From positions 32,001-96,000 of IMG/VR virus record IMGVR_UViG_3300031998_000028: a stretch of 64,000 bases of DNA; one strand, written 5' to 3'. The notes beneath the pieces are model-generated. The model was given only the letters and a program-made list of their open reading frames with translations. It was not told where the DNA came from and ran no database searches. Origin of the DNA: a virus. Taxonomy: Duplodnaviria > Caudoviricetes. A program made the translations under genes and the position numbers. Positions 1-64,000 of the stretch are shown here, one piece after another (position 1 is the first letter of the stretch; the number at the start of each line of letters is the position of its first letter).

Positions 1-796
1 TTGGAAGGAGGGTTAATTGACTTGGATCAGATACAAGTCCGACCTCTTCATTAATTGTTCCATCTCTATCAAGAAAAATTGCTTTTTGTTTATTTTTAAG
101 ATTTCGATGAAATGGAATATTATTAATTATATCATTACTTACTTGATAATATCTGTCTACTGTTCCTATATCTTTAACATATTCAGAAGATGAATAGGCG
201 TACAAATATTCTAAATATGGCAAAATCTCTTTTTCTAAATCAACTTTTGCGTGGTCTGGAAAAACATTTAGAATGCTTTTGTTAAAAATGTAAATACCAG
301 CATTTGTGCAATTATGTAGCCATTTATTTCGTGCTTGTCCTTTAAAGATAATTTGTCTTATACGATTATTTTCATCTAATTCAATTAAATCGGAATCATA
401 TGGATGTGAATTGGGATGAACAAATAATGTACCTTCTCCCTTATGCTGATGATGAAAGTTAATCATACGTTGAAAATTAATATTAAAGAACAAATCTCCA
501 TAAATTAGAAAAAAGTCATCATCTAACAGGTCTTGTATTATTGGTAAAGCACCAGCGGTTCCAAGCGGCTCGTCTTCTTCAAAATAACGTACTGTTCCGC
601 CAAATTTATCAAGAATTAAATCTCCTAAATGTCCAACCACTACAATAATATCATCTATTCCATTCTCTTTTAAATTTTCAATTTGCTATTGAAGTAGTGG
701 TTTCCCACAAATTTCAATCATTGGTTTTGGAATTTTATCTTGAGTGAGTGCTCTTAATCGAGTACCTTGGCCGCCGGCCATAATTACAGCTTGCAT
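1..796 (-). CDS. Sugar-phosphate nucleotidyltransferase (HddC-like) fused to a GmhB-type HAD phosphatase; runs off the window edge; code 15
   Basis: Begins [20 protein letters not shown]; has EPLGTAG and YGDLFF motifs; later [12 protein letters not shown] (GmhB motif). In-frame TAG at 686-688 (KPLLQ*QIE). Confidence 0.85.
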
Positions 797-799
797 ACT

Positions 800-1777
800 T
801 CACCTACTATCGTATATAACTTTAGTTCCGTCATCTTCAAAATTAAAAGGCATTTCTATTAAATCTAGTGCTTCTCTTAGCCGTGTTTGATGTGATTTTG
901 GGCAATAAAATAATAGAAATCCACCGTTACCTGCACCTAATAATTTACCGCCAAGGGCGCCATTATGTATAGCAATATCATAATATTTATCAATAATGGG
1001 ATTTGCAATTTTACTTGCCAAGCTACGTTTTAATATCCAGTTAGTGTGTAGTAAAAATCCAATTTCATCTAAATTGCCTACGCTGAGGGCGCGCCGTGCA
1101 TCATAAACAAGGTCAGTCATTTGTAATAATTTATCAAATTTTTCTTTGTCATCAATAATATTTTGACTTTGCTCTTGTAAAATTTGATTTGCTGAATGAG
1201 TAATACCAGTATAGAATAGTAACAAATTATTATTTAACTCTTGCATTACGTCATATTTTAAATATATCGGCTTTACTTTTACTTCTTCATTTGGCAAAAA
1301 TTTAATCATTTTGATGCCGCCAATAGCGGTTCCATATTGGTCTTGTTTTCCAATTGGCTCTTTTAAGATATTTAGCTCTAACTCACACGCTTCTTCTGCT
1401 ATTTGCGCCTATGAATATAATTCATCTTTATAATTGTGTAAAGCATTTATTAAGCCCACTGTATACGCACTTGAGGTAGAAAGTCCTGTACCTGAAAGTA
1501 CATCTGCCATACTTGTAATTTCTACACCTTTAACGTTATGTTTTAATAATAGCTCGCGCGCGATTGGATGTTGTATATCATGTACATCCTATACAATTTC
1601 AGTTTTATTATACTTTACTATTGTATCTTGTTGATTAAAGGTAGGGTGTATCATAATATACATATATTTATTAATCGTTGTCGTTAATACACAACCTTCA
1701 TGTTGGTGATAGAATGATGGTAAATCTGTTCCACCACCAATGAGGCTCACGCGAAATGGAGTTCGTGTAATAATCAT
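800..1777 (-). CDS. hddA: GHMP sugar kinase, D-glycero-D-manno-heptose 7-phosphate kinase-like; code 15
   Basis: MIITRTPFRVSLIGGGTD, GTGLSTSSA, GKQDQY and GGKLLGAGNGG motifs. One frame once TAGs at 1589-1591 and 1409-1411 are read through. Confidence 0.88.
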
Positions 1778-3156
1778 ACGTCTATTTTTAAGGATAAGTG
1801 AGTATTAGAGCCAGGACGACGATAGTTGTAGAAATAAGATGGTATAGATAGATACAGGACTTCGTCTCGTGTATTTGCTTTCAATACCCGTTCCATAAAT
1901 TCATTATCTTCTTGAAAGCGTATGTCTGCAAAACGAAAATCTTTAATAAAATCATATTTAAAAATATATTGCCAAACCATTGAAAAGTGTTGCATCTTAA
2001 AATAATTACTAACGAAATTTATTTGCATTATGTTTTCGCCTGGGTTATTCCACAAACTATCCATACATTGTTGAATGATTTCGTGGTTAATAATCCAATC
2101 ATCACCATCAACAAACCATATATACTTACCTTTGGCATAGTCAAGGCCGTAGTTACGCGCGGCCGCGACAGTTTTACCGTGACTATAAAGAATTTGATAG
2201 TTCATATCAGACATATAGGAACTAATTATTTTTTCTGTCGAGTCTGTTTCAGTATCTAAAACAAAAAGAATTTCATATTTAATTCCTATAAAGTTTACTA
2301 TGTGAAAGCTAAGAAGTAGATTTTTAATATAATCTGGAATATTTTTGCACGGAACAATAATTGATATATCCAATGGTTGAGTTTCTTCAGCTTTTATCTG
2401 TTGCCAAACTTCATCATCATAAAGGTCTTTTACATAATATTGAGGCCATAGATAGAAATATTTATAACTTGAATTTTGATTATTCCAAAACTTATAATTA
2501 AGCATATGGTATATTTTGACATCTTCAATAGGTGGAATATTTTTATAGTTTATATTTCCAAAATTGTAAATAGTGTCAAGATATTTAATATACCCATCAC
2601 AAGCTAAATTTATAGCATCTTGGTCTGGCAAAGGTAACTTAATATTATTAAGTATAGAAAACCATTTATCGTCAATTTTATTTTCTCGAATGAACTTTAA
2701 ATTGAATAAAACCACACCGGAATTAATGTATTTACTTTTCTACATTTTCTTGCGTGGCGGCATACACCAATCCATTATTAGGTCTTCATCTCTATCTTCA
2801 GGCCAGGCCGCGATAGCATAATCAGACATATCCATATTCCATAATTCATCAAGATTACCTAATACTAAAGTGTCTATATCAAGATATAACACTTTATCTT
2901 CTTCTAAAAGTTGTGGCAGCCAACACCGAGACATTTGCATGGCATTGGCGCCACTATTTGGGCCATCTGATAATGGGAAATTTGGGATTTTATCTTTACT
3001 AATAATTTTTATATTTTTTGTTCTTTTAATACAATCAAGTGTTTCGTCTTCGGTAATAATATACACAAAGGCGTCTGGATTGTGCGTAAATAAAGAGTTT
3101 AATGCAGTAGGTAAATACTAATCTACATTACGACTCGAAGTATATACAACTATCAT
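1774..3156 (-). CDS. Glycosyltransferase GT8 + GT2 fusion; code 15
   Basis: GT8 motifs KVLYLDID, YINSGV and PDQD; GT2 motifs ISIIVP, ARNYGL and FVDGDD. TAGs at 3118-3120 and 2740-2742; 460 aa. Confidence 0.85.
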
Positions 3157-3170
3157 TTTATCGTCTCCAT

Positions 3171-5504
3171 TTATAGACTTGAAATACTAATTACATGGTT
3201 ATTAGTTAATTTTATTAATCTGACGCCTTGTGTATCACGAAGGGACAGTGGAATATCATTGTACTTGATACGAATTTGAGTTGTTGTTGAATTAATGAGT
3301 ATATCTTCAGTAGAAACCAATGGTATAAAGTCACACATTTGTTCTGATTTTTGGATACGTACACCTTTAGTGTTAGTATTTGTAATATTAAAATCAGAAA
3401 GACGAGTAAGTTTACCATATCCATCTTCAGAAATACTGAATAGCTCTTTTGTCGTGGCTGGGATGGCTCGCGCGCTCTGTACGTAATCACCTGGATTTAA
3501 TTTCATACCCATAATGCCACGAGTTACACGACCAATAGCATTGATAGTGGATGAATTAATCATTATAAATTGACCTGCGCGTGACATTATGCCTATTTTT
3601 TCATCTATTAAAGTAAAGATAGAAGTAATTTCATCACCTGTATCTAGCTTTACAGCTTGCGCGCCGGTATTACGTTTGAGATTATATTCACTGAGCTTAC
3701 TTTTCTTTATGATGCCCTTACGAGTTATAAAGACAATAAAGCGATTTTCTTGTTTTGGATTTAGAATTACTGCGGCCGTGGCATTATCGGTAAGACCATA
3801 AGCAGAGAGATACTGTTTTTCTCCAATGGCAAAAGCATTGAGTTTTGTATGATAATAATTTCCTTTATTATTAAAGAAAAGAATTGTATCTGTATTTTGA
3901 CCTATAAGATTATCGACAATAAATTCATCAGAGTCAAGCTTAAATTTTGCACCGACTCCACCGCGGCGTTGTGTAAAGAGACTGGATGTTTCTATTACAA
4001 ATACTGCACCTTTGTTGGTGAAAGAAATAGAAAGTTGTTTTTCTTCTACTACTTCATCTTCATCGGAGATTATGTCCATAATTTTTGTGCGGCGCGCGTC
4101 ACCCAGTAGTTTAGAAATCTTTTGAAAACCTTTTTCAATTTCTTTATAGAAAAGAGTTTGGTCGTTGAGGATAGCATTAAGTTCGTCGCGCTTTTTCTCA
4201 AGTTCTGCTTTTTCTTTTTCAAGCTTTTCAACTTCCAAATGAGCAAGGCGTGCAAGCTTAAGGTCAAGGACGGCTTTTGCTTGGACATCATCAAGTAGGA
4301 ATTGTTTTGTAAGTTCAACGCGCGCCGTCTGTGAGGATGCACTAGACTTGATGACTTGCACTACTTCATCAATAGAAGCAAGACAAATCAAAAGCCCTTC
4401 AAGGATATGAATGCGGGCTTCTACTTCGTGGAGGTCATATAGAAATCCACAACGATAGACGAGTTTTTCATGTTTTAAATGCTCTTCAAGTGCTGCCTTC
4501 CATCCAAAAACTTGCGGGAAGCGGCCATCACGCAGCATTGTCATATTAATGCCGTAGTGAGATTGAAGTGAGGTATTTTTATAAAGTGATTTAAGAACTT
4601 TGGTTGGATTAGCCTTTTTGACGAGATAAATTTTTAAAAGAATTTTTTCTCCAGTGAGGTCGTTGTAGCGTTCAATACCAGGGTTGTCTTCGGATTCGAT
4701 TAAAGCATTAAGTTCTTCTCGGATTGTAGAAGTATAAACATTGTATGGGATTTCGGTCACTACAAAACAGTTATCTTTGGGGTCCCATTCGACCGTACTT
4801 CTTAACTTACAGGCCGCGCCCGTTCCATTTTTTAATGACTCTTTTACTTGGGATTCATTGAGTAAGGTCGCGCCCGTCGCAAAGTCTGGCGCGCAGTATA
4901 TATCTTCAAAGTCTATATCTGGATTCCACAATAATTTTATAAGTGCTTCATTGACTTCTTTAATATTGAATTGTGGAATCGAACTTGCTGCGCCAACTCC
5001 GATACCAAGAGAACCATTTACTATATTATAGTATCCTTTAGAGGGAAGAATTGCAGGATATTGCTTAGTATCATCATAGTTATCACGCCATTCTGCAATT
5101 GTGTCTTTATCTATATCTTCAATGATATGATTAAAAATCTCTGCCAGGCGTGCGGAGGTATAACGTGGAGCAGACCAGTTACCAGTCATTTTTGCATCGC
5201 CATTAGAACCTTCAACTTCGACAAGCGGATAGCGCATAGCAAAATCTTGGCTTGCGCGCATTATAATACCTTCACAAGAAGCGTCGCCATGAATGTAATA
5301 GTCTGCCATGGCGAGACCAATGGCGTTATTTGTCTTTTTGAACGGCTTACTATGCACAAGTTTATTTTGATACATAGAATAGAAGATTTGACGCGCAGAT
5401 GGCTTGAAGCAATCACGCACATCAGGAAGGGCGCGAGATTGTAATACTGCCCCAGCGTATGACGTAAAGGCAGTATTAATTATATCAGTCATTGTTTGGG
5501 ACAT
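3171..5504 (-). CDS. gyrA: DNA gyrase / type IIA topoisomerase subunit A
   Basis: RALPDVRD, YIHGD, catalytic APRYT, QRRGGVG GyrA-box-like motif and C-terminal pinwheel repeats. No TAG. Confidence 0.93.
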   Translation of the reverse strand: MSQTMTDIINTAFTSYAGAVLQSRALPDVRDCFKPSARQIFYSMYQNKLVHSKPFKKTNNAIGLAMADYYIHGDASCEGIIMRASQDFAMRYPLVEVEGSNGDAKMTGNWSAPRYTSARLAEIFNHIIEDIDKDTIAEWRDNYDDTKQYPAILPSKGYYNIVNGSLGIGVGAASSIPQFNIKEVNEALIKLLWNPDIDFEDIYCAPDFATGATLLNESQVKESLKNGTGAACKLRSTVEWDPKDNCFVVTEIPYNVYTSTIREELNALIESEDNPGIERYNDLTGEKILLKIYLVKKANPTKVLKSLYKNTSLQSHYGINMTMLRDGRFPQVFGWKAALEEHLKHEKLVYRCGFLYDLHEVEARIHILEGLLICLASIDEVVQVIKSSASSQTARVELTKQFLLDDVQAKAVLDLKLARLAHLEVEKLEKEKAELEKKRDELNAILNDQTLFYKEIEKGFQKISKLLGDARRTKIMDIISDEDEVVEEKQLSISFTNKGAVFVIETSSLFTQRRGGVGAKFKLDSDEFIVDNLIGQNTDTILFFNNKGNYYHTKLNAFAIGEKQYLSAYGLTDNATAAVILNPKQENRFIVFITRKGIIKKSKLSEYNLKRNTGAQAVKLDTGDEITSIFTLIDEKIGIMSRAGQFIMINSSTINAIGRVTRGIMGMKLNPGDYVQSARAIPATTKELFSISEDGYGKLTRLSDFNITNTNTKGVRIQKSEQMCDFIPLVSTEDILINSTTTQIRIKYNDIPLSLRDTQGVRLIKLTNNHVISISSL

Positions 5505-5733
5505 TATCATTCTCCTTTATTATTCGTTCATATCTAACATAAGGAGTACACTGACTAGTTAGCAAAGCCGCCCAGTTCATTCCAAGCATAAAACCAATAT
5601 CAAAATCTTTGGAATCAGCATAAGTAGAGTTTTGTATATATTTTTTATACTCACCAGACATAATATTATTTACAATAAAAGTTTGAAATTCTTTTTGGTC
5701 AATAAAAATACCACTTATTTTTTCGTTTTCCAT
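5485..5733 (-). CDS. Hypothetical protein
   Basis: 82-aa ORF with AGGAG RBS and its own TTGACT-17-TATAAT promoter. Confidence 0.65.
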   Translation of the reverse strand: MENEKISGIFIDQKEFQTFIVNNIMSGEYKKYIQNSTYADSKDFDIGFMLGMNWAALLTSQCTPYVRYERIIKENDNVPNND

Positions 5734-5801
5734 AATACATACTCCTTCTATTCTATATCTATTATATCATAAAAATTGAGAAAAGTCAAATTTGGCTTTT
5801 C

Positions 5802-7661
5802 TCATTCTCTTATTGTCTGAAAATCTATTTTATTAAAGACATAATCTTTTCGAGGTTCACCATCTTTGCCCATTAAAGCTTCAAGTAATGAAATAGAATC
5901 CGAAGCTGGCATTATCTGCTCAAAGCGTTGAAATTCTGGAGAAAACATTGAAGCGCGGGCTTGTGATGGAGTTAAACTACCAAGACCTTTATTGCGCTGG
6001 ACTTCACCTTTTACTTTTCCTTTAACTTTATTAAATTCATCATCAGAGAAGTAATAAGACTCTGTTTTTCCATTTTTCACTATATAGAGTGGGGAACGCA
6101 ACCAATAAAGGCGACCTTCTTGGATAAATTGCGGTGCGAGATATTGTAGACAAGCCATTATAAGAAGTGAGATATGACTTCCATCAGAGTCCGAGTCAAC
6201 ACAAATCCCAAGTTTTCCATAGCGTAATTTAGAAGCGTTATATTTGCCAGGAATTATATTCATCGCACTCAGCAGAAGTTTGATTTCTTCGTTCTGAAAT
6301 ACCTTTTCTTCGGGATTTGAAAGTGCATTAATAATTTTTCCACGGATTGCCATTAAACCATATTTCGTATAATCGCGCGCCTTTGATATGGAGCTGGCCG
6401 CAGAGTCTCCCTCAACTACCAACAGTATTGAGTCTGGCCCAAGTTTTTCTGCATCAAAGAGCTTATCGGAAGTAATCATTGATTTCTTTTGATTACGTTC
6501 TATTTCTTTTGTGGCTTCAAGAACTTGTTTGCGCGCTCGCTCGGCCGCGGCTTCTGCACGGGCTACCTTTTTCATTAATTCTACGATGCTTTCAAATTCA
6601 TCGGGATAACGCGCTTTCATATTTTTGAGAGCATTAGAGAAACAGTTGGAAGCCATTGTACGAAGATTTGTGTTATTGATTTTTGATTTGGTTTGGTTTG
6701 CGAAAGATGGTTGAGCAACAGAGCAATTAATTACATAGAATAGATTTTGACGAATGCTATCGCCATCAAAGTTTTGTTTTGAAAGTGAATTGAATGTGCG
6801 AGTAATTGCTGTTTTCGCTCCGGTGATGGGGCTGCCGCCTTCTGGACAGAGCAAACCATTTACAAATACATATGATTGCTCTCGTTTTGCGCCCCATTGG
6901 AAAGCAATTTCGAGCTTGTCGCCATTTGTATCAGTAATTGAGTCGTAGATAATAGACTTATTGAGGGGTTTTTCAATATTATCTTTAATGAAATCTTTTA
7001 TTCCATTCTTTGCGCAGTATCTATTTTCTTTATTAGTCTCTTCATTTTTAATTATAAAAGTAATACCGCTGTAAAGATAGGAAATATTTTTTATATCATC
7101 ACAAATTTTATCAAAAGAATAGCCAATTTCTCCGGTTTTAAAAACTTCGGGGTCTGGAATAAACCAGACTTCGGTTCCATTCGGTTGTGTAGTTTCTATT
7201 TCTTTATAGGAGTAAAGCTCGCCTTTTTTAAAATATGCTATCGCTTCAATTCCATCACGAAAGCTATCTACTTCAAATTCTAAGGCACTTAAACATACAC
7301 AAGAGCCTCCCACGCCGTTGAGGCCACTTGCATTTTTATATGCACCTTCCTCAAACTTTCCACCAGTATGAGATTTGGTATATACATCCACTAGTACTTC
7401 AGAGCCAGTTTCACTTTTGCCAAATGGGACGCCGCGCCCGTAGTCACGAATACGAATAGAGTTTTCTTTTTCGTTTACTGTAATTTCGATTTTAGTGCCA
7501 AAACCAGCTATTGCTTCATCGGTAGAGTTATTAATAATCTCTTTAAAGGCTTGATAAGTACCGTCTATATCATTACTACCAAGATACATGCTAATGCGGG
7601 TTCTAACACCCTCACGAAATGAAAGAGATTTTATATCTTTTATTCCATATGATTCATTCAT
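5802..7661 (-). CDS. gyrB: DNA gyrase / type IIA topoisomerase subunit B
   Basis: GHKL motifs EIINNSTDE, DYGRGVP and SGLNGVG; TOPRIM motifs VEGDSA, RGKI and DSDSDG; RNKGLG. No TAG. Confidence 0.93.
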   Translation of the reverse strand: MNESYGIKDIKSLSFREGVRTRISMYLGSNDIDGTYQAFKEIINNSTDEAIAGFGTKIEITVNEKENSIRIRDYGRGVPFGKSETGSEVLVDVYTKSHTGGKFEEGAYKNASGLNGVGGSCVCLSALEFEVDSFRDGIEAIAYFKKGELYSYKEIETTQPNGTEVWFIPDPEVFKTGEIGYSFDKICDDIKNISYLYSGITFIIKNEETNKENRYCAKNGIKDFIKDNIEKPLNKSIIYDSITDTNGDKLEIAFQWGAKREQSYVFVNGLLCPEGGSPITGAKTAITRTFNSLSKQNFDGDSIRQNLFYVINCSVAQPSFANQTKSKINNTNLRTMASNCFSNALKNMKARYPDEFESIVELMKKVARAEAAAERARKQVLEATKEIERNQKKSMITSDKLFDAEKLGPDSILLVVEGDSAASSISKARDYTKYGLMAIRGKIINALSNPEEKVFQNEEIKLLLSAMNIIPGKYNASKLRYGKLGICVDSDSDGSHISLLIMACLQYLAPQFIQEGRLYWLRSPLYIVKNGKTESYYFSDDEFNKVKGKVKGEVQRNKGLGSLTPSQARASMFSPEFQRFEQIMPASDSISLLEALMGKDGEPRKDYVFNKIDFQTIRE

Positions 7662-7663
7662 TT

Positions 7664-7924
7664 TTATACCCTCATTTCATCTGCGGCATTTATTAAATCC
7701 TTTTTTCTTTCATGTTCAAGTTTATTTAAATTATTAAAACGCTCATGCTCTGTTCTAAATTTCTTAAAATCATCAAGACAATTATTACACAGGCAAACGC
7801 CTTTTTCACCAAACCAAACGCCGCCCCATTGATAAGAACCGTTAGATTGATCTTTGTTAGGTAAAAGAAATGCAACCTTATTTTCTGTCACGCGGCCGCA
7901 TCTGTCACATAGTTTAATATACAT
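7664..7924 (-). CDS. Small Zn-binding hypothetical protein
   Basis: CDRC...CNNC motifs; RBS and sigma70-type promoter upstream. Confidence 0.65.
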   Translation of the reverse strand: MYIKLCDRCGRVTENKVAFLLPNKDQSNGSYQWGGVWFGEKGVCLCNNCLDDFKKFRTEHERFNNLNKLEHERKKDLINAADEMRV

Positions 7925-7997
7925 ATAAAAACTCCTTTCCCCATTCTATAACTCTATTATACCATAAATTTAAAGAGAAGTCAAATTTGACTTCTCC

Positions 7998-9284
7998 TTA
8001 ATTACCTTTTATATAGTTAGTATTTTGATTAAACACTGTTGTAAGATCTGCTTGTTCAACCCATGAGCCACTTACTTTTTTAAAGGCTTTTGTTATCTAT
8101 ACCCAACTTCCATTATTTTTAAAATATATTGTGTTTGTACTAGCTGTACTCACTACAATAGTATGGTCAGCAGTAATATTAGTAAGTGTATAACCCCAAT
8201 ATGTACGAGGAGTAAAAGCTTCATTTAAAGTAATTGAAACTTTAAATTGCAGACTATCATTATTAGAATCTGTGTAACTGTCCTTAAAATACTTTACATA
8301 AATGTAATGTTCTCCAGCAGTCACATTTGAATATGTTACAGTCTGCACACTGGACGAGTTGTTGTTCTTGCCGTTCCAATAGACATTTGATGTATCAGCA
8401 CTTGCGTTAGTATTTAAGGTTTTGTCTATATTTGATAGTAAACCATAGTCATATGTACTTTCTGCATAGTTAATTACACTAAATGTTATCGTTGCCGCCA
8501 CCGGAAGAACGAAATCCACCCGGCAGACGGCCGCAGAACTCGCATGAGCTTTGTTGTTGGACTCATAATAGTTGTTGTTGTTTAGGGCAAAGCCATAGGT
8601 TGTTGTTATATTTGTGACTGTATAACTCGCGCCCGTTTCTGTTCCCTAAACCAACTGGCTCGTTACATCGACGTTATTATCTGTGACGGTCGGCTTTGTA
8701 TCTTGATAAGCCTTGACTGTAAGAGATGTTCCTTCAAGAACACTCGTCGTTCCGCTCGGAGAAACGTCTGTTCCGCTTACACTTATGTTATGATAGACGG
8801 GAACGGTGTACTCAACATCTATTTCCGCACCATAAATATATATGTATGCGGTATTATTTCTATTCGACCGCTTGCAGTTGATTCGGATACCAAAGTTATC
8901 CCCATAACCTTTTAAGGTAGCCCAAGTTATTGTCGTATTTGAAAATGTCCTCGTTGCGGCCGATGTTCCGAAAGACGAAGCGCTGCCCGCAGAGCTTACT
9001 TGGGTCGTTCCATTATAACAGTAGAATGTGCCCGTACTGCCGTTGGTGTGGTAGCCTCTAAGCTTGATAGTTATACTGCTAACTATTGCATCATCCGGGA
9101 CAGAAGAGAAATTGAAGCCCCTTAAATATATATATCGGTTTGATGTTGAACCATTTATGTTTTCGACAGTGGCATAGGTACTGCTGTCCGTATTTGTATA
9201 GGCGTTTTCTGCATTGGTTACAGTTAGGTAGTTCGTTCCTGCATAGTTATATAGAATAGATGGTACTAATCTTGCTGTTGCCAT
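7998..9284 (-). CDS. Putative virion/tail-associated beta-rich protein; code 15
   Basis: ORFs 8646-9284 and 8097-8519 join across TAGs at 8646 and 8097 to TAA at 7998; T/S/N/Y-rich, 428 aa. Confidence 0.7.
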
Positions 9285-9292
9285 GATTCACC

Positions 9293-10459
9293 TCACGATG
9301 AGGTTTGGAGATAAATGTCTCCATTATTTCCTAAACCAGCAGAAGGAATGCCAGTTCCTGTATAATATGACTAAATTACAAGACTACCAGTAATAGAACT
9401 ACCTCTAACATATGCTGTTTTATTCTATAAAATATCTGCTGCAGAAGCTGTAGCATCTGAAGTAAATGTACCAGTTATACTTGTTATACCATCAGTAGCG
9501 TTAGCATCGCCGACTTTAACGGTACTTCCCATTTTGATTACACCTGCTGTTAAACCAGTTAAAACTACTGCTTTAATAGTTTGCTTACCGGTTAGGTATT
9601 GCCCTGACGCGATTGTTTGATCGGTGATCTAGGGATAGTATGTAGTAGCTGCTTTTACGGTAAGCTAAGATGTACTACTGCCACTGACCGTGATAGTTCC
9701 GGCTGTACCCCCATAGTTCCTTATATATCCACCCGAAATAGTTGGGGTTACGCTTTGTGACGCACTCGCCGTTACGGTAATCAAACCTGTCGAACTGTTC
9801 ACACTGATAGACGGATTTGCTGTTATTGTTGTGGCGGGAGTCGTAGCCGAGCCATTCGGAACAAGAAAATCGGTATAATTTGGGTAATATCCGGAATATC
9901 CATACACTACATATCTGCCACTGTCATACTCACCATTTAGAGAGGTACGAACCGGCACCCCAGACCCAACATAAGAACTGCTGATGGCATTTATCTACAC
10001 CGAATTTAGACCATCGTATCCAGTATCATAAGTAATTGTCTAACTAGATTCAGTTGGTACAATACCAGTTTTTGTCTAAAGATTTGGAGAAGCTGCTGAG
10101 ACAGCTACATTAACTGAAGCATAGGCTGCGATGTCAATTCCGGTTCCGTTGGCTGTAATTGTTGAAGTGCCAGTAGGAACTATATATTGACTTGGAATTG
10201 CATTTATCTAAACAGAAGATAATCCATCATATCCATTATCTGCTGTAATTGTCTAACTACTTCCTGTTGGAGATATATTACTTTTTGATTGTAATACTGG
10301 TACGCCACTACCACTACTACCTGTGCCTGTAACCTATGTACCATCCGCAAGATGGCCAACATAACCAGATAGAATATGACTAGCGGAGGTAACTGTATCC
10401 TATGATAAGTCAATAAGTGTAGTTCCATTTGCTGTAACTTTATTATAAATTGTTGGCAT
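9293..10459 (-). CDS. Putative tail-fibre-associated protein; code 15
   Basis: Starts MPTIYNKVTANGTTLIDLS*DTVT. Multiple in-frame TAGs; repeated (Q)TITADxGYDGL-type units; N-terminus shared with 14695-14955 and 14969-15565. Confidence 0.7.
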
Positions 10460-10471
10460 ATCAGTTCCTCC

Positions 10472-11383
10472 TCACGATGTGCGTATTAGTGACATATGGT
10501 CACTATCCGCGCCGGTTCCGGATATTCTCATATACTTTGCGTTTGCCGGAATATTTGACCCGCTGATATTTCCATACCCAGTGTTGCTGTCATCCGGGTC
10601 GGCTGTGGCATAGTTATAAACATAAATAGTTGCAATTGCAGCCTTTGCTTCTGTATAGAATGCCATATATGTCCACAGTCCTGCTCTGTAAGAGAAGTTC
10701 ATTCCGGTCTCAACAGGTGTATAATCAGAAGCATAATACCATTGCTGAGATGTGGCGCCGCCCTGAGCGTCTATTGTCGTATCGCTAGATACTTTTGTGT
10801 AATCAATGAGTTGCGTATTAATTGGAATAGTAGTTGGTTCATACCATGCAACGTCATCAAGCTCGGCGAGGGTTACAGTCTTATTGTTATACGTCACAGG
10901 AGTATAAGAAGTTATCATTGTACCAATTAATGAATCATCATAGTAGACATCTATATCTGTATCTGTACTATCAGAAAATTCTAAATGTATAGTGTGCTAT
11001 GTAACTGATGGTGTGCCACCACCGCTACTATTACTAGCGGTAATTTCTGCTGTTATACCGGTGCTATTTGCAGAATCGGTAATAGTAAATGAGTTAGGCA
11101 CATTGACTATTACTGAAGAATATCCATCTGCACTATCATCTACAGCGGAATACGTAGCATTAGCTGCAATATTTTTTGTAATTAATACTGCGCTACTGCC
11201 GCTGCCTGCAACATTAACAGATGCAATTGCGTATGAAGTAATATCTATATTTGAACTATTTGCGGTAATTTCTAAAGTTCCTTGCGGCCTTATATATGTT
11301 AAAGTAGATGAACTACTCGCGGCCGCTTTAAAACCAGCAACATTACTATAAGTTGTACCAAATATGGTTAAAGAGTCAGGCAT
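10472..11383 (-). CDS. Putative tail-associated protein; code 15
   Basis: ORFs 10997-11383 and 10472-10918 are one frame across the TAG at 10997. Confidence 0.7.
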
Positions 11384-11802
11384 TATGCCACCTCCACATA
11401 TAACCCCACTAAATCAGCTAAATTATTATATACAGGCACTCCAGTACTACGAGTACAACGATATACAATATCATTTTGGCTATAATATTTATTTTCAATG
11501 AGTTCCATATTATTATTGTATGGGATTGGGTTATCAATAGAATCTCCTTGACCTGGGCGCTCAACTTCTGCATAGAGTGAGGCAGTATATATAGATGGAG
11601 GATAGGTTTCTTGAGAGGTATGGTCTTGAAGAACTTTCCATAATTTTTCGTCGTAACGAAGACGAAGATTTTGTTTATAGAAGGTGTCTTTTGTCCATAT
11701 TGGATATAATTCAATTGAATTTAATGCATCAGAATCAGAAAGTGATTCCGCGGCTTTCTCAATATAGGGGCGTAATTGTCTTGCCCGTTCTGTATGCGTC
11801 AT
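11383..11802 (-). CDS. Phage protein with CBM5/12-like aromatic motifs
   Basis: YPIW...RYDEKLWKVLQDHTSQ..PP pattern typical of tail-operon proteins. Confidence 0.6.
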   Translation of the reverse strand: MTHTERARQLRPYIEKAAESLSDSDALNSIELYPIWTKDTFYKQNLRLRYDEKLWKVLQDHTSQETYPPSIYTASLYAEVERPGQGDSIDNPIPYNNNMELIENKYYSQNDIVYRCTRSTGVPVYNNLADLVGLYVEVA

Positions 11803-11819
11803 TTTTCCCTCCAAAATTA

Positions 11820-11984
11820 TTAAGTGTCATATTCTGCACCTTCATCTTTAGGTGGTGGTGTTGTTTCTTGTACTTGTTCGCCTAATAAAATGCGCGCAGC
11901 ATCAATATAGTCTTTAAATTCTGGATCAATTAATACCTTGACTTTTTGATGGCCATTTTCATATGTTGTTTCTATTTTAAACAT
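11820..11984 (-). CDS. Small hypothetical protein
   Basis: 54 aa, MFKIETTY...AARILLGE; RBS AGGAG; shares AARILLG with the upstream gene. Confidence 0.55.
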   Translation of the reverse strand: MFKIETTYENGHQKVKVLIDPEFKDYIDAARILLGEQVQETTPPPKDEGAEYDT

Positions 11985-12204
11985 CGAGGTCTCCTAGCAA
12001 AATGCGCGCGGCTTCTGCATATTCTATTTCTTCATCTTTTTCGTTGAGAGGCATTAGCTCTCCTTCTGTGTATGTTCGCTAAAATTCGGCTGGGTCATAG
12101 GCCTCACTATATGATACATTGTCACGAACAATATAACGATGCGAATTAGAATATGTATGAATAAATTCTTCATCATTTATATAAAAACTTTCTGTTATAA
12201 TCAT
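11977..12204 (-). CDS. Small protein, paralog of 12204-12431; code 15
   Basis: MIITESFYINDEEF..DPAEF*RTYTEG; similarity to the paralog continues past the TAG at 12079-12081. Confidence 0.75.
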
Positions 12205-12431
12205 TATGATTCTCCAATGAGTACGTCGTAGGCGGCGGCCTTGTCACTTGTTTCATCAGAAAACTCGTCTGGTGGTATTAAGTCCCCCTCGGTATAAGTG
12301 CGCCCAAACTCAGCCGGGTCACACGCTTCTGAATATGAGACTCCATCCCGGACAACATAGCGGTGAGCGTCTGAATATGTCCGGGTGAACTCGGTTTCGT
12401 TTATATAAAATGTTTCAACTATAATTGCCAT
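12204..12431 (-). CDS. Small tail-operon protein
   Basis: 75-aa ORF with RBS; paralog of the downstream gene. Confidence 0.7.
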   Translation of the reverse strand: MAIIVETFYINETEFTRTYSDAHRYVVRDGVSYSEACDPAEFGRTYTEGDLIPPDEFSDETSDKAAAYDVLIGES

Positions 12432-12442
12432 ATTGTCCTCCT

Positions 12443-13792
12443 TTACGGCGATTCCTCAAATATATAATCCGCATAAGTAGACCAGTTAGTTGCTGTCTTA
12501 TAAGCATTGAGTACGCTGTGATCTGCGGAGTAAGGTACATAGATTTTCTTGCCGCCTGCGTCTGTCATGTTGGTAAATGCATTGGTGTCGGTAAGAGTCG
12601 GAGGTGTGGTTTTTGCGAAGTGAAATTCAAATAACTGCCTTGCGTTGTTGAACATATTCGCACCAACAACGGGCAAGCTTGCAGGAAAGACCAGACTCGT
12701 TCCCAAATCTGCACAGCCTCGGAACATTTCGCTTGTGTCTGTCGCGCTTGACATATCCCACGAATTTATAGTTATTTTTTCAATGGCGTTGCAACTATGG
12801 AACATAGCGGCAAAATTTGTTACCAAATCAGCATTCCATCCAGAAATATCAACTTCGCGCAAATTGTAGCAATACTAAAATGTTTGTTTAAAGGAGGTTG
12901 CTGCATTTGTTTCCCATTCACTCACATCTACTGTTTCCAACGCAAAGCACTGATAGAATGTTTGATTAAAAGTTAAGACTTTTTTTACATTCCATCCGCT
13001 TACATCAACAATTTTAAGATCACAACAATTATAGAATACCAAATTGAGACTTGTTACATTGGACGTATCCCATCCTGTTGTATCAACTTTTACAAGATGC
13101 CTATTATTATAAAAAAGACTTTCCATACTCGTGGTACTGGATGTAATAAAATATGGAAGCTCAGCCAATATTAAGGCATCATTATCTCGAATCATGTGGT
13201 TCCCCGCACCGCCTGTCATATATAGATGTTCAAGAAACTTCATAGCCCGGAACGTCGTACTTGTCGAGTTTTGCAGTTTGCCTCTTGCTTCAGCTAAACC
13301 TTGGTTTGTGTTGAAACGATATTGCCCGTTATAGCTGTTTATGCCGTTATAGTTAGTCGTAAAATATGTTATATTTCCTGTGACACGGATAACTTTATAG
13401 CCGCCCAAAGCAGACCCAAAATAAAGCTGACAGGCGTTGTTGGAGTTGTAGCTTTGCGTGGAATCTGCCGTGAACGTAGACCCGGAAATCGTGCCGACTT
13501 CCACGGTGTACTGCCCGGAGGAAGTCTTGCACTTTATGTCGCAGAAGCCATTTGCCTCGTTTGCGATATAAGTCAGATAGAGGATGTTGCCGCTGGATAT
13601 ATCGAGGTTGTCAAGATTAGGCCAATTATTAGGGCGTGTCCACACAACGCTACTGCCACTCGGAATATCCTCCACATAACTTGCAAATCCATCCTGTCCC
13701 CATGTCAGATCATTCTGTGTTCCGAGCTTTGTCTTTATCGCATCTGCGGTATCATCAATAGAGTCCGTAGGGACTATCATATATTCACTCAT
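12443..13792 (-). CDS. BspA/DUF285-type leucine-rich-repeat protein, putative receptor-binding; code 15
   Basis: Repeats LxxVDxSGWDTSNVTSxxxxFxxC continue across a single TAG at 12875-12877. Confidence 0.8.
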
Positions 13793-13804
13793 GGCTTGAC
13801 CTCC

Positions 13805-14695
13805 TTACGTTGATGGAATTTCAGTATCATCGGCATAGTGCGTTTCATAATACGAACCTTCAATCTGCGCCCATGTTATCGTGCCATATCCGTCAATAGT
13901 AGACCAATTTGTAGCAGCTTTGTAATCGGATGAAGTGCCGTCACCGAGATGGTCATATAAAGATTTTGGGATATAGATTGTGCCGCCTGTACCGCCTGAC
14001 GCAAATGGTGTATTTGTAAACGCTGAAACATTCGCTAACGGCCACACCTTATTAGCGTATCGAATAATTAACGTATTAAGGGCCGTCGCTCCATTAAACG
14101 CATTAGCATATATACTTCCCGGAGCATTAAGGCTTGAACTACCAATATCTAAATACACCAACGCTGTACATCCAGCAACAAACCAAGACCATATATTCCC
14201 ATTTTTAACGGCAGGAAAAACAAGCCCTGTTATAGATGTGCAATTTTGGAAAAACCCAGTCGCAAGATTTGTAATTATATCAAATCCTAAGCCTAAATTT
14301 ACAAGATTTACACAACCTTTAAAAATATAATCGGCTCTATCGAATGAAACAACTTTTGGTAAATTTACAGTCGTCAACGCAGTACAACCCTCAAATGTAT
14401 ATACTTCTGCTGCGCCACGTGCGACAGTTGTAACATTATTCCCGGTAAAACTTGTAAGTTGCGTGTCTCTATAAAATAGATATGGCGGCAAAAAGGTTCC
14501 AGAAAACACTATATCTCCCGGGATATTAGCACTTGCAATATCTTCAAGAGTATACCCGATTTCAATATCCTCAATCGCATCCGCGAATCCTTCCTGTGTA
14601 AACTCAATACTTGCCTGAGAACCGGTCTTTTCTCTTATGGCATCTGCTGTGGCATCAAGTGAGTCTTTTGGCACAATATAAAATTCATTAGACAT
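13805..14695 (-). CDS. BspA/TpLRR-type leucine-rich-repeat protein
   Basis: FxGCTALxxVxLP repeats; C-terminal IYIP..YKAATNWS shared with the downstream LRR gene. Confidence 0.8.
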   Translation of the reverse strand: MSNEFYIVPKDSLDATADAIREKTGSQASIEFTQEGFADAIEDIEIGYTLEDIASANIPGDIVFSGTFLPPYLFYRDTQLTSFTGNNVTTVARGAAEVYTFEGCTALTTVNLPKVVSFDRADYIFKGCVNLVNLGLGFDIITNLATGFFQNCTSITGLVFPAVKNGNIWSWFVAGCTALVYLDIGSSSLNAPGSIYANAFNGATALNTLIIRYANKVWPLANVSAFTNTPFASGGTGGTIYIPKSLYDHLGDGTSSDYKAATNWSTIDGYGTITWAQIEGSYYETHYADDTEIPST

Positions 14696-14955
14696 TAGAA
14701 GCTCACCCCCACAGCCGTTGGGATAGAACCGGTTTCATCTAAAACTATATATCCATCCTAGTCCTATTTAAATAAAATTGTAACACTTGTTGGTTCTCCG
14801 CCTCCACTACTAGCTGTTCCTACTGTTTTAATGCCAGCGGCGTTATAAAAATACTTACCGCTGGCAACATCTGAAGCTGTAGCTGTGGTATCCGTAATAT
14901 CAATAAGTACTGTCCCATCTGCGAGTTGTACTTTATTGTTTGCTACTTCGGGCAT
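14695..14955 (-). CDS. Small tail-associated protein; code 15
   Basis: MPEVANNKVQLADGTVLIDITDTTAT; TAGs at 14764 and 14758; TAA overlaps the next ATG. Confidence 0.7.
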
Positions 14956-14968
14956 TCAGCCCACCTCC

Positions 14969-15565
14969 TTACGAAGCGGTGCCAATAGTTACAGTTTTTC
15001 CACCGGCCGCGTTGTCAGAATAAACTACTGCGATAGAAGCAACCGTTACTTCACTTAAATAGTTATAAGTTGGACTATCTGGACTAATCGTCTATGAAGT
15101 AAATGTAGGATTTACTGTTTTAGTCTATGCACTAGCACCTTCAGTGCCACTCATAGAGCCGGTTACACCAAGAATTGTAATCCCTTGACGAATATTTGTT
15201 GCAATAATTTTTGATTGCTCTGCTGCGGCAATCATAACTTTACCAGTACCATCATGGTAGCCTTGAGGTATAGTATACTCCTAAGCTTTACTAGTAATAC
15301 TAGCTGTGACTGCACCGCGGTTTGTCATGGTACCAGTATATGCGCTACCTCTAGCATGGAATGTCTTACCAGATAAAGCTTCTGCAATTAATAAAGTATC
15401 ATTAGTGGTATTACTGTCAAAATCACAGGAGCCAGTTACTGGTGCGCCATTTGCGCCATGCGCTGTATAACCACTAAGAAGATGCGCTGCATCAACGGTA
15501 TCTGATGTAAGGTCAATTAATGTAGTACCGTTAGCTAGGGCAACTTTACTTACATAATCAGGCAT
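14969..15565 (-). CDS. Tail-associated protein; code 15
   Basis: Continues after TAG 15281 with EYTIPQGYHDGTG..NIRQGITILGVTG..A*TKTVNPTFTS*TISPD. Confidence 0.78.
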
Positions 15566-15851
15566 TTAAATTTCCTCCAATAAAAATTGTTATTCCGCCG
15601 GCCAGATTAGTCGTCCGGCTTACCTCAATTGCTTCAACTTCTACATCAGAATTCATTAACTTATTATTAGTATATAAAGTTTGATCTTCAAATGAAGGTT
15701 TAACAATATAGGGGCCATTATAATAATTTGTTTGAACTTGTTTACTTAAAATTCCAGTTAATGTTGGCTAAGCACTTAATTGACACCTTAAAGTTGGCTA
15801 TGCAGATAATGTACCTTTTAAATAGCATTTTTTGCAGACGGCTTCGGGCAT
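15558..15851 (-). CDS. Small tail-operon protein; code 15
   Basis: Has LSA*PTL twice, then YNGPYIVKPS..QTLYT; fills the gap between its neighbours exactly. Confidence 0.65.
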
Positions 15852-15852
15852 A

Positions 15853-16182
15853 TTAATATACCTCTTCTGTTAGTATTAGTTTTGCTTTACTTATAAAAGT
15901 ATCTACATCACCATTTGCATATGTCATTTCAATATCATAAACATACTCAGCGCATGGAAGAGTTTTTGTTTCTAATGGTGCAATTTCAAATACTAATGTA
16001 TCAGTTGGTATTGGTTTGAGTATTAATGGAGTTGCATCATTATAACGCCTTTTCATAGCAAAACGTATAGAATCTCCTTCTGCAGGTACATATGTATTTC
16101 CCGCCTAATCACTTAAAGAAAGTGTAACTCTTAAAGTGTCGCCTTTTGTTAATGTAATGGTTGAACCTTGAATATTTACCAT
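15853..16182 (-). CDS. BppU-N-like small baseplate/tail protein; code 15
   Basis: MVNIQGSTITLTKGDT..*..YVYDIEMTYANGDVDTFI; TAG at 16105-16107. Confidence 0.7.
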
Positions 16183-16411
16183 GTATCAAAATCCTCCTGC
16201 AAAAATTACCTAGATGGTTTTAAACCGTCAAGGATTTGATACCATAACGGCGATCATTTGCTTCATTTTATAAGTCGCAAAACTTTATGCTAAATACAAA
16301 AAATTCCATTTAATTTAGTAATTTTTTTGAGATATTATTTTTAAAAAAATGTAATTTCTACAAAACCTCATTTACTTATATATGGAAAAATATTTATCGT
16401 GAGGTAAAATC

Positions 16412-18130
16412 ATGGTTTATAATTAGAATATAAATTTGGACTTAGATACTCGCGCGCCAAGTGTTATAATTGGTGCGAAGTAGTATGATAATAATAGCCG
16501 TACTATTACTGCTACTATATTAGAAAATGGCAAAGCATTAAATATTCCTTCTAATGCTTTAGCATCATATCGTATTCAAAAACCTAATGGGCGCATTAGC
16601 TGGAAAAATGCTCCTATTGATTATGCAAAAAGTACAGTAAAAATTATTTTACGTTCAGAAGACTTATCAGTGAGCGGCCGCAATATAGTTGATGTAGTTT
16701 TAACTATTGGTTCTTTTACACTAGGAACTACCAATTTTATTTTAGATATATAGCCAGCTCCGGATATTCATACCGTAGAACAAGACTCTGAATCTTTAAG
16801 TCATTTAGAAGAACTAGTTCAATAGGCTAATTTTATTATCGAAGGTGCGCAAGCATGGGCGGTTGGTAGACGCGGTGATGAAGCGGTAGTTACTGATAGC
16901 TATACAATTGGGGCACCTGAAGGTTTAAATGTTACTTTAGATTTTGAAACTTTTAAATCATAGATTACTCCTAAAACTGCAGGCTCTACCATTATTTATG
17001 TCTTTACATATACTACTGATGGCTGGGTATATAGTTATAATAATTCTGTTGTTGATATGAGTAGTCTTGGAATTACTATTATTCCAGGAGATGATAATAA
17101 CCCAGTTTTAGGTGATGTAATTAATATTATTGCTGCATATACAGACGAAGCATATTAGAATAATGCTAAATATTATTCTGAGATTGCAGCAAGTATAGCT
17201 ACTTCCGTATAGAGTAATTTAAATACTTTTACTGAGAATTTAAATAATAAATTAGACGTACCTTTAGCTTAGTCAGTAGCCCCAACTAACCCCAAAGTTG
17301 GCGATTTTTGGGTTGATAGTAATGCTGAATTTATTCTTAGAGGCGAAGTTTTAGATTCGGCTAATATTAAACCTGGTGCAGTTCTTGCTAGCCACATAAG
17401 TTAGGGAGCTATTCATGCAATTCATATTGCTGATGGAGCTATTGTGACCTCTGCTATATCATCTGGAGCAATTACAACTGCTGCTTTAGATATAGGTGCA
17501 GTAGATTCTATGAATATACTTTAGGGCGCAGTATAGAGTTGGCATATTGCAAATGGTGCAATAACTAGCCTTGGTATTGAAAGTGGGGCTATTCAGGCAG
17601 AACATTTGAGTCATGGCATTGTTTCTTCTGAACACCTTGTAAGTGGAGCTGTATATAGCGATAATATAGCTAATTATGCAATTTTAAGTAGACATTTAGC
17701 AGTAGATGCTCTTGATGGTGGAAAATTATTAGATGGTAGTATTACAAAAAGGAAATTTGATTTTATAAAAAGTGGATATATAGCAGGACAAAAGGGTAAT
17801 GACACTTACCACGTAAGAGTATAGGCATCACCATCAAGTGCAATTGCGCGAGGATTTATATTACTTAGTGGTAAAAGGGCCTCGGGATTAGTTGCATATA
17901 ATATATAGGATAGTTCAACTGAAGGCACCACTTTTATAGGATATCGTTCTTCTGAAGGTACAGTAACAATAGGTAATAATACTATAACATTACCTGCTAC
18001 TAATCTTGGCCTTAGCCTTGGATCATATGGTCTTAATGTTACTAATAGAACTACTGCTGTAACCACTTTTTTAGTTATAAATGTTACTGGGACAGTTACA
18101 GTTGCAGTTGATAGTGGTATGGTATATTAA
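16412..18130 (+). CDS. BppU-family baseplate/tail-fibre protein with 10-residue GA(I/V)xxxx(I/L)xx repeats; code 15
   Basis: 572 aa, invisible in the standard code. N-terminal AK*YDNNSR matches the BppU KQxD motif; QKPNG; repeat tract ~17370-17750. Confidence 0.8.
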
Positions 18131-18142
18131 TGGAGGTTTAAT

Positions 18143-18940
18143 ATGGGCATTTTAAAAAGATGGACAGGTTCTGAATGGGAAGTACTTGGTCTCGGTGTTA
18201 ACGCAGACGTTAACGAAGTAGAGGCCATTAGAACTATTAATGATAAATCTGGAGCTAGTGTAGTTTTAGATGCAGGAGACATTCCATATAGTGCTACTAG
18301 TAGTAACTACCCCTCTAATACTACAGGTAAAACACTATAGACTTTAACTAATATAAGTACACCTTATGTTGCTAATGCAAGTAGCACACTATCACAAATT
18401 TTAAGTGCTATAAGTGCAGGAAAAACTGTATATGCTGATGTAGATAATTATCGTCATAATTTATTATACAAAGGAATGATAGGAACTAACAATCCTGGTG
18501 TATAGTTTACGGCTCTAACAAATGGTAGTATTAATACTATAACTTATACGGGTAGTGGAATGACACAAACAAATACTGTTATAGGCAATAGTAATTTTTG
18601 GGCGACATCTGGCAAAACTACTTTTGAAGAAATCCATACTGCAATTCTTAACAATAAAGCAGTAAAATGTTATTTAGCTAATTTAGTATATGATTTAAGA
18701 TATATTGACTTATCTCAATAGTTAGCTATTTTTACTTGCATAACTGTTGAAAATGATATTCCTATTATATATTGGATTCAAAATTAGAATGCTGATTGGA
18801 CTATCCCTACCCCAAATAGTATTTCTTTAGCACGTACAGCCAATAGTTTACCAAATGCTCCTACTACTAGTGGCACATATATATTAAAAGCAACAATTGC
18901 TAATGGCACACCTACATATTCATGGGAAGCTGAATCATAA
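18143..18940 (+). CDS. Putative tail-fibre-associated protein; code 15
   Basis: GGAGG RBS; MGILKRWTGSEWE; the frame stays open past TAG 18338 to TAA 18938. Confidence 0.7.
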
Positions 18941-19040
18941 ATATCAAAATTCATTTATCCCTTAATTTTTTATAACAATTTTACATAATTTCTACTTTAT
19001 AATGTAGGGAAGATTGAGAATAAATTAAGGAGTCTTTTCT

Positions 19041-19487
19041 ATGGCCTATAATCCTAATACTCTATAGCAATAGCTTCAAGATTTATCTCGACAATATCAA
19101 TCACTAGTAGGCCAACAAATAGTGCCTACATCCCCAGTTCAAATACCAGTCCTTCCACATCAAATTCAATATGTAGAAGGTCTTAATGGAGCAACGCTTT
19201 ATCAAACAAATATGCCATCAAATAGCTCAGAAATAATTCTTGACAAAGATGAAGACATATTTTATAAAGTGTCAAAAGATGCAAACGGAATACCAGCAAA
19301 GAAAATCATTAGATGTCGTTTCACAATTGAAGAAATACAATCGGACGAACCCGATTTCTTAACTCGCAAAGATTTTGAAGAATTTAAAGAAGAATTACGG
19401 CAAATGCTTAACGCGCAATCCTCCGCTCCACTAAAAGTGGAAACAAAATCCCTCAAAAAATCTTCGGGAGATGTGATGCATGAATAG
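19041..19487 (+). CDS. Conserved-type phage protein, first of a 4-gene cassette; code 15
   Basis: AAGGAG RBS; MAYNPNTL*Q*LQDL joins ORF 19122-19487. Confidence 0.7.
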
Positions 19488-19779
19488 TCTGTTTAATGGT
19501 TCCAACGCTTTGGCAAAATTATCGAATCTTGCTCAATCTGCTCCTACAATAAATACCGCCCCATAGTCACCTAATCTGTTGTGGATGGCTATTGGGGCGG
19601 CTTTGCGTCATGAATCTCCTCAATCTTTTATGGAAAATTTAGCACAGACACACCCATTACTAAAACAATATGATTTATCTAATTTACCCCAGGCCGCCGC
19701 GCAAATATGCCAGCAAAGAGGGGTAGATATGCAATCTGTTATTCAACAAATTGATAGTGTAACGTCATCTTTTATGTAA
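19480..19779 (+). CDS. Hypothetical protein; code 15
   Basis: ATG overlaps the upstream gene end; one TAG before ORF 19579-19779. Confidence 0.65.
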
Positions 19780-19826
19780 TCACCACGGTCGCGACGTGTT
19801 GAAATTTAATATTTTTTAAAAGGAGA

Positions 19827-20360
19827 TTGATTATGAACGGTTCTTCTACTAGCTCGTTTTTCGGCTCTGATTGGCTCGGCGCGTTTTTAATCATTGCTGT
19901 CTTATTTGGAGGATTTGGCGGCTTTGGTTTTGGTAATCGCGGCGATGGTTTTGCTACTCCTGAATATGTTCAGAGTGCAGTGAACAATCAGTCAACTCAG
20001 ACAGGACTGCGTGACATCCTTTTATCGTCCGCAAATAACAACTATGAAACCGCGCAGCTCATTAACAGTCAGACTCGTGACTTAATGACTATGAATTACA
20101 CTAATCAAATCAATGTAGTTCAAGGTTTCAATGCAATTCAACAGTCTCTTGCTCAGCTTGGGTATCAGATGGATCAGTGCTGCTGCAGTATCAAGACTCA
20201 AATGCTCCAGGATAAGTATGAGAATCTTGAGAATATGTATCGTACTGCCCAGAATGATTTGTCCAATGCTGCGCAGAGCCAGTACATTCTTAATGCGCTC
20301 GGCCGCTTTGTGGCATATCCTGCCTCAGCTGCCGCTGCCGCTGTAACTACTGGTGGTTAA
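19827..20360 (+). CDS. Phage protein with hydrophobic GFGGFG N-terminus and QCCC motif
   Basis: 177-aa ORF with RBS; followed by a hairpin terminator at 20371-20400. Confidence 0.75.
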   Translation: MIMNGSSTSSFFGSDWLGAFLIIAVLFGGFGGFGFGNRGDGFATPEYVQSAVNNQSTQTGLRDILLSSANNNYETAQLINSQTRDLMTMNYTNQINVVQGFNAIQQSLAQLGYQMDQCCCSIKTQMLQDKYENLENMYRTAQNDLSNAAQSQYILNALGRFVAYPASAAAAAVTTGG

Positions 20361-20414
20361 TACATAATATAAGGGTGGGTATTTATACCCACTCTTTTTT
20401 TGAGGGGAGATAAA

Positions 20415-20726
20415 ATGCGAATAATTAAGTGCTTAACGGAGTATATCAATGAAGAGCTCCATGACGCGCAAAAATATGCAGAGAAGGCCCTAAAAGTAAA
20501 AGCTGACTATCCAGAAGTTGCAGAAGTTTTTGAAAGTTTATCCAATGAAGAATTAAAACATATGTACTCTTTACATGGATAGGTTACAAGACTTATTGAA
20601 AATTATAGAAAACTTTAGGGCGAACCGCCTGCTAATATGCTTGCTGTGTATGATTATTTACATGAGGAAGCAATTAAAAAAGAAAAAGAAATTCGATTAC
20701 TTCAACAAATGTATATAGAAAAATAA
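20415..20726 (+). CDS. Ferritin-like four-helix protein; code 15
   Basis: EEL.DA.KY...EELKH motif; two in-frame TAGs; TAA followed by a terminator. Confidence 0.65.
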
Positions 20727-20755
20727 AAAGAAGCCCTCCGGGGCTTCTATTTTTA
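20727..20755 (+). terminator. Intrinsic terminator
   Basis: AGAAGCCC-TCCG-GGGCTTCT followed by a T tract. Confidence 0.7.
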
Positions 20756-20832
20756 AAATTTGATTTTTTGATAAAATTATAGTATAATATATATATAGTA
20801 GAGGAAAATATATATATTATAGGTGAGAGAAT

Positions 20833-21804
20833 ATGTTAGAAATAGGTATACCTGTATATAAAGCAAAAGATACTTTACCAGAATTGTTAGATTCTATCGT
20901 TGCCTAGACGCGAAAAAAATTTTTTGTATGTTTATCTATTGATGGTGACGGAGAAGATTATTCTGAAATTATTGATACGTATAAGGCGCGTGGCCTTAAA
21001 ATTCGTGTAATTAATTCTGATATTAACGGTGGTCCAGGTATTGCAAGACAACGCGTATTAGATTCTACTTAGTGCGATTTTCTTATGTACGCAGATGCAG
21101 ATGATCTATTAATGCCTCGCGCTGTTGAAGTATTATATAAAAAAATTACAACGAACAATTTAAATATTGTAAGAAGTGCTTTCATTCGCACTCATCGTGA
21201 TACAGAAGATCAAATTTTTAGATGTAATGATGCTATTGTTACTTGGTTTCATGGGAAAATTTATAGAGTATCTTATTTAAAAGAGAAAAATATAAATTTC
21301 CTACCGGAACTTCGTATGGATGAAGATGCATATTTTAATATGCTTGCATGGAATGCAACAACTGCACATGATGTAGTAGAGGAAATAACTTATATTTGGA
21401 GAGAGAATCCTAATTCTATTACAGTTGCTAAAGGTCAAACCGATTATTTTATTAGAAGTCATATGGATTATATACATGGCCAAGTAGAAGCTTTAAAAAA
21501 ATTATTTATGATTACACCAGAAGTCCCAACATTATTGATTACTTTAGAGTTAATTAACATTTTTTATCACTATATGAAAGCTAGATTTTATAAATGTGAT
21601 GAAAAAGAAATGGATGACTGCATTTCTACATTAAAAGATAAGGCTTGGTTATAGGTATGGATGCAGGGCGCGCAAAATTGGATAGATGTTTTGAATAATA
21701 TTAAACCTGGTGAAATTTATGATGGTCAATATGTGGTTTTCTTTGAAGAACCGTTCAATCTATGGGCTGTAAGATTATTTGGTAATAATGAAAAGGAGAC
21801 TTAA
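20833..21804 (+). CDS. Glycosyltransferase family 2; code 15
   Basis: IGIPVY..LLDSIVA*T (canonical SxxxQT), NGGPGIAR, YADADD and ED motifs; three TAGs. Confidence 0.87.
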
Positions 21805-22917
21805 ATGAAAGGATACGCTGGGGGAATAGATTGGATTAACGCAGAAAGTATGCGTTATTGGAGTTTTCCATCTTCTTATAAAGGAGACAAAAAAGCCGAA
21901 ACTCGTAATATGATTTTTTCTGGCGATTACTGGGGCGCGCTTAAAGTGGATGGTTATTATGAGCGTCTTATTAAAGATGAAGATGGTAATTGTTTTATGG
22001 TCGCGCGCAGCAAGAACGTAAAAGGAGAAGCAGTTAATAAATATGAGTGGGTGCCGCAGATTCATGATTTTATGAAAAGTTTACCAAATGGTACCGTTCT
22101 ACTTTCTGAATGTTATTTGCCTGACAATGAAGGCTCACAAAAAATAACTGGACTTCTTGGATGTTTGAAAGACCGTTGCATCGCACGGCAGGCCGCAGGA
22201 CAAAAACTTCATTTCTACATTTTTGATGTAATGTCATATGCAAACATAGATTGTTCAAAAGACAGTTTTGAACGACGTATTAAAGATTTAATCCATATTA
22301 AAAAATTATTTCCATCTGAATATATATCCTTTGCTACTTATTATGAAGGTGAAGAACTTTGGAATGAACTCCAAAAAGCACTTGCAGATGGTCGCGAAGG
22401 TATGGTCATCATGCGCAAAGATGCCCCAGTTTATTTCAAACGGACGCCAGCGCGCGTGAGTCTCAAAATAAAGAAAGAACTTCGCGAAACAATTGATTGC
22501 TTCTTTACAGGGCGTGCAACTGCACCTACCAAAGACTATACAGGTAAAGAAATTGAAATCTGGCCTTATTGGATACATCAGGAAACTAATGAGCGACTTC
22601 CAATTGGTAATCATTACTATGAAGCTTTTATGGAAGGCAAGCCATATATTCCAGTAACAAAACCATACTATAATCATTGGGCTGGGTCATTAGAAATCGG
22701 TCTCATTGATGACGTTGGCGCAATAATAGGTATCGGTTATTTAAGTGGTTTAACAGATGAAATCAAATCCAACTATAAAGACTATCAATACCGAGTAATT
22801 GAAGTCGGCGCAATGCAACTCACACCAGACGGCGCGCTTCGTCACGGAAAAATGTTGGGATGGCGCGATGACAAAATGTGGAGAGAATGTAATCTTTCAC
22901 AACTTAAAACACTTTAA
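21805..22917 (+). CDS. ATP-dependent DNA ligase
   Basis: LKVDG adenylation motif, FYIFD, EGMV, LKIK and an OB-fold C-terminus ending LRH...R.DK. No TAG. Confidence 0.85.
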   Translation: MKGYAGGIDWINAESMRYWSFPSSYKGDKKAETRNMIFSGDYWGALKVDGYYERLIKDEDGNCFMVARSKNVKGEAVNKYEWVPQIHDFMKSLPNGTVLLSECYLPDNEGSQKITGLLGCLKDRCIARQAAGQKLHFYIFDVMSYANIDCSKDSFERRIKDLIHIKKLFPSEYISFATYYEGEELWNELQKALADGREGMVIMRKDAPVYFKRTPARVSLKIKKELRETIDCFFTGRATAPTKDYTGKEIEIWPYWIHQETNERLPIGNHYYEAFMEGKPYIPVTKPYYNHWAGSLEIGLIDDVGAIIGIGYLSGLTDEIKSNYKDYQYRVIEVGAMQLTPDGALRHGKMLGWRDDKMWRECNLSQLKTL

Positions 22918-22944
22918 GAGCAGATTATAGTCTGCTCTTTTTTT
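22918..22944 (+). terminator. Intrinsic terminator
   Basis: GAGCAGA-TTATAG-TCTGCTC followed by a T tract. Confidence 0.7.
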
Positions 22945-22975
22945 AAGTTCCTTTACAGAATCTCCACTTTAAATT

Positions 22976-23386
22976 ATGAGTAAAGGTGAAGATTTGATTG
23001 AGCATCTACTACGAAAGAAGAAAGTAACTTATACCAAAGAAAAGAGTTTTCCTGGATTCCGTGGCGGAAAAATGCGTTTTGATTTTTATTTACCAAATAC
23101 TTCTACTTTAATTGAAGTGGATGGTGAGTAGCATTTTAGGTATAACTCTTATTTTTATGCCTCAAAAAAGGAATTTAATCATGCAAAGCAAAATGATTAT
23201 TATAAAAATTCTTTTGCTCTCGCGCATGGATATAAATTATATCGTATTCCTTTTTGGGATTTACCAACTATTTAGCATTTTTCAGATATTTTTCAAGACA
23301 AATATTTAGTTAAAAGTAAATGGCATAATGACCAAATTTATCGCTAGTATTTATTGGAGGCACGCTCAAGTGGGAGATTTAAGTAA
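22976..23386 (+). CDS. PD-(D/E)xK / Vsr-like endonuclease (DUF559/DUF2726-like); code 15
   Basis: MSKGE..RFDFYL..IEVDGE*HF (canonical EYDGEQH)..D..K..LYRIPFW. Confidence 0.82.
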
Positions 23387-23864
23387 TGCTGCTAATCTGA
23401 TTATTTTAGTAGGAGCAGTTATTGTAGCTATTAAGACTATATATGGATTCTTCAAAAAGCCGGTAGAGATTGTGTAGGAAAATGCACGATAGAATGAAGA
23501 AGAACATATAAAAGAAGTTCTAAAAGAAGAAATGCCAGACCTTCTTTCTAAGAACTGTGAACCTATATTGGCCTCGTTAGATGAAATCAAAGAGATGACA
23601 TTAAATCAAGAAGAAAGGCTTGAACAGATGTAGAAATCTTTAGATTTATTAAATGTATCATAGCTTGATATGCTTCGTTATAATATGAATCGTTTATACT
23701 ATAAGTATCGTCCCTATAAAAAGATTCTAGACGCAGACAAACAAGCGTTTTTAAAGCTATATCATGACTATAAAGATATGCATGGTAACACCTGGATTGA
23801 TTCTTTATATAATGAAGTTATAGAATGGCCTATTGTGGCTTCATAGGATGAATTGAAAAATTGA
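23370..23864 (+). CDS. Membrane-anchored phage protein, possibly holin/lysis-associated; code 15
   Basis: GGAGG RBS + GTG start; N-terminal TM segment; C-terminal Y..Y...HGN motif; five TAGs. Confidence 0.62.
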
Positions 23865-23914
23865 CATATGAATAAAAATATGATATAATATATACATAAG
23901 GGAGGAATTTTCTT

Positions 23915-24880
23915 ATGTATATATTTTTTTCTATTTTGATATTTATTATAGGTATAATATTTTTTATTATTGGTATCAAAAAGTAGAGTCAAGACCTAAT
24001 AAAACTTGAAAAAACTAAAAGTGAATATTTAGAAAATCGTATTAAAGATACCATAAAACGTTGTAATGATTTAGAGCAATTACATAAATAGTTAGAACTA
24101 TAGCGCGATGCCACATTACGAGAATAGCTAATTGAGAAGTAGCATTTAGAAGATCTCCGTAAGCATAGTCATGAGTTACTCTTATCTGAACGAGAACGTA
24201 TTGATACAGAGATAAAAATGACACGCCACCAAAAAATGGAAGAACTCCGAAAGGAATATGATAATTAGCGAGTCCTTTTAGAGCATAATTTTCTTTAGCG
24301 TCGTGATGATATTAATAAATAGCTTGAGACTTGTTAGAATGAATTAAAGGCATTTTAGGATATTTAGGCTTCTATTAATGAAGCCGCGCGCCGTAAGCGT
24401 GAGATAGAAGAACAAGAATCATTCTATTCTATTGATGTTTCTGAAAATGATAGAGAGGATATCTCTGTACTTTAGTCTATGGATACTCGACTACATAATA
24501 GAGATGTAATACCTAAGCTCATATGGGAATTATTTATACGGCGCCCGACCCAAGAGATGATTAAACGCGTGGTTGGTAATGAAAAGGCGAGCGGTATTTA
24601 TAAAATTACCTATAAGAATACAGGAGAAGCGTACATTGGTAAGACGACAGATTTTGCAACTCGATGGCAGAATCATATCAAGACCGCTATTGGACTTGAA
24701 GGAGCTGCGAGAGCTACACTTCATAATCGTATGGCAAAAGATGGTATCTGGAATTACACTTTTGAAATATTAGAACGAGTAGATAAAGAGTCTCTCGCAT
24801 CACGAGAGTCTTATTATATTAATCTATATGGAACAAAATCACAACTCAATATGAAAGAAGGGAATAAAAATGGAACTTAG
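23915..24880 (+). CDS. TM + coiled-coil + GIY-YIG nuclease protein; code 15
   Basis: GGAGG RBS; hydrophobic N-terminus; about 12 TAGs in the coiled coil; SGIYKIT..YIGK..RW..H. Confidence 0.8.
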
Positions 24881-25916
24881 TAAACTTCAACAACAAATAG
24901 TAAATGCAACAGAAGATAAAATCGTTGTATTAGCGGCGGCCGCAGCAGGCAAAACTGCAGTCCTGACTGAGCGGGCGCGCAAGCTTCTACGTGATGGCGT
25001 AAATCCATCTGATATAGCTGTAATTACTTTTACAAATCTAGCAGCACAAGAACTTCGTGACCGTTTGGCGGATGATTATAAAGATGGAATATACATAGGA
25101 ACAATTCATGGCTTAGCTAATAAATTTCTTGTAACGCATGGTATTAGTACAGGTAAACTCATTGAAGATGAAAAATTTGATGAATTTTTTAGCCTTTTGC
25201 AACAGAATCCAACTTGTGTGAGACATATACCAATTATTTTATTAGACGAGGCACAGGATTCATCTTGGGAAGAATTTAATTTTATCTTTAATATGATACA
25301 ACCAGACCAATTCTTTGTATGTGGTGATATACGACAAAGTATTTATGGTTTTCGTGGCGCGCAACCTCAGCTTTTAATGGAATTGGCGGAGGATTCTGGC
25401 GCAACGCTTTACGATTTAAATGAAAATTATCGTAATGGCGCTAATATTTTATCATATGCAAAACGTATACTCGCGCGCGATGGCATGAAAGATTCTTCAA
25501 TAGCAATGCGCCAAGGCGGTACTGTATACGAAGGCCCATGCGATGTAGAAAATATTGTTAAATGGATAGAGAAACATGGCACTTTTAAAGATTGGGCAAT
25601 TCTTTGTTCAACTAATGATGAAATTAAATGGCTTATGGGAAAATTAGAAGAATATAGTATTCCAACCGTTACTTTTAAGCAAGGTAAAATGACAAAAAAA
25701 CAGCTGGAAACCGCGATGAAAGACAATGTTGTAAAGGTCTTAACACGGCATTCAGCCAAAGGGTTAGAATTTCCGTATGTAATTGTTTATAATCCTAGTT
25801 GGTGGGGTAACGAAGCAAGACGTGTTAATTATGTCGCTGCGACGCGCGCACGCGATGTATTGATGTGGCTTGAAACACCAAAAAAAGGGAAGAAAAAGTT
25901 TTTTGGCACAGACTAA
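24870..25916 (+). CDS. Compact UvrD/Rep SF1 helicase
   Basis: AAAAAGKT, ITFTN.AA, DEAQD, GD.RQSIYGFRGA, ENYR, H.AKGLEF and YVAATRAR. No TAG. Confidence 0.9.
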   Translation: MELSKLQQQIVNATEDKIVVLAAAAAGKTAVLTERARKLLRDGVNPSDIAVITFTNLAAQELRDRLADDYKDGIYIGTIHGLANKFLVTHGISTGKLIEDEKFDEFFSLLQQNPTCVRHIPIILLDEAQDSSWEEFNFIFNMIQPDQFFVCGDIRQSIYGFRGAQPQLLMELAEDSGATLYDLNENYRNGANILSYAKRILARDGMKDSSIAMRQGGTVYEGPCDVENIVKWIEKHGTFKDWAILCSTNDEIKWLMGKLEEYSIPTVTFKQGKMTKKQLETAMKDNVVKVLTRHSAKGLEFPYVIVYNPSWWGNEARRVNYVAATRARDVLMWLETPKKGKKKFFGTD

Positions 25917-25936
25917 GCTGTGCCAAAATTTTTTTA
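25901..25936. terminator. Bidirectional terminator between convergent helicase and endolysin genes
   Basis: TTTTGGCACAG-ACTAAG-CTGTGCCAAAA inverted repeat. Confidence 0.6.
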
Positions 25937-27442
25937 TTTATTAGGCAGTTTAAGTACATCACCAGGATGGATAGTAGATGTAACTTTTAAACCGTTAAGT
26001 TTTGCAATTTCCGCAAATCTTAAACCATTTCCAAGTTCTTTTGCTGCAATTTTCCAAAAACTATCGTCAGGCTGAACTATATAGGTTCTTTCTGTGGTAG
26101 GAGTGGTTGTCGTTGGCGTTTCCGGTTCGGCCGGCGCGCTAGCTGTGCCTTCGATATAGAGGTCTGACGCCTTAAATGGACTCATAATTGTCATTGTGCC
26201 ATTTGCATTTTTATTTAATACTACTCTATCACCACTTACACTTAATACAATCCAAATATCATTAATAACAAAATCTGGGACTTTCGTGGAAGTATTATAA
26301 TATGTGGCGCCTTCTTTAACTCGAACTTTATCTCCTTTTTGGAGTGAAGTTGGGGTTATTTGGACTGGAGGTTGCGTGGGAGTAGTTGTAGTTGGTTGAG
26401 TAGAAGTTCCAACTACTACACTCCACTTTGGACGACCAAATCCAGCAATTATTTTATTACCTTTTTTATAGGTAATACGCATTACCTAATCGCTAGCATT
26501 ACCTTCGATAGTTGTAAGAGAAGTCCAGTTTTTGCCTGAACCAGTGACACTTTCAACAATACCTGTGTGGTTTATATCGCCACCATAGTAAAAGAAAATC
26601 TAATCTCCTACTTCGGGGTAATTATAGAAAGCACCATTGTTTCTGTAATATGCTGCGCTTGTTTTACATAATGCTGAGGCGCGGCCGACTGTTTGGTATG
26701 TCATGGAGGCACCCTATTGCATTGTAAAAGCATGAGTAAAGCAATAATCTACAAAAACATCACACCAAGGTTGATGTTGAAGTTCCCAACCATAAAATTG
26801 GTTATCCCAACTATCTTCAGCGTATTTGATATAATTATTATAACCCTCTTTATATCCAAGTTCTGCGCGTGCTACTTTTAATAATCTTTCTTTTGCTTGG
26901 TCAACAGAAGAAATAGTTGTGCTTTCTGTATTAGTGGGCGCGTCTTTGAAATTCTTATAATGCTTTAAAGCATAATTATAACGAGTAGAAAGATTTTTAA
27001 CTGCTGGATTTTCCCATTGGTTCAATAAAAGTGAGGTCAAGTCATATAGATTATTACTTGTCTTCAACTTTTTCCAAATAGATGGGAAATCTTCTTTTAG
27101 TTCTTTAATTAAAAAAGAAGTTTGTAACTTAACATCACCTATAGATTGGTTCTTAGATTTTGAGAAATTTAGTAACTTTTGTTTTCTTGTATAGTAAGTC
27201 CATTGTGCAAGTCCATAACCTGCGTTGTCTCTTACAAAATTAGTATATGTGCCATTATCTACAGCTTTTGTATATTCTGCATCAGACATTTTTAAAGAAG
27301 TATTATAAGAGTCTTGAAGGTTGTTTGCAACAAATCCGCTTTCAGCTTCTATATTGCCAAGCAAAGCGCAGGCACCTTCAATAGTAGTCCCGTTTTTAAT
27401 AAAACGGTTATATAAATATTTAATTGTCTCCTAAGGTGTCAT
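25934..27442 (-). CDS. Endolysin: phage-tail-lysozyme domain + CHAP-like domain + cell-wall-binding domain + LysM; code 15
   Basis: GNIEAESG..GYGLAQWT; QPWCD..PEVGD*IFF..HTGIV..TIEGN; C-terminal LysM YIVQPDDSFWKIA. TAGs at 27431, 26714, 26600 and 26486; 502 aa. Confidence 0.88.
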
Positions 27443-27719
27443 CTATTGAATATTCCTCCTCCGCTGCGCGTTGTAATTCCATTAATTCTTTTTGTGATTG
27501 TTCATATTTTTGCTGCAGCTCTTGTTCACGAGCGCGTGTCTTTGCAGTTTTTATCCATCCCATAAAACCGCATTCTCCAGTTACAGCTACAAAGAAGCAG
27601 GTACATAATGTATCTGGTATTCCACCAGTTATCATATATGTCCAATACATTAATCCAGTAAAAATAATTACTGTAATATATAAAAGAATCAGAATAAAAT
27701 CCATCGTTTTCTTTGCCAT
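27420..27719 (-). CDS. Holin-like two-TM protein
   Basis: Two hydrophobic segments and a charged tail; overlaps the endolysin start. Confidence 0.65.
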   Translation of the reverse strand: MAKKTMDFILILLYITVIIFTGLMYWTYMITGGIPDTLCTCFFVAVTGECGFMGWIKTAKTRAREQELQQKYEQSQKELMELQRAAEEEYSIDDTLGDN

Positions 27720-27779
27720 TGTATATTCCTCCATATATATAAGTAGAGAAAATTAGACAAAAATATAAAAAGCAGGAGA

Positions 27780-28304
27780 TTACTCCTGCGATAGTATATT
27801 ATAAAATTCTTGGGATTTCATATCTAAGTCATCTAAATTTGAATCGTTATTTATAATATAATCATATGTATAATTTTCTACATCATCATCTGCATGATTG
27901 CCATAATTTTCTTGACCCGACCGCCGTATAAGTAATGAATATGTTTTAAATGGTAGTTTTTCATATAAGCGTTTTATTTCTTTTGGTTCTCGACAATGGA
28001 TAAAAACATATCCAAAATCTTCTACGCCGTAGCGTTCTAATTCTAAGTAAAAACTTGTTGTACGTTTTGTCACATCTTGAAAAGGTATATCACCCCAATA
28101 TGTTGCCATATCTTTAAGGTCAGAGAGATATTTACGACTTAGATTACCTTTTTCACCGTTCCACCCTAAAGTTTTTGCTATTTCTTTTATTTTATCAACT
28201 GTTGAAATATTTAATACATATTTTTCACCCGCGTGAGAAGTAAAATACTATACAAAAGTATCCTTGCCGCAGCCACCTTTACCATTAATTATTATTACTT
28301 TCAT
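27780..28304 (-). CDS. P-loop (deoxy)nucleoside monophosphate kinase; code 15
   Basis: MKVIIINGKGGCGKDTFV* then ..CREPKE..YDYIINND; TAG at 28248-28250. Confidence 0.8.
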
Positions 28305-28699
28305 TTACTATAATACTCCTTATATAGTTGAGGAATTTCTTCAAGTTTTATTTCATTTTTTTCTGCAATTTCTTTTATAAGCTGGGCGCGCTCTTCCTTT
28401 GAACAGATATGTACCTTATCAGTTCCAAATAGTGCTATAACTTCATATGGTATTGTACGCAAGGCGCGCTCTTTATAACGAAATTTCCAATATTTCCAAA
28501 GACTGGGTACATACCCATATACTTTACATTTCTTTACAAAATTTGCAGCCAATGTGCAGATTCTGAAAAAGAAAAGGTCTTCAATATTATTTGGGTCAAG
28601 GTCGCCAAGTACAAAATAGTCATATTTACGTTGTGCAGTTGTAACACATATTAATAGACTATGAACAAATTTATCCCAACGTGCGGTATGTTTATTCAT
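28301..28699 (-). CDS. Hypothetical protein
   Basis: 132-aa ORF with RBS, overlapping its neighbours. Confidence 0.65.
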   Translation of the reverse strand: MNKHTARWDKFVHSLLICVTTAQRKYDYFVLGDLDPNNIEDLFFFRICTLAANFVKKCKVYGYVPSLWKYWKFRYKERALRTIPYEVIALFGTDKVHICSKEERAQLIKEIAEKNEIKLEEIPQLYKEYYSK

Positions 28700-28844
28700 T
28701 ATGGGATTCCTCCTTTTCTTCTTTTTCTAATTGTTCTTCGTCTTTAAAAATAGCCAAAAGTACAATTAACATCCCAATAACTGTACCGGCCGCGCCAATC
28801 ATAAGAATGGCTAATATGGTTAAAAAAATATACAATGCAATCAT
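28692..28844 (-). CDS. Small membrane protein
   Basis: 50 aa with a hydrophobic N-terminus; RBS and sigma70-type promoter upstream. Confidence 0.55.
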   Translation of the reverse strand: MIALYIFLTILAILMIGAAGTVIGMLIVLLAIFKDEEQLEKEEKEESHNE

Positions 28845-29058
28845 TTTACCTCTCCCTTTCTATCCAATTCTATATTTATATTATATCACAAAATTTTAAA
28901 AAAGTCAAATCTCTTACCTTATTAAAAACGCGCGCAGGCGCACGCGTGATTATAATATAAATTTTAAAAATTTTCAAGTTTTAATTAAAAGAAAAAAATT
29001 TGAAATTTTTTCAAAAAAGTGGTATAATAAATATAGAATAAGAAAGGAGTATTATAAA

Positions 29059-29271
29059 ATGGACAATTACACAGAAAGTATTACATTTTCCTATGAAGTA
29101 AAAGGTGATGCTAAAACTGAGCATGAAATGTATTTATCATACAGTTTTCCAGGCGGAATGAGCGTAGCTGCTTTCCATCGAGCCTGTAAGCGTTTTGGAT
29201 ATGCTTTGGGTTTTGCGCAACAAAATATTGAGGAATATTTTGGTGAAGATTCATATGATGATTGGGAGTGA
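29059..29271 (+). CDS. Hypothetical protein
   Basis: Promoter and AAGGAG RBS upstream. Confidence 0.6.
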   Translation: MDNYTESITFSYEVKGDAKTEHEMYLSYSFPGGMSVAAFHRACKRFGYALGFAQQNIEEYFGEDSYDDWE

Positions 29272-29276
29272 GAAAA

Positions 29277-30086
29277 ATGAATTTTCTTGTGCGTGGAGAT
29301 ACGCACGGGCGCTTTACATGGATAGACCAGCTCGGTAATTATATTCCTCGAGAAACATCTATTATAATTCTTGGCGACGCAGGTTTTAATTTTTATCTCA
29401 ATAAAAGTGATAATAAATTAAAGCACTGGGTAAATCAGCGTGGATATATTATTTATTGCCTACGTGGTAATCACGAGGCGCGGCCGCGTGATGTATCCGG
29501 AATGATTATGTGGTATGATAATACTATTAAAGGTAACGTATATATTCAACTTGAGTATCCAAATATTCGTTATCTTTTGGATTGTGGCATATATCAATTT
29601 GGTAAGTATAGATGTCTTTGTATTGGTGGTGCATATAGCGTTGATAAATATTATCGACTCGCGCGCTTTGGATATACAGATGAAACAAATGTCCCTACCA
29701 AAAGTGGTTGGTTTAATGATGAACAGCTTGCCAGATATGAGATGACTCAATATGAGGCGCTTATTAGAGGTCAAAAAGTAGATTTTGTATTTACTCATAC
29801 TTGTCCTTTAAGCTTCCAGCCAACTGACCTCTTTCTTGGCTTTGTAGACCAAACAAAAGTAGATAATACAATGGAAGTTTGGATGGAAAGCTTTAAAGAT
29901 AGGTTTGATTGGAATGTTTGGTGTTTTGGTCATTATCATGCTGACCGCATTGAGCGCCCGCACGTAGAACAGTATTTTAATGACATTGAAGAACTAGATG
30001 CTATTTATGAACGTTGGGAAAGATATAATAAAACTGGCGAGTTAGATTGGTGGTTAAATAAAAGTCCCAATTTTTATATGAGGTAA
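29277..30086 (+). CDS. Calcineurin-like metallophosphoesterase
   Basis: GDTHG, LGD, RGNHE, THTCP and FGHYH motifs. Confidence 0.88.
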   Translation: MNFLVRGDTHGRFTWIDQLGNYIPRETSIIILGDAGFNFYLNKSDNKLKHWVNQRGYIIYCLRGNHEARPRDVSGMIMWYDNTIKGNVYIQLEYPNIRYLLDCGIYQFGKYRCLCIGGAYSVDKYYRLARFGYTDETNVPTKSGWFNDEQLARYEMTQYEALIRGQKVDFVFTHTCPLSFQPTDLFLGFVDQTKVDNTMEVWMESFKDRFDWNVWCFGHYHADRIERPHVEQYFNDIEELDAIYERWERYNKTGELDWWLNKSPNFYMR

Positions 30087-30090
30087 GTCT

Positions 30091-30450
30091 ATGGAAGGAA
30101 TCACTATTTTAGCACAAAAAACAATAGACATAACTATAGGTTATACGTGGGGTTTTACTGGTTTTAGTGTTCTAGGTATTGCTTTGTTAGTTATAGGAAT
30201 ATTATGTATTACTATTATGATATGTGAGAAAGACATTGATGGATTCATGTTAATAATGAGTATTATAGTAATCTGCCTAGGAACATTAACTTTTAGACTA
30301 TCACCTATTAAGGAAGATGTCACTGAATATAAAGTTTTAATTAGCGACAATATAAGTTTTAATGAATTTTATGAAAAATATGTTGTTGAGAATAAAGAAG
30401 GAGAAATTTATACTATTCGCGAAAAGACCACAGTGGAAAAAGGTGAGTGA
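30091..30450 (+). CDS. Two-TM membrane protein
   Basis: Two hydrophobic segments; GAGG RBS. Confidence 0.6.
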   Translation: MEGITILAQKTIDITIGYTWGFTGFSVLGIALLVIGILCITIMICEKDIDGFMLIMSIIVICLGTLTFRLSPIKEDVTEYKVLISDNISFNEFYEKYVVENKEGEIYTIREKTTVEKGE

Positions 30451-30456
30451 AATGTA

Positions 30457-31764
30457 ATGAATAAATATTTAGTAACAACTTTATTTTTAGATAATACAAA
30501 AAGCGTACCAAAATCGGTAACGAAAACATATGATTATATAATAGAGGATTCACTCTTTAGTCAAATCGAAGTTGGCCCATCCGCTGGAAGTGACAGAACG
30601 ACAATATATTTAACCAGTTATAATATACAAAATACTGATGGCTATGATTATCGTGGCTCTAAAGTTGTTTTCTTAGCGGTTAAGCCATACAAGCCAGAAA
30701 AAGGTGACAATTTAATAGCTCTTAAACGTATTTCAAAAATTACAAATAAAGAAGAGATTGTTTGTTTAACATCACATTATAATAAAGAATTATTGCCAAT
30801 TATAAATGAGAAAAATAAAAATGGTTGGTATACATCAAAAACTAGTTTGTTAATGGGGGTTTTATTGAATGCGGTAGGTGATAATGTGACAACAAATGAT
30901 ATAACAGCAGATAAACTTAGTAGTTCCAATTGCTGTTATACTTCTAGTACAAGTGGTACTATTTCCGGTTCTTGGATTAATACAGGTACTAGTACAGGAG
31001 ACGTATTAAAATATAATAATAATTGGATAACTACAACTCCATATACTACAAACGATTGGACAGTTACTCTTGGTAATTATCCAGCTCAATCAGAGATAGA
31101 TGAAATTAAAAAGCGTCTTGATAAATTAGAAAATAAAAATAAAAAGGAGAATAAAAAAATGTTTGATAGTCTTACAAAGAACTTGAAATGCGGCCGCGCG
31201 CAGGACGTACGTATGTCAATTTATGGTCCTGCTTTTAAAGGAGAGGATGGTAGCTGGTACTCTGTTGATATTGATGGTGAAATGACTGATGTATCCGACT
31301 TACTATTTGATATAGATAGCTATTGCTATATGATGCCCGCACCTAAGAGTGCAATTGTTGAAGGAGATTTTATTCTCCATAATGGACATTGGGTAAAAGT
31401 TATTGAATATGGTAATGGTTGTGTTATGAACGCGGTGGACACTTTCAATAAGCAGTTTATTGTACCTACTGTTACAAAGTCTCCATTTGGTTTTGAGTTC
31501 TACACCAAACTCGTTCAGCTTCTTGATTTCTCTAAAATGCCAATTAGTGCAGAAAACCCATTTGGTATGCTTCCTATGATGTTCATGTTGAATAACAAGA
31601 ATGAAAAGGATATGCTTCCTATGCTGATGATGATGGGTACGCAGAATGGCGGTCTTAATTTTGATATGTCAAATCCTTTGATGATGTATCTTATGATGAA
31701 AGATGGGGATAATTCTAATCTGTTGCCCTTTTTGATGATGGGACAGATGCAAAAAAGTGAGTAA
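30457..31764 (+). CDS. Hypothetical protein with Met-rich C-terminal repeats
   Basis: 435-aa ORF; internal RBS + ATG at 31159. Confidence 0.7.
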   Translation: MNKYLVTTLFLDNTKSVPKSVTKTYDYIIEDSLFSQIEVGPSAGSDRTTIYLTSYNIQNTDGYDYRGSKVVFLAVKPYKPEKGDNLIALKRISKITNKEEIVCLTSHYNKELLPIINEKNKNGWYTSKTSLLMGVLLNAVGDNVTTNDITADKLSSSNCCYTSSTSGTISGSWINTGTSTGDVLKYNNNWITTTPYTTNDWTVTLGNYPAQSEIDEIKKRLDKLENKNKKENKKMFDSLTKNLKCGRAQDVRMSIYGPAFKGEDGSWYSVDIDGEMTDVSDLLFDIDSYCYMMPAPKSAIVEGDFILHNGHWVKVIEYGNGCVMNAVDTFNKQFIVPTVTKSPFGFEFYTKLVQLLDFSKMPISAENPFGMLPMMFMLNNKNEKDMLPMLMMMGTQNGGLNFDMSNPLMMYLMMKDGDNSNLLPFLMMGQMQKSE

Positions 31765-31765
31765 T

Positions 31766-31822
31766 ATACCCGATAAGGTATAAAAAAATATTTAAAAAAT
31801 TTTTTATACCCAATCGGGTATA
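31766..31822. repeat. Long imperfect inverted repeat
   Basis: ATACCCGAT..GGTATAAAAAA / TTTTTTATACC..ATCGGGTAT. Confidence 0.6.
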
Positions 31823-31836
31823 AAATTGGAGGTTTT

Positions 31837-32346
31837 ATGAAAGCATATCTTGCAGGTTCTATCTTCTATTATGGGGACGAGCTAAGAAATACTGTATGGG
31901 CCGCAAAATTGCGTGAAGCTTTTCCAGAAATGGATTTGTATAGCCCTATTGAGAATACAGATATAAACGGGCGCGAGGGCAAGAAGAAGTTTGGTAGCCC
32001 CGCAGACATCGCGCGCGCCGATAATGAAAGGCTTGATAAGTCTGATATTTTGATTGCGTGCATTGATGGTGATGTGCTTCCCAGCGGCACATGCGCGGAA
32101 ATCGGCAAATTCCATGAAAAAATTGCCAATGGTGATAATAAGTTGTTGGTTGGTATTTGTACCGATAATCGCCAATGCTGCTTGACCTATAGCGAAGCAA
32201 AAGATTTGGGCGGCCGCGATATTGGTGCACAGCAATACAGTTATCAAAATATTTATGTAACTGGTCTTATCAAAGAAGTAGGGTATTTGGTTACAAATAT
32301 AGATGAAGCAATTGAAAAAATCTTTAGATGGTTAAATGGTGAGTAA
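31837..32346 (+). CDS. Nucleoside 2-deoxyribosyltransferase family
   Basis: YLAG..YSP..D...LDKSD..D..PSGT.AEIG motifs. Confidence 0.82.
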   Translation: MKAYLAGSIFYYGDELRNTVWAAKLREAFPEMDLYSPIENTDINGREGKKKFGSPADIARADNERLDKSDILIACIDGDVLPSGTCAEIGKFHEKIANGDNKLLVGICTDNRQCCLTYSEAKDLGGRDIGAQQYSYQNIYVTGLIKEVGYLVTNIDEAIEKIFRWLNGE

Positions 32347-33576
32347 ATGATTTATAAAGTAGATGATAAAGTTCCTTTTGGTAAACTTTTGTTATTTGGA
32401 CTACAAATAATGCTTAGTTGTTTTACAGCAACGGCATTAATCGCATAGATATGCGGCGTGCCGCTATCTGGCGCATTTTTAGGGGCAGGTTTTGCGACTG
32501 TTTTATATGCAACGCTAACTCATTTTCGTTCTCCTATGTTTATATCTAATAGTGGTGCTTTTGTTGCGCCAGTTCTTGCGGCCTTGGCGGCCGGAGGGTA
32601 TACTGCAGTTGCAGTAGGTGGTGTAACAGCCTGCTTGGTATATTGTATCTTTGGTATCATTTTCAGTCGTATTGGCGTTGATAAACTATATAAGTTTATG
32701 CCAAGGGTTTTGATAGGTAGTATTACTGTTGTAATTGGTATAAATCTTATGGGATTTATTACTGGTTATATTGGTGACACAGGGAATCTTGGAGTAGTAA
32801 TTGCTTTTATTACTGTTGCGGCAATTGCGCTTTCCAGCCATTATCTTAAAGGTACGCTTTCATTGTTCCCATTCTTAATAGGAACTCTTGTCGGTTATGT
32901 TGTGTCCATTCCATTTGGTCTTGTAGATTTTTCAAAATTTCAAGGCATTGGACTTTTTAATATTCCTGATTTAGCCTGTGCGCACTGGACTGTGGTTAGC
33001 TTTAAGAGTTTAATCCCTGTTATTGTACTTTATATTGCTTTTACAATTAGCGCAATTTGTGAATGTTTAAGTGACCATGCAGTACTTGGAAATATTATTG
33101 GTGAAGATTTATATAAAAATCCCGGCCTTTCAAGTATTTTCGTTGGCGAAGGAATCGCAAATTTGTCTACTGCATTTTTTGGCGGCCTGGGCGCATGTAG
33201 CTACGGAGAAGGCGTGGGCGCAGTTGGATTCAGTAAGTGTGCATCTGTTACAGCTACCTTGATGGCAGCTTTGATGATGATGGCACTTGCATTTCTTGAG
33301 CCAGTGCAAGCCTTTATAAGTTCGATTCCATCTTGTGTTATTGGCGGCGGTACAGCTTGTTTACTGTATGGTTTTATAAGTGCAAGTGGTATTAAAACCT
33401 TAAAGAATGTTGATTTGGATAATCAAAAGAATCTTATTATTTGTTCTGTAGTATTGGCACTCGGTATTAGCGGTATTGTAATTGGTAATGAAGTATTTAG
33501 TCTAAGCGGTACTGCTTTAGCTCTTGTGGCTGGTATTATTTTGAATCTTGTATTAAAGGAGAAGACAAATGCTTAA
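32347..33576 (+). CDS. NCS2 uracil/xanthine permease (UraA-like); code 15
   Basis: MIYKVDDK..GLQ; TAG at 32446; SGAF, signature-like SYGE and SSIP..VIGG motifs; many TM segments. Confidence 0.85.
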
Positions 33577-33775
33577 ATTAAAAGTAACAGAAGAATGGCG
33601 TTGTGAGGACAAGAATGAGGCCGAAGCTTTTATTAAGGCAGCGCGCGAAGATAAAGGATATACTGTTATAAAGGCCGGTTATACCCATAAGGAGAAAAAG
33701 GCGAAGGGTGAGATTGTAGACGAATGTGAGGTTGTTTCTATTACGAAGCAGTATGCAACAGTATGGAATCTGTAA
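33569..33775 (+). CDS. Hypothetical protein
   Basis: 68-aa ORF with AAGGAG RBS. Confidence 0.6.
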   Translation: MLKLKVTEEWRCEDKNEAEAFIKAAREDKGYTVIKAGYTHKEKKAKGEIVDECEVVSITKQYATVWNL

Positions 33776-34212
33776 ATTTGCATACACGTATTAAGCCACC
33801 TACATATTTTCTTTAGAACCCCGAAGATTGTAAGTATTATAAAAATGCGGATTGTCTCGGCGCTCGAGTTATTTCTAAGTGTGCGCCGGACGATTGCAAG
33901 GATTTTTTAAATGCGAATTTGCCGCAAGTAATTACGCTTTGCGGCTCCACGCGTTTCAAGGAATAGTTTTTTGAAGCTGCACGTGATTTAACTCTCCAAG
34001 GATGGATAGTACTAATGCCTTTAGTATTTGGTCATTCTGGCGATACTATAACAGATGAAGAAAAATCAAAACTCGACGAATTACATCTTGAAAAAATTAG
34101 ATTATCAAATGCAGTTTTTGTACTTAATATAGGAGGATATATCGGCGATTCTACGCGGAAGGAAATGGAATTTGCATAGGCGCGCGATATCCCAATTTAT
34201 TTGTATGAATGA
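33763..34212 (+). CDS. Deoxyribosyltransferase-like (DUF4406-type) protein; code 15
   Basis: ITLCGSTRFKE*..HLEKI..VLNIGGYIGDST..E..A*; three TAGs. Confidence 0.72.
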
Positions 34213-34531
34213 AGATTATTTGGAGTTTAGTTTATTAGATGTGGATGATGAAAGTTTCTTAAAAGAAGAGGAAGAAATCATTTGTCGACATTGTAAATTA
34301 ATTTCATATGTTGAATTTAATGCGCCAGAAGAAAAAGAAGTTGTAGATTTTTCAAATTATAGCTTTGAGACAAATGAAGGCTTTGTGCTATGGAGCTGTT
34401 TTTATAGTGAAGATGGCATTGATGAAATGACTATAAATAGTGATTGCATGGTTAGTCGTACTCCTCTTGAAGATGGCACATTTGAATTTTATTGGTGGCC
34501 CGCAGGTACTATTACTTTTTTTGGAGATTGA
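34205..34531 (+). CDS. Acidic hypothetical protein
   Basis: ATG overlaps the upstream stop; 108 aa. Confidence 0.55.
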   Translation: MNEDYLEFSLLDVDDESFLKEEEEIICRHCKLISYVEFNAPEEKEVVDFSNYSFETNEGFVLWSCFYSEDGIDEMTINSDCMVSRTPLEDGTFEFYWWPAGTITFFGD

Positions 34532-34533
34532 TT

Positions 34534-34863
34534 ATGAATTATATGTAGTTAGCCGCATTAATTTGTGCAGTTTTAGCGATTGCTATTCCTTTTGGAGTAA
34601 AATTTTATAAAACAAGTCAAGCTCTCGTAAGAGAGAAAAATTGGCCTCGTCTAGTTGAGGCAGTAAGTCATTATATGATGCAAGCTGAAACCTTGTTTGA
34701 AGTTGGCGCAGATAAAAAAGCATGGGTTTTAACTATGATTTAGACTACTGCTGATGAAATAGATTATGACTTGACAGAGCAAGATATGAAAAACCTTAGT
34801 GATTTAATTGATAGTTTGTGTGAAATGTCTAAGGTTGTAAATGTTGAAGAGGCCGCTGAGTAA
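34534..34863 (+). CDS. Holin-like protein (LL-H type); code 15
   Basis: N-terminal TM then AE....GA.KK..V pattern; TAG at codon 5 and a second later. Confidence 0.62.
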
Positions 34864-34878
34864 TTAGCGGTCTCATTT

Positions 34879-34907
34879 TTGACTTTTTTTAAAATTTATG
34901 ATATAAT
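34879..34907 (+). promoter_or_regulatory. sigma70/sigmaA-type promoter, representative of 20 or more in the window
   Basis: TTGACT-17-(TG)-TATAAT followed by an A/T-rich ..TAGAAA. The same pattern is at 35166, 37848, 43065, 44762 and on the minus strand throughout 58.8-64 kb. Confidence 0.8.
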
Positions 34908-34938
34908 TATATTAGAAAATGAGATAGGAGGTAATCAT

Positions 34939-35169
34939 ATGAATCGTTTGATTGTCGTTGCTATTGGAAACAAAGCTGAAAATAAGATTAGCTTTAAGGT
35001 TGCAAATGATTCGAAGGCGGCGCTTCGTATGGTTACACGGGCTCATGAGGACGGACTTGTGACGGCGGTAGGGGCAATTAATTATACTCACTCTCGTGAG
35101 AAAGCATATGCTCAACTGCGTGCAAATCTTCGTAAAAAGATTTTGGAGAAAGTCGGAGTTAAAATTTGA
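34939..35169 (+). CDS. Small basic hypothetical protein
   Basis: AGGAGG RBS; own promoter. Confidence 0.65.
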   Translation: MNRLIVVAIGNKAENKISFKVANDSKAALRMVTRAHEDGLVTAVGAINYTHSREKAYAQLRANLRKKILEKVGVKI

Positions 35170-35209
35170 TTTTTTCTAAAATTCGTGGTATAATTATTAT
35201 AGAAAGTTG

Positions 35210-35285
35210 AGAGAGACCTTAACTGGTAAGGCGACTGTTCGAGTCAGATAAGAGGATAACCGTAGAGTTCAACTCTCTTCTCTCT
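35210..35285 (+). pseudogene. Degenerate tRNA-like element (possible Ser-CGA)
   Basis: GAGAGA/TCTCTC ends, D-like and T-like arms; weak anticodon stem; no CCA. Confidence 0.3.
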
Positions 35286-35296
35286 TAATTTTATAA

Positions 35297-36179
35297 GGCG
35301 GTGGGTAAATTGGCCCTCGCAGTTAGTGGGACAAAGTAAACAAAACCCACTCGAATGCGCGCGAAATGCTAAGTATCGCGGCAGGGGTTATATATAATGG
35401 GTGTAGCGAAAATAGTCGAAAAGTACCTACACCAAAGGTAATTGTTCTGCCCTTTAAATCTTTTGTATGGGGTACGATTATAGCAGGCTTAGCACTGGAG
35501 AATGGATAATACATACAAAAGTAAGTGTATCTGCGCGAGGGTGGAATACGGTTAAATTTGAGGTTGCGGTCCCAAGTAGCGAAAGCGGAGCTTGGTAAGT
35601 TAGCGAGATACATTTTAAAAAGAAGTTGGGAGGTCTACCTTTCTACCTCCCCTAACTTCTACGAGGTAACCCTCCCAATGGCCGTAGTGCAAGGCGGCAG
35701 AATCGGTAAGACAGGCCTATGGCAGTAACGTCGAGACCGTGAAGTGGTGAGCACATCGTATAGTGAGACGAGAGGTAACGTGAACCATCGTACAATCGCG
35801 CGCCGTAAGTTGGCGGTCGGGTAGACTAAGCCCGATAATAACAAAGCCCATAGGGAGTCATGACCTTTTGGAATATTGGATAAGGAAAGGGGTCCATGTA
35901 AAGATGCGATTCTATACAATAGTGGAGCAGAAACTATAAACGTCATCTGCCGGGTAAGGCCACAGTACCATAAGTTAAGGTTGAGTGGCGGCCATCTATC
36001 GGGTCTAAAAGATAGAAAACTTATCGAAATAACTGAAACAGTAGAGAAGAGAAGAGGATAACAGGTCGCAAGCTCTTACTTGGAGTTGCTAACCAAGAAA
36101 CTGCGGGACTCTGCGCCGCCGCACGCTGTAGTAAGAAGTAGATATGGGGAGAAATCCCGTCACGTGGCGGACGCGTGAC
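35297..36179 (+). ncRNA. Large structured ncRNA candidate 1 (GOLLD/ROOL size class)
   Basis: GC-richer; no credible ORF; 5' end pairs with 36099-36120; many hairpins and GNRA loops; downstream of promoter 35166. Confidence 0.65.
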
Positions 36180-36207
36180 ATAAATAAATAAAAGTTCCGC
36201 AACTTAT

Positions 36208-36283
36208 GGGGGATTGGTGTTAGTGGCAAGCATGGCTGCCTTCCAAGCAGCAGGGGCCGGTTCGAGTCCGGTATCTCCTTCCA
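36208..36283 (+). tRNA. tRNA-Gly(TCC)
   Basis: Cloverleaf; GCTGC-CTTCCAA-GCAGC; CCA. Confidence 0.93.
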
Positions 36284-36358
36284 TAGACCCATACAGCAAA
36301 ACTGTAGAAATGCAATAAAAATATATTGGATATTTATGATTACATTTATAAGGGTCTA
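36284..36358 (+). ncRNA. CAGC-stem (Y-like) RNA copy 1
   Basis: TAGACCC-ATACAGCAA...GGGTCTA. Confidence 0.7.
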
Positions 36359-36402
36359 GTTTATATGGCGCGGTATCCCAATCGGAAGCAGGAAGTGGAC
36401 TT

Positions 36403-37121
36403 TCGTTTTAAACGATGAGAGCGCGCGGATGTGAAAACGCCGCGTGGATGCTGGCTAATTCGGCGAAAGACTCTATGAGTTAACGCCGAGCTAAAATTTG
36501 GAAAACACTTCAAAAAAATATAGTTGTGTCTTCCATTTTCTACTTTATAGTAGAACGGAGGATAAGAAATGAGAACTGATATTTTAGAGAAGCGTGAGCA
36601 AATTCTTACATGGATTGCCGAAGGTAGAACAAAAACTTATATGTGTTAGGAATTGCACTGTAAGCCAGAAACTTTAAATAAATATTTAGAGAAAATGGAA
36701 ATTGTTTATAATGGCAATCAAAGCGGCAAGGGCATACCTAAAGCTAAATATAAATCTACACTTGTTGAATATCTTGCAACAAGTTAGGATATTTAGACAA
36801 ATAAAGTAAGGCTTAAGCTGTTACGAGAAGGTTATAAAGAACATAAGTGTGAGTGTTGTGGTTTAACAACCTGGTTAGATAAGCCAATTCCTTTGGAATT
36901 ACATCACATTGATGGCAACCGACACAATAATACTATTGAAAATTTCATGCTTTTGTGTCCAAATTGTCATGCTTTTACTGACTCATATTGTGGTAAGAAT
37001 AGCGCCAAATAAATGTGTAGAGACTATATACCAGCCTCCTAAGGACGGCGCGCCGTCTATGGAGAAGACATAGTCCAGACTACAACGCAGTAATGCGGCT
37101 ATGGTGACATAGAGTAGTAAG
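36403..37121 (+). mobile_element. Group I intron with HNH homing endonuclease
   Basis: Inserted after U34; IGS GAG pairs with exon CTT (U-G); P7 core AGAGACTA..CATAGTCC; terminal G. Confidence 0.87.
36569..37012 (+). CDS. Intron-encoded HNH endonuclease; code 15
   Basis: CECC..LELHHIDGN..NN..N..LLCPNCH; TAGs at 36647, 36785 and 36794. Confidence 0.87.
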
Positions 37122-37294
37122 AAAATCCATTCAGTATGGGTTCGAATCCCATTCGCGCTACCAAGGATTCTTTTAATCCTCCTTTTTTCAAGTTTCTTTT
37201 TGGATGGGACGCGTACGGCGTGGTGATGAACTGCTGAGGGCGCGCGTCATGTAAGTTGGGCGGGGCGGCTTACAAAAATTTTGAGGTATCCAAT

Positions 37295-37678
37295 ATGAGT
37301 GTTTCTTTATTTATTGCTCTTTTTGTGGGCGGCGGTTTTGTAAATATTTTATTAACCCAAGCAATCAAATAGTTTTATTATAATAGAAATGAAGCAGCAA
37401 GCCCAAACGTAATTGCCCTTGTAAATGCAATTATAATAGGTGGAGGAGGGACTGCTTTTGCCTATTCTTTATTAGGAATTGAATGGTCGCTAAATAATAT
37501 TTTATGTCTTATTGCAATGATGCTATTTGTTTGGATGGGGAGTATGATTGGATATTCCAAAATTTTAGAGACTTATCGCCAATTCCGTACTTGGTAGATG
37601 CAAGTAAATTAGGGAAAAGATATAGTTGATGCAACGCAGGAACTCGTAGATAAAGTAAATAATGAAGAAAACGAATGA
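37295..37678 (+). CDS. Three-TM holin-like membrane protein; code 15
   Basis: GAGG RBS; three hydrophobic segments; three TAGs; TGA stop. Confidence 0.62.
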
Positions 37679-37679
37679 T

Positions 37680-37755
37680 GTGGATGTAGCTTAATTGGTA
37701 AAGCGCCACCCTGCCACGGTGGAGAGTGCGAGTCCAATTCTCGTCATTCACTCCA
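37680..37755 (+). tRNA. tRNA-Gly(GCC)
   Basis: CCACC-CTGCCAC-GGTGG; CCA. Confidence 0.88.
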
Positions 37756-37758
37756 TAT

Positions 37759-37834
37759 GGGCAGTTAGCAAACTTGGTGGATGCGCGCGGTTGAAGCCCG
37801 TGAGAAAGAGGGTCGGTACCTCTACTGCCCACCA
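37759..37834 (+). tRNA. tRNA-Phe(GAA)
   Basis: CGCGG-TTGAAGC-CCGTG; atypical T loop; CCA. Confidence 0.82.
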
Positions 37835-37909
37835 AACCCTATAAATTTTGACTTTTTCTAAAATTTATGATATAATAATTATAGAAAGTTGAGAAAGGGG
37901 AATAAAGAA

Positions 37910-38095
37910 ATGAGTCCGTTTGATGATTTTGATACGCAGCGTCAGTCCGATGAGGACGCTTGGGAGCGTGAGTTCCTTGAGTGGTTCAGCAAGCAGATTT
38001 CTCCGTATAAGGTCTATGAGATTGATTGTGATGACGGTACTCATGGAGACCTTATTTATGAGTGGACTGGCCATCCCGATTTTTCTCTTTCGTAA
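37910..38095 (+). CDS. Small acidic hypothetical protein
   Basis: Promoter at 37848 and RBS. Confidence 0.55.
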   Translation: MSPFDDFDTQRQSDEDAWEREFLEWFSKQISPYKVYEIDCDDGTHGDLIYEWTGHPDFSLS

Positions 38096-38097
38096 TT

Positions 38098-38173
38098 GGT
38101 GCCATCGTCTAGCGGTCAAGGATAGCAGACCCTCAATCTGCTGACACCAGTTCAAATCTGGTTGGCATCACCA
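38098..38173 (+). tRNA. tRNA-Glu(CTC)
   Basis: GCAGA-CCCTCAA-TCTGC; CCA. Confidence 0.92.
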
Positions 38174-38174
38174 G

Positions 38175-39052
38175 CCGTACCTTTAGTCTTTTGAGTTCGA
38201 TAACGAGGAGAAAAGACAGTGAGATTTGAGAGTATTCACTAATCAATAACTCTCCGGCGTTCTGGTGCGTCGTTAAGCTTAAAAAGCCAAACAGCCCTCG
38301 GCGGGTCAAGACACAACGTAAAATAGTTGCCGCCATGTCCAAATGAATGGGTTATGACATTAAACTGTACTCGTTTCCGCGGCTTGGTGCTGCCGCGTCA
38401 AAAAAGTAATCCGGTGGAATAGAAAGTTCGGCCACCTACAAAATAATGGGAACAGTCGCGGGCGCGCGATGGTAAGAAATTACGTATCAAATGTTTTGCC
38501 AACTTCTCTTGGCTGCAAACAAGAGTGCGGTTGTTGCAGCAACCAAAACGTAGACCGGATGCGTTAAGACCGGCGGACATCTCGCCCGTTGAGGAGAGAA
38601 GAGTGGGTAAAAGAGCTAAATCCCACCGCCAGAACATAAGGGCATATGGAATGGTTGGATGCTCGGGGCACCGTGGCCTTTTGCCAACACGGATGATACC
38701 TTGGAGACGTGGGTTCGAACCCCGCCCTGGCGGCTTTGTGGCTGCTGGGTAGTTTAGAAGGTCAAAACACCAGGGACATTAATGGTCGCGTAGGGAACCT
38801 CCTCGTGGTGCGACTGGACGGACAGTAGTATGCGATTACTGAGCCGAGAACTAATTCCCAGATAGTTTCAATCTAATATCGCATAGGATTGAAGTGTACT
38901 CCCCTTAAGCCCAAGGGCGCAGGTTGTGACCAGCGATACAACAGTAACTCGGGATGCGCATGAAATTTCGGCTATAAGGTACACAGCGAGCCGTAGAAGC
39001 AGTACAGCTATCGAATTAAAACTGGGGTAGCGGGCAGTATAATCATACCGCT
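38175..39052 (+). ncRNA. Large structured ncRNA candidate 2, containing a circularly permuted tRNA-like domain (38699-38775)
   Basis: Long-range pairings 38177-38186/38972-38982, 38194-38202/39009-39017 and 38365-38371/39001-39007; no credible ORF. Confidence 0.62.
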
Positions 39053-39057
39053 AATAT

Positions 39058-39134
39058 CGCGCAGTAGTCGAATTGGCGAAGACGCCGGCCCTTCAAGCCG
39101 GAGATTACGGGTTCAATCCCCGTCTGCGTGACCA
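39058..39134 (+). tRNA. tRNA-Glu(TTC)
   Basis: CCGGC-CCTTCAA-GCCGG; CCA. Confidence 0.92.
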
Positions 39135-39210
39135 GTAAGTTTGTCGGTATAATAAGACTTGAAAACCGTCGTTAAAAAGTTTAGCTAATCTTTGAGCTTC
39201 GGCTCTAAAT

Positions 39211-39287
39211 GGGCGAGTACCCCAATTGGGAGAGGGAATAGGCTCAAACCCTATGAAGTGTGGGTTCGAATCCCACCTGGCCTACCA
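39211..39287 (+). tRNA. tRNA-Leu(CAA), short variable loop
   Basis: ATAGG-CTCAAAC-CCTAT; CCA. Confidence 0.85.
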
Positions 39288-39538
39288 ACGTTTTTATGAA
39301 TTGGACGTTAATCAATTCATCGTGTGAGAGGATGGATTTTCAGATTAAACTACCACTGGCGACGCCTCCAATGTCGATATGTGGCACAGTCATTTGAAAA
39401 CACGTTAAACGAAAACGAAAGTAAATCTGAACTAGATCGTGGAGTGATGCGTATGAAAATTACAAAAATCTCCGAAGGCGAGGAAACGCCGATTGGCTAG
39501 TAGAAGACCTGGGCATGTCTTTAAACTGCCTACTATAT

Positions 39539-39614
39539 GGGCTGGTAGCTCTAATGGGAGAGCGTCTGCTTTGCACGCAGAGGGTTGTGGGTTCAAGTCC
39601 CATCTGGTCCACCA
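39539..39614 (+). tRNA. tRNA-Ala(TGC)
   Basis: TCTGC-TTTGCAC-GCAGA; G3-U70; CCA. Confidence 0.92.
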
Positions 39615-39827
39615 ATATGCGCGCCATATCGCATGGGGACGAGGACTGGAGCAACGTCCCAACAGGCATAAATAAATAAAGTCCCCAGGATGTTTTGCGG
39701 TATCAGTACATAACCGCCTCAAGAGCCGAAGTGTTTGTGGGTCTGTGCCTCTTATATGGCAATAGAGAGGAAACGAGAAGGACAAGGCGTGAAATCGGTT
39801 TGAAACGCGAAAAACCCACATCTATAT

Positions 39828-39901
39828 CGCACCGTAGAGGAGCGGTCCCTTGCTAGGTTCATACCCTGGAGACGCAAGTTCGAATCTTGCCGGTGCTACC
39901 A
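39828..39901 (+). tRNA. tRNA-Met(CAT), initiator-like
   Basis: C1/U72 mismatch; CTAGG-TTCATAC-CCTGG; CCA. Confidence 0.82.
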
Positions 39902-39904
39902 AAT

Positions 39905-39979
39905 GCCAGGCTAGCACAATGGAAGTGCAATTCCTTCATACGGAAAAGGTTCTCGGTTCAAGTCCGGGGCCTGGTACCA
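39905..39979 (+). tRNA. tRNA with CAT anticodon (elongator Met or Ile2)
   Basis: TTCC-TTCATAC-GGAA; CCA. Confidence 0.88.
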
Positions 39980-40027
39980 GCGGCAAAGAATAGAACGCCG
40001 TAAACGTAAAAGGGAGGAATTTTACAA

Positions 40028-40333
40028 ATGAAGTATTTTAGTGAAAAAACGAACAAAACTTACGACACCGAAAAAGATTGCCTTTTTGCAGAAGCCGAAT
40101 ATGACAAAGCAATCGCTGAGGAAAAAATTAAAAAGGAAAGACTTAGTACAGAACGTAAGGCGCGCGCGAGCGAGGTCGAAGAAGCATACAAAGCAGTTCT
40201 CGAAGCATCAAAACACTACAGAGAAAAGCTCAATGCTTTTGTAAAAGACTATGGCTCTTTTCATATGACTTTGCGGACTGGGGACGGAAATCCTTTTGAT
40301 TTATTTGATAGGTTTTTTGACCGCTTTTGGTAA
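40028..40333 (+). CDS. Coiled-coil hypothetical protein
   Basis: GGAGG RBS; 101 aa. Confidence 0.7.
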   Translation: MKYFSEKTNKTYDTEKDCLFAEAEYDKAIAEEKIKKERLSTERKARASEVEEAYKAVLEASKHYREKLNAFVKDYGSFHMTLRTGDGNPFDLFDRFFDRFW

Positions 40334-40377
40334 CTAAAAAAGTAGAAGAATTAATTAAAGCTTTTACTTGAAAGTGA

Positions 40378-40532
40378 AAGGCTCAGGCAGCAAAAAATTT
40401 TTTTGTAGGTCTTACCTGCTTCTTGATATTGAAGATATATCACAACTGGATAATATATCGAGTTGTTCCACGTGGGCGCAATCACACGTTAAAAATGGTC
40501 GAGAACGCATTACTCGTAAAAACGTGAGCCTT
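40378..40532 (+). ncRNA. CAGC-stem (Y-like) RNA copy 2
   Basis: AAGGCTC-AGGCAGCAA...GAGCCTT. Confidence 0.6.
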
Positions 40533-40798
40533 GGATACTTAAAATTTGTAATTTCTCAAATTTTATGTTATAATTATTATAGAAAGTGAGAGAGGTACGA
40601 AGTACGAAGGCCTCTTGGCAACAATAACGAAGTATTTACCTCACTTCTGAACTCCGGTCTATCAAACGTAGTGGACACACAGTGCATATCTACGGGGTAC
40701 GCGTTAAAGCGGAGTTTTGGGTAGAATATCATAGGGAATACACCTCATAAAGTCAGTAGCGTCGGGGCTGACTATAATTACAAGCCGGCGCGCCTTAT

Positions 40799-40873
40799 GG
40801 GTCATTAGTCCAATGGCAGAACGGCGGACTGTTAATCCGTATGTTACAGGTTCAAGTCCTGTATGACCCGCCA
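40799..40873 (+). tRNA. tRNA-Asn(GTT)
   Basis: GCGGA-CTGTTAA-TCCGT; CCA. Confidence 0.93.
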
Positions 40874-40880
40874 CATATGG

Positions 40881-40955
40881 TCCCCTATGGTGTAATGGTA
40901 GCATAGCTGGCTCTAACCCAGCAGATACCCGTTCAAATCGAGGTTGGGGGTGCCA
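40881..40955 (+). tRNA. Amber-decoding tRNA (anticodon CTA), probably tRNA-Gln
   Basis: GCTGG-CT-CTA-AC-CCAGC; D arm TGGTGTAATGGTAGCA resembles the tRNA-Gln at 44487; weak 1-72 pair; G73; CCA. Confidence 0.88.
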
Positions 40956-41048
40956 ATAAAGGGGTAGCAAAGGAGTAATTAACCTTTGAGATAATGGCGC
41001 CTCTCACGTCAAGCCCGATAATATATATACTTAGGAGAGGTAAGTATT

Positions 41049-41780
41049 ATGAGTTGCGGCGTTTATAAAATTACCAATTTAATTAATAATCATTGCTATA
41101 TTGGATAGTCTATTTACATTGAACAGCGTTGGCGTAGACATAAATCTAATATTAATAATGCCAATGGAGAAGAATATAACTATCCTTTATATCGAGCAAT
41201 AAGAAAATATGGAATAAGTAATTTTTCTTTTGAAATATTAGAAGAATGTTTATCTTCATAGTTAAATGAAAGAGAACAATTTTATATCTCTTATTATAAA
41301 CCTGAATATAATCAAACAATTGAAGGTCAGATAACTGGTGGTTATATTAAATTAACTCCAATTACGCTTCAATCTCTTAGATAGGATTTATTAGATAATA
41401 AGTTACCTTATCGTGAGTTATCTTCAAAATATAATATTGGATTAGATTGTATTTCTAGAATTAATCAAGGCCATGCTTATCATGATGATAATATAAATTA
41501 CCCGATAAGAAAAGTAAAAAGACTTGAATAGAAATATTGTCCTATTTGTGGAAAACCAATTCAACAAGATTCTACTATGTGCATTTCTTGTTATAATAAT
41601 AGTAGAAGTTAGGCTCCTACAAAAGAAGAATTGTATAATACTTTGGTAAAATTGAACGGTAATTTTACTAAAGCAGGACAGTATTATAATATTAGTGATA
41701 ATGGTGTTCGTAAATGGTGTAAAAAATATGGATTGCCATATCATTCTAAAGACTATAAAAAAATTTTTGAAAGGAAGTAA
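41049..41780 (+). CDS. GIY-YIG homing-type endonuclease; code 15
   Basis: GVYKITN..YIG*S (canonical YIGQS; TAG at 41106)..RW..H..YG..NF.FEILE..ERE..YN; C-terminal CxxC and HTH-like segment. Confidence 0.87.
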
Positions 41781-41784
41781 TATC

Positions 41785-41976
41785 ATGCTCAATAAGTTTG
41801 CTAAAATCTATAACATTAGTCCGAAGCCCGATTCCAAACGTCAACAGTGGCTTCGAGATAATGCGCGTACATATGACAGAGTAGTCTGCGCAGAATGCGG
41901 TGAAGGGCATACAACTCTATATAAAGTTGGCGAGCAGTATTACTGCCTCGAGCATCGAAATAGAGTAGTGTCATAA
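41785..41976 (+). CDS. Small Zn-ribbon protein
   Basis: CAEC..YCLEH; RBS. Confidence 0.55.
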   Translation: MLNKFAKIYNISPKPDSKRQQWLRDNARTYDRVVCAECGEGHTTLYKVGEQYYCLEHRNRVVS

Positions 41977-41987
41977 AGACACAATAT

Positions 41988-42078
41988 GCTGGGATAGTTT
42001 AATGGTAAAACAGCGGGTTTATACCCCGTAGCGCCAGATTAGCGGCTTTTCAGGGTTCGAGTCCCTGTCCCAGTCCCA
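41988..42078 (+). tRNA. tRNA with TAT anticodon (Ile) and long variable arm
   Basis: GCGGG-TTTATAC-CCCGT; ~20-nt variable region; CCA. Confidence 0.8.
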
Positions 42079-42229
42079 CTTGGGAGGAAGAAGAAATTCG
42101 TTATACCTCCGAAGAGTATGCCGTTTAGTATTAAGGAGACTACATTCCGGCCATAATAGAATCAAACTCCGAAAATAGTGGACCTGCGGACGGAGTTTAA
42201 AAAATTAAATCCCGTCCGGCTTTTTATAT

Positions 42230-42305
42230 ACCGGGGTCATATAGTTGGTAAATATGCAAAACTGATAATTTTGTCACGTAGGTTCAAATCCTATCCCTGG
42301 TACCA
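42230..42305 (+). tRNA. tRNA-Ile(GAT)
   Basis: CAAAA-CTGATAA-TTTTG; CCA. Confidence 0.88.
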
Positions 42306-42358
42306 GTGTCCGATTTACCATGGTCAGCCCGTTAGACCTTAAATAGCGGGATAGTTAT

Positions 42359-42433
42359 GGGCGTGTGGCGCAATGGTAGCGCAAGAAACTTTTAATTTCG
42401 AGGTTGTCGGTTCAAGTCCGGTCACGCCCACCA
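42359..42433 (+). tRNA. tRNA-Lys(TTT)
   Basis: GAAA-CTTTTAA-TTTC; CCA. Confidence 0.9.
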
Positions 42434-42436
42434 AAT

Positions 42437-42513
42437 GCGTCCGTCGCCTAATGGAAATGGCAAGTGGCTTCTACCCACTCAAAGTGCGGGTTCGACTCCT
42501 GCCGGGCGTACCA
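42437..42513 (+). tRNA. tRNA-Arg(TCT)
   Basis: AGTGG-CTTCTAC-CCACT; CCA. Confidence 0.9.
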
Positions 42514-42629
42514 GTTCGTGTCCATATATGACGGTCATATCTTTAAGTGAGCAAGAGGTTCGATTCCCTTGGTGTCCGGGTTCGACTCCCGGGCGCGCCT
42601 GGTGGCAATAAATCTTAAAGCACGAATAT

Positions 42630-42704
42630 GCGTCTGTCGTTCAATGGAAAGGACAATGCTCTCCTAAGGCATAAATCAGAGTTCAAATCTCTGCGGGCGT
42701 ACCA
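42630..42704 (+). tRNA. tRNA-Arg(CCT)
   Basis: ATGCT-CTCCTAA-GGCAT; CCA. Confidence 0.9.
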
Positions 42705-42760
42705 AATACTTTTAAGGGGTGATATTATGCTATAAATTCTATGTATAGGAGGATAGTATA

Positions 42761-43060
42761 ATGTCCAGAAGTTACAAACATCATCCTTTTTGCACTGACC
42801 GTAAGCATGGCGCAAAATGGTGGAAAAGTCAAGCAAATCGTAAAGTTCGTCATACTTTTAATATACCTAATGGTAAGGCATATCGTAAAGTTTATAATCC
42901 TTGGAATATTCGTGATTATGTATGGTACGAAAGTCGTCATGGCGCGGCCGCCTGGTACAACCGTTATGTAACAAATGGTTATGATTGGTGGCGTGAGAAG
43001 TACCCTACTTTTGAGGATTATATGAACAACTGTTGGGCGCATGACTTCTATAGAAAATAA
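42761..43060 (+). CDS. Basic hypothetical protein (MSRSYK..K..ANRKVR type)
   Basis: AGGAGG RBS; 99 aa. Confidence 0.7.
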   Translation: MSRSYKHHPFCTDRKHGAKWWKSQANRKVRHTFNIPNGKAYRKVYNPWNIRDYVWYESRHGAAAWYNRYVTNGYDWWREKYPTFEDYMNNCWAHDFYRK

Positions 43061-43119
43061 AAATTTGATAAATCTTAAAAATTATGATATAATAATATTA
43101 GAAAGTGAGGGAAGAACCA

Positions 43120-43287
43120 ATGGGCAGAGATAGACAAGAATTTAAAAAAAGTCCAGAGGAATTAACCGAGTACCTCATGTTTCGGCGCCGCGGCTCAATA
43201 GCCCCTTCCAAAAAGGGCCGCGGTAGCCCATATAAAAGAAACTCAAAACATAAGAAAAGAGAGGAAGAACGTAATGCCTTTTGTTGA
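43120..43287 (+). CDS. ArfA-like ribosome-rescue peptide
   Basis: 55 aa containing FRRR....SKKGRGSPYKRNSKH, similar to ArfA FRQR...KKGKGSYxRKxKH; own promoter at 43065. Confidence 0.6.
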   Translation: MGRDRQEFKKSPEELTEYLMFRRRGSIAPSKKGRGSPYKRNSKHKKREEERNAFC

Positions 43288-43477
43288 TTGCTTTGCCTAC
43301 TGCGGCATTGGCATGAACAAGTGCAAGAACAAGTATTGTTCGGCTAATCCGAACTATACAGCGCCGAAGCCTCGTGTGAAGCCGAAAGGTGGACCCGGCG
43401 CGCCATGTCATACGACTCGTTCTAAAATCCGTAAGGACGATGGACGCGGTTATACGTACTGGCAATTCGAGGATTAA
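43274..43477 (+). CDS. Small Cys-rich basic protein
   Basis: GAGG RBS; 67 aa. Confidence 0.55.
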   Translation: MPFVDCFAYCGIGMNKCKNKYCSANPNYTAPKPRVKPKGGPGAPCHTTRSKIRKDDGRGYTYWQFED

Positions 43478-43495
43478 GCACCGAAAGGTGCATAT

Positions 43496-43570
43496 GGGTT
43501 ACAGGTGTTATGGCGGCATAGCAGACTCTTAATCTGACAGGTCAGGGTTCAAATCCCTGGTAGCCCACCA
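43496..43570 (+). tRNA. tRNA-Lys(CTT)
   Basis: CAGA-CTCTTAA-TCTG; CCA. Confidence 0.88.
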
Positions 43571-43573
43571 AAT

Positions 43574-43649
43574 GCCCTTGTGGACAATCGGTAAAGTCGA
43601 CAGCCTGTCACGCTGTAGGTAGCGGGGTCAGCACCCGTCAGGGGCGCCA
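43574..43649 (+). tRNA. tRNA-Asp(GTC)
   Basis: ACAGC-CTGTCAC-GCTGT; CCA. Confidence 0.88.
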
Positions 43650-43746
43650 CTTAAAATTGGTCTAAAATAAAAATTGGGCTAATTCCCCAAAGTCAGATTT
43701 CTTCCAAAAATTATATTCTCTTTTATATTTTTCTACTTATAAATGA

Positions 43747-43825
43747 CGGGAAGTAGAGGAAGAGGGACCTCGCCTGTTTTGGGAACAGGACATTAGTGCG
43801 GCTTCGAGTGCTGCCTTCCCGACCA
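43747..43825 (+). tRNA. tRNA-Pro(TGG)
   Basis: CCTGT-TTTGGGA-ACAGG; C1-G72; CCA. Confidence 0.82.
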
Positions 43826-43843
43826 ATTAAAGGAGAATATAAT

Positions 43844-44416
43844 ATGGGAAAAAGTTTGACATTAGAAGAAATTAACGCTCGTTTTGAGAATAGTTTTGAT
43901 CAAAAGGTTATTGCAACTAAATATTTAAATAAGCGTTCTCCAGTTGAATTAAAATGCTTAGAGTGTGGACATGAATGGTCACAACCGGCCGCATCTGTAC
44001 TATTTAATGAGCATCATAAATGTCCAAATTGCGGCATTGTTAAAAAGATAAAGCTTAAATGTGCTTATTGTGGAAAAGAAATTGAGCGATTTCCAAGCGA
44101 CATTAAGGCAAATAAAACAGGTTATTTTTATTGTAGTCACACTTGTGGTAATCGTCATAAAAATCAATTACGCATGGAAAGTGGCGAATGGGACAATTCA
44201 GTAAATTATCGCTATAAAGCTATGTATAATTTACCACATAAGTGTGCTGTATGTGGATGGGCAGAAGATGAGCGTATTTTAGAAGTTCATCATAAGGACG
44301 AAGATAGAAACAATAATGCATTAGATAATTTAACCATTTTATGCCCAACTTGTCACAGAAAAATTACACTTGGGTACTATAAATTAACTGAGGATTATAA
44401 ATTAATTGAGATATAA
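43844..44416 (+). CDS. Free-standing HNH endonuclease with Zn ribbons
   Basis: Several CxxC pairs; LEVHHKD..R.NN...NL..LCPTCH. Confidence 0.87.
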   Translation: MGKSLTLEEINARFENSFDQKVIATKYLNKRSPVELKCLECGHEWSQPAASVLFNEHHKCPNCGIVKKIKLKCAYCGKEIERFPSDIKANKTGYFYCSHTCGNRHKNQLRMESGEWDNSVNYRYKAMYNLPHKCAVCGWAEDERILEVHHKDEDRNNNALDNLTILCPTCHRKITLGYYKLTEDYKLIEI

Positions 44417-44486
44417 ATACTGCGGCGGCTCAGTTTGAATGGAGCGGTCTATATGGCTACTCTATGTTTATAACCGCCATTTATAT

Positions 44487-44560
44487 GGGCGATTGGTGTA
44501 ACGGTAACACATTTGGCTCTGACCCAAAAGTTTGAGGTTCAAATCCTTAATCGTCTGCCA
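44487..44560 (+). tRNA. tRNA-Gln(CTG)
   Basis: TTTGG-CTCTGAC-CCAAA; GCCA. Confidence 0.9.
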
Positions 44561-44990
44561 AAAGTCAGTAGGCAAGCATTAAAAGCCGAGAAGAAAATAT
44601 AGTTCCTCAAGATACTGTGGCTAGTTTGAGCCAAGGTATAATAAGAATTGGGACACCAGCGGAGAGAACCGCGCAGCTACTGGAGAGAAACCAGACAAAA
44701 AACATCTGTGCAACCCAATTGGAACTCGTGTGATTGAAACTGCACACCTGGCTTTAAAAATTTGATTTTCTATAAATTTTATGATATAATATTTATAGAA
44801 AGTAAGGGAAGAAATATCGCTCGCAGTTATAGTTCCGTGCGACTTGAACAAGGGTAAGAGCACCCCAGGACACTTACCTGGCTCCTATTGACACATGACG
44901 GAAGTCGGTGTAAATCCGACAGCTTCTCTTCTTTATAAGTAAACCGGGGAGGTACTGAGACGTCCGGATTATCAAAAACCTCCGTTATAT

Positions 44991-45064
44991 ACCGCCATAG
45001 TGTAAAGGTAACACAGAAGCCTTTGAAGCTTTTGTTATTGGTTCGAATCCAGTTGGCGGTGCCA
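44991..45064 (+). tRNA. tRNA-Gln(TTG)
   Basis: GAAGC-CTTTGAA-GCTTT; GCCA. Confidence 0.9.
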
Positions 45065-45067
45065 TAT

Positions 45068-45143
45068 GCCCGATTACCCCAACGGAAGAGGGAGCTGGCT
45101 TAGAACCAGTAAAGTGTGGGTTCAAATCCCATGTCGGGTACCA
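45068..45143 (+). tRNA. tRNA-Leu(TAG), short variable loop
   Basis: GCTGG-CTTAGAA-CCAGT; CCA. Confidence 0.87.
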
Positions 45144-45148
45144 AATAT

Positions 45149-45231
45149 GGGCGAGTTGAGCAATGGTGGCTCAGGAGTCTGTAAAACTCTGGTCTAACGA
45201 CATGTAGGTTCAAGTCCTACCTCGCTCACCA
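45149..45231 (+). tRNA. tRNA-Tyr(GTA)
   Basis: GGAGT-CTGTAAA-ACTCT; long arm; CCA. Confidence 0.9.
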
Positions 45232-45319
45232 TTTAAGCGACCGCTCTAAACGGTATGGGTGAAATCTAACCCATTGACAATGAGTGAAGGAACGTCACTC
45301 TGACGCTGTAATATTATAT

Positions 45320-45397
45320 GCGCCAGTAGCTCAATGGAGAGAGCGCGGGGCCACGAACCCCGGACTTGTGGGAGTTCAAATCTTCTCTGGCGTACCA
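45320..45397 (+). tRNA. tRNA-Arg(ACG)
   Basis: CGGGG-CCACGAA-CCCCG; CCA. Confidence 0.88.
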
Positions 45398-45530
45398 ATA
45401 GTTGGGTTCCAGTAGAGACTGAAAAGGACCTTTGGTTCCAGATGACTGTTACCAAGCAGTACTTAGTATGTGTATCCTGTAGCTAAGGCGAGCCGGAAGT
45501 CGCGGGTTTCCGCCCAACTAAATTTTATAT

Positions 45531-45606
45531 ACGGATTTAGCTCAACTGGAAGAGCATTGCGTTTACACCGCAGAGGTTATGGGTTCAAGTCCCTTAGTCC
45601 GTACCA
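45531..45606 (+). tRNA. tRNA-Val(TAC)
   Basis: TGCG-TTTACAC-CGCA; CCA. Confidence 0.9.
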
Positions 45607-45608
45607 TT

Positions 45609-45674
45609 AAGACCCGTACAGCAAATATAACTTACAAAACTGCAAATTTTTGGAAGAAGTTTTTATTGGGTCTT
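45609..45674 (+). ncRNA. CAGC-stem (Y-like) RNA copy 3
   Basis: AAGACCC-GTACAGCAA...GGGTCTT. Confidence 0.7.
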
Positions 45675-45680
45675 GTATAT

Positions 45681-45767
45681 GCACGAGTGCTGCAATAGGA
45701 AGCCAGGCATGGTTGAGGTCCATGTGTCCGATAGGACATAGGGGTTCAAGTCCCCTCTCGTGTACCA
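45681..45767 (+). tRNA. tRNA-Leu(GAG)
   Basis: CATGG-TTGAGGT-CCATG; long arm; CCA. Confidence 0.88.
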
Positions 45768-45796
45768 AATAACTAAAAAGAGAAGTGAGAAAAAAA

Positions 45797-46272
45797 TGAT
45801 AAGTCCAACTCATGGAGAAATAACTCTGCGGCAGACCGCACTCTTAATCAAAAATTTCATAGAGTTAGACCCGGATTCACAATATGCAATCTATATTGGT
45901 TCTGATAGTCAAAATACTTACTACACCAAGATGGTAACTGTCATCGCAGTCCATAAGGTCGGCCGCGGTGGTCAGTACTTTTATGAGGTTTCCAAATACG
46001 ACAAGATTCGTGATATTCGCACGAAGCTTTATACGGAAACTCAACTTAGCTTGGATATGACAGGTAGGCTTTTTGATGAATTTGAAGCTCTTGGGTTTGA
46101 ATATGATGCAGATAATATCATGTTCTGTATTCATATTGACGCAGGTAACGGTGGTCCAAGTGGTCAAGTAATACCTGAAGTAGTTGGATATGTTCATTCT
46201 ATGGGTTATAACTGCGAAGTTAAACCAGATAGTCCGATTGCTTCTTGTATTGCAGATAGAATAAGTAAGTAA
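45797..46272 (+). CDS. RNase H-like YkuK (DUF458) family protein
   Basis: IGSDSQ..E...S..IHIDAG..G.S..KPDS..AS..AD motifs. Confidence 0.8.
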
Positions 46273-46279
46273 GTAAATA

Positions 46280-46368
46280 AAGGCGCGCACAGCTAAATCT
46301 ATTATAGCATAATGGTAATGCACCCGACTTGTAATCAGGATATACGGTTCGAATCCGTTTAGCGCCTT
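46280..46368 (+). ncRNA. CAGC-stem (Y-like) RNA copy 4, carrying a tRNA-Thr(TGT)-like D/anticodon/T body
   Basis: AAGGCGC-GCACAGCTA...GCGCCTT enclosing D, anticodon and T arms; no CCA. Confidence 0.7.
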
Positions 46369-46379
46369 GAATAAATAAA

Positions 46380-46452
46380 AAGACACTTGCAGCAAATCTT
46401 TTCTTTAATCGCCATTGAATTATAATATTTTGATTAGATATTAGGGTGTCTT
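46380..46452 (+). ncRNA. CAGC-stem (Y-like) RNA copy 5
   Basis: AAGACAC-TTGCAGCAA...GTGTCTT. Confidence 0.7.
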
Positions 46453-46464
46453 GATACAAACTAA

Positions 46465-46580
46465 TAGACCCATACAGCAATCATTCTTATAGAGAATATG
46501 TTATTGGTTCGATTCCAATTATGCAAGCCATAAATTTTGCGTATTGAGCAATAGGTAGCTCAGTTCTACTAAAGGGTCTA
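46465..46580 (+). ncRNA. CAGC-stem (Y-like) RNA copy 6 with a circularly permuted tRNA domain (YrlA-like)
   Basis: TAGACCC-ATACAGCAA...GGGTCTA enclosing T arm, closed acceptor hairpin and D arm, in that order. Confidence 0.78.
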
Positions 46581-46633
46581 GTCTTTATCTCGACCGAGAT
46601 AAATCATTTTGGAGAAAAAGGAGAAAATAAAAC

Positions 46634-48160
46634 ATGAATTTTACTAACGCTCTTGATAAGGAGTTCAACTATAAGTTGACCGAAAATGGCGGCCTTGCGC
46701 ATAAGTCTACCTGTGACGCGCTCTATGATATGTTTGCCCTGGGTGGCGCATATCGTAGTCGTAGCGATGAGGATTGTGTCTTCCTTTTCATGAAGGCATT
46801 TGAGGAAAGTCCTACTTATGCTATGAAGTGCCTCTTCTATCTGCGTGACATTTTGCAGGGACAGGGCGAACGTCGCTTCTTCCGTGTCTGCATTAAGTGG
46901 GCCGCGGACAACCATCCTTTGGAGATGGAGCGCAATCTCAAGTACGTACCGGAATACGGTCGTTGGGATGACCTATATGCCTTCGTAGGCACCAAGCTGG
47001 AAGCGAGTATGTGGGCCTTCATGTATGAGCAGTTCCGTCTGGATATGGCTTCCAAGACTCCTTCTCTGCTCGGAAAGTGGCTCAAGTCTGAGAATACTTC
47101 CAGCAAGGAGTCTCGCGTCCTTGGCGCAAAGACTCGTAAGGCTCTCGGTATGACTGCGCCTGCCTACCGCAAGGCTCTGTCTTCTCTTCGTAAGCGCATC
47201 AATGTCCTTGAGCGTCTTATGAGTGAGCGCCGTTGGGATGAAATCGAGTTCGATAAAATCCCTTCTAAGGCTGGCCTCATCTACAAGAACGCCTTCGCGC
47301 GTCACGATGTGGAGCGCGCCCGCAATAAGGCTGTGCAGACTTACGAGCAGTTCGCTAAGGATAAGAACACTAAAGTTAACGCCAAGGCTCTATATCCTTA
47401 CGAGGTAGTCGAAAAGGCTATTGACGTGTTCGGTGGTATCTACTGGCGTTGGAACCGCCATGAAGTGCCTTTGGATGATACCAATCGTCTGATGGTCAAC
47501 AAGTACTGGGAGAATCTGGCAGAGTATATCTCTAAGCTGGATATGAACGCTCTTTGTGTTGTGGATACCAGCGGCTCTATGCATGGTACTCCTATTGACA
47601 TCGCAATCTCTCTCGGTATGATTGCGGCTGATAAGGCTCATGGTCCTTTCCATGGACGCTACATCAGCTTCAGTTCTCGTCCTCAGCTCATTAAGGTTGA
47701 GGGTGTGGATTTCGTAGATAAGGTTCGCCGCATCTATGAAACCAATCTTTGCGAGAACACCAATCTCGAAGCAACTTTCGATATGCTTCTCAATGTGGCT
47801 CAGAAGAACCACATGAAGCAGAAGGATTTGCCAGATACCATTATCGTCATCAGCGATATGGAGATTGACTGTGCATATGGTGGCTATGGTTGGAGTTCTG
47901 ACCATAGCGCGGCTCGTGCAAAGAACCGCACCATGATGGAGAATATGCGTCGTAAGTGGGCACGTGCAGGCTATAAGCTTCCTAAGATGGTGTACTGGAA
48001 CGTGGATGCGCGCCAGGATACATTCTTGGATGATGGCCCAGACGTAACTTACGTTAGCGGTGCAAGTGCTATCTTGTTTGAGCAAGTCGCAAAGGGCATC
48101 ACCGCGCAGGACCTCATGTTCGAGAAGCTCGACAGTGAGCGTTACGCAAAAATAAAATAA
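46634..48160 (+). CDS. Ro60/TROVE-like helical + vWA protein (DUF2828-type)
   Basis: N-terminal TENG..ST, LFYLRD..G.GER, YGRWDDL and KW motifs; vWA MIDAS VVDTSGSM, ISDME and YWNV. No TAG; GC-rich third positions. Confidence 0.78.
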   Translation: MNFTNALDKEFNYKLTENGGLAHKSTCDALYDMFALGGAYRSRSDEDCVFLFMKAFEESPTYAMKCLFYLRDILQGQGERRFFRVCIKWAADNHPLEMERNLKYVPEYGRWDDLYAFVGTKLEASMWAFMYEQFRLDMASKTPSLLGKWLKSENTSSKESRVLGAKTRKALGMTAPAYRKALSSLRKRINVLERLMSERRWDEIEFDKIPSKAGLIYKNAFARHDVERARNKAVQTYEQFAKDKNTKVNAKALYPYEVVEKAIDVFGGIYWRWNRHEVPLDDTNRLMVNKYWENLAEYISKLDMNALCVVDTSGSMHGTPIDIAISLGMIAADKAHGPFHGRYISFSSRPQLIKVEGVDFVDKVRRIYETNLCENTNLEATFDMLLNVAQKNHMKQKDLPDTIIVISDMEIDCAYGGYGWSSDHSAARAKNRTMMENMRRKWARAGYKLPKMVYWNVDARQDTFLDDGPDVTYVSGASAILFEQVAKGITAQDLMFEKLDSERYAKIK

Positions 48161-48185
48161 GGGAAGAGAAATCTTCCCTTTCCGT

Positions 48186-48267
48186 GCGTCCTTATCGTGG
48201 CCGGCTCCGCCTTGAAAGCGGCTGGTATCAGGGATGATATGGGGATCGACACCTCAGGGGCGCGCCA
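48186..48267 (+). tRNA. tRNA-Ser(TGA), 8/4-type with reduced D arm (possibly a pseudogene)
   Basis: CCGC-CTTGAAA-GCGG; long arm; 8-bp acceptor, 4-bp T stem; GCCA. Confidence 0.6.
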
Positions 48268-48270
48268 TAT

Positions 48271-48355
48271 GCGGAGTTCGCCTAATGGTAGGGCAACAGT
48301 CTAGAAAACTGTCGGATGAAAGTCTATGTGGGTTCAAGTCCCTCACTCCGCGCCA
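48271..48355 (+). tRNA. tRNA-Ser(AGA)
   Basis: ACAGT-CTAGAAA-ACTGT; long arm; GCCA. Confidence 0.85.
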
Positions 48356-48366
48356 ATTTATAATAT

Positions 48367-48455
48367 GCGCTGTGAACCAGTCGGGGTACTGGGCTAGCCT
48401 GCTAAGCTAAGTGTTCTCTTTTGGGAATTTGGGTCGGGACCAACGCGGCGCGCCA
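48367..48455 (+). tRNA. tRNA-Ser(GCT), 8/4-type
   Basis: TAGC-CTGCTAA-GCTA; acceptor GCGCTGTG/CGCGGCGC; T stem TTGG/CCAA; GCCA. Confidence 0.78.
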
Positions 48456-48457
48456 AT

Positions 48458-48533
48458 GGTTTGATAGTATAGTTGGTAATTATAAGGCACTTGTAATGCT
48501 TAGACCTCGGTTCAAATCCGAGTCAAACCTCCA
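48458..48533 (+). tRNA. tRNA-Thr(TGT)
   Basis: AGGCA-CTTGTAA-TGCTT; CCA. Confidence 0.88.
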
Positions 48534-48554
48534 TATAAAACCTTCCAATAATAT

Positions 48555-48628
48555 GTACCCCTGGTGTAACGGTAGCATATCCGGCTCCAACCCGGCTGGT
48601 CAGAGTTCAAATCTTTGGGGGTATGCCA
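48555..48628 (+). tRNA. tRNA-Trp(CCA)
   Basis: CCGG-CTCCAAC-CCGG; GCCA. Confidence 0.88.
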
Positions 48629-48665
48629 GCGCGCAAGCGTAAATTTTATTAAAGGCAGGTCAAAT

Positions 48666-50060
48666 ATGGAAAGCTTCTTTAATCTCAAGCATCGCAATAC
48701 CACCATTAGAACCGAGATTCTTGCAGGCATTACAACCTTTATGGCTATGGCATATATCTTGTTTGTAAATGCAGGTATGTTTGCCACACTCCCCGATGTA
48801 AGTTATGAAGGTATGTATATTGCAACCGCAATTTCAGCCTGTGTCGGTTCTCTTTTAATTGGTCTTATTGCCAATCTTCCCCTCGCACAAGCATCTGGTA
48901 TGGGACTTAATGCGTATTTTGTCTATTCAGTATGTCTTGGTTTGGGCTTTACTTATGCTAATGCCCTTGTAATGGTTTTGTTTGATGGTATTATGTTTAT
49001 AATACTCACAGCAACAGGACTAAGAAAGCTATTGTTTAATGCAATTCCGACGCCAATTAAAACAGCTATTTCTGCAGGAATTGGTTTATTTATTGCTTAT
49101 ATTGGTCTACAATCTGCTGGTATTATAATTCCTGATGCCTCAACAGCATCCACTATGTCATCTTTTAATGTGTTTAGTGGAGCAGCAAATTGGGCAACAA
49201 TTATGCCTATGCTTGTATCTATGATTACTATATTGATTATCGCGGCCTTGACATCTTTCAAGAAGCGTGGCGCGGTATTAATCGGTATAATTGCAGGTAC
49301 AGTTCTATACTATCTTGGTGGCTTTACAATTCCAGGATTTTATGATGGTTTTGCTTTCTCTACTATTAGCACAGGAAAAGCTTTTGCAGCATTTGGTAAA
49401 GAATCACTATTCGCTGTATTTCGTAATGGTTTTGACTTTAGTGCGTACATTGCCGCACATGGCCAAGCAAACTTTGTTATGAGTCTTGTCACAACAATGA
49501 TTGCGTTTTGTATCGTAGATATGTTTGATACAATGGGTACTTTGTATGGTGCGTGCTCACGCGGCGGCCTTATGAATAAAGATGGTGAAGTTCTTGCTCT
49601 TGACCGCGCAATGCTCAGTGATGCTATTGCCACCACAACTGGCGCAATGTTTGGTACTTCAACTGTAACAACTTTTGTTGAAAGTTCTGCTGGTATCGCA
49701 GAGGGCGGCCGCACAGGACTGGCCGCGGTTGTAACTGCTGGTCTATTCTTTATCTCAATGTTCTTTGCACCTATTGCTTCTCTTATCCCAGGCGCAGCAA
49801 CTGCGGCCGCACTTATCTATGTTGGCGCATTGATGCTTATGTCTCTTAAAGATATTAATTGGGAAGACGCAGAGGTTGCTATTCCGGCATTTTTAACTAT
49901 TACTTTTATGGCATTTAGTTATAGTATTAGTAATGGTATTGGTATTGGTGTCTTGTCTTATACAGTAGTTAAAATGTTTACTGGTAAGATTAGAGAAATT
50001 CATGGAGCAACTTGGGTTATTGACGTGTTGTTCCTCGCAATGTTTTTACTTAGTCACTAA
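48666..50060 (+). CDS. NCS2 AzgA/PbuG-type purine permease
   Basis: EILAGITTF.AMAYI, GMGLNAYF, DMFDT.GT and ESSAGIAEGGRTG motifs; many TM segments. Confidence 0.9.
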   Translation: MESFFNLKHRNTTIRTEILAGITTFMAMAYILFVNAGMFATLPDVSYEGMYIATAISACVGSLLIGLIANLPLAQASGMGLNAYFVYSVCLGLGFTYANALVMVLFDGIMFIILTATGLRKLLFNAIPTPIKTAISAGIGLFIAYIGLQSAGIIIPDASTASTMSSFNVFSGAANWATIMPMLVSMITILIIAALTSFKKRGAVLIGIIAGTVLYYLGGFTIPGFYDGFAFSTISTGKAFAAFGKESLFAVFRNGFDFSAYIAAHGQANFVMSLVTTMIAFCIVDMFDTMGTLYGACSRGGLMNKDGEVLALDRAMLSDAIATTTGAMFGTSTVTTFVESSAGIAEGGRTGLAAVVTAGLFFISMFFAPIASLIPGAATAAALIYVGALMLMSLKDINWEDAEVAIPAFLTITFMAFSYSISNGIGIGVLSYTVVKMFTGKIREIHGATWVIDVLFLAMFLLSH

Positions 50061-50106
50061 TAAAATTATAGTCCTCCTACTAGACTTTAAATAGTAGGAT
50101 TTATAT

Positions 50107-50182
50107 GCTAGTATAGCTCAGAGGGAAGAGCACCTGTTTGGTATACAGGAGGTCGGGATTTCGAAACTCCCTACTAGCCCCA
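50107..50182 (+). tRNA. tRNA-Thr(GGT)
   Basis: CCTGT-(T)TGGTAT-ACAGG arm; CCA. Confidence 0.85.
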
Positions 50183-50185
50183 ATT

Positions 50186-50260
50186 GCACCCATCGTCTAA
50201 CGGCAAGGATACCGCTTTCGTAATGCGGAGATAAAGGCTCGAATCCTTTTGGGTGCGCCA
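50186..50260 (+). tRNA. tRNA-Thr(CGT)
   Basis: CCGC..TTCGTAA..GCGG; CCA. Confidence 0.8.
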
Positions 50261-50263
50261 TAT

Positions 50264-50338
50264 GCAGGATGTGGTGTAACGGAAACATACGTGATTGTGG
50301 CTCACGAGTTGAGGGTTCAATCCCCTCCGACCTGCCCA
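50264..50338 (+). tRNA. tRNA-His(GTG)
   Basis: CGTGA-TTGTGGC-TCACG; G-1/C73; CCA. Confidence 0.85.
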
Positions 50339-50340
50339 AT

Positions 50341-50414
50341 GGGGAGTTAGTCTAATGGTAGAATAGGCGGTTGCAGCCCGCTTGGTGCTGGTTCAAATCC
50401 GGTATTCCCCTCCA
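50341..50414 (+). tRNA. tRNA-Cys(GCA)
   Basis: GGCGG-TTGCAGC-CCGCT; U73; CCA. Confidence 0.88.
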
Positions 50415-50599
50415 ACGCCTCGGCGCACCGGGGCAATTTTATTATTAGGTGATGCTTATGTTATCTCTTTCGCGCACCGCACTTTTGAGTTTAGTATAGG
50501 CTACAAATCATGATGAAATTCCTCAAAGCGTGGTTGAATATTGGTTTACTGTTTATGGTAAATGGATTGATAAAAAAGAAGCAAAGGAGTTAGAGCAAG

Positions 50600-51010
50600 A
50601 TGAACGTAAACTATGATGATATTAAAGGTTTGGAATTAGTTGGACTTAAAAAGGTTCATACTTTTCATATCTCTGTTGCAATATCCCTTGTTTTTTTGTT
50701 GATAATGATAGTAGTTACTTTTATATGGATTATACTGCCACTACATAATATTATTCTGAATATAGGATTTATATGTGGTATGATAGGCGGTATCTATAAT
50801 ATGATTCTAACTATTCCAGAAAGTCATCTTCATTGGAGTTTTAAGATTCCCGAAGATTATCGCGGCTGGCAATATTTATTCCTTTCTGCTAATTGTATAG
50901 ATTTTGAGCCGGAAACAAATATAATTACACTACAATTTAATGACGATATAGATAAAGAGTTGTATTACTTTATTACAATGCTTGAGAATGAAAAAAAGAC
51001 CCAAAAATAA
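50600..51010 (+). CDS. Two-TM membrane protein
   Basis: AAGGAG RBS; hydrophobic segments; terminator hairpin at the end. Confidence 0.6.
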   Translation: MNVNYDDIKGLELVGLKKVHTFHISVAISLVFLLIMIVVTFIWIILPLHNIILNIGFICGMIGGIYNMILTIPESHLHWSFKIPEDYRGWQYLFLSANCIDFEPETNIITLQFNDDIDKELYYFITMLENEKKTQK

Positions 51011-51093
51011 TTGGGTCTTTTCTTTTTGAAACTTGAAAAATTTTAAAATTTATGGTATAATTATTATAGAAAATAGGAAAGGAAGTATTTTCT

Positions 51094-51789
51094 ATGTCCA
51101 CAACTGTTGAAAAGATTATTGGTCAGCAGAGTATTCTTAACTGCATGAAGTATGTCCAGACAATAGTTGATATATGGATGAAAGATAACGACATTGGGCG
51201 TTGGGAAGACATTGTAGCCCCCAACGAATTTAATGTCGTTGATGCTGATTACAATTTTGAAGTGCGCACTGGTGCTACTAAAATTGTATTGGTTCTGCAC
51301 GACATGCCTTATGTCATTAAAATTCCTTTTATTGGTGAAGAGTCTTGGAACGATGAAGGTTTCCACTACTTTGATGGTGGTGACTATGACAATGAAGAAT
51401 ATGATTATTGTGCACACGAAGCTTATCTTTATGACCAAGCTAAGATTTTTGGGTGCGATCAGTTCTTTGTGCCCACGATGCATTTGATTATGGTCGAGAA
51501 TATTCCTGTGTATATTCAGACGAAGATTGATTATATCTACCGTCGAGCTACTCCTTCCAATGAGGATACTTATCGTTATGCTTCGATTAAGAACTCTGAT
51601 GTTCTTATCCCCGAAGTGGGCGCGCGGCTTTTGGAGTACTATTCCATGAGTGAAGTCGCCTTGTTTCTGGCTTTTATTAAAGCCTTTGATGTAAATGACC
51701 TTGAAGCTTCGCGCAATGGCGAGTATGTTGAAGCCTTTGGCCGTTATGTCTTTTGGGATTATAGCGGCTACAAAGAATATGAATGGTGA
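51094..51789 (+). CDS. Protein-kinase-like fold protein (tentative)
   Basis: GATKIV..VIKIP..E..DL...N...DYSG; own promoter. Confidence 0.55.
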   Translation: MSTTVEKIIGQQSILNCMKYVQTIVDIWMKDNDIGRWEDIVAPNEFNVVDADYNFEVRTGATKIVLVLHDMPYVIKIPFIGEESWNDEGFHYFDGGDYDNEEYDYCAHEAYLYDQAKIFGCDQFFVPTMHLIMVENIPVYIQTKIDYIYRRATPSNEDTYRYASIKNSDVLIPEVGARLLEYYSMSEVALFLAFIKAFDVNDLEASRNGEYVEAFGRYVFWDYSGYKEYEW

Positions 51790-51804
51790 AAGGAACTGAA
51801 AAAA

Positions 51805-52182
51805 ATGAGACAAACTTCTAAGTATTCCAAAGAGTTTACGAATGAGATGACTGGCCGCATTGCCGTCATTCTCGCCGATGAGCAGGCCGCCCTCAACATT
51901 CAGCAGATTCAGATGCGTGACCCGAACCTTGTGGGTATTACCTCTCAGAAAATGGCACGCATGATTAACCATCTGGTTGAGATGGGCTTTGTTGCAAAAG
52001 CAAAAGGTAAGGACGGCCGCATGGTTTACAAGTGCTTGGCTGTAATGGAGGCTGAAGGCGTAGATGTAGAGAAATATCGCTATGGCGCAAATATGCAGGA
52101 TAAGCCGAGCGATTTTCAGAAGAGGTATATGGCAGAACATCCGGATTATCATAAGTTAATCTATGGGGAGGAAGAAAAATGA
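51805..52182 (+). CDS. Winged-helix DNA-binding protein
   Basis: ITSQKMARMINHLVEMGFV.K...GRMVY pattern. Confidence 0.6.
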   Translation: MRQTSKYSKEFTNEMTGRIAVILADEQAALNIQQIQMRDPNLVGITSQKMARMINHLVEMGFVAKAKGKDGRMVYKCLAVMEAEGVDVEKYRYGANMQDKPSDFQKRYMAEHPDYHKLIYGEEEK

Positions 52183-52739
52183 TAAGCAAGATACTCCTGA
52201 TAGTAGGCTTGTTAATGTTCGGTTTTGCTGTTTGGGGGATGGTAGCTGATATTGGATATGATACAACGCCATGGGCGCAAGTAAGACGTGGATGCTCACA
52301 TTATACAGATGCATATCGACAAGGTTTAGCTTGTATTACTTTTGATTTTTTTATATCTCTTTATCAAGTAAATCCCGATAGATGGGAACTTGAACATCCA
52401 TCATGGGGTTATATTCGATATAAAGGCGAAAGGTCTATTTGGTATAATAGAGTCTATTGGAAAACAAAAGAAGATATAAAACAATATAAAAAATGGTATA
52501 AAGAAGAACTCATGCGTCAATCTGAACAAAAATCTGCTGAAAAAATTAAGGAAATATCTGAGATCGGTCTGAAAGATATAGAAGCTTTAAAAAATAAAAT
52601 AAATCAAAATGCTCAATCTGAATTCGAGCGCATAGATAAAGAAAGAGAGAGCAACAAAAGTTTTTATTATCAAGTAATGACTTCTAATGGATATACATTA
52701 ACCGAAGAAGGGTTGTGGGTTAAAAATGAAAGTCTGTAA
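52179..52739 (+). CDS. Membrane-anchored hypothetical protein
   Basis: N-terminal TM segment; 186 aa. Confidence 0.6.
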   Translation: MISKILLIVGLLMFGFAVWGMVADIGYDTTPWAQVRRGCSHYTDAYRQGLACITFDFFISLYQVNPDRWELEHPSWGYIRYKGERSIWYNRVYWKTKEDIKQYKKWYKEELMRQSEQKSAEKIKEISEIGLKDIEALKNKINQNAQSEFERIDKERESNKSFYYQVMTSNGYTLTEEGLWVKNESL

Positions 52740-52947
52740 GTGTGATAGATGTGGCAAAATCTTTGAGCCATCTTTTAATAGTGACGCAGGTGACTTTTAT
52801 AGCCGTGTCATTCAAATTGGTGATGAAAATTTTAATCTGTGTGACACCGTAACTGAAATAATCGCTTCGTATGATATATGCGAGGATTGTTACAAGGACT
52901 TTGTTCGCTGGCTTGGCCGCGATAAGATAAGGACGGGAGAAAAATGA
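52726..52947 (+). CDS. Small Zn-binding protein
   Basis: CDRC..DICEDC; resembles 7664-7924. Confidence 0.6.
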   Translation: MKVCKCDRCGKIFEPSFNSDAGDFYSRVIQIGDENFNLCDTVTEIIASYDICEDCYKDFVRWLGRDKIRTGEK

Positions 52948-53234
52948 AAAGACTTTTTGTATATGAAATTCGAAAAAAAATAGATGAATTTAATTCGAAG
53001 TTTTATGCATACGTTATATTTGATTCTATAAAGCGAGAGCTGGTTGGAATTTCATATAACTCTAATGTATATATAGCTCGCGCGCGGTGTAAACAAATAT
53101 TAAACACATTAATTGTATCCGAAGACACCTCACCAATCGTAGTCTGGCGTAGTTGGCCACTTAGTCTTTGGGAAAAAGAAATTACAGATGAAAGTATCTG
53201 TAAAAGAATTATGACGAGGGAGATAGTAATATGA
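52944..53234 (+). CDS. Hypothetical protein
   Basis: ATGA overlap with the upstream gene. Confidence 0.55.
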   Translation: MKRLFVYEIRKKIDEFNSKFYAYVIFDSIKRELVGISYNSNVYIARARCKQILNTLIVSEDTSPIVVWRSWPLSLWEKEITDESICKRIMTREIVI

Positions 53235-53507
53235 TATATATAATTATAGCTATTTTAATAGTTGGAGATTTATGGCTATATCTACACGGCGGCCGCCCTG
53301 AACATTCAATTTGGTGTGATGAAACTATCAGGTGGATGAAATGAGTAAAGAAGAATTTGAAAAATGGTTGGAATGGGCTTGGTCACAGAAAGAACCAAAT
53401 GAGCCTTCGCCTTTCTGTCCGTTTGAATTTTTCGGATATTGCGACCAAGCGTATACTGAGAAATGTTGGGAGTGTGAAGATGGCCCCAATGCACGAAAGG
53501 AGTAATA

Positions 53508-53924
53508 ATGAAGGAAATAAATTTTAGGTGGAAGACTTCGCAAAAACCAAAAGTCCACCAGCGCGCGGTGAATCGTGTGATGCGCGCAATCAATGAGAAC
53601 ATCTATAATGACGACCTTTGGATGGGTAGGTTCTTTGTAAGGCAGTATGCGCGCGAGGTTGTTATGTGTGATGGAGAACTCCATATGGCGGTTGAGCTTC
53701 GATTTTACGACCATAAAACAAAATACTATTCTTCTGAGTGGTTGACGTCCAATGAAATAATCGTTTTTGGCGGCTCTAAGATTTGGAGCTTAATGAATGA
53801 TTTTATCGTTAAGGATTTGGATGTTTGGCGCACGGAAAATGTAATGGAAGAAAAGCAGGACTGGCGCGCGGCTTCAACGGAGAAGACAATAAGAGAAGCT
53901 ACCTCGCTTTGGAAGAGAGTATAA
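53508..53924 (+). CDS. Hypothetical protein
   Basis: AAGGAG RBS; terminator hairpin at 53928-53968. Confidence 0.65.
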   Translation: MKEINFRWKTSQKPKVHQRAVNRVMRAINENIYNDDLWMGRFFVRQYAREVVMCDGELHMAVELRFYDHKTKYYSSEWLTSNEIIVFGGSKIWSLMNDFIVKDLDVWRTENVMEEKQDWRAASTEKTIREATSLWKRV

Positions 53925-54035
53925 TAAAGCCCCGCACGGCGTATTACAAAGCCTTGTGGGGCGTTTTATTAGATTGTTCTTAACTATGTCGCCAACTTTT
54001 AAGAATGTATTTGTGCAAAGGAAAATGAATGGTGA

Positions 54036-54440
54036 TTATCCTAAGGAATCGGGATACGCCAAATTTATAAATTCAAAAGTCCCGTCTGCCAAATATTTAA
54101 CTTGCTACTCTACGATGCTGTTACTACTTGTGAGCGGAATCCCCGTAAACGTTATGCTTGTTTCGCTATTATACTTTTTTGCAAAATAGTATGTCCCCAT
54201 CCCCTCTTGCATAGCTACTTTTATTTGAACAATTTTATTCTGCTCAAGTGCTTCTATTGCTTCGGTAAAAGTTTTGTCTGCTACGGGGTTTCCTGTATCC
54301 GGGTCAGGAGAAATCACTATAAGGCAAATCCCGTCAGAACCGCCACCGGTATTAAATTCATCTAACATATCACTTAGCACCATCCTATTTGTATTTTCTG
54401 GTGTATCCATCACATAGTTGAGGATTTCTTCTTTAGTCAT
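54036..54440 (-). CDS. MTKEEILNY-family protein, copy 2; code 15
   Basis: Paralog of 54501-54890; extends past TAG 54105 to TAA 54036. Confidence 0.68.
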
Positions 54441-54500
54441 CTTTTTTACTCCTTTTTAATTTATTTATTACTTTAGCTTCTTATGCTTTTTGAACGATTA

Positions 54501-54890
54501 TTAAAGAAGCGGGTCAGGTCCCAGGGTTCCTTCTGTATAGCTTGGATAATCGTCAAGAGTTGCAGCTGTGAACATATTGCCACTTACGTAGAACATATAT
54601 CCACTGTCATCCAGCGCCGTCCCATATTCATCGAGTTCCGTATAAAATGACACAGCATATTTATCAACTATTCCAGTTTCAAGAACATAAACAAGTGGCA
54701 TGGCGTCAATGATTTCCCTAGCGGTTTTATCCGTTGTATAAGTGTCCCCATCTTTTTCGATGTTGATGATAAGTGCATTGGCTCCATTACTGCTACTAGT
54801 ATTAAATTCGTCTAGCATATCGCTTAACACCGCCCTATTAGTATTTTCGGGTGTATCCATTACGTAATTAAGGATTTCCTCTTTCGTCAT
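54501..54890 (-). CDS. MTKEEILNY-family protein, copy 1
   Basis: First ~31 aa nearly identical to the neighbour; divergent C-terminus. Confidence 0.7.
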   Translation of the reverse strand: MTKEEILNYVMDTPENTNRAVLSDMLDEFNTSSSNGANALIINIEKDGDTYTTDKTAREIIDAMPLVYVLETGIVDKYAVSFYTELDEYGTALDDSGYMFYVSGNMFTAATLDDYPSYTEGTLGPDPLL

Positions 54891-54995
54891 TTTTTATCAC
54901 CTTCAAATCTAAGTAGGATTTCCTATAAGAAAATTGACTTTTTTGAAAAATTATGGTATAATATATATAGAAAATAGGAAAGGAATGAAATAACC

Positions 54996-55304
54996 ATGTT
55001 TCTGTGGGTTGATGACCTTCGCAAGCCGCCCTCTGATAAGTACATTTGGGTTCAGTCTACCTTCCAGGCGATTGGCAGTATCACTGACTGCCGTAAGCAT
55101 CGGCCGACAGAGCAGATTGTGATTGACCTTGACCACGACAGTGGTGACTTTTACCAGTATGGTGGTGACTATATCAAAATCCTGGATTGGATGGAAGAGC
55201 AGGGTATTGATGATATTGCTATTCATCTGCATACGATGAACCCTGTCGGACGTGAGAATATGCGGCGTATCATTCAGCACAACGGTTGGAAGCAGATTTA
55301 CTAA
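54996..55304 (+). CDS. Cyclic-phosphate-processing receiver-like (cREC) domain protein
   Basis: LWVDD.R..P, IDLDHD.G and IHLHT.NPVG..M motifs. Confidence 0.72.
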   Translation: MFLWVDDLRKPPSDKYIWVQSTFQAIGSITDCRKHRPTEQIVIDLDHDSGDFYQYGGDYIKILDWMEEQGIDDIAIHLHTMNPVGRENMRRIIQHNGWKQIY

Positions 55305-55318
55305 GGAGGTTATCTCAA

Positions 55319-55480
55319 ATGAGCAACTATGAATTTTTAAAAACTTTAACTAATGTAGTTTATTTGCATAGCCCCGTGTGGTATGATAATGATACCTTTT
55401 CTGTTGACGTTGATGATGCTGAAGGATGGAATACTACTACGGTATTCTTTGATAAAGATGGCAATGTTAAGGAGGTCTAA
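55319..55480 (+). CDS. Small hypothetical protein
   Basis: AGGAGG RBS. Confidence 0.55.
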   Translation: MSNYEFLKTLTNVVYLHSPVWYDNDTFSVDVDDAEGWNTTTVFFDKDGNVKEV

Positions 55481-55481
55481 A

Positions 55482-55694
55482 ATGCAGAACGAGTTCTATA
55501 TGGTCGAGTTCGACTGGGGCGAGCAGCATTACTTCAAGGATAAAGATAAGGCTTTTGCTTTTCTGTGGCAGTCGTATCTTAACGATAGTGCTTATAATAA
55601 CGATGAAGAGATGGAGGCAGATCGCAACTCTCTTAATGAAAACTACTACATTGATGGTTATGGTTCTGTTAATGTAAGGGGGTTTGAGGACTAA
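55482..55694 (+). CDS. Small acidic hypothetical protein
   Basis: AGGAGG RBS. Confidence 0.6.
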   Translation: MQNEFYMVEFDWGEQHYFKDKDKAFAFLWQSYLNDSAYNNDEEMEADRNSLNENYYIDGYGSVNVRGFED

Positions 55695-55915
55695 TGAAAA
55701 TTCGTTTTTATGGCGGCCGCGTCGGATTCGGAATAGAGTGGGAGGAAGAGTTTGTCTTTGATTCTGACTCCACCGAGGATGACATTGAAAACGTTGGCGA
55801 AGGATGCTCTGCTGACTTTATGGACTATATCCTGACCGATGCTGAAGATAAGTTTGACTTTTGGTATGAGTGGGAACTCATGGAAGGAGAATGGAATGTA
55901 CCCGACACTTTGTAA
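55694..55915 (+). CDS. Small, very acidic hypothetical protein
   Basis: TAATG overlap; D/E-rich. Confidence 0.55.
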   Translation: MKIRFYGGRVGFGIEWEEEFVFDSDSTEDDIENVGEGCSADFMDYILTDAEDKFDFWYEWELMEGEWNVPDTL

Positions 55916-56108
55916 AGTAGAATATTGGGACGAGAATCAGACGAAAATTGATAATTGTCTGATTTATGCCGATTCTTTTGTTGATACCGCGCAGAAAATC
56001 GAAGATTATTATGGAAAAGAAATTGAAAGTCTTTCCATTCAAATATTTGATATTGGTGTGTGGCGTGTAGATGATGCCACGGCCGCGCGTATAGTGGAGG
56101 GTCTCTAA
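55896..56108 (+). CDS. Small hypothetical protein
   Basis: AAGGAG RBS. Confidence 0.55.
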   Translation: MYPTLCKVEYWDENQTKIDNCLIYADSFVDTAQKIEDYYGKEIESLSIQIFDIGVWRVDDATAARIVEGL

Positions 56109-56596
56109 TGTGGTTTGTATCTCCTAGCTTCAAAGATAAGCCTTGGCTTTGTGAGCCGTATGAAAAAGACGGTAAAATGTACGTTAAAATCCAGGGCGCA
56201 AAAGCTCCTCGTGAGATTCGTGTGTATGACGAATGGCAATCCAACTGGCCGGCCGAATTGCGTCCACGCGTAGAACGAAAGTTTGATAGATTCTTAGCTT
56301 TTAACTATCCTGATGGGCGTTATGCCTATATTGTGGGAATAGAGGAAGTTGAAGGTTACGAGGGCTTTTGGAAGTATAAAAAAATTCCAGCAAAAAGCTA
56401 TAGCTGGAACGACAATATCGTTTTGAGTCCTCTCTTTGGATATGTTGGACGTTTAGGGCGGCCGCCCATTATGGAGTTGGAGCCGGAATTTGTGGACGCG
56501 CGCACTGTGCGGGTAGAAAATGGCTTTAAGCGTCTGGTTACAGATGAATGGTATCAAAATGAACTCAAGAGGTTAGAGAAATGCGTATCGGAGTAA
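56108..56596 (+). CDS. Hypothetical protein
   Basis: TAATG overlap; 162 aa. Confidence 0.65.
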   Translation: MWFVSPSFKDKPWLCEPYEKDGKMYVKIQGAKAPREIRVYDEWQSNWPAELRPRVERKFDRFLAFNYPDGRYAYIVGIEEVEGYEGFWKYKKIPAKSYSWNDNIVLSPLFGYVGRLGRPPIMELEPEFVDARTVRVENGFKRLVTDEWYQNELKRLEKCVSE

Positions 56597-56804
56597 TTTT
56601 TGTAGAGATTATTTTTCTTCTTTGGTGGATGGGAGGCGCGCCATGAAAGTAGTAGATGCAGAAAAACTTATAAAAGCGATTAGGAGCGGAGATTTCTGTA
56701 AAAAAGGAGAACTCCATCGGCTTATCCTTCAGCTGGCAGTAGATATTCCAGAAATTTCTGTAGAAAAGCTCGAAGGCTTTCTGCCAGATGATAAATAGTT
56801 AGAT

Positions 56805-57005
56805 ATGACAAATGTGTGGTATTCTGACCCAACTCTTGTGTGGTTTTTTGATTCTAAAAATACGAAAAAGCGCGGCTTGGTCTTCCATGAATATCTCATA
56901 GATTTAACGACCGGCCGCGCCTATACGTGTCAAGAAATTTTGAGACGCGCGCAGAATATGGGAATAGATTTGGACGATGCAATTATTGAGCGAAAATGGG
57001 AGTGA
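56805..57005 (+). CDS. Small hypothetical protein
   Basis: 66-aa ORF at the end of the operon. Confidence 0.5.
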   Translation: MTNVWYSDPTLVWFFDSKNTKKRGLVFHEYLIDLTTGRAYTCQEILRRAQNMGIDLDDAIIERKWE

Positions 57006-57841
57006 AGTTTTCCATAATTTTATGACACGGCCGCGACTCAATGGATTTTCTGAAAATTTTAGGACGTCATAATTTTCCTCAAAAATTTATAATTGCCTCA
57101 CATAAAGTTTACATTTAAGTGTAAACGTAAGAAATAATCTATTTTTATATATAGGCTCTTCCTTTAAAAAACCGTTGGTTGCAGCGGAAGAGACCCGCGA
57201 TAGCGGGGCTCGGAGCGGTCCTAGCGGACGCGGAGCGTCCAGCGCAGGAGCATCGAGTACGGAAAGACGTATACGTATATATATACTATATACGTATACG
57301 TTTTATTTATACGTATTACGGATACGAGGAGAGAGCAAGAAAGGGAGTGGGGAGAGGGTTAGGTAGGGGAGTTTAGGTGGTGTGGTTTGGTTATACGTTG
57401 AGGTTGTACGTATAATATATCTGTCTGGTATTGGTGTACGTAGAAATTGTCCGGAAAAGCTTTTACGTACAATAGGGGTTCGATTTGGTCGGTTGCATCG
57501 GGATACCCTATCCGACGTGATTTTGGGAGTTATTAGTAGGTAAGGGGTGAGTTTAGGTCCCTGGCCACAAATTTTCCAGCTTTTCAAATTTTGCAAAATT
57601 TTAAATTTTATGATATAATTAATATAGAAAATGAGGGAAGAAACCAGTTTCGCTAAAAAATCAAAAATTTTTCCCGAAAATCTGACCTTTAAAATTTGAA
57701 AAATCCTAAAATCTATGTTATAATATATATAGAAAGTAAGGGAAGAGAAAATTTAAAACGCGAGGCTCGCCGTCGCTAAGAGCCTTAAGAATCTGGCGAC
57801 ATGATTAATGGGTAGCGACCGACACTAGAAAGGCAAAACCT

Positions 57842-58216
57842 ATGACCATTCGTGAGATGTATGTTGAGATCCTGAACGTCCTGAACGAGAACGAGACCAG
57901 CGTGAGCCGCGAGGACCTGATCCAGATGGTGGAGGCCCGGCTCGAGAAGCATGACGCGCAGAACGAGAAGCGTAAGAACGCCGAGCGTAAGCCCTCTGCG
58001 AAGCAGCTGGCCGCTAAGGAGTACGACGCTAAGCTGATGGAGGCTCTGGCTGAACAGCTGACCGACGAGTTCCAGCCTCGTACCGTGTTCGCTGAGGCCT
58101 TGGATATCACTCCCTCTAAGGCGTCCACCCTGCTGAATAAGATGGACGGCGTCGAGAAGGGCGAGGTTAAGGGCGAGAAGGGTAAGCAGGTGGGTTACCG
58201 CCGCGCCCAGGCCTGA
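57842..58216 (+). CDS. MTxRE-family coiled-coil + winged-helix protein, paralog 1
   Basis: MTIREMY..KHDAQNEKRK..HTH-like C-terminus; GC-rich codons. Confidence 0.75.
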   Translation: MTIREMYVEILNVLNENETSVSREDLIQMVEARLEKHDAQNEKRKNAERKPSAKQLAAKEYDAKLMEALAEQLTDEFQPRTVFAEALDITPSKASTLLNKMDGVEKGEVKGEKGKQVGYRRAQA

Positions 58217-58488
58217 GATTTTCGGAAAAACCCAAACGAGGAGCTTTGCAGCTCCTCGTATTTTTATAAAATTTTTTGAAAATTTGACAAATTTTTGTCA
58301 AATTTCGGAACGATTTTGCAGAAAAACTTGCGCAGCTGCGGTTAAAATTTGACTTTTTCGGAAATTTATGGTATAATATAATGGGAAAGTATAAATATAT
58401 ATATAATTTTGTAGAAAACCGCTGGTAATATTTTCCAAAAATTTACCGTAATAATATTATGTAAACCAATTGTATAAAAAAAGAGCGA

Positions 58489-58803
58489 TTACTCGCTCTT
58501 TTTCGCCTTAGCTTTCTCAGCCTTTGCAGCTGCCTTTGCCTTGCGCTCGGCGGCCGCATCCAGCTTCAGCTGGTACTCCTGCGCGAGGGCGTAGCCATCG
58601 GTGCCGTTCTCCTCGCTGGCTTCCTTGGGGATGATAACGCTGAACTTGATCCAGCGATCCTCACCCTCAGCGTCCACGGCGGGAATCATGAGGGAGCCGG
58701 TGGCAACCTTGCAGACGTCGCAGTCGTACTTCTGGGCAAGGAATTCGGCGAGGTCGGCGGTGAACTGGGCGCGCAGAGCGTCGGTAACGGATTTCTGAGT
58801 CAT
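58489..58803 (-). CDS. Hypothetical protein with K/A-rich tail, paralog A
   Basis: Similar to 61256-61552 (GEE/D.W/FV...V.xPK; K/A tail). Confidence 0.72.
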   Translation of the reverse strand: MTQKSVTDALRAQFTADLAEFLAQKYDCDVCKVATGSLMIPAVDAEGEDRWIKFSVIIPKEASEENGTDGYALAQEYQLKLDAAAERKAKAAAKAEKAKAKKSE

Positions 58804-59058
58804 GTCAAATTTCCCCTTTCTTAATTTCTATATATATTATATCATAAATTTTAAATTTTGTCAAGAGTTTTTCGTATGGCAAAATTCACAAAATTTTTAG
58901 ATTTTTCACAGCTTTTTTTGTGTAATTTTTAGTTTACATAATATTATATTATGTAAACCTATACGGTTGCAGCTTCAGTTTACCATAATAATATTATGTA
59001 AACCTGGGCGGTTACAAAAACGTCCCGCTCCAGATGGAGCGGGACGGAGAAACGGAAC

Positions 59059-59433
59059 TCAGGCTCCGATCACATAAGTGACCTTGGAGTGCTTGGAGTC
59101 CACCTTGCGGGTGCCCTTGGTCACGATGCCGGCGGACACGTGAACCCGCATAGCGGAGGCGACCTGAGGAGCGGTCAGGCCGGTGAACTCGGCGATCTCG
59201 TCGGCGGTGAACTCCCCGTCGGTGCCGGTGATGAACTCCGCAATCACGTTCTTGCGGGCTTCCACCGCGGGGTCAGCCTTGCGGGGCTTGGAGCGGGCCT
59301 TCTCATTGCGGGCGTCCAACTTGGCGATGAGGCTCTCGAAGCCCTCGCGCAGTTCGCCCTCGGTCAACCCGTAGGGCAGAGCCTCGCCGTCGATGTGAGC
59401 AATAACAGCCTTGTACAGTTCACGAGTAGTCAT
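59059..59433 (-). CDS. MTxRE-family winged-helix protein, paralog 2
   Basis: MTTRELY..KLDARNEK..FTADEIAEFTGLTAPQV. Confidence 0.75.
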   Translation of the reverse strand: MTTRELYKAVIAHIDGEALPYGLTEGELREGFESLIAKLDARNEKARSKPRKADPAVEARKNVIAEFITGTDGEFTADEIAEFTGLTAPQVASAMRVHVSAGIVTKGTRKVDSKHSKVTYVIGA

Positions 59434-59893
59434 TTTGTATTCCTTTCTGCGCTGTGCGCTACGACGTCGGTCGTCACCCTATTATGTGAAGTTCGGGATT
59501 TTTTCTTTATCTCTCCCTCACTTTCTATATATATTATAGCATAAATTTTAAAGAATTTCAAAATTTGACAGCTTATAAATTTTTATTCCCAGCTCCCAGC
59601 TTTCCAGCTGCTGCGTCGCAGCTGCCAATTCGCAGCTCCCAGCTGCGCAGCTTCCTGGTAAAATTTTCCAGGTGCGCGGCGTTGACATAACGCAATATTA
59701 TGTAAACCACGAGCTTGAGTTAGCCATCGCTAACCGAAGTTGACATAACACGGGATTATGTAAACCGCCGGCCGGGACAGAACTTCATCACTTTACATTA
59801 CTAAAGTCTTGCCCGGGCATGGACTTTCACGATTTAAATCGCTAAAGTGAGATTGCAAAAAAAGAGGTCGACGTTATGTCGACCTCGGTACGC

Positions 59894-60247
59894 TTACCTC
59901 TCAATGGGGTAAGTGTACACGACCTTGCGGGTCTTGCCCACCTTGGTCTCGGCACGAGTGATAGTGCCGTCAACCACAATCGGCTTGCACGCGGCAGTCA
60001 CCTGCCCAACGGACAGACCAGTCGCGGACGCGATATCGTCACGCGTGAACGGCTGACCGATGTGGTCGCACAGGAAGTCGAGCACGCTCTGCACGCGCTC
60101 GCGCACCTCGCGCTTCTCCTTGGAGTCGGCGCTCTTGCGCTTGGCATTGGACTCGTCCAACTTGGCGAGCAGTTCGGTCGCCTTGGCGGTGATGTCCTCG
60201 GACACCTCGGCGCTGATGATGGACTGGTAGAACTCGCGGTTAGTCAT
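59894..60247 (-). CDS. MTxRE-family winged-helix protein, paralog 3
   Basis: MTNREFY..KLDESNAKRK..FTRDDIASATGLSVGQV. Confidence 0.75.
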   Translation of the reverse strand: MTNREFYQSIISAEVSEDITAKATELLAKLDESNAKRKSADSKEKREVRERVQSVLDFLCDHIGQPFTRDDIASATGLSVGQVTAACKPIVVDGTITRAETKVGKTRKVVYTYPIER

Positions 60248-60515
60248 AACTAACTCCTTTCATTTGTCGGCGGATTATGGTCGCCACCCTATTTAGTGGG
60301 GACTTTCGTCTCTCTCACTTTCTGTATTTATTATAACATGAATTTCAGAGAAAGTCAAGTTACAATTTGGTTACAAGTGGGGATTTTCGGCTCCTTTTTC
60401 CTTCCCCTTTCTGATTATAGAATACCACAAAGAGAGTCCAATAAAAAGACCTTTCACGCTTTAAATCGCTAAAGCGCGGCCCGGGTGGGAACTTCATCAC
60501 ACTAAAGTGATGAAG

Positions 60516-60707
60516 TCATTTTCTTTTTCGTTTAGTGGGATAGATTTCTTTGGCTTCATAAATGTCAAATTCAACCAAACCAAAATCAAATTCGACATAT
60601 CTATCACCTTTTTTGGCGTAACGCTTGGCGGCTTCAAGAGTGGGAAAAATTCCGATTACCTGTGTATCCGCACCAAAGCCATCAATCCATGTCAAAAGAG
60701 CAATCAT
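60516..60707 (-). CDS. Small hypothetical protein
   Basis: GAGGAG RBS. Confidence 0.55.
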   Translation of the reverse strand: MIALLTWIDGFGADTQVIGIFPTLEAAKRYAKKGDRYVEFDFGLVEFDIYEAKEIYPTKRKRK

Positions 60708-60825
60708 TTTTATTCTCCTCTCTTAAACTGCGCGCGACTATAGGAACCTTTGCCCTTTTTCGCGGGGACTTTGCCGCCACGCTTGCGGAAATGCAGATAC
60801 ATCTGCAGTTCTTCGCTCGTCTTTT

Positions 60826-61092
60826 TCATTCCTCGCTTGTCCATTTGTCTATCTCCTTCCCTACTTTTTCCTCATAGTCCCAGATATCCATGTATGGGTG
60901 TTCATGGACAAACCGCGCGGCTTCCTCGTAGAAGTCGAAGTTGCTGATGCAGTCTTCGCGGTCATGAATTGCATACGCAAGCAGATGATATGCGGTCTTG
61001 TATGTGCCTGCGCGCTCGTAGTCACAACGATTTGACCAGTAACGCTCGCGCGCGAGGAACATCGCGGCAACCAGTTTCAGAAGCATTTCCAT
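60826..61092 (-). CDS. Hypothetical protein
   Basis: Promoter and AAGGAG RBS. Confidence 0.6.
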   Translation of the reverse strand: MEMLLKLVAAMFLARERYWSNRCDYERAGTYKTAYHLLAYAIHDREDCISNFDFYEEAARFVHEHPYMDIWDYEEKVGKEIDKWTSEE

Positions 61093-61255
61093 TTTTAATT
61101 CTCCTTTCTCTTTCTGATAATAATATATCATACTCTACCTCAAATTGCAAGTTACAAATAGTTACAAATGGTTAGCATATACTAACCGCCCGGTCGCCCG
61201 CGGACTTTAATGATTTAAAGCGCTAAAGTGAACAACAATAAAAAAAGACGGAATA

Positions 61256-61552
61256 TTATTCCGTCTTTTCCTTGGCCTTGGCGGCCTCCTTCTTCTTGGC
61301 GGCCGCCTTCTCGGCGCGCTCCTTGCGGTCACGCACCTTGTCGGCGTACGTGTCACGCTTGAGATAGTTGTCATCGCCCCTATCCTTGGGCACCTTGACC
61401 ACAACCTCGACGAAACCTTCCTCACCGTCAAGGACAACAGGGAAGTTGAAAGAGTTGGACTCAATCATTCCCACATCTTCACCCAGACCCTCAAGAAACT
61501 TGAAAATCTGCTCCACGTACATGGCACGAACCTTGTCTGCGAACTTCATCAT
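61256..61552 (-). CDS. Hypothetical protein with K/A-rich tail, paralog B
   Basis: Promoter and RBS; similar to 58489-58803. Confidence 0.72.
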   Translation of the reverse strand: MMKFADKVRAMYVEQIFKFLEGLGEDVGMIESNSFNFPVVLDGEEGFVEVVVKVPKDRGDDNYLKRDTYADKVRDRKERAEKAAAKKKEAAKAKEKTE

Positions 61553-61866
61553 TGAAATCGCTCCTTTCCTTTACTTTCTATATGTATTATACCACGGATT
61601 AACCAAAAAGTCAAGTTACAATTTGGTTACAAAAGAGGGAGTTTTGGTCTTCTTTTTCGGCTTGCGCGCTCTCGCCTACACTTGGGAACATACATACCAT
61701 TAGCCTCGCCCACAGGGTCTCGCTCCCTCTTTCTAAGTATAATATAACAGAATCAAAGTCCAATAAAAATGCCTTCCATACTTTAAATCGTTAAAGTGCC
61801 CGGCCCGCCCCGCACTTCACCACGTTAAAGTAATAAAGTGAATAAATATAAAAAAATAATGGATAC

Positions 61867-62505
61867 TTACCAAAGGTATCCATCATTTTCCGAAATAGTT
61901 ACAAGGCAGTAACTAAAAATGTCCTTTTCAATCATGCAATCCGCAAGACCAGTGTGTTCTTCAACAAAATCGTTACAATTCGTCAGAAATCTGTAAATAA
62001 TTTCCGCAGTATAACGATTTTCGTTACGCTTCGTAACATAATTGTTACTAATGCAGAACTCACGATAATCGGCATTATTACCGAAAGTAATCTTGGACAT
62101 TTTCAGAGTATCAATAATCTTGATACCATAAGGGAAAAAGTACCGATACTTGGAAGAAGTGATATAACACTTAGTATTATTCAACGCATTGTAATCAAAC
62201 CTCGCATTGTGGGCAACAATGCCCTGAACGTTCCAGTCCTTGCAAACACGGCGGAAAATCCGCTCAATGGAACGGAAGGACTTAAGGACGCGATAACCGT
62301 CCGTAATATCGTTCCAATACTGCGGAATTTTGTCGGCAAAGAAAGCGGTAGACATAAGTTCGTCATCGCAGAACACATCGGCGTTAACATAACTATAAGA
62401 CGCAAAGGTCTTGCCGTTTTCATCAATGACGGAAAAGCCGACGTCATAGACAAGAGGACACTCAATGTCATTAGTGGTTTCAGTGTCAAGAATAATGTAC
62501 TTCAT
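61867..62505 (-). CDS. DEDDh 3'-5' exonuclease
   Basis: ILDTETT, AHNARFD and HTGLAD motifs. Confidence 0.87.
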   Translation of the reverse strand: MKYIILDTETTNDIECPLVYDVGFSVIDENGKTFASYSYVNADVFCDDELMSTAFFADKIPQYWNDITDGYRVLKSFRSIERIFRRVCKDWNVQGIVAHNARFDYNALNNTKCYITSSKYRYFFPYGIKIIDTLKMSKITFGNNADYREFCISNNYVTKRNENRYTAEIIYRFLTNCNDFVEEHTGLADCMIEKDIFSYCLVTISENDGYLW

Positions 62506-62666
62506 GGGGTTCAATTCCTTTCTTTTACTTTCTGATAATAATATAGCATATCTTAAAGCAAATGTCAAGCCAAAGAATTGGGTTTTTAAAGGGCATTTTT
62601 TGTGCATTTTGACGGCGGACGCCCGGGTGGGAGACTTTACCACGTTAAAGTGATGAAGTCATTTTC

Positions 62667-62843
62667 TTAATACGTATCGAGTCCAATCCATTCGGCTTCC
62701 GCAACCGTATAGAGACCCTCATACTCAATCATGGCGACGTCGCCGAAATTCTCGTCGAGAATCTGCCACGCTTCCTCAAGCGAGGAACACTCAACAAAGA
62801 ACTCCTCACCGCTTTCGTTGTCGATAAACATGAAATCTGCCAT
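62667..62843 (-). CDS. Small acidic protein
   Basis: 58 aa, MADFMFIDNESGEEFF; promoter and RBS. Confidence 0.6.
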   Translation of the reverse strand: MADFMFIDNESGEEFFVECSSLEEAWQILDENFGDVAMIEYEGLYTVAEAEWIGLDTY

Positions 62844-62987
62844 TGTTTTTATCTCCTTTCATTTTCTATATATAATATATCATAGAAAACTCAAAACGTC
62901 AAGTTACAATTTGGTTACAATGAGTTAGCAATGCCTAACTGTACGCCCGGGCGACAACTTTAATACATTAAAGTGCGAAAGAGATTC

Positions 62988-63419
62988 TCAAAAAGTCTTG
63001 AGAACCTCCAAGATATTGTGGGCATCATACGCACCTTCACCCCACATCTTGCGGTTGGGTTCCTCATCGTCAAAGAGGATACCACAACCGATAGTGTTCT
63101 TAGGAGTGCCATACCCCACGATGTTGATGTTGTCCCAGTGGACCGACGGCAAATGCTTACGCAACCACTTGACCTTGGCGGTGGTCACCGCCTTGTCAAA
63201 ATCGGCGTTGGAGTTCTTGGCAAGCCATGAAATCACATTCACCTTGTACCCCTTGCGCTGAAGGGAGTTCAGACGGCGCGCGAGCACCGACATATTCACC
63301 AACGGCTTGGCAACCTCATACGGATACGGATTACCGTCAATCAGATACTGCAACCAGTTCTCAACGCCATAGAAATCAGCAAGAGTGCCGTCCATATCAA
63401 AGTTAATCTCAAAAGTCAT
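62988..63419 (-). CDS. HAD-family 5'(3')-nucleotidase-like protein
   Basis: FDMDGTLADF, K..WL..H and LFDD..N motifs. Confidence 0.8.
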   Translation of the reverse strand: MTFEINFDMDGTLADFYGVENWLQYLIDGNPYPYEVAKPLVNMSVLARRLNSLQRKGYKVNVISWLAKNSNADFDKAVTTAKVKWLRKHLPSVHWDNINIVGYGTPKNTIGCGILFDDEEPNRKMWGEGAYDAHNILEVLKTF

Positions 63420-63630
63420 TCGTTACACTTCCTTTCTGTATACAATATATCACATTTTAGGACAGATTGCAAGTTACAAATAGTTACAGATTTTACTTTC
63501 ACACTTTAATGTGTAAAAGTGCGCCACCTGGTAAGGACTTTAGCGCATTAAAGCGCGAAAGCCTACCGAGAAAAAACGATGCAGAAGAAAATACCCCACA
63601 TCAGCATGGCGCCGATAACTTCGCCCATAA

Positions 63631-63864
63631 TTACACCTCCTCCTCGTCAGGGTCAGGGGGAAGCATCTTGTCCCAACACTTGGGGCAGATGCCACTAATA
63701 AGCATCTCACGCTCGTTGGCGGAGAGGTAGGGGAACGCCACGGCGACTTTGACGCCGTCATCCCAATCCCAGTAATCCTCCTCGTTGACCTCAACGAAGT
63801 TGGCGCAACCGCAGAAGGGGCACTGAGTGACGATGGAGACTTCCTTGTAGTTAATCTTTTTCAT
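63631..63864 (-). CDS. Small Zn-ribbon protein
   Basis: CPFC..ERE.LISGICPKCW; promoter and RBS. Confidence 0.65.
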   Translation of the reverse strand: MKKINYKEVSIVTQCPFCGCANFVEVNEEDYWDWDDGVKVAVAFPYLSANEREMLISGICPKCWDKMLPPDPDEEEV

Positions 63865-64000
63865 GGATTTCAGTTCCTTTCTTTTTCTTACTGTAATCAG
63901 TATATCACATTTTCCTAAAAAGTCAATACTAAATATTGCACAAATTTTTATTTTATTTTTGTGCATATTGACGGCGCGGCCGGGCAGAAGACTTTAACGC

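What the first reader, a model, noticed from the sequence alone, without database searches (positions are those of the whole stretch)
36284..48160. Candidate new RNP system: six covarying CAGC-stem small RNAs plus a phage Ro60/TROVE-like protein
Seen: six elements share a 7-bp terminal helix followed on the 5' side by NNRCAGC(A/T)A. They are 36284 TAGACCC/GGGTCTA, 40378 AAGGCTC/GAGCCTT, 45609 AAGACCC/GGGTCTT, 46280 AAGGCGC/GCGCCTT, 46380 AAGACAC/GTGTCTT and 46465 TAGACCC/GGGTCTA. Every stem change is compensated while CAGC is invariant. The interiors are unrelated (AU-rich, tRNA body, permuted tRNA). Three copies sit in tandem immediately upstream of a 508-aa helical + vWA (DTSGSM) protein. 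Known: Ro60/Rsr (TROVE + vWA) binds Y RNAs through a stem formed by their 5' and 3' ends, bacterial Y RNA genes lie next to rsr, and their distal modules vary. Inference: a divergent DUF2828-type Ro protein with its own modular Y-like RNAs and a non-canonical binding motif (no GUCCGA/UUGAC), possibly for tRNA repair or decoying of host anticodon nucleases. I know of no description of this family but could not search.
Basis: partly seen in the sequence, partly recalled or inferred. Interest (0 to 1): 0.95.

Follow-up and report, generated by a model that had tools for sequence, protein, structure and literature searches.

The report
Phage Ro60-like protein with partner RNAs
A large rumen phage encodes a ring-shaped relative of the RNA-surveillance protein Ro60, together with six small RNAs that share one conserved "handle" but carry different tRNA-like parts. 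The same protein-RNA pairing recurs in very different phages, is in no RNA catalogue I could search, and its handle resembles the unexplained Class I RNAs of the amoeba Dictyostelium.

Summary
Six elements on the + strand share three features: a perfect 7-bp terminal helix, 3 nt followed by CAGC(A/T)A on the 5' side, and an unpaired G after the 3' strand. The sequence signature occurs only these six times in the 64-kb window, and a looser whole-record scan (114.9 kb) adds no element with it.

The 508-aa protein (Pfam DUF2828 + DUF7788) is predicted with high confidence (pLDDT 92). It folds like Ro60: Z 19.9 to Xenopus Ro60 and Z 14.4 to Thermus phage phiLo Ro60, with an intact MIDAS motif.

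The link holds in both directions. Eight divergent cultured phages with this protein carry 1-6 handle elements each beside the gene. A motif-first search of IMG/VR recovered the protein in the held stretch of 29 of 80 loci, and on 10 of 10 sampled further contigs.

Interiors are modular. They include YrlA-type permuted tRNAs, tRNA bodies and anticodon-arm-like hairpins.

The protein's Ro60-likeness is published (Bas63 gp130, an anti-Ppl counter-defence protein; CKA15_055). I found no description of the RNA family in Rfam 15 or in the searchable literature. Its best sub-threshold Rfam match is the Dictyostelium Class I RNA.

Binding and function remain untested. Earlier notes of this scan reached the same reading on at least 28 other genomes.

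The parts
36284..36358 (+). Handle RNA E1 (75 nt). Stem TAGACCC/GGGTCTA, then ATA-CAGCAA, with an AU-rich interior of small hairpins. It starts 1 nt after the CCA end of tRNA-Gly(UCC).
   Evidence: MFE -18.5 kcal/mol, z -4.5.
40378..40532 (+). Handle RNA E2 (155 nt). Stem AAGGCTC/GAGCCTT, then AGG-CAGCAA, with a large multi-helix interior.
   Evidence: MFE -41.4 kcal/mol, z -3.1.
45609..45674 (+). Handle RNA E3 (66 nt). Stem AAGACCC/GGGTCTT, then GTA-CAGCAA. It is packed between tRNA-Val and tRNA-Leu with 2-nt and 6-nt spacers.
   Evidence: Its best Rfam match is Dicty_Class_I_RNA at 15.7 bits, below threshold.
46280..46368 (+). Handle RNA E4 (89 nt). Stem AAGGCGC/GCGCCTT, then GCA-CAGCTA. The interior is a tRNA body in normal order (D arm, anticodon arm with loop CUUGUAA = UGU, T arm) with no acceptor stem and no CCA.
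   Evidence: Rfam tRNA 42.3 bits, model positions 5-66. ARAGORN does not call it a tRNA.
46380..46452 (+). Handle RNA E5 (73 nt). Stem AAGACAC/GTGTCTT, then TTG-CAGCAA. The interior is AU-rich and contains CGCCAUU.
   Evidence: Homologues occur at the same position in L002 and L003.
46465..46580 (+). Handle RNA E6 (116 nt). Stem TAGACCC/GGGTCTA, then ATA-CAGCAA. The interior is a circularly permuted tRNA mimic with YrlA topology: T arm, closed 7-bp acceptor-like hairpin, then D arm.
   Evidence: z -3.4. In one search, an alignment of 19 members gave 23 of 24 predicted pairs with compensatory changes.
46634..48160 (+). Ro60-like protein, 508 aa: HEAT-repeat ring plus a vWA domain with MIDAS residues D311, S313, S315, T376 and D408. 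Database names: Pfam DUF2828 + DUF7788; PHROG 850 'RNA-binding protein'.
   Evidence: pLDDT 92.3, pTM 0.92; Z 19.9 to 2i91_A over 417 residues.

Best explanation
The 508-aa protein is a divergent member of the Ro60 superfamily (the DUF2828/DUF7788 clade, not Pfam TROVE). The six RNAs are its Y-RNA-like partners.

Each RNA has two modules:
- A constant 'handle': a 7-bp helix formed by the two ends, a single-stranded NNN-CAGCAA on the 5' side, and an unpaired G after the 3' strand. I infer that this is the protein-binding module, playing the part of the GGUCCGA/GNCGAA region of canonical Y RNAs.
- A variable 'cargo' that mimics a tRNA or a tRNA part. In this window the cargoes are a YrlA-type permuted tRNA, an acceptor-less tRNA-Thr(UGU) body, and several hairpins.

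The RNAs are packed into the tRNA array with spacers of 1-11 nt, and no promoter-like site lies directly upstream of the tandem array. They are therefore probably cut out of the tRNA operon transcript by tRNA-processing nucleases, with the 7-bp helix plus 3' G acting like an acceptor stem with its discriminator base (inferred).

By analogy with Ro60-Y RNA particles, the cargo would recruit or sequester host proteins that recognise tRNA: exonucleases such as PNPase, modification enzymes, or tRNA-targeting defence nucleases. The particle would then act in RNA surveillance or counter-defence during infection.

What is shown: the RNA family, its covariation, the protein fold, and the genomic linkage. 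What is inferred: the binding, the processing and the function.
For: **RNA family**
- Six exact members occur in the window, and a whole-record scan adds none with this signature.
- In 80 related viral loci there are 134 AG-type hits on the protein's strand and 3 on the other.
- Register test: 168 of 483 CAGCAA sites have a perfect 7-nt partner at offset 3. Control offsets (0, 5-20 and -20) give 10-23, and the opposite strand gives 13 of 398.
- The helix ends exactly at 7 bp. An 8th outer pair forms in only 14 of 159 cases.

**Independent covariation**
- In the motif-first search, the one unconstrained stem pair is Watson-Crick in 80 of 84 matches, and all four pair types occur.

**Protein**
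- The model has pLDDT 92.3.
- The Foldseek top 12 are all Ro60/TROVE over the full length.
- VIA gives Z 19.9, 14.4 and 12.3 to Xenopus, phiLo and Deinococcus Ro60. vWA-only matches score below Z 10.
- The MIDAS residues are invariant in 112 homologues.

**Linkage**
- Elements lie beside the gene in Bacillus Tsamsa (6), Listeria P100 (3), Mycobacterium CELFI (3, with no tRNA annotated in the 11.4-kb stretch examined), Enterococcus EFDG1 (3), Salmonella BPS17W1 (5), Vibrio D490 (1), Campylobacter Los1 (2) and E. coli Bas63 (4). In the seven loci the opposite strand has one hit in total; Bas63 has none.
- Motif-first: 29 of 80 loci hold the protein in the held stretch, and 10 of 10 sampled others have it elsewhere on the contig.
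- No other neighbouring gene is conserved.

**YrlA topology**
- The consensus fold of 19 members supports it.

**Expression hint**
- RNA-library contigs from three bovine-gut studies cover 46302-46580. This is the highest-depth bin in three of the four runs laid, including both size-fractionated libraries.

**Literature**
- Bas63 gp130, which I verified as a homologue, counters the Ppl defence system (bioRxiv 10.1101/2024.10.10.617714).
- CKA15_055 matched Rsr by HHpred, with abundant unannotated transcripts upstream (PMC12282133).
- Canonical phage Ro60 binds upstream Y-like RNAs (PMC12135203; PMC4201824).
Against: - No direct evidence of binding exists.
- Gp130 alone, expressed from a plasmid or from the T7 genome, suffices against Ppl. 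The RNAs are therefore not needed for that activity, or host RNAs substitute for them.
- The protein misses Pfam TROVE (no hit at E <= 1). Sequence-profile searches barely reach Ro60 (E 1.8).
- The handle differs from every known Ro-binding motif.
- The RNA evidence comes from contigs only. It cannot show ends or strand, and DNA carry-over is possible.
- The most abundant CKA15 transcript (26,236-26,727) is a different RNA, not a handle element.
- In Dictyostelium, the similar Class I RNA was shown to bind an RRM protein (Rnp1A), not a Ro-like protein.
Confidence: 0.66

Rival explanations
1. The elements are stable or processing-related RNAs of the tRNA operon: tRNA-like 'punctuation' recognised by RNase P or RNase Z, or free tRNA-part decoys. 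On this view they work without the Ro-like protein, and the co-location only reflects both being parts of phage tRNA islands.
For: - They are packed among tRNAs with 1-11-nt spacers.
- The 7-bp helix plus unpaired 3' G looks like an acceptor stem with a discriminator base.
- Gp130 acts against Ppl without the RNAs (bioRxiv 10.1101/2024.10.10.617714).
- T4 also has stable non-tRNA RNAs in its tRNA cluster (my own knowledge).
Against: - In Mycobacterium phage CELFI no tRNA is annotated or found by Rfam in the 11.4-kb stretch, yet three elements sit directly after the Ro-like gene.
- All 10 of 10 sampled motif-bearing contigs encode the protein, compared with about 1.4% of cultured phage records.
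- An invariant single-stranded CAGCAA, conserved across hosts of several bacterial phyla, argues for a phage-encoded reader. The Ro-like gene is the only shared neighbour.
Confidence: 0.17
2. The elements are cis-regulatory RNA structures, such as leaders, attenuators or autoregulatory operators, that control expression of the Ro-like gene or the tRNA operon. They would not be free trans-acting RNAs.
For: Three copies lie directly upstream of the gene on the same strand. A further hairpin and the ribosome-binding site follow at 46583-46633. Ro-like proteins could plausibly autoregulate through their own binding site (inference).
Against: - Copies lie up to 10 kb away (36284, 40378).
- In Felix-O1-type phages and in CELFI they lie downstream of the gene.
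- The interiors are tRNA mimics with their own covariation.
- In CKA15 and P100 the array has its own TTGACA promoter.
Confidence: 0.07
3. The repeats are DNA-level features: miniature mobile elements with 7-bp terminal inverted repeats, or recombination or homing sites.
For: They have terminal inverted repeats with variable interiors. HNH and homing endonuclease genes are nearby.
Against: - Orientation is strictly strand-specific relative to the gene (134 versus 3).
- Changes are compensatory rather than showing conserved repeat sequences.
- The conserved motif is asymmetric.
- The interiors have tRNA-like folds.
- No target-site duplications were noted.
Confidence: 0.02

Closest known systems
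Ro60 (Rsr, TROVE + vWA) with Y RNAs. Examples: bacterial and mycobacteriophage YrlA/YrlB (Chen et al. 2014, PMC4201824; Rfam RF02553) and Thermus phage phiLo Ro60 with Yrl1/Yrl2 (PMC12135203).
   Same: - The protein has the same fold: a HEAT-repeat ring plus a vWA domain with MIDAS.
- Several small RNA genes are clustered beside the gene.
- The RNA ends pair into a stem, with a conserved motif on the 5' side.
- The distal modules vary.
- At least one RNA per genome has the YrlA arrangement: T arm, closed acceptor hairpin, D arm.
   Different: - The protein belongs to Pfam DUF2828/DUF7788 and does not match TROVE.
- The conserved RNA motif is NNN-CAGCAA after a 7-bp helix, not GGUCCGA or GNCGAA.
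- The elements do not reach the YrlA covariance model: no hit at E <= 10 for E6, and 21.7 bits against a threshold of 69 for CELFI.
- The cargo repertoire is much wider, including tRNA bodies and anticodon-arm-like hairpins.
- The RNAs are embedded in tRNA arrays.
Bas63 (Escherichia phage JohannRWettstein, MZ501086) gp130, and Listeria phage CKA15_055 / P100 gp165.
   Same: These proteins are homologues of the window protein: 35% identity for Bas63 (E 6e-52) and about 34% for P100. Their authors noted them as Ro60-like and as lying next to tRNA genes. I find 4 handle elements beside the Bas63 gene and 3 beside the CKA15/P100 gene.
   Different: Those papers only guessed that Y RNAs might be nearby, and Bas63's authors suspected annotated tRNAs. 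No RNA family or motif was defined. Gp130's anti-Ppl activity was shown for the protein alone.
Class I RNAs of Dictyostelia (Rfam RF01414; Kjellin et al. 2021, PMC7919456).
   Same: - The two ends form a short terminal stem.
- A conserved single-stranded motif containing ACAGCAA(U) lies directly after the 5' strand.
- The distance from the helix end to CAGC is 10 nt in both (6+4 versus 7+3).
- The interior is variable.
- A (U)G follows the 3' strand.
- There are many gene copies.
- RF01414 is the best Rfam match, over the full model, for 4 of 4 short phage elements tested.
   Different: - Scores are 15.7-23.1 bits against a gathering score of 41.5.
- Class I RNAs are eukaryotic, 42-65 nt long, have a DUSE promoter, and are reported as unique to Dictyostelia.
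- Their only proven direct binder is the RRM protein Rnp1A.
- I could not check whether dictyostelids encode a DUF2828 protein.

Membership tests
Ro60 / TROVE protein family | Ring of HEAT-like helical repeats closed by a C-terminal vWA domain. | tested here: met
   AF2 model with pLDDT 92.3. Foldseek top 12 are all Ro60, full length, E 5e-9 to 2e-6. VIA gives Z 19.9, rmsd 4.0 A over 417 residues to 2i91_A. vWA-only matches are below Z 10.
Ro60 / TROVE protein family | MIDAS motif (DxSxS ... T ... D) in the vWA domain. | tested here: met
   D311, S313, S315, T376 and D408 are invariant in 112 homologues.
Ro60 / TROVE protein family | Match to Pfam TROVE (PF05731). | tested here: not met
   No TROVE hit at E <= 1; the hits are DUF7788 (5e-35) and DUF2828 (3e-28). 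There is no TROVE match anywhere in the phage record. A profile search against PDB reaches the phiLo TROVE protein only at E 1.8.
Ro60 / TROVE protein family | Binds Y RNA on the outer surface and misfolded RNA in the central hole. | not testable with these tools
   This needs biochemistry or a structure of the complex.
Y RNA / YrlA (Rfam RF02553) | 5' and 3' ends pair into a stem, and the gene lies beside a Ro60 gene. | tested here: met
Y RNA / YrlA (Rfam RF02553) | Conserved Ro-binding motif GGUCCGA (animals) or GNCGAA (bacteria). | tested here: not met
   By my reading of the six sequences, none carries GNCGAA next to the terminal stem. NNN-CAGC(A/T)A takes its place; the conserved positions over the wider family are tabulated.
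Y RNA / YrlA (Rfam RF02553) | tRNA-like module: T arm, closed acceptor-like hairpin, then D arm. | tested here: met
   Seen in E6 and in 18 relatives. 23 of 24 consensus pairs have compensatory changes.
Y RNA / YrlA (Rfam RF02553) | Reaches the family's covariance-model gathering score (69 bits). | tested here: not met
   No YrlA hit at E <= 10 on 46270-46640. CELFI's permuted element scores 21.7 bits. None reaches gathering in seven phage loci.
Dictyostelium Class I RNA (Rfam RF01414) | Short terminal stem plus a conserved 11-nt motif next to its 5' strand, with a variable remainder. | tested here: inconclusive
   The architecture and the core ACAGCAA(U) are shared. The flanking motif positions differ, and the stem/spacer split differs (7+3 versus 6+4).
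Dictyostelium Class I RNA (Rfam RF01414) | Reaches the family's gathering score (41.5 bits). | tested here: not met
   Scores are 15.7 bits (window E3), 19.1 and 23.1 (P100) and 21.9 (CELFI). In each case this is the top Rfam hit.
Dictyostelium Class I RNA (Rfam RF01414) | DUSE promoter, and occurrence in dictyostelid genomes. | not testable with these tools
   No eukaryotic genomes are held. The phage copies lie in tRNA operons.

The most novel reading that the evidence does not exclude
The CAGCAA handle would be the recognition element of the whole DUF2828 branch of the Ro60 superfamily, in eukaryotes as well as in phages. The orphan Class I RNAs of Dictyostelium would then be the Y-RNA-like partners of an amoebal DUF2828 Ro paralogue. 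A candidate is DDB_G0281243, the uncharacterised protein pulled down with DdR-21. On this reading the phage RNAs are programmable 'bait displays': they present tRNA parts (anticodon arms, D arms, whole tRNA mimics) on a Ro ring to trap or redirect host tRNA-targeting enzymes.
Probability: 0.15. Interest if true: 0.92.

Novelty: new variant of a known kind. Interest (0 to 1): 0.78.

Why it matters
Ro60-Y RNA particles are a classic but still poorly understood RNA-surveillance system.

- **Scale.** A second, very large Ro60 branch turns out to have its own partner RNA family with a different recognition motif and modular tRNA-part cargo. The branch has 6,106 protein cluster representatives at E <= 0.001 and occurs in 705 cultured phage records.
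- **A genetic handle.** One member, Bas63 gp130, is already known to defeat a bacterial defence system. The RNAs therefore offer a way into how phage Ro proteins work.
- **Annotation.** The family explains 'empty' spacers and spurious small ORFs in many phage tRNA arrays.
- **The amoeba question.** The resemblance to Dictyostelium Class I RNAs turns a 20-year-old question, what those RNAs bind and do, into a direct test.

Tried and rejected
- **Rfam.** At gathering threshold on the window and on seven phage loci, Rfam found only tRNAs and one tmRNA. With permissive E-values none of the six elements matched YrlA.
- **Weak YrlA hit.** A 23-bit YrlA hit lies at 38686-38795, outside the six elements.
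- **Near-identical phage DNA.** None was found in the cultured collection.
- **First structure model.** Single-sequence AF2 gave an unusable model (pLDDT 45).
- **Sequence searches of PDB.** phmmer found nothing. The profile search gave only E 1.8 to phiLo Ro60.
- **Neighbouring genes.** The RNaseH-like gene (PF04308) and the permease occur only in the closest relatives, so they are not part of the system.
- **RNA repair genes.** Neither RtcB nor an Rnl2-type RNA ligase was found in this phage, whose record is 96% complete.
- **Promoters.** No promoter-like site lies directly upstream of the tandem array.
- **CKA15 transcripts.** The paper gives coordinates only for its top transcript, which is a different roughly 500-nt RNA. 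I could not confirm that the other two abundant regions are the handle elements.
- **Dictyostelid or other eukaryotic DUF2828 proteins.** A search restricted to longer proteins returned only one RecQ fusion. No paper on DDB_G0281243 beyond the preprint is held, and Avesson 2011 is not in the library.
- **RNA runs.** Only contigs were available, so RNA ends and strand could not be read.

Full report
**Context**

The window is bases 32001-96000 of a 114,915-bp viral record judged 96% complete. It carries 33 tRNA genes, all on the + strand, between 36208 and 50414. Closely related sequence turns up in bovine-gut RNA libraries. There is no near-identical cultured phage.

**Observation**

The sequence-only pattern [AT]AG[AG]CNCNN[AG]CAGC matches exactly six times in 64 kb on both strands. 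All matches are on the + strand, and each has a perfect 7-nt reverse complement 66-155 nt downstream. A looser scan of the whole 114.9-kb record returned these six plus eight other hits, none with the WAGRCNC stem and CAGC(A/T)A. I estimate about 0.24 chance matches to the pattern alone.

Three of the seven stem pairs vary among the six copies, always with compensation. Each 3' strand is followed by G.

The interiors differ:
- E4 (46280-46368) holds a tRNA body. It matches Rfam tRNA model positions 5-66 and has the anticodon loop CUUGUAA, but no acceptor stem or CCA.
- E6 (46465-46580) has a T arm, a closed 7-bp hairpin and a D arm, in that order.

**Is it a real RNA family?**

In 80 IMG/VR loci that encode relatives of the neighbouring protein (54-93% identity), the same architecture occurs 134 times on the protein's strand and 3 times on the other. 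Stems without the AG signature are at background (90 versus 117).

A register test gives the following:
- Of 483 CAGCAA sites on the coding strand, 168 have a perfect 7-nt partner for the heptamer that ends 3 nt upstream.
- Control offsets (0, 5-20 and -20) give 10-23, and the opposite strand gives 13 of 398.
- The helix stops at exactly 7 bp. An eighth outer pair forms in only 14 of 159 cases, below chance.

A motif-first scan of IMG/VR used AAGACNCNNACAGCAA-N{30,60}-GNGTCTTG, which leaves one stem pair free. It returned at least 107 stretches. In the 80 held loci the free pair is Watson-Crick in 80 of 84 matches (A-T 35, G-C 21, T-A 18, C-G 6). This is an independent covariation test.

**The protein**

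Pfam gives DUF7788 (5e-35), DUF2828 (3e-28) and a weak VWA_2 hit, with no TROVE. PHROG 850 names it 'RNA-binding protein'.

With an alignment of 112 homologues, AlphaFold2 gives pLDDT 92.3 and pTM 0.92. The twelve best Foldseek matches in the PDB are all Ro60/TROVE proteins aligned over the full length.

VIA-align gives these scores:

| Match | Z | Notes |
|---|---|---|
| Xenopus Ro60 | 19.9 | rmsd 4.0 A over 417 residues |
| Thermus phage phiLo Ro60 | 14.4 | |
| Deinococcus Rsr | 12.3 | |
| vWA-only matches | below 10 | |

The MIDAS residues are invariant. By fold the protein is therefore a Ro60 relative, but it is not a member of Pfam TROVE.

**Linkage in both directions**

tblastn finds the protein in 705 cultured phage records. 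I fetched seven divergent ones and scanned them strictly:

| Phage | Elements on the gene's strand |
|---|---|
| Bacillus Tsamsa | 6 |
| Listeria P100 | 3 |
| Mycobacterium CELFI | 3, directly downstream, with no tRNA in the 11.4-kb stretch |
| Enterococcus EFDG1 | 3 |
| Salmonella BPS17W1 | 5 |
| Vibrio D490 | 1 |
| Campylobacter Los1 | 2 |

The opposite strands together hold one match.

From the motif side, 29 of 80 loci hold the protein within the fetched stretch. It is on the same strand and often within 100 nt. All 10 sampled contigs without it in the stretch encode it elsewhere. The other neighbours in this window, an RNaseH-like gene and a permease, are conserved only in the closest relatives.

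**Cargo**

An alignment of 19 E6-type members from very different phages folds into handle, T arm, 7-bp closed acceptor-like hairpin and D arm. Of 24 predicted pairs, 23 have compensatory changes. This is the YrlA topology described by Chen et al. 2014 (PMC4201824).

Over 411 unique elements from all loci:
- 97 contain a T-loop hairpin, against 0.7 in shuffles.
- 109 contain a 5-bp stem with a 7-nt YU-NNN-RN loop like an anticodon arm, against 18 in shuffles. The commonest triplets are GUU, UUU, UGA and GAU.

**What is already known**

- Chen et al. 2014 found YrlA RNAs beside TROVE Ro60 genes, including in mycobacteriophages, with a GNCGAA motif.
- Hu et al. 2025 showed that phiLo Ro60 binds two upstream Y-like RNAs with CGAA and also binds host PNPase.
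- For the DUF2828 branch, the PhageMaP preprint reports Bas63 gp130 as Ro60-like. It is sufficient on its own to counter the Ppl defence, and the authors guessed that neighbouring tRNA genes might be Y RNAs. I verified that bas63_0130 is a homologue (35% identity, E 6e-52). Four unannotated handle elements lie among the tRNAs just downstream of it.
- The CKA15 study found that CKA15_055 matches Rsr by HHpred, is present in virions, and lies downstream of very abundant non-coding transcripts. In CKA15 the three handle elements lie at about 25.2-25.6 kb behind a TTGACA promoter. The one transcript with published coordinates is a different RNA.
- None of these papers defines the RNA family, and Rfam 15 has no model for it.

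**Unexpected resemblance**

The best sub-threshold Rfam match for short handle elements is RF01414, Dictyostelium Class I RNA, aligned over the whole model. This held for all four elements tested:

| Element | Bits |
|---|---|
| CELFI | 21.9 |
| P100, first | 23.1 |
| P100, second | 19.1 |
| Window E3 | 15.7 |

The gathering score is 41.5. The consensus GaUcuC-CUUACAGCAAU...GagAuC-UG shares several features with the phage handle: the terminal helix, the ACAGCAA(U) core, the 10-nt distance from helix end to CAGC, the variable interior, and the G after the 3' strand.

Class I RNAs are abundant, of unknown function, and reported as unique to Dictyostelia (PMC7919456). Their pull-down partners are GuaB, NdkC, the uncharacterised DDB_G0281243, and the RRM protein Rnp1A. 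From memory, unchecked here, Pfam describes DUF2828 as found in eukaryotes and viruses. I could not check whether dictyostelids have one.

I found this link, before consulting the scan's notes. Those notes show that earlier agents reached the same reading on at least 28 other genomes. They are AI notes, not independent evidence.

**Expression**

Only assembled contigs of RNA libraries were available. Contigs from three bovine-gut studies cover 46302-46580. That bin has the highest depth in three of the four runs laid, including both size-fractionated libraries: 51 and 16, against 5-10 over the coding regions. This is a weak hint, because ends and strand cannot be read and DNA carry-over is possible.

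**Mechanism**

I commit to a Ro-type ribonucleoprotein. The ring protein binds the handle, and the cargo presents tRNA or tRNA parts to host factors. The RNAs are probably matured from the tRNA operon transcript, for three reasons:
- The spacers are tight (1-11 nt).
- No promoter-like site precedes the tandem array.
- The 7-bp helix plus 3' G is acceptor-like.

Counter-defence or RNA surveillance is the likely role, given gp130's phenotype. Repair is not favoured here because the phage lacks RtcB and an Rnl2-type ligase. Binding, processing and function are inferences.

**Verdict**

This is a new variant of a known kind: a Ro60-Y RNA system with a different protein clade, a different recognition motif and modular tRNA-part cargo. 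The protein side is already published. The RNA family appears undescribed.

Noticed in passing
window 38175-39052 (YrlA-like core at 38686-38795): An ORF-poor, GC-richer stretch between two tRNA-Glu genes contains a permuted tRNA module: T arm, closed hairpin, D arm. The module is a weak full-length match to Rfam YrlA (23.1 bits against a threshold of 69), but it has no CAGCAA handle. RNA-library contigs cover parts of the stretch at high depth, and one contig joins 38257 to 38629. It may be a large structured RNA.
   Followed up: partly
window 36467-37012, 44598-44727: RNA-library contigs from two independent studies join 36467/8 to 37009-12 (skipping about 542 nt) and 44598/9 to 44727 (skipping about 128 nt). 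These look like spliced introns inside the tRNA island.
   Followed up: no
window 40880-40955: ARAGORN calls a tRNA with anticodon CUA (labelled 'Pyl'), that is, an amber suppressor. The phage may read TAG as sense in some genes. The Ro-like ORF has no in-frame stop under table 11.
   Followed up: no
window 45760-46272: A 170-aa ORF between tRNA-Leu and the tandem RNAs matches Pfam PF04308 (RNaseH_like, 4e-43). It is conserved only in the three closest relatives, so it is probably not part of the system.
   Followed up: yes
L195 (Listeria phage CKA15, OR088597) record positions 26236-26727: The most abundant CKA15 transcript is a roughly 500-nt non-coding RNA behind a TTGACA-17-TATAGT promoter, between tRNA-Pro and CKA15_058. 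It was annotated as three tiny ORFs. It is not a handle element, and its nature is unknown.
   Followed up: partly
L082 (Listeria phage P100, NC_007610): The RefSeq record annotates the P100 tRNA genes on the strand opposite to the one on which Rfam/Infernal finds them. They actually run in the same direction as gp165.
   Followed up: no
L199 (Bas63, MZ501086) locus 3195-3407; L195 (CKA15): Handle elements lie under small 'hypothetical protein' ORFs annotated on the opposite strand, or in unannotated gaps (for example bas63_0137). These ORF calls are probably spurious.
   Followed up: partly
many loci (e.g. L082 7653-7708, L083 6461-6512, L085 7880-7933, L081 5291-5339, window 36284-36358): Short handle RNAs from Listeria, Mycobacterium, Salmonella and Bacillus phages share a hairpin loop UUGGAUAA / UGCGGAUAA, which may be D-loop-like. 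Another subclass shares CGCCAUU. I did not test their meaning.
   Followed up: no
P0151: One metagenomic 1148-aa protein combines DUF2828/DUF7788 with RecQ helicase domains. It could be a fusion or a merged gene call.
   Followed up: no

What the first reader, a model, noticed from the sequence alone, without database searches (positions are those of the whole stretch)
38175..39052. ~880-nt structured RNA with an embedded circularly permuted tRNA domain
Seen: between two tRNA-Glu genes the order is CCTTGG (38699), AGAC, T arm GTGGG-TTCGAAC-CCCGC, acceptor-like hairpin CCTGGCGGC-TTTGTG-GCTGCTGGG, D arm GTTT-AGAAGGTCA-AAAC, then CCAGGG (38770-75) pairing back. The anticodon position opens into the rest of the RNA. 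Its ends show crossing long-range complementarity (38177/38972, 38194/39009, 38365/39001). Inference: a large ornate ncRNA displaying a tRNA elbow, or a precursor cut at the acceptor loop into a two-piece RNA. It is a second, independent permuted tRNA in the island.
Basis: partly seen in the sequence, partly recalled or inferred. Interest (0 to 1): 0.8.

Follow-up and report, generated by a model that had tools for sequence, protein, structure and literature searches.

The report
Modular phage RNA with tRNA mimic
The 884-base gap between two tRNA-Glu genes of this cattle-rumen phage is non-coding RNA made of separately conserved folded modules: a widespread ~190-base pseudoknotted RNA that is in no catalogue, a closed "scrambled" tRNA look-alike of the Y-RNA (YrlA) type, and a ~240-base 3' module. 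It has not been shown to be one 880-base fold.

Summary
The permuted tRNA-like domain (38699-38775) is real. Rfam gives only a weak YrlA match. Six homologs keep the closing stem, T arm, capped acceptor and D arm, with compensatory changes.

The claimed long-range pairings do not hold in relatives. One of them is better explained by a local hairpin (38186-38217).

The spacer is a string of modules that occur apart elsewhere:
- **Core RNA (38495-38681, ~187 nt).** My covariance model found 100 distinct copies in rumen and gut phage contigs, mostly in tRNA operons. Covariation is very strong, including a 6-bp loop-loop pairing. No Rfam family matches.
- **tRNA mimic.** It sits in a variable linker. 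One relative has a real tRNA-Ala plus a small ORF there, and another has unrelated hairpins.
- **3' module (38783-39017).** It has invariant blocks and a palindrome that changes sequence but stays a palindrome. It is found without the core in other phages.

The block is probably transcribed with the tRNAs and released by RNase P/Z. Whether it then acts as one molecule, and whether it self-associates like GOLLD, ROOL or manA RNAs, remains open.

A Ro60-like (DUF2828) gene lies 7.9 kb downstream. An earlier first-reader note of this scan (e1-5746016) flagged a look-alike tract in another genome.

The parts
38098..38173 (+). tRNA-Glu(CUC) with encoded CCA. Its 3' processing would set the 5' end of the spacer RNA.
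   Evidence: ARAGORN and Rfam tRNA
38186..38217 (+). Local 5' hairpin H1: GUCUUUU/AAAAGAC, a 3x3 internal loop, UUCG/CGAG and an AUAA loop.
   Evidence: Fold -10.4 kcal/mol, z -3.16. The changes in L004 and L129 fall in its internal and apical loops.
38174..38494 (+). Variable 5' domain. It includes the CUCUCCGGCG...CGUCGUUA hairpin (~38248-38278) and the GGUGGAAUAGAAA..CGGCCACC motif (~38411-38436).
   Evidence: Blocks shared with L004, L129, L110, L087, L103 and L003. L004 lacks 117 nt of it.
38495..38681 (+). Core RNA, a new family. Elements: conserved GCCA 38498-38501; Pa 38506-11/38520-25; Pb 38529-33/38540-44; Pa-loop x Pb-loop pairing 38513-18 with 38534-39; Pc 38547-50/38562-65; Pd 38579-83/38594-98 with loop GCCCGUUGAG; Pe 38603-07/38622-26; Pf 38635-38/38645-48 with loop AGGGCA; pseudoknot PK2 38613-16 with 38661-64.
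   Evidence: Model R1; 96 matches, 86 distinct rows in A9, 100 distinct cores overall. Covariation 0.506 against 0.139, 0 of 500 shuffles; Pa 7/7, loop-loop 6/6, Pb 5/5 and Pf 4/4 pairs with changes on both sides. PK2: own loop-tail pairs reach 5 bp or more in 64%, against 13% for mismatched pairs.
38669..38695 (+). Small hairpin between the core and the tRNA mimic (CACCGUG / CACGG(A)UG). It is present only in win, L004 and L098.
   Evidence: fold not unusual, z -0.27
38699..38775 (+). YrlA-type permuted tRNA mimic. Elements: closing stem 38699-704/38770-75; AGAC; T arm 38709-13/38721-25 with loop UUCGAAC; 7-bp acceptor plus 2-bp cap and loop, 38726-38753; U8 A9; D arm 38756-59/38769-72 region with G18 G19.
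   Evidence: Rfam YrlA 23 bits. Covariation in six homologs. MFE gives the same four-way fold.
38783..39017 (+). 3' module. Elements: M7 hairpin 38783-88/38811-16 around invariant CCUCCUCGUGGUG; invariant ACAGUAAC 38941-48; palindrome AUGCGCAU 38954-61; UUCGGCUAUAA 38967-77; GAGCCG 38988-93; ACAGCUAUCGAA 39004-15.
   Evidence: Homologs in L004, L098, L103, L003, L114, L129, L086, L126, L127 and L128. The M7 stem has five different complementary sequence pairs. The palindrome is kept as seven different palindromes.
39016..39057 (+). Pre-tRNA element: hairpin UAGCGG/CCGCUA (39028-33/39048-53) whose loop carries CAGUAUAAU. It also scores as a promoter (TTAAAA-16-TATAAT).
   Evidence: Promoter scan 10/12. 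The same loop with a different complementary stem is in L101. Function not resolved.
39058..39134 (+). tRNA-Glu(UUC). RNase P cleavage at its 5' end would set the 3' end of the spacer RNA. It is the commonest tRNA downstream of the core family.
   Evidence: 27 of 69 downstream tRNAs
37848..37876 (+). Strong sigma-70-like promoter (TTGACT-17-TATAAT with TG) upstream of a 68-aa ORF, tRNA-Glu(CUC) and the spacer.
   Evidence: 11 of 12. No + strand terminator-like site inside the spacer.
46634..48160 (+). Context only: DUF2828 + DUF7788/vWA protein that is predicted to fold like Ro60 (TROVE + vWA). It is preceded by three 'handle' RNAs (46280-46575).
   Evidence: Pfam. AlphaFold model (pLDDT 73) whose top 13 PDB matches are all Ro60/TROVE. 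Handle sequences.

Best explanation
The Glu-Glu spacer is a protein-free stretch of the phage's tRNA operon. It strings together at least four structured RNA modules that evolve independently. They are probably transcribed with the tRNAs from the promoter at 37848 and released when RNase Z and RNase P trim the flanking tRNAs.

The modules:
1. A variable 5' domain.
2. A ~187-nt core RNA of a new, widespread phage family. It has two hairpins whose loops pair with each other, a junction with conserved loops, and a 3' pseudoknot.
3. A YrlA-type tRNA mimic (T arm, closed acceptor hairpin, D arm, intact elbow). It occupies a variable linker in which relatives carry a real tRNA or other hairpins.
4. 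A ~240-nt 3' module with invariant blocks and a self-complementary segment.

Shown here: the modules, their folds and their independent distribution.

Inferred: the compact pseudoknotted modules accumulate as stable RNAs. The tRNA mimic is a closed, uncharged tRNA-shaped surface for tRNA-binding factors. Candidates are tRNA-modifying enzymes, or the phage's own Ro60-like particle, whose other RNAs carry the same kind of cargo. It is not a processing site. The core's loop-loop pairing and the 3' palindrome may join copies of the RNA in trans.
For: Non-coding and co-transcription:
- No sizeable ORF.
- Promoter upstream and no terminator inside.
- RNA-library contigs from two bovine-gut studies are identical to 38188-38338, 38307-38530 and 38453-38603. 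One of them spans the 5' domain and the core.

Core RNA:
- Found by a 17-mer in 40 viral contigs and by a 22-mer in 84 metagenome stretches.
- Model R1 gives E values from 1e-17 to 1e-55.
- Covariation 0.506 against 0.139 in shuffles and 0.05-0.07 in slid controls.
- It stands alone in 255-320-nt tRNA-tRNA spacers in many phages.
- 69 of 82 copies have a same-strand tRNA within 600 nt downstream, often 20-90 nt away.

tRNA mimic:
-.
- Absent from the otherwise collinear spacer of L129.
- Separated from the core by a small ORF plus tRNA-Ala in L003.

3' module:
- In L086 it lies three tRNAs away from the core. In L126 it occurs without any core.

Closed acceptor:
- UUCG-capped extensions in L004 and L124.

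Ro60-like link:
- The DUF2828 protein folds like Ro60.
- 'Handle' RNAs with the same T arm-acceptor hairpin-D arm cargo occur in L094 and L092 and before the gene in the window.
Against: - The order core / linker / 3' module between a tRNA and tRNA-Glu(UUC) is kept in win, L004, L098, L129 and L003, and in the distant L103. L103's contig encodes a DUF2828 protein only 59% identical. That conservation could mean the modules work together as one molecule.
- No processing site between the modules is known, so the default product is one ~884-nt RNA.
- Transcript ends were not observed, because contigs cannot show them.
- The mimic lacks the 'handle' that the scan's earlier notes take for the Ro60-like protein's binding site. 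It also lacks a YrlA Ro-binding helix.
- The function of every module is unknown.
Confidence: 0.55

Rival explanations
1. One large ornate RNA of a new class, working like GOLLD or ROOL. The 5' domain, core, linker and 3' module act as a single ~880-nt molecule. It assembles into RNA-only oligomers through intermolecular loop-loop pairs (Pa loop with Pb loop, and the 3' palindrome) and displays a tRNA or tRNA mimic in its linker.
For: - Module order is conserved across six phages, including the distant L103.
- GOLLD has a conserved region, a variable region and a linker that sometimes holds tRNAs. ROOL and GOLLD sit near phage tRNA islands (PMC12286853; PMC5737381).
- Only 3 nt (UGA) join Pa and Pb, while their 6-8-nt loops pair over 6 bp. 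By my geometric reasoning this is hard to achieve within one molecule.
- Pseudoknots predicted from covariation turned out to be intermolecular in ROOL, GOLLD and manA.
- The 3' segment stays palindromic while changing sequence. This is the same signal used to support OLE and GOLLD bridges.
Against: - The core and the 3' module occur singly in most phages.
- No long-range helix is supported.
- L003 has an ORF and an AT-rich segment inside the 'linker'.
- The palindrome statistic is modest (combined p about 0.004, my Fisher estimate).
- No match to the GOLLD or ROOL models.
Confidence: 0.25
2. Two-piece RNA. RNase P and RNase Z cut within the acceptor loop near 38735-40. This leaves an upstream piece (5' domain + core + T arm) and a downstream piece (D arm + 3' module), held together by the acceptor and closing stems, as in cleaved M. 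smegmatis YrlA or two-piece tmRNA.
For: - The acceptor stem has the 7 bp that Chen et al. name as the determinant for RNase P cleavage of M. smegmatis YrlA. That RNA is cut and receives CCA in vivo (PMC4201824).
- The T arm, D arm and elbow nucleotides are intact.
Against: - The hairpin continues beyond 7 bp and is capped by a UUCG tetraloop in L004 and L124. In L098 it is closed by a 5-nt loop over 6 bp. That suggests selection for a closed helix.
- No CCA is encoded and there is no G3:U70 pair.
- S. Typhimurium YrlA and D. radiodurans Yrn1 are not cleaved.
- The RNA contigs are uninformative on ends.
Confidence: 0.1
3. The tRNA mimic, alone or with its neighbours, is a Y-RNA-like partner of the phage's Ro60-like DUF2828 protein. 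The spacer RNA would then be a giant Y-like RNA of that particle.
For: - DUF2828 is predicted to fold like Ro60.
- The same cargo architecture occurs in 'handle' RNAs of these phages.
- At least four of the five mimic-bearing contigs also encode DUF2828.
- The 3' module has a handle-like string, GAUA-CAA-CAGUAAC ... UAUCG.
Against: - No CAGC(A/U)A handle flanks the mimic.
- The handle-like closing helix of the 3' module is only 3-5 bp and is not conserved.
- The gene is 7.9 kb away.
- The core was found in only 2 of the 80 DUF2828 loci searched within 10 kb of the gene.
Confidence: 0.2
4. Decayed remains: a broken dimeric tRNA and junk spacer without a function of its own.
For: - Adjacent tRNAs (3' half followed by 5' half) mimic the permuted order. 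They gave most of the regex hits.
- Chen et al. warn that dimeric tRNAs can score as false YrlA.
Against: - The acceptor strands pair with each other as one hairpin, with compensatory changes. No anticodon arms flank it.
- About 340 nt are nearly identical between win and L004, although their DUF2828 proteins are 93% identical.
- Covariation is strong throughout the core.
Confidence: 0.03

Closest known systems
YrlA (Y RNA-like A, Rfam RF02553; Chen et al. 2014, PMC4201824)
   Same: - A tRNA-like domain in the order T arm, acceptor-like hairpin, D arm, closed by a stem at the anticodon side.
- Elbow nucleotides are kept.
- It is also found in phages.
- The phage encodes a Ro60-like protein.
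   Different: - Scores 23 bits against a gathering score of 69.
- No GNCGAAN0-1G Ro-binding helix.
- Embedded in an 884-nt spacer rather than being a ~100-150-nt RNA next to rsr.
- The protein is DUF2828, not a Pfam TROVE family member.
GOLLD RNA (RF01998) and ROOL RNA (RF03087)
   Same: - Large structured RNAs of phages and prophages near tRNA islands.
- GOLLD has a conserved part, a variable part and a linker that can hold tRNAs.
- Both assemble through kissing loops, some of them palindromic (PMC12286853; PMC5737381).
   Different: - No match to either covariance model, even at E up to 10.
- The modules here also occur separately.
- Oligomerisation is only inferred.
manA RNA motif assemblies (bioRxiv 10.64898/2026.07.01.735769)
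   Same: - RNAs under 200 nt, found in phages among other places.
- Loop-loop pairings that look like pseudoknots are in fact intermolecular and build cages.
   Different: - No Rfam match to manA.
- Different fold and different hosts.
- No structural data here.
Handle RNAs next to DUF2828
   Same: - Same phages and same tRNA island.
- Same permuted or partial tRNA cargo.
   Different: - The mimic here has no 7-bp terminal helix followed by NNRCAGC(A/U)A.
- It is flanked by other large modules.
Two-piece (permuted) tmRNA
   Same: The gene order T arm, acceptor 3' strand, intervening loop, acceptor 5' strand, D region.
   Different: - Not called by ARAGORN or by the Rfam tmRNA models.
- No G3:U70, no CCA and no tag reading frame was sought or seen.
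- The acceptor is a closed hairpin.

Membership tests
YrlA (RF02553) | Reaches Rfam's gathering score (69 bits) | tested here: not met
   23.1 bits, E 0.04 on 1.4 kb and 0.49 on 16.5 kb
YrlA (RF02553) | tRNA-like domain: T arm, acceptor-like stem-loop and D arm in that order, closed by a helix | tested here: met
   Sequence, fold, covariation in six homologs
YrlA (RF02553) | Ro60-binding helix with GNCGAAN0-1G on its 5' strand (PMC4201824) | tested here: not met
   The nearest string is ACACGGAUG. Its proposed 3' partner GGUCGC pairs instead with GCGACU in hairpin M7, and it is not kept in L098.
YrlA (RF02553) | Encoded next to a Ro60/Rsr gene and bound by it | tested here: inconclusive
   A Ro60-like (DUF2828) gene lies 7.9 kb downstream. 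Binding cannot be tested here.
GOLLD / ROOL | Match to the family covariance model | tested here: not met
   No hit at the gathering score or at E up to 10
GOLLD / ROOL | Phage or prophage RNA near tRNA islands, several hundred nt, with pseudoknots | tested here: met
GOLLD / ROOL | Forms RNA-only homo-oligomers | not testable with these tools
   Indirect signs only: the 3-nt Pa-Pb linker and the covarying palindrome
tmRNA (two-piece) | Alanine identity pair G3:U70, 3' CCA, tag reading frame, detection by ARAGORN or Rfam | tested here: not met
   Pair 3:70 is C-G or G-C; an invariant U68-G5 wobble is present instead. No CCA. Not detected. The tag frame was not searched.
DUF2828-associated handle RNAs (scan-internal) | 7-bp terminal helix followed by NNRCAGC(A/U)A on the 5' side | tested here: not met
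   None flanks 38699-38775. ACAGCTA at 39004 has no complementary 3' strand.
Ro60/TROVE (for the neighbouring protein) | TROVE ring plus vWA fold | tested here: met
   The top 13 Foldseek PDB matches are all Ro60/TROVE (E 1e-7 to 1e-3, TM 0.37-0.55). The vWA domain is also seen weakly by Pfam. Sequence search of the PDB found nothing.

The most novel reading that the evidence does not exclude
The core RNA, and in this lineage the whole core-linker-3' module, is a new class of self-assembling phage RNA. The Pa and Pb loops pair between molecules, hand in hand as in phi29 pRNA, manA, ROOL or GOLLD. The palindrome in the 3' module forms a second symmetric bridge. The result would be an RNA-only oligomer that presents tRNAs or tRNA mimics held in its linker.
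Probability: 0.2. Interest if true: 0.85.

Novelty: new variant of a known kind. Interest (0 to 1): 0.6.

Why it matters
- **A new RNA family.** Phage tRNA islands are where GOLLD and ROOL were found, and their function is still unknown. This locus adds a well-supported family: 100 distinct copies and covariation as strong as in curated families. It is short enough (~187 nt) for structure work.
- **A testable question.** The family carries a loop-loop pairing that may be intermolecular, which makes "do phage tRNA-operon RNAs generally self-assemble?" directly testable.
- **tRNA mimics as cassettes.** YrlA-type tRNA mimics appear as exchangeable cassettes. They sit in the same slot as real tRNAs, in phages that also encode a Ro60-like protein. 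This links two poorly understood systems.

Tried and rejected
- **Rfam.** At gathering and at E up to 10, on the window and on ten related loci, only tRNAs and weak YrlA hits appeared.
- **blastn.** The spacer against 50,697 phage records gave no match.
- **Whole-spacer MFE.** Not unusual, z -1.07.
- **RNAalifold on the 3' module.** It returned only invariant pairs, because MAFFT mis-registers the variable helices. The same problem hit the M7 alignment. I replaced it with a per-sequence stem search.
- **First PK2 test.** Allowing G-U pairs and including stem bases gave no signal. I redid it with Watson-Crick pairs only and cross-lineage controls.
- **Other proposed pairings.** GCCA x UGGU and GCCC (Pd loop) x GGGC (Pf loop) never covary. 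They are weakened in L129 and in the GAUGGCAA-loop variants, so they remain unsupported.
- **RNase P-like and T-box-like resemblances** (GAGGA..GAAG, CAGAAC, CCGUUG). I considered these from memory and dropped them: no P4-like pairing and no Rfam hit.
- **Literature.** A search for DUF2828 found nothing relevant. The supplements of PMC5737381 are not held.
- **phmmer of the DUF2828 protein against PDB sequences.** No hit.
- **RNA-library contigs.** They cannot show ends or strand. The lack of cover on the neighbouring ORF is not evidence.
- **Model R1 in 150 genomes of the order of one MAG that carries the core.** Only short 20-25-bit hits, which I take as chance. Not found in those searched.
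- **Core within 10 kb of the DUF2828 gene.** Found in L003 and L004 only, out of 80 loci.

Full report
**Setting.** The window is part of a 114.9-kb IMG/VR virus record. The source is bovine gut or rumen. It carries a tRNA island of 33 tRNA genes at 36.2-50.4 kb, all on the + strand, including a CUA suppressor.

The finding is the 884-nt gap between tRNA-Glu(CUC) (38098-38173) and tRNA-Glu(UUC) (39058-39134). No ORF above 79 aa overlaps it under table 11, or above 94 aa if TAG is read as Gln. Its G+C is 0.46-0.51, against 0.32-0.42 in nearby AT-rich spacers. A strong sigma-70-like promoter lies at 37848-37876, and no + strand terminator-like site lies inside the gap.

**The tRNA-like domain is real.** On its own the stretch 38696-38778 folds into a closing stem, T arm, long acceptor hairpin and D arm. 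Rfam's only non-tRNA hit in the region is YrlA at 38686-38795. It scores 23.1 bits with E 0.04, far below the gathering score of 69.

Homologous modules occur in L004, L098, L103, L003 and the MAG contig L124. On their alignment:
- 88.6% of cells pair, against 78.1% in shuffles.
- Nine pairs change on both sides.
- The covariation score is 0.392, against 0.211 in shuffles (0 of 500 as high) and 0.03-0.13 in slid controls.

U8, A14, G18-G19 and the UUCRAN T loop are kept, so a tRNA elbow is plausible.

The acceptor strands pair with each other as one hairpin of 7 bp. In L004 and L124 that hairpin is extended and capped by UUCG. This is the architecture Chen et al. described for YrlA (PMC4201824).

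**The long-range pairings are not supported.**
- The partner of 38177-86 is changed in L004 without compensation.
- 38365-71 lies in a 117-nt block that L004 lacks.
- 38194-202 with 39009-17 shows one compensated change in L004. In L129 an A-to-U change in the middle of the helix is not compensated. L098 and L003 keep the 3' string but have no 5' partner.
- All these changes fit a local hairpin at 38186-38217 (7 bp, internal loop, 4 bp, AUAA loop). It folds at -10.4 kcal/mol with z -3.16. The L004 and L129 changes fall in its loops.
- The whole-gap MFE is ordinary (z -1.07).

**A new core RNA.** Comparison with L003 and L004 showed a highly conserved block. Its 17-mer AACATAAGGGCATATGG occurs in 40 IMG/VR contigs. 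A 22-mer from another part occurs in 84 metagenome stretches, and a 24-mer occurs in two Clostridia MAG contigs.

I built a covariance model on 30 sequences (R1). It finds 96 matches at E of 1e-15 or better in the loci searched, and 100 distinct cores overall.

On 86 distinct rows:
- 86.9% of cells pair, against 65.6% in shuffles.
- The covariation score is 0.506, against 0.139 in shuffles (0 of 500 as high) and 0.05-0.07 in slid controls.

Individual helices:
- Pa: 7 of 7 pairs change on both sides.
- Pb: 5 of 5.
- Pf, a hairpin inside the formerly 'invariant' 26-mer: 4 of 4.
- The 6-bp pairing between the Pa loop and the Pb loop: 6 of 6, with 93% paired. This pairing was not part of the model.

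The 3' pseudoknot PK2 joins the Pe loop to the tail. It uses about 14 different sequence pairs. Own loop-tail pairs reach 5 bp or more in 64% of cases, against 13% for mismatched pairs.

No Rfam family matches the core in the window or in ten other loci. In 150 genomes of the order of one of the MAGs, only chance-level hits appeared. The RNA therefore looks phage-borne.

**The gap is composite.**
- In many phages the core stands alone in a 255-320-nt tRNA-to-tRNA spacer.
- 69 of 82 cores with enough flank have a same-strand tRNA within 600 nt downstream, often 20-90 nt after the core. That tRNA is tRNA-Glu(UUC) in 27 cases.
- L003, a close relative, has a small ORF, a canonical tRNA-Ala and an AT-rich segment between the core and the tRNA mimic.
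- L129 has the same Glu-Glu spacer with a diverged core and the 3' module. Unrelated GC-rich hairpins sit where the mimic would be.
- L103 is a distant phage whose contig encodes a DUF2828 protein only 59% identical. It has the mimic 9 nt after the core.
- The 3' module lies three tRNAs and 1.4 kb from the core in L086. In L126 it occurs without any core.

**The 3' module.** It has invariant blocks: CCUSCWCGUGGYG, ACAGUAMC, UYCGGCUAUAA and GAGCCG. Its M7 hairpin keeps a 6-7-bp stem through five different complementary sequence pairs.

Between ACAGUAMC and UYCGGCUAUAA, 10 of 11 sequences carry a perfect palindrome of 6-8 nt. There are seven different sequences: AUGCGCAU, UGCGCA, GCGCGC, AGCGCU, GUCGCGAC, GGUACC and GCUAGC. 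In L127 the palindrome sits in a hairpin loop.

Per-sequence shuffle p values are 0.04-0.47. My Fisher combination over eight lineages gives about 0.004. Kretsch et al. used this kind of palindrome-to-palindrome change to support intermolecular bridges in OLE and GOLLD.

**Expression.** Four bovine-gut RNA libraries hold contigs on the gap. Three contigs from two studies are identical to the window (38188-38338, 38453-38603, 38307-38530). The last one joins the 5' domain to the core. Contigs of relatives cover the core at the highest depths. Contigs cannot show ends or strand, and DNA carry-over is possible. This is therefore only a hint of transcription.

**Link to the Ro60-like gene.** The 508-aa product of 46634-48160 matches DUF2828 and DUF7788, and weakly matches vWA. 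An AlphaFold model built from 23 homologs (pLDDT 73) has Ro60/TROVE structures as its 13 best PDB matches.

Three RNAs with a 7-bp terminal helix followed by NNRCAGC(A/U)A lie just upstream of the gene. Such 'handle' RNAs in L094 and L092 carry the same T arm-acceptor hairpin-D arm cargo and give weak YrlA hits. The mimic in the gap has no such handle. The core is not linked to the gene within 10 kb, except in L003 and L004.

**Reading.** The best-supported account is a co-transcribed string of autonomous structured RNA modules. The tRNA mimic is one exchangeable cassette among them.

Whether this lineage uses the string as one molecule is open. The conserved module order, and the absence of known cut sites, keep that reading alive.

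My geometric argument is inference, not a result. Pa and Pb are joined by only 3 nt, while their short loops pair over 6 bp. Such a kissing complex is close to a straight stack of about 18 bp, which a 3-nt linker cannot span. The pairing may therefore join different molecules, as was shown for manA, ROOL and GOLLD.

Cleavage at the acceptor loop has a precedent, but it fits poorly with the UUCG-capped hairpins.

Noticed in passing
window 46280-46575 and 46634-48160: Three small RNAs, each with a 7-bp terminal helix followed by NNRCAGC(A/U)A, lie directly before a DUF2828/vWA gene. The gene's model folds like Ro60. The first RNA carries an acceptor-less tRNA (46302-46361, Rfam tRNA positions 5-66).
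   Followed up: partly
window 40880-40955: A tRNA with anticodon CUA (called Pyl by ARAGORN). It recurs next to tRNA-Asn in L002, L003, L004, L126 and L129. This suggests TAG is read through in these phages.
   Followed up: no
window 39016-39057; L101/L104 after the core: A hairpin whose loop reads CAGUAUAAUCA sits 5-20 nt before tRNA-Glu(UUC). Its stem differs but stays complementary in L101 (ACGGG/CCCGU against UAGCGG/CCGCUA). It also scores as a promoter (TTAAAA-16-TATAAT). Whether it is an RNA element or a promoter was not resolved.
   Followed up: partly
L003:1482-1720: A 52-codon ORF and a canonical tRNA-Ala(UGC) are inserted between the core and the tRNA mimic, in an AT-rich segment. 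A similar AT-rich string (TTGATGGTTGTTTTAAGTAGTTTTTCTTCC) recurs in L114.
   Followed up: no
L138, L146, L155, L195, L204, L133, L170, L206 (metagenome loci): A sub-family of the core lacks hairpin Pe and the 3' pseudoknot altogether, and ends ...GCAUGCGGAA-GAAUCAGGU.
   Followed up: no
window 38551-38561 with 38570-38573: In the window's clade the Pc loop pairs with the strand just downstream: CCGG/CCGG in win, UCGG/CCGA in L004, GUGCACC/GGUGUAC in L098, CCUAG/CUAGG in L110. This extra pseudoknot is absent from the majority GAGCAAC-loop type.
   Followed up: partly
L093:12249-12700 and L093:3037-3355: A related core-bearing phage contig carries a tmRNA (71 bits) and a group I intron (64 bits) by Rfam.
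   Followed up: no
window 31837-33576 and 48615-50060; 3171-7661: Two Xan_ur_permease (NCS2) genes sit in and near the tRNA island. Gyrase A and B genes are on the - strand.
   Followed up: no
window 37889-38095: A 68-aa acidic ORF lies between the strong promoter (37848-37876) and tRNA-Glu(CUC). No RNA-library contig covered it.
   Followed up: no

Follow-up and report, generated by a model that had tools for sequence, protein, structure and literature searches.

The element at positions 46280–46368 of the window (the whole 64-kb stretch analysed here, part of a 114,915-bp phage record that is about 96% complete) is an RNA gene of 89 nt in a rumen or gut phage. Its product, RNA1, consists of a terminal stem with an adjoining conserved motif, here called the handle, and of a tRNA body without acceptor stem. 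By analogy with known Ro60 systems, we consider it probable, at roughly two chances in three, that RNA1 is a 'handle plus cargo' non-coding RNA and a Y-RNA-like partner of the Ro60-fold DUF2828 protein encoded next to it. New in this analysis are the breadth of the class of acceptor-less RNAs with the tRNA arms in native order, as well as its signature of a conserved loop frame combined with a variable anticodon.

RNA1 and the handle RNAs of the phage

RNA1 is composed of the following parts:

46280..46368, + strand: RNA1, handle-embedded acceptor-less tRNA mimic with D, anticodon and T arms in native order (from the sequence, the Rfam tRNA model and the orthologues in L001, L002 and L003)
46280..46286, + strand: closing stem, 5' strand AAGGCGC, pairs with 46362-46368
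46289..46295, + strand: handle motif ACAGCUA, single-stranded, by analogy the presumed protein-binding site
46307..46321, + strand: D arm GCAT-AATGGTA-ATGC, with A14, G18 and G19 present
46323..46339, + strand: anticodon arm CCCGA-CUUGUAA-UCAGG, third pair a C.A mismatch
46344..46358, + strand: T arm ACGG-UUCGAAU-CCGU
46362..46368, + strand: closing stem, 3' strand GCGCCTT, pairs with 46280-46286 (folding and orthologue comparison)

The initial annotation had described the D arm, the anticodon arm with one mismatch and the T arm in normal order, enclosed by the ends AAGGCGC and GCGCCTT with ACAGC, and all of these are found in place, ACAGC at 46289–46293. The segment between the 5' stem and the D arm consists of GCA, CAGCUA, AAUCUAU and UA; the TA resembling U8-A9 is at 46305–46306. 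A single A separates the D arm from the anticodon arm, the anticodon UGU is at 46330–46332, the variable stretch before the T arm is ATAT (AUAU in the RNA), and the T arm is followed by just three nucleotides (UUA) before the closing stem resumes with its 3' strand.

The missing acceptor helix and CCA, likewise part of the initial annotation, are borne out by the sequence, which offers at most one acceptor-like pair, and by two tRNA searches. ARAGORN makes no tRNA call at RNA1, and the Rfam tRNA model (RF00005) matches 46302–46361 with its positions 5–66 only (42.3 bits versus a gathering score of 29; E = 1.2e-7, local search), leaving model positions 1–4 and 67–71 without a match. The D, anticodon and T arms of the model are present with the conserved elbow nucleotides; the 7-bp acceptor stem and the 3' discriminator and CCA adjoining the T arm are absent. 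Lacking an acceptor end and CCA, RNA1 is predicted to be non-chargeable as a tRNA. The region 46150–46700 yields nothing but tRNA matches in Rfam 15, even at E ≤ 10. In minimum free energy folding, RNA1 forms the closing stem and its T arm; the folding energy does not differ significantly from that of shuffled sequences (z = −1.06); the support for the structure is therefore comparative.

The phage also encodes an intact tRNA-Thr(TGT), which had been noted at 48458 and is called by ARAGORN at 48458–48533. RNA1 shares with this tRNA the three arms, U8, A14, G18 and G19, the T-loop UUCGAAU and an identical 7-nt anticodon loop CTTGTAA (CUUGUAA in the RNA); it differs by the lack of an acceptor stem, a discriminator base and CCA and by an 18-nt insert that includes ACAGCUA and separates the 5' stem from the D arm. 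The true tRNAs of the phage encode their CCA. The body of RNA1 is identical to tRNA-Thr(UGU) at 40 of 53 positions, mostly universal tRNA positions together with the identical loop. A recent duplication of tRNA-Thr(UGU) as the origin of RNA1 was rejected at this level of identity.

The handle is defined as a terminal stem of 7 bp whose 5' strand precedes 3 nt and CAGC(A/U)A, and whose complementary strand ends the RNA; RNA1 reads AAGGCGC-GCA-CAGCTA...GCGCCTT. The 115-kb genome contains six handles, all on the + strand and all within the window, versus no match to a reversed control pattern. CAGC is invariant in all six copies and in the family. The window further harbours 33 tRNA genes, all on the + strand (ARAGORN). 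RNA1, RNA2 and RNA3 are arranged in tandem before the DUF2828 gene; the remaining copies and the neighbouring features are:

36284..36358, + strand: further handle RNA, begins 1 nt past tRNA-Gly
40378..40532, + strand: further handle RNA, 155 nt
45609..45674, + strand: further handle RNA, between tRNA-Val and tRNA-Leu
45760..46272, + strand: PF04308 (DUF458) RNase H-like gene, directly upstream of RNA1
46380..46452, + strand: RNA2, handle RNA with a plain hairpin interior, AAGACAC..GTGTCTT
46465..46580, + strand: RNA3, handle RNA, permuted tRNA mimic (V hairpin, T arm, acceptor-like hairpin, D arm)
46584..46602, + strand: hairpin TTATCTCG-ACC-GAGATAA, past RNA3 and ahead of the ribosome-binding site of the DUF2828 gene
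46634..48160, + strand: 508-aa DUF2828 + DUF7788 protein, Ro60-like HEAT-repeat ring plus vWA domain, MIDAS DxSxS

The interiors of the handle RNAs are of three kinds, namely a plain hairpin, a permuted tRNA mimic and the native D-anticodon-T order of RNA1. RNA1 and the permuted copy at 46465–46580 thus have the opposite geometries that the initial annotation had attributed to them. The hairpin at 46584–46602 is kept in the three closest related phages, with differing loops and one G-U change, and may be a site of processing, attenuation or autoregulation. No sigma-70 promoter or intrinsic terminator was found around or between the handle RNAs; the copies within the tRNA array are presumably released from the tRNA-array transcript. 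No Rfam family and no paper describing the phage handle RNAs were found.

The association of motif and stem is not confined to the window. A search of viral contigs with the 508-aa protein as query resulted in 80 related loci. Together with the window, these loci contain 122 ACAGCAA sites on the + strand, of which 85 have an exact 7-bp partner stem precisely 3 nt upstream, versus 1 of 59 on the − strand; the number of sites with a stem falls to 8–10 when the register is shifted by 8–20 nt. The inner stem positions covary freely (CAC/GTG, CGC/GCG, CCC/GGG, CTC/GAG and others).

Conservation of native-order mimics in other phages

The three closest loci (L001–L003), whose proteins are 93, 85 and 75% identical to that of the window, each contain an orthologue of RNA1. 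In the alignment of the four orthologues, window included, 96% of the cells are paired, and three pairs, of which the closing stem has one and the anticodon stem two, change on both sides; this is matched in only 8 of 500 shuffles, and pairing drops to 28–45% when the partner columns are slid as a control. The closing stem changes from G-C to A-U in L001 and from C-G to U-G in L002, and the anticodon stem of L002 (CTTGT/ACAAG) differs from that of RNA1 on both sides of two pairs. The anticodon is UGU in three of the four orthologues and UAU in L001; the U that follows CAGC, instead of A, is common to RNA1, L001 and L003. Random decay of a tRNA-Thr, which the initial annotation had named as the outcome that would speak against a functional element, is not seen: the helices are kept, with compensatory changes.

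The native order is found well beyond these orthologues. Ten distinct native-order mimics occur in the first 80 loci, and at least 43 after a scan of viral contigs by RNA pattern only. A first scan of the collection with ACAGC-N45-75-GGTTCRANTCC returned mostly chance matches (6 of 119 among the matches listed); the second, with AA added to the ACAGC motif, worked, and its counts likewise refer to the matches listed. Distant copies were misaligned by MAFFT, and RNAalifold gave only the D and T stems; the arms were therefore parsed with an anchored script whose false-positive rate was measured (about 20% on shuffled AT-rich interiors) and which imposes no loop sequence. Of the candidates anchored on handle and T loop, 34 of 44 parse as D-anticodon-T, versus 8.8 ± 2.5 after interior shuffling, and many pair types are found in all stems of the class. 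A covariance model (R1) built from the four close orthologues gave 128 matches in which native-order mimics, real tRNAs and other handle RNAs are inseparable, and is excluded from the counts. A nucleotide search of cultured phages gave no matches.

The anticodon loops of the class follow a common frame. Among the 37 seven-base loops in the matches listed, C32 is found in 32, U33 in 36, A37 in 35 and A38 in 33, while positions 34–36 hold at least 20 different triplets, including UGU, UUU, GAU, GAA, UCU, UAU, GUA, GUU, UCC, CAU, GAG and GGU. Homologues hence retain the handle and the arms and vary the anticodon, which is the pattern that the initial annotation had proposed to look for. Of 73 family members, 31 contain a hairpin with a YUNNNAA loop on a 5-bp stem, compared to 9 for the reverse complement and 6.5 ± 2.5 for shuffled sequences, and such anticodon-arm-like hairpins are also present in 'plain' handle RNAs. 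A looser test with YUNNNRN loops gives 19 versus 15 in the reverse complement, no gain over the control.

Between handle and body, the acceptor-like helix ranges from a full 7 bp (L072:257–367 and L246) over 3–6 bp in others to none. RNA1 is at the 'none' end of this range, with one pair and a 3-nt linker, and its handle therefore truly substitutes for the acceptor stem. We note that the acceptor stem within the handle of the L072 mimic is perfect, and that two native-order mimics, L004:1936–2050 and L072:257–367, have 8-nt anticodon loops (AUUUGUAA), a size typical of frameshift-suppressor tRNAs.

The DUF2828 protein and its association with handle RNAs

RNA1 lies 266 nt upstream of the gene for the 508-aa protein, on the same strand. 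The only Pfam matches of this protein are DUF2828 and DUF7788, and it matches PHROG 850 ('RNA-binding protein'). Its vWA domain matches PDB 8s05, and the MIDAS residues DxSxS...T...D are invariant in the C-terminal domain of an 89-sequence alignment. A single-sequence AlphaFold model is unusable (pLDDT 44.7); AlphaFold2 with the 89-sequence alignment yields a model with pLDDT 91.5 and pTM 0.91. The 13 best Foldseek matches of this model in the PDB are all Ro60/TROVE structures (E from 5e-9 to 4e-6, moderate TM-scores of 0.37–0.58, about 540–590 aligned columns), comprising Xenopus and human Ro60, Deinococcus Rsr and the Ro60 of Thermus phage phiLo (9kop and 9l5y); isolated vWA domains rank next. 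The Pfam TROVE family (PF05731) is not matched by the protein, and neither phmmer nor a profile search against PDB sequences gives a Ro60 match. On the strength of the modelled structure, the neighbour has a Ro60 fold, in agreement with the Ro-like protein of the initial annotation. The DUF2828 family is very large, with 6106 representative clusters at 50% identity, and tblastn finds homologues of the 508-aa protein in 705 cultured-phage records. We also note that a DUF458 gene neighbours the DUF2828 gene in two phages, the present one and the KVP40-like Vibrio phage phi-Grn1 (L313:6478–7002), which suggests a conserved gene pair and DUF458 as a candidate nuclease partner of the ribonucleoprotein.

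Handles and the DUF2828 gene tend to occur together. Of 228 listed loci that were retrieved with the RNA pattern alone, 17 encode the protein; a handle is present in 15 of these 17, and at least two handles are found in 11 of them versus 22 of the 211 others. The linkage is as much with the tRNA cluster as with the gene, since in most of the distant loci the native-order RNAs are located 1–3 kb off the gene, inside tRNA arrays. Five lineages of cultured phages were inspected. In Bacillus phage Tsamsa the gene lies behind the tRNA array, in and beyond which there are at least five handle RNAs, including a permuted tRNA mimic. In two Felix-O1-like phages of E. coli, adrianh and Bas63, the gene (in Bas63 it is bas63_0130, whose product gp130 is the orthologue of the DUF2828 protein of the window) is directly followed by the tRNA array, with 3–4 handle RNAs in its gaps, one of them permuted. 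Listeria phage P100 has three tandem handles just before gp165. In mycobacteriophage CELFI three tandem AT-rich handles (L314:4462–4709) are located in the 346-nt gap after gp53, annotated as 'RNA-binding protein', of an otherwise GC-rich genome. No handle is present within 5 kb of the gene in Vibrio phage phi-Grn1.

Several of these regions contain further features. Bas63 (Escherichia phage JohannRWettstein) has two small hypothetical ORFs on the opposite strand, bas63_0137 and bas63_0138 (L311:2730–3004), of which at least bas63_0137 overlies a 126-nt handle RNA with a permuted mimic (L311:2763–2888); both are probably mis-annotations. One of the CELFI handle RNAs forms the hairpin UUUCA-CUGUUAA-UGAAA, an Asn(GUU)-like anticodon arm. 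In P100 the stretch within 5 kb downstream of the DUF2828 gene (L312:7771–11497) encodes an RtcB-type tRNA splicing ligase (gp160), an RNA ligase (gp155) and a metal-dependent phosphohydrolase (gp162), an RNA-repair context that fits the theme of tRNA damage.

In the proposed mechanism, the handle (stem plus ACAGCWA) would be the docking site for the DUF2828 protein, as in Ro60 and Y RNA. Because it occupies the place of the acceptor stem in RNA1, there would be neither a CCA end nor tRNA-type charging, and the acceptor-less tRNA body would be held out to a partner that recognises tRNA, such as an enzyme of tRNA modification or processing, an exoribonuclease or a defence nuclease of the host that is directed against tRNA. 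The handle RNAs would be transcribed together with the tRNAs and subsequently freed. Since the loop frame is conserved and the anticodon is free, we think that the partner reads anticodon arms; the part under selection in native-order members is this frame, which points to a tRNA-recognising target. We infer the binding of RNA1 by the DUF2828 protein, its processing and its function by analogy; the tethering of RNA1 to the protein, also put forward in the initial annotation, is suggested by gene adjacency and co-occurrence.

Known systems and alternative explanations

A Y RNA has one end that recruits an effector, for example PNPase. At the other, Ro60 contacts a conserved helix and the 5' strand of this helix (PMC4201824). 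Both orientations of a tRNA mimic are on record for Ro60 partners, YrlA being permuted and Yrn1 native with an anticodon-like arm (PMC4201824). By design, the closest known RNA to RNA1 is Yrn1 of Deinococcus radiodurans, and the closest to RNA3 is YrlA. Yrn1, which is bound by Ro60/Rsr, resembles RNA1 in a terminal stem of 5' and 3' ends that serves as the protein-binding module (a presumed role in RNA1) and in a distal tRNA-like module with T arm and anticodon-like arm in native orientation, opposite to YrlA (PMC4201824). It differs in that it has only partial D-loop features, a 6-nt 'anticodon' loop and a Ro-binding helix like that of metazoan Y RNAs, whereas in RNA1 the D, T and anticodon arms are all canonical, the last with a 7-nt loop, U33 and A37, the motif is ACAGCWA, and the neighbour is a DUF2828 protein rather than a Pfam-TROVE Ro60. 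YrlA (RF02553), known from bacteria and mycobacteriophages, is likewise a tRNA mimic with a link to Ro60, and its gene adjoins that of the protein in the same orientation, a placement near a Ro60-family gene that is typical of Y RNAs and is also found for RNA1, and its T and D arms mimic the tRNA elbow. In YrlA, however, the order is V, T, acceptor-like hairpin and D, as in RNA3 and unlike the D, anticodon and T order of RNA1; the Ro stem is at the anticodon position and there is no anticodon arm. YrlA carries the motif GNCGAAN0-1G near its 5' end, in place of which RNA1 has ACAGCUA, and RNA1 has no RF02553 match.

Thermus phage phiLo offers a second comparison. Its Ro60 is a phage protein of the same fold with the partner RNAs Yrl1 and Yrl2 encoded just upstream, the position in which RNA1 would have its partner role; it binds these phage Y-like RNAs and forms complexes with host PNPase (PMC12135203). 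Yrl1 and Yrl2 differ from RNA1 by a stem-bulge-stem that contains a CGAA motif, and they are not reported to have a full tRNA body.

The Class I RNAs of dictyostelids share with the handle RNAs a short terminal stem, a conserved motif by the 5' strand (CCUUACAGCAA in Class I RNAs) and a variable remainder (PMC7919456). An example from the supplement is GTTGAC-CTTACAGCAA...GTCAAC (PMC7919456). UUACAGCAA is also the commonest form in the phage handle family. The stem is present in RNA1, and other members of the handle family read UUACAGCAA; between the 11 nt after the stem of RNA1, GCACAGCUAAA, and the 11-nt Class I motif CCUUACAGCAA, only ACAGC and one A match. Class I RNAs are 42–65 nt long, eukaryotic, transcribed from DUSE promoters and bound by the RRM protein Rnp1A/Cibp, with no tRNA-like cargo described, whereas RNA1 has 89 nt, is encoded in a phage genome rather than a dictyostelid one and carries ACAGCUA. 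We note that outgroup candidates which the authors rejected, from Arabidopsis (TGTTTTC-ATTACAGCAATC...GAAAACTG) and Capsaspora, have the same stem-plus-motif handle (PMC7919456). DUF2828 proteins are reported in plants, and on account of these handles and the plant DUF2828 proteins the pairing of handle and protein may extend to eukaryotes.

Several other readings of RNA1 can be weighed against this evidence. It is hardly credible that RNA1 is a decaying, functionless pseudogene of tRNA-Thr, although ARAGORN is silent at RNA1 and its best match among the phage tRNAs is Thr(UGU): the likeness is limited to universal positions and the loop, phages with a protein of only 75–93% identity retain all four helices, compensatory changes included, the design recurs in phages with the protein at ~55–60%, and the handle is precisely conserved. 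This reading is contradicted by the pairing of the orthologues, the wider class and the loop statistics, and as judged by sequence comparison RNA1 is not a decaying tRNA. Nor is it at all likely that RNA1 is a caged or unusual pre-tRNA whose handle is a paired leader and trailer and whose processing frees a working tRNA-Thr. The YrlA of M. smegmatis is cut by RNase P and receives CCA (PMC4201824), and some mimics do contain a complete or partial acceptor stem, but RNA1 with its single possible pair and short linker does not; moreover, the handle is common to RNAs without tRNA body, and the phage has CCA-encoding tRNAs that already include tRNA-Thr(UGU). Somewhat less remote, but still improbable, is a cis-regulatory leader, in which RNA1–RNA3 would be autoregulatory binding sites in the 5' UTR of the DUF2828 mRNA and not free RNAs. 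Three tandem handles directly upstream of the gene, here and in P100, the conserved hairpin before the ribosome-binding site and the lack of a promoter or terminator consensus between RNA1 and RNA3 would all agree with such a leader; it does not account for the three other copies in the genome, 1–10 kb away and between tRNAs, nor for handles downstream of the gene in CELFI and Felix-O1-like phages, and a binding site needs no elaborate tRNA-like cargo.

We give more weight to a role of RNA1 as a decoy or sponge that acts on an anticodon nuclease or another tRNA-directed defence of the host and is stabilised by the Ro60-like protein, but consider it unlikely on balance; RNA1 would then present a Thr(UGU)-type anticodon arm that is unable to enter translation. 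The kept loop frame with varying anticodons across at least 43 RNAs, the enrichment of anticodon-arm mimics in the handle family, the 33 tRNAs of the phage, the loop shared with its own tRNA-Thr(UGU) and the RtcB-type and other RNA ligase genes close to the P100 gene are consistent with a decoy, as is the role of gp130 of Bas63 in countering Ppl (10.1101/2024.10.10.617714). On the other hand, the decoy has no known target nuclease, the proposed activity of Ppl is that of a PHP enzyme that degrades DNA and not that of a tRNA nuclease, many family members have no anticodon-like hairpin, and the C.A or U.U mismatch of the anticodon stem is left unexplained. The preferred reading of RNA1 as a Y-RNA-like partner has points against it as well, namely a handle motif that differs from the GNCGAA/CGAA of known bacterial and phage Y RNAs, a protein without TROVE call in Pfam, structural matches with TM-scores that are moderate, a predicted folding energy no better than that of shuffles, the location of native-order RNAs within tRNA arrays in most distant loci, and the false-positive rate of the arm-parsing script.

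Functional evidence comes from a single source, a preprint, and is indirect. Deletion of g130 renders Bas63 sensitive to the Ppl defence, and complementation restores resistance; the authors described the Ro60-like fold of gp130 and guessed that some neighbouring 'tRNA genes' may be Y RNAs (10.1101/2024.10.10.617714). As handle and gene are both present in tractable phages (Bas63, other Felix-O1-like phages, P100 and mycobacteriophages) and gp130 of Bas63 has an anti-defence phenotype, the Y-RNA-like hypothesis is directly testable. Ro60 and Y RNA have long been puzzling, not least for the tRNA mimicry of the bacterial Y RNAs; DUF2828, a very large family annotated without function, gains a candidate RNA partner. 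The handle also flags likely mis-annotations, both 'pseudo-tRNAs' and small ORFs that overlie handle RNAs. As a speculation that we ourselves rate as unlikely, the handle (stem plus ACAGCAA) and DUF2828 would constitute one ancient ribonucleoprotein platform, ranging from phages of many bacterial phyla to eukaryotes, with RNA1-type members as anticodon displays against host tRNA-targeting immunity. If true, this would explain the orphan Class I RNAs of Dictyostelium, and the cargo would be a programmable display of tRNA parts, in which RNA1-type displays sense, sponge or misdirect that immunity.

The tRNA array of the window has features of its own. At 91 nt, the tRNA-Ile(UAU) at 41988–42078 includes a long extra arm 3' of its anticodon arm, which is atypical of Ile tRNAs. 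The ARAGORN tRNA at 40880–40955 with anticodon CUA ('Pyl') is an amber-suppressor tRNA, which suggests TAG recoding in the phage. Inside the array, an ORF at 43796–44416 encodes an HNH endonuclease with zinc-finger/TRASH-like domains.

What the first reader, a model, noticed from the sequence alone, without database searches (positions are those of the whole stretch)
46465..46580. Circularly permuted tRNA mimic with YrlA topology, about 50 nt upstream of the Ro-like gene
Seen, in 5'-3' order: AGAAT (46493-97); variable segment ATGTT; T arm ATTGG-TTCGATT-CCAAT (46503-19); 7-bp acceptor-like hairpin TATGCAA/TTGCGTA closed by a loop (46520-43); TT linker; D arm GAGC-AATAGGTA-GCTC (46546-61); then GTTCT pairing back to AGAAT. 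The anticodon loop is replaced by the CAGC stem. Known: this T-acceptor-D order, with the protein-binding stem in place of the anticodon arm, is the architecture of bacterial YrlA Y RNAs. This is the strongest single clue that the family is Y-like.
Basis: partly seen in the sequence, partly recalled or inferred. Interest (0 to 1): 0.88.

Follow-up and report, generated by a model that had tools for sequence, protein, structure and literature searches.

The report
Permuted tRNA mimic beside Ro60-like gene
A 116-base RNA gene in a cattle-gut phage folds like a tRNA with its parts in rotated order and no anticodon. It is held on a conserved "handle" found beside a Ro60-shaped protein gene in many phages, so it is most likely that protein's partner RNA, laid out like the bacterial Y RNA YrlA.

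Summary
Window 46465-46580 (+) contains a 5-bp anticodon-like stem, a 5-nt variable segment, a T arm, a 7-bp acceptor hairpin, UU and a D arm. All of this is closed by a 7-bp terminal helix carrying ACAGCAA.

All five helices covary. In 9 close relatives 98.8% of cells pair. In 22 model hits from diverse phages 97.3% pair, with 26 of 28 pairs changed on both sides. U8, A14, T54-T55-C56 and A58 are invariant in the 20 permuted members.

The gene 53 nt downstream is DUF2828+DUF7788, not Pfam TROVE. Its AlphaFold model matches only Ro60 structures at the top of the PDB search.

The element has YrlA's topology but is not a YrlA member. Rfam RF02553 gives no hit, and the GNCGAAN0-1G motif is absent. 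Its handle is instead the stem+ACAGCAA module found next to DUF2828 genes in phages of Mycobacterium, Listeria, Bacillus, Escherichia, Enterococcus, Staphylococcus, Campylobacter and Sinorhizobium. The same module occurs in dictyostelid Class I RNAs.

Two points are new here: a competing local hairpin, and GCCA encoded right after the acceptor 3' strand.

This scan has already reported the RNA class on other DNA (103 notes in at least 87 genomes). I found no paper or Rfam family that describes it.

The parts
46465..46471 (+). 5' strand of the 7-bp terminal ('handle') helix, TAGACCC
   Evidence: Pairs with 46574-46580. Helix 1 is 96.8% paired in A3 and 98.7% in A4, and all 7 pairs change on both sides across phages.
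46474..46480 (+). ACAGCAA motif, 2 nt after the handle helix; presumed protein-binding site
   Evidence: Positions A, C, G, C and the final A are invariant in 20/20 permuted members; the other two are 19/20 and 17/20. Stem + NN + ACAGCAA occurs 32 times on the gene strand and once on the opposite strand in 69 DUF2828 loci; shuffles give 0.6.
46483..46497 (+). Competing local hairpin ATTCTT-ATA-GAGAAT (uses the same AGAAT)
   Evidence: It is in the MFE structure. It is 92.6% paired with 5 covarying pairs in the close clade. It is found in register in 9 of 20 members only.
46493..46497 (+). 3' half of the anticodon-like stem (tRNA positions 39-43), AGAAT
   Evidence: Pairs with 46563-46567. It is 100% paired with all 5 pairs covarying in A3, and 5/5 pairs in 14 of 20 distant members.
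46498..46502 (+). 5-nt variable segment ATGTT (positions 44-48)
   Evidence: The last base, U48, can form the Levitt pair with A15. Across members the 15:48 pair is A:U 16, G:C 1, A:C 3.
46503..46519 (+). T arm ATTGG-TTCGATT-CCAAT
   Evidence: 100% paired. T54, T55, C56 and A58 are invariant in 20/20.
46520..46543 (+). Acceptor-like 7-bp hairpin: 3'-strand equivalent 46520-26, GCCA 46527-30, spacer TAAATT 46531-36, 5'-strand equivalent 46537-43
   Evidence: 98.4% paired in A3 and 96.6% in A4, where all 7 pairs change on both sides. The loop starts with GCCA in 8 of 9 close relatives and with ACCA in one L243 copy.
46544..46545 (+). UU linker (tRNA positions 8-9)
   Evidence: U8 is invariant in 20/20.
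46546..46561 (+). D arm GAGC-AATAGGTA-GCTC
   Evidence: 100% paired in A3 and 97.6% in A4, with 3-4 covarying pairs. A14 is invariant, and GG is present in all 20 D loops listed.
46563..46567 (+). 5' half of the anticodon-like stem (positions 27-31), GTTCT
   Evidence: Pairs with 46493-46497.
46574..46580 (+). 3' strand of the handle helix GGGTCTA, followed by GT
   Evidence: Family members end in similar tails..AGT..TGT..GGT.
46584..46603 (+). Conserved hairpin between the RNA and the ribosome-binding site of the DUF2828 gene
   Evidence: Invariant stem with a changing loop in L001-L003. An analogous hairpin plus GAGAAAAAGGAGA precedes most homologous genes. Function not tested.
46634..48160 (+). 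DUF2828+DUF7788 (vWA, MIDAS DxSxS) protein, predicted Ro60-like ring; presumed partner
   Evidence: Pfam. PHROG 850 'RNA-binding protein'. AF2 model pLDDT 80.9. The top 12 PDB matches are all Ro60/TROVE, E 2e-7 to 6e-5.
46280..46368 (+). Sibling handle RNA carrying a normal-order tRNA-Thr(UGU)-like body without an acceptor stem
   Evidence: Rfam tRNA 42.3 bits, model positions 5-66. ARAGORN does not call it. Handle AAGGCGC/GCGCCTT with ACAGCTA.
46380..46452 (+). Sibling handle RNA without a tRNA-like part
   Evidence: AAGACAC..GCAGCAA..GTGTCTT.
45609..45674 (+). Sibling handle RNA between tRNA-Val and tRNA-Leu
   Evidence: R1 scores it 27.7 bits.
36284..36358 (+). Sibling handle RNA starting one base after the CCA of tRNA-Gly
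   Evidence: Folds with z = -4.5.

Best explanation
The element is a small non-coding RNA with two modules, analogous to a Y RNA.

Module 1 is a handle: a 7-bp terminal helix plus the unpaired ACAGCAA on its 5' side. Five other small RNAs of this phage share it, as do RNAs flanking DUF2828 genes in unrelated phages. I infer that it is the binding site of the DUF2828 protein encoded 53 nt downstream, which is predicted to be a Ro60-like ring with a vWA/MIDAS domain.

Module 2 is a circularly permuted tRNA body: anticodon-like stem, variable segment, T arm, 7-bp acceptor helix capped by a loop, U8, D arm. It keeps the nucleotides that build the tRNA elbow but has no anticodon loop. I infer that it presents a tRNA-shaped surface to tRNA-binding proteins and so tethers them to the ring, as YrlA is proposed to do for Rsr. 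Candidates are RNase P, modification or CCA enzymes, or host tRNA-targeting defence proteins.

Shown here: the fold, by covariation; tRNA-likeness; strand-specific linkage to the gene; the protein's Ro60-like predicted fold; and presence in RNA libraries.

Inferred: physical binding of the handle by the protein, what the tRNA module recruits, and the biological role. The role is probably RNA surveillance or counter-defence during infection.
For: - Structure: 28 pairs in 5 helices are 98.8% paired in 9 relatives, against 77% in shuffles and 24-46% in slid controls; 17 pairs change on both sides. In 22 model hits from diverse phages 97.3% pair and 26 of 28 pairs change on both sides.
- tRNA-invariant U8, A14, T54-T55-C56 and A58 are 20/20.
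- The re-permuted sequence is called a tRNA by ARAGORN; the native one is not.
- Linkage: 32 handle elements lie on the gene strand and 1 on the opposite strand in 69 DUF2828 loci.
- Handle RNAs lie next to the gene in Wilder, P100, PJN02, L27, EFDG1, S-CoN_Ph12, Los1 and phiM7. Permuted tRNA-like versions occur in five of these.
- Protein: the top PDB matches of the model are all Ro60, including Thermus phage phiLo Ro60.
- RNA-library contigs from two bovine-gut studies span 46304-46574 and 46323-46513 at near identity.
- Literature: YrlA has this layout and sits by rsr (PMC4201824). The Felixounavirus Bas63 gp130 is reported as Ro60-like, lies upstream of tRNA genes and counters the Ppl defence (PMC11482910). 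I infer, but did not check, that gp130 is a DUF2828 homologue.
Against: - No binding data exist.
- Rfam YrlA does not score the element, and the YrlA/Ro60 motif GNCGAAN0-1G is absent. The Ro60 analogy therefore rests on predicted fold only (TM about 0.5, 13% identity).
- Energy-based folding prefers a local hairpin that would break the anticodon-like stem.
- The RNA evidence comes from assembled contigs, which cannot show ends, strand or level, and DNA carry-over is not excluded.
- The wider alignment A4 was fitted to the model, which inflates its pair counts.
- This phage has no RtcB, RNA ligase or CCA-adding enzyme, so the RNA-repair operon context of Salmonella YrlA is missing.
Confidence: 0.7

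Rival explanations
1. It is a cis-acting leader of the DUF2828 mRNA. On this reading the tRNA-like fold and the following hairpin act as a processing site (RNase P or RNase Z entry) or as an autoregulatory operator that controls translation or stability of the downstream gene, rather than as a trans-acting partner RNA.
For: - The element ends 53 nt before the ATG, on the same strand.
- No promoter-like or terminator-like site was found between them.
- RNA-library contigs run from the element into the gene: 46339-46753 and 46534-46866.
- A conserved hairpin and a strong purine-rich ribosome-binding site follow it.
- M. smegmatis YrlA/YrlB and rsr are likewise made from one precursor (PMC4201824).
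Against: - In Wilder, L27 and S-CoN_Ph12 the handle RNAs lie downstream of the gene.
- In this phage two siblings lie 1 kb and 10 kb away, directly after tRNAs.
- Most DUF2828 genes have the hairpin and ribosome-binding site but no tRNA-like element within 200 nt.
- Co-transcription is compatible with later release as a stable RNA.
Confidence: 0.12
2. It is a two-piece tRNA precursor. RNase P cuts before 46537 and trimming stops at the encoded GCCA (46527-30). This gives a nicked, CCA-ended tRNA-like molecule, held together by the acceptor and handle helices, that is used as a substrate by CCA-recognising or aminoacylating enzymes. M. smegmatis YrlA is cut and CCA-tailed in this way.
For: - The acceptor helix is 7 bp, which Chen et al. 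cite as the major RNase P determinant (PMC4201824).
- The position before the cut would be U.
- G+CCA directly follows the 3' strand in 8 of 9 close relatives, and ACCA does so in one L243 copy.
- All true tRNAs of this phage also encode CCA.
Against: - CCA is missing in L005 and in most distant members, whose loops are only 3-7 nt. It may therefore be a relic of descent from a head-to-tail tRNA pair.
- There is no anticodon, and the acceptor stem sequence is not conserved, so charging by most synthetases is unlikely.
- No data on RNA ends are available.
Confidence: 0.1
3. It is a decaying remnant of a tandem tRNA duplication (the junction of two tRNA genes) with no function of its own.
For: - The layout equals the junction of two identical tRNAs, and GCCA plus a short spacer sits where a tRNA 3' end and an intergenic spacer would be.
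- My model R1 scores true tRNA-tRNA junctions at 22-27 bits. Chen et al. warn of the same artefact.
- The 3' half resembles the phage's tRNA-Gln(UUG).
Against: - There are compensatory changes in every helix across phages of different phyla.
- The invariant elbow nucleotides are kept.
- There is never an anticodon loop, and the element is always enclosed by the handle.
- It scores 126 bits, against 22-27 bits for real junctions.
Confidence: 0.03

Closest known systems
YrlA Y RNAs of bacteria and mycobacteriophages (Rfam RF02553; Chen et al. 2014, PMC4201824)
   Same: - The order of parts is the same: outer protein-binding stem, anticodon-like stem, variable segment, T arm, acceptor-like stem-loop, 2 nt, D arm (Rfam consensus).
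- tRNA-invariant nucleotides and the Levitt pair are kept.
- It is encoded next to, and on the same strand as, a Ro60-shaped protein.
- It is accompanied by sibling RNAs that share the handle but lack the tRNA module, as YrlB does.
   Different: - There is no RF02553 hit.
- The handle is a 7-bp helix + NN + ACAGCAA instead of GNCGAAN0-1G and bulged stems.
- The partner is DUF2828/DUF7788, not Pfam TROVE.
- It has a 7-bp acceptor helix with encoded GCCA, and a clade-specific competing hairpin.
- There is no RtcB/RtcA context.
Class I RNAs of dictyostelid social amoebae (Kjellin et al. 2021, PMC7919456)
   Same: Both have a short terminal stem joining the 5' and 3' ends, an unpaired conserved motif right after the 5' strand that contains ACAGCAA (CCTTACAGCAA in the amoebae), a variable interior and a short ..TG tail. 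I read the sequences in the paper's supplement.
   Different: Class I RNAs are 42-65 nt, eukaryotic, driven by a DUSE promoter and carry no tRNA-like insert. Their reported direct binder is the RRM protein Rnp1A, and the authors found them only in Dictyostelia. Common descent is not shown here.
Ro60/Y-RNA-like particles of phages with canonical TROVE proteins (Thermus phage phiLo Ro60 with Yrl1/Yrl2, PMC12135203)
   Same: A phage-encoded Ro60-fold ring with small RNAs encoded just upstream. phiLo Ro60 (9kop, 9l5y) is among the best structural matches of the window's protein.
   Different: The phiLo RNAs were recognised by the CGAA motif, not by ACAGCAA, and the protein there is a recognisable TROVE protein.
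Circularly permuted tRNA genes of the red alga Cyanidioschyzon merolae (from my own knowledge, not checked here)
   Same: The 3' half of the tRNA precedes the 5' half in the gene, with the acceptor ends joined by a short spacer.
   Different: Those genes yield a normal tRNA with an anticodon loop after circularisation and RNase P/Z cuts. Here the anticodon stem opens into the handle and there is no anticodon.

Membership tests
YrlA (Rfam RF02553) | T arm, then acceptor-like stem-loop, then D arm, closed by stems that replace the anticodon loop | tested here: met
   Sequence; covariation in all helices; same layout as the RF02553 consensus line.
YrlA (Rfam RF02553) | Conserved tRNA nucleotides and tertiary pairs (U8-A14, G18/G19 with T-loop, T54-A58, Levitt 15:48) | tested here: met
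   U8, A14, T54, T55, C56 and A58 are 20/20; 15:48 is A:U or G:C in 17/20.
YrlA (Rfam RF02553) | Score at or above the family's gathering threshold (69 bits) | tested here: not met
   No RF02553 match over 46250-46700 at E<=10 or in the whole genome search. The model is in the library: it weakly hits 38686-38795 (23.1 bits) and phage Wilder (21.4 bits).
YrlA (Rfam RF02553) | GNCGAAN0-1G motif near the 5' end (proposed Rsr contact) | tested here: not met
   A regex over 46401-46640 finds none. The conserved 5' motif is ACAGCAA.
YrlA (Rfam RF02553) | Encoded within 4 kb of, and on the same strand as, a Ro60 (TROVE) orthologue | tested here: inconclusive
   It lies 53 nt upstream on the same strand. 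The protein is DUF2828+DUF7788 with no Pfam TROVE hit at E<=10. Only its predicted fold matches Ro60.
YrlA (Rfam RF02553) | Bound by Ro60/Rsr; pseudouridine 55 and dihydrouridine made by TruB and DusA | not testable with these tools
   Needs immunoprecipitation and modification mapping.
Stem+ACAGCAA 'handle' RNAs beside DUF2828 genes (no published family found) | 7-bp terminal helix of free sequence, 2 nt, then ACAGCAA on the 5' side | tested here: met
Stem+ACAGCAA 'handle' RNAs beside DUF2828 genes (no published family found) | Same strand as, and close to, a DUF2828 gene, often among tRNA genes | tested here: met
   32 versus 1 by strand in 69 loci. Seen in eight cultured phage lineages.
Dictyostelid Class I RNA | Short terminal stem plus 11-nt motif CCTTACAGCAA next to the 5' strand | tested here: inconclusive
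   7 of the 11 nt (ACAGCAA) and the architecture are shared. The preceding CCTT is not conserved here.
Dictyostelid Class I RNA | 42-65 nt, DUSE promoter, dictyostelid genome | tested here: not met
   116 nt, in a phage genome. Definition from PMC7919456.
tRNA (RF00005) or permuted tRNA gene | 7-nt anticodon loop and continuous cloverleaf | tested here: not met
   No tRNA call by Rfam or ARAGORN on the native sequence. The anticodon-like stem opens into the handle.

The most novel reading that the evidence does not exclude
The permuted tRNA module is a working decoy or adaptor. After RNase P cleavage in the acceptor loop and trimming to the encoded GCCA, it would become a nicked, CCA-ended tRNA top half tethered to a Ro60-like DUF2828 ring. 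It could toggle between the local-hairpin and cloverleaf forms. Phages would use it to capture or misdirect host enzymes and defence nucleases that act on tRNA. The stem+ACAGCAA handle would be the same protein-binding module as in dictyostelid Class I RNAs, so an unrecognised ribonucleoprotein would span phages, bacteria and eukaryotes.
Probability: 0.15. Interest if true: 0.9.

Novelty: new variant of a known kind. Interest (0 to 1): 0.7.

Why it matters
Ro60/Y-RNA particles are known from animals, some bacteria and a few phages, and the tRNA-mimic YrlA is their best-studied bacterial RNA.

This element shows the same design, a tRNA body opened at the anticodon and tied to a protein handle, built on a different handle and a different, very divergent Ro60-like protein. 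That protein, DUF2828, is present in 705 phage records, including Felix O1-type, P100-type and cluster E mycobacteriophages.

It gives concrete, testable RNA partners for a protein that a genetic screen reports as a counter to a bacterial defence (Bas63 gp130). It also flags probable mis-annotations such as the 'tRNA-Asn' of phage Wilder.

The ACAGCAA handle it shares with amoebal Class I RNAs suggests a candidate protein family to test as a partner of those RNAs.

Tried and rejected
- Rfam at gathering and at E<=10 gave nothing but tRNAs and noise over the element. The loci of cultured phages also gave tRNAs only.
- blastn of 46280-46640 against 50,697 phage records found no match.
- The exact 16-mer TAGACCCATACAGCAA in IMG/VR gave 33 hits. 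Most lie in unrelated contexts that show no closing stem and look like chance or coding matches. Only L086, L088, L094, L097, L103, L105 and L113 are family members.
- One pattern was mistyped with an extra N and gave 4 irrelevant hits.
- A profile of the protein against PDB sequences gave no Ro60, only noise at E>0.1. Pfam TROVE was not hit even at E<=10.
- RtcB, the CCA-adding/poly(A) polymerase family and RNA ligase are all absent from the 96%-complete genome.
- The sigma-70 promoter and terminator scan of 45600-46700 found nothing near the element.
- RNA runs: the four runs laid are assembled contigs. They give no ends, strand or levels. The uncovered stretch 45682-46227 and the depth differences cannot be used as evidence.
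- tblastn of the neighbouring DUF458 protein against all fetched loci found it only in the three closest relatives.
- I considered the handle as terminal repeats of a mobile element and rejected it: the stem covaries instead of being conserved, and no target duplication is seen.
- I considered a functional permuted tRNA gene and rejected it for lack of any anticodon loop.
- Complex prediction was not used, because it cannot model RNA.

Full report
**Setting**

The window is bases 32001-96000 of a 114,915-bp virus record that is 96% complete. Its closest relatives come from cattle-gut and rumen samples. It carries 33 tRNA genes on the + strand between 36.2 and 50.4 kb, including a CUA-anticodon tRNA. 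The finding lies at the end of three tandem small-RNA candidates, directly before a 508-aa gene.

**Observation**

In order it contains:
- outer helix TAGACCC / GGGTCTA
- AT, then ACAGCAA
- AGAAT (46493-97)
- ATGTT
- T arm ATTGG-TTCGATT-CCAAT
- acceptor hairpin TATGCAA ... TTGCGTA, with loop GCCATAAATT
- TT
- D arm GAGC-AATAGGTA-GCTC
- A
- GTTCT, pairing back to AGAAT
- ACTAAA, then the 3' strand of the outer helix

Mapped on tRNA numbering this is 39-43, 44-48, 49-65, 66-72, [loop], 1-7, 8-9, 10-25, 26, 27-31.

A strict descriptor for 'T arm, adjoining hairpin, 2 nt, D arm' finds only this site and one other (38714) on the + strand. It finds none on the - strand and none in 100 shuffles.

If the two halves are re-joined through any 7-nt loop, ARAGORN calls a 76-nt tRNA. 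The native order gives no call.

**Is the fold real?**

Homologues of the downstream protein in IMG/VR and a descriptor scan of all fetched loci gave related elements.

In an unbiased MAFFT alignment of nine close relatives (A3), the five-helix model is 98.8% paired. Shuffles give 77% and slid controls 24-46%. Seventeen of 28 pairs change on both sides, including all five pairs of the long-range anticodon-like stem.

A covariance model built from it (R1) scores the window element at 126 bits, relatives from other phages at 30-80 bits, and true tRNA-tRNA junctions at only 22-27 bits.

The 22 best hits, aligned to the model, are 97.3% paired, with 26 of 28 pairs changed on both sides. That alignment is fitted to the model, so the figure is generous.

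Across the 20 permuted members, U8, A14, T54, T55, C56 and A58 are invariant. The 15:48 pair is A:U or G:C in 17. The determinants of the tRNA elbow are therefore under selection.

**Two nuances**

First, AGAAT can also pair with ATTCT just upstream, forming a local hairpin at 46483-97. Energy-based folding prefers this form by about 3-6 kcal/mol in eight of nine relatives, and it covaries too (92.6% paired). However, it is in register in only 9 of 20 members. The long-range stem is 5/5 paired in 14 of 20. I read the cloverleaf as the conserved fold and the hairpin as a clade-specific competitor: a possible folding intermediate or switch, or the counterpart of YrlA's 'V' stem-loop.

Second, the acceptor loop begins with G+CCA right after the 3' strand in 8 of 9 close relatives, and with ACCA in one L243 copy. 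Most distant members lack it.

This layout is what the junction of two head-to-tail tRNA genes would give: anticodon arm, variable segment, T arm, acceptor 3' strand, CCA, spacer, acceptor 5' strand, D arm, anticodon 5' strand. That suggests how such modules arise. It also leaves open an RNase P cut like the one reported for M. smegmatis YrlA, whose acceptor stem is likewise 7 bp (PMC4201824).

**The handle and the family**

The outer helix plus ACAGCAA is not peculiar to this element. My script recovers six such elements in the window: 36284, 40378, 45609, 46280, 46380 and 46465. Their helices differ but always pair, and a CAGC core is kept; two of the six vary the motif (GCAGCAA, ACAGCTA).
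- One starts a single base after the CCA of tRNA-Gly.
- One (46280-46368) carries a normal-order tRNA-Thr(UGU)-like body without an acceptor stem.
- Only 46465-46580 carries the permuted body.

With a strict definition (7-bp helix, 2 nt, exact ACAGCAA), 69 distinct DUF2828 loci hold 32 elements on the gene's strand and 1 on the other. Shuffles give 0.6.

The same elements flank the homologous gene in cultured phages of very different hosts:

| Phage | Host genus | Handle RNAs near the gene | Permuted tRNA-like member |
|---|---|---|---|
| Wilder | Mycobacterium | three downstream | yes |
| P100 | Listeria | three upstream | none detected |
| PJN02 | Bacillus | at least five | yes |
| L27 | Escherichia | four downstream | yes |
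| EFDG1 | Enterococcus | at least three | yes |
| S-CoN_Ph12 | Staphylococcus | three downstream | none detected |
| Los1 | Campylobacter | two upstream | none detected |
| phiM7 | Sinorhizobium | three | yes |

Rfam reports only tRNAs in the four of these loci that I scanned: P100, PJN02, L27 and EFDG1.

**The protein**

The gene at 46634-48160 hits DUF2828 and DUF7788, with a weak vWA match, but not TROVE. It belongs to PHROG 850 'RNA-binding protein'. Homologues occur in 705 phage records, some annotated 'Ro-like RNA binding protein'.

A profile search of PDB sequences finds no Ro60. However, the AlphaFold model (pLDDT 80.9, pTM 0.80) has Ro60/TROVE structures as its twelve best PDB matches over the full length. 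These have E 2e-7 to 6e-5 and TM about 0.5, and include D. radiodurans Rsr and Thermus phage phiLo Ro60. The vWA MIDAS residues D311, S313 and S315 are invariant. 'Ro-like' is thus supported at the level of predicted fold.

**Expression**

Four RNA libraries from two bovine-gut studies contain near-identical contigs over 46304-46574, 46323-46513, 46330-46528, 46339-46753 and 46534-46866. The stretch is therefore present in RNA libraries and is contiguous with the gene. Contigs cannot give ends, strand or abundance, so this is weak support only.

**Comparison with known systems**

The topology is that of YrlA (PMC4201824; Rfam consensus). Membership fails on two tested features: no RF02553 hit and no GNCGAAN0-1G motif. 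In the GC-rich Wilder element the YrlA model does recognise the tRNA-like core, at 21 bits.

The handle matches the published architecture of dictyostelid Class I RNAs: a terminal stem, then CCTTACAGCAA, a variable interior and a ..TG tail.

The PhageMaP preprint reports that Bas63 gp130 is Ro60-like, lies before tRNA genes and counters the Ppl defence. It speculated, without identifying them, that some neighbouring 'tRNAs' are Y RNAs. I did not verify that gp130 belongs to the DUF2828 family.

I found no paper linking DUF2828 to RNAs.

**Verdict**

This is a real, conserved, circularly permuted tRNA mimic on a stem+ACAGCAA handle. It is most likely a Y-RNA analogue for the DUF2828 Ro60-like protein. 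It works like YrlA but is not a member of that family.

This scan has already described the RNA class on other genomes. The class as such is therefore not new to the scan, though it appears unpublished.

Noticed in passing
window 38686-38795 (inside the non-coding gap 38173-39058): A second T arm - hairpin - D arm permuted tRNA-like domain. It gives the best, though weak, Rfam YrlA hit in the genome (23.1 bits, full model length). It sits in an 880-nt GC-richer stretch with no ORF between two tRNA-Glu genes. My model R1 does not hit it.
   Followed up: partly
window 46280-46368: A tRNA-Thr(UGU)-like body in normal order (Rfam tRNA 42 bits, model positions 5-66) whose acceptor stem is replaced by a handle helix with ACAGCTA. 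ARAGORN does not call it. The same element is present in L001-L003, and a similar one in L004.
   Followed up: partly
window 46584-46603, and about 40 nt upstream of the start codon in most of L004-L080: A conserved hairpin (CCTCTTGTCCAAGAGG in many loci; TTATCTCG..CGAGATAA here) followed by GAGAAAAAGGAGA precedes DUF2828 genes. In many loci it lies downstream of a TTGATT...TATAAT promoter-like pair. It may be an operator or a processing site.
   Followed up: no
L117:4527-4648 (Mycobacterium phage Wilder): The annotated tRNA-Asn (4528-4598) overlaps a handle RNA (GGACTCC..TACAGCAA..GGAGTCC) that holds an anticodon-arm-like hairpin plus a permuted T-hairpin-D module. Its supposed acceptor strands do not pair, so the annotation is probably wrong. 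Two further handle RNAs flank it.
   Followed up: partly
L248:5026-5233 (Staphylococcus phage S-CoN_Ph12): Three tandem handle RNAs lie directly after the DUF2828 gene. The first overlaps a 29-codon 'hypothetical protein' CDS (5013-5102), which is probably spurious.
   Followed up: no
window 45760-46272; L249:4978-5502 (Vibrio phage phi-Grn1): A DUF458 / RNase H-like gene (PF04308) sits next to the DUF2828 locus both here and, by annotation, in a Vibrio T4-like phage. tblastn found it only in the three closest relatives among the fetched loci.
   Followed up: partly
L244:5271-6497 (Listeria phage P100): An RtcB-type 'tRNA splicing ligase' lies about 1.2 kb downstream of the DUF2828 gene, recalling the Salmonella rsr-yrlBA-rtcBA operon. 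The window's own phage has no RtcB.
   Followed up: partly
window 40880-40955 and ORFs across the window: There is a tRNA with anticodon CUA, and many ORFs lengthen when TAG is read as a sense codon (62 ORFs listed with TAG=Q, many with internal TAG).
   Followed up: no
window 48615-50060: A 481-aa xanthine/uracil permease family gene (PF00860, E 7e-36) lies inside the tRNA island of a phage.
   Followed up: no
L243:4264-7305: One IMG/VR contig carries three different permuted tRNA-like handle RNAs within 3 kb (68, 53 and 50 bits with R1).
   Followed up: partly
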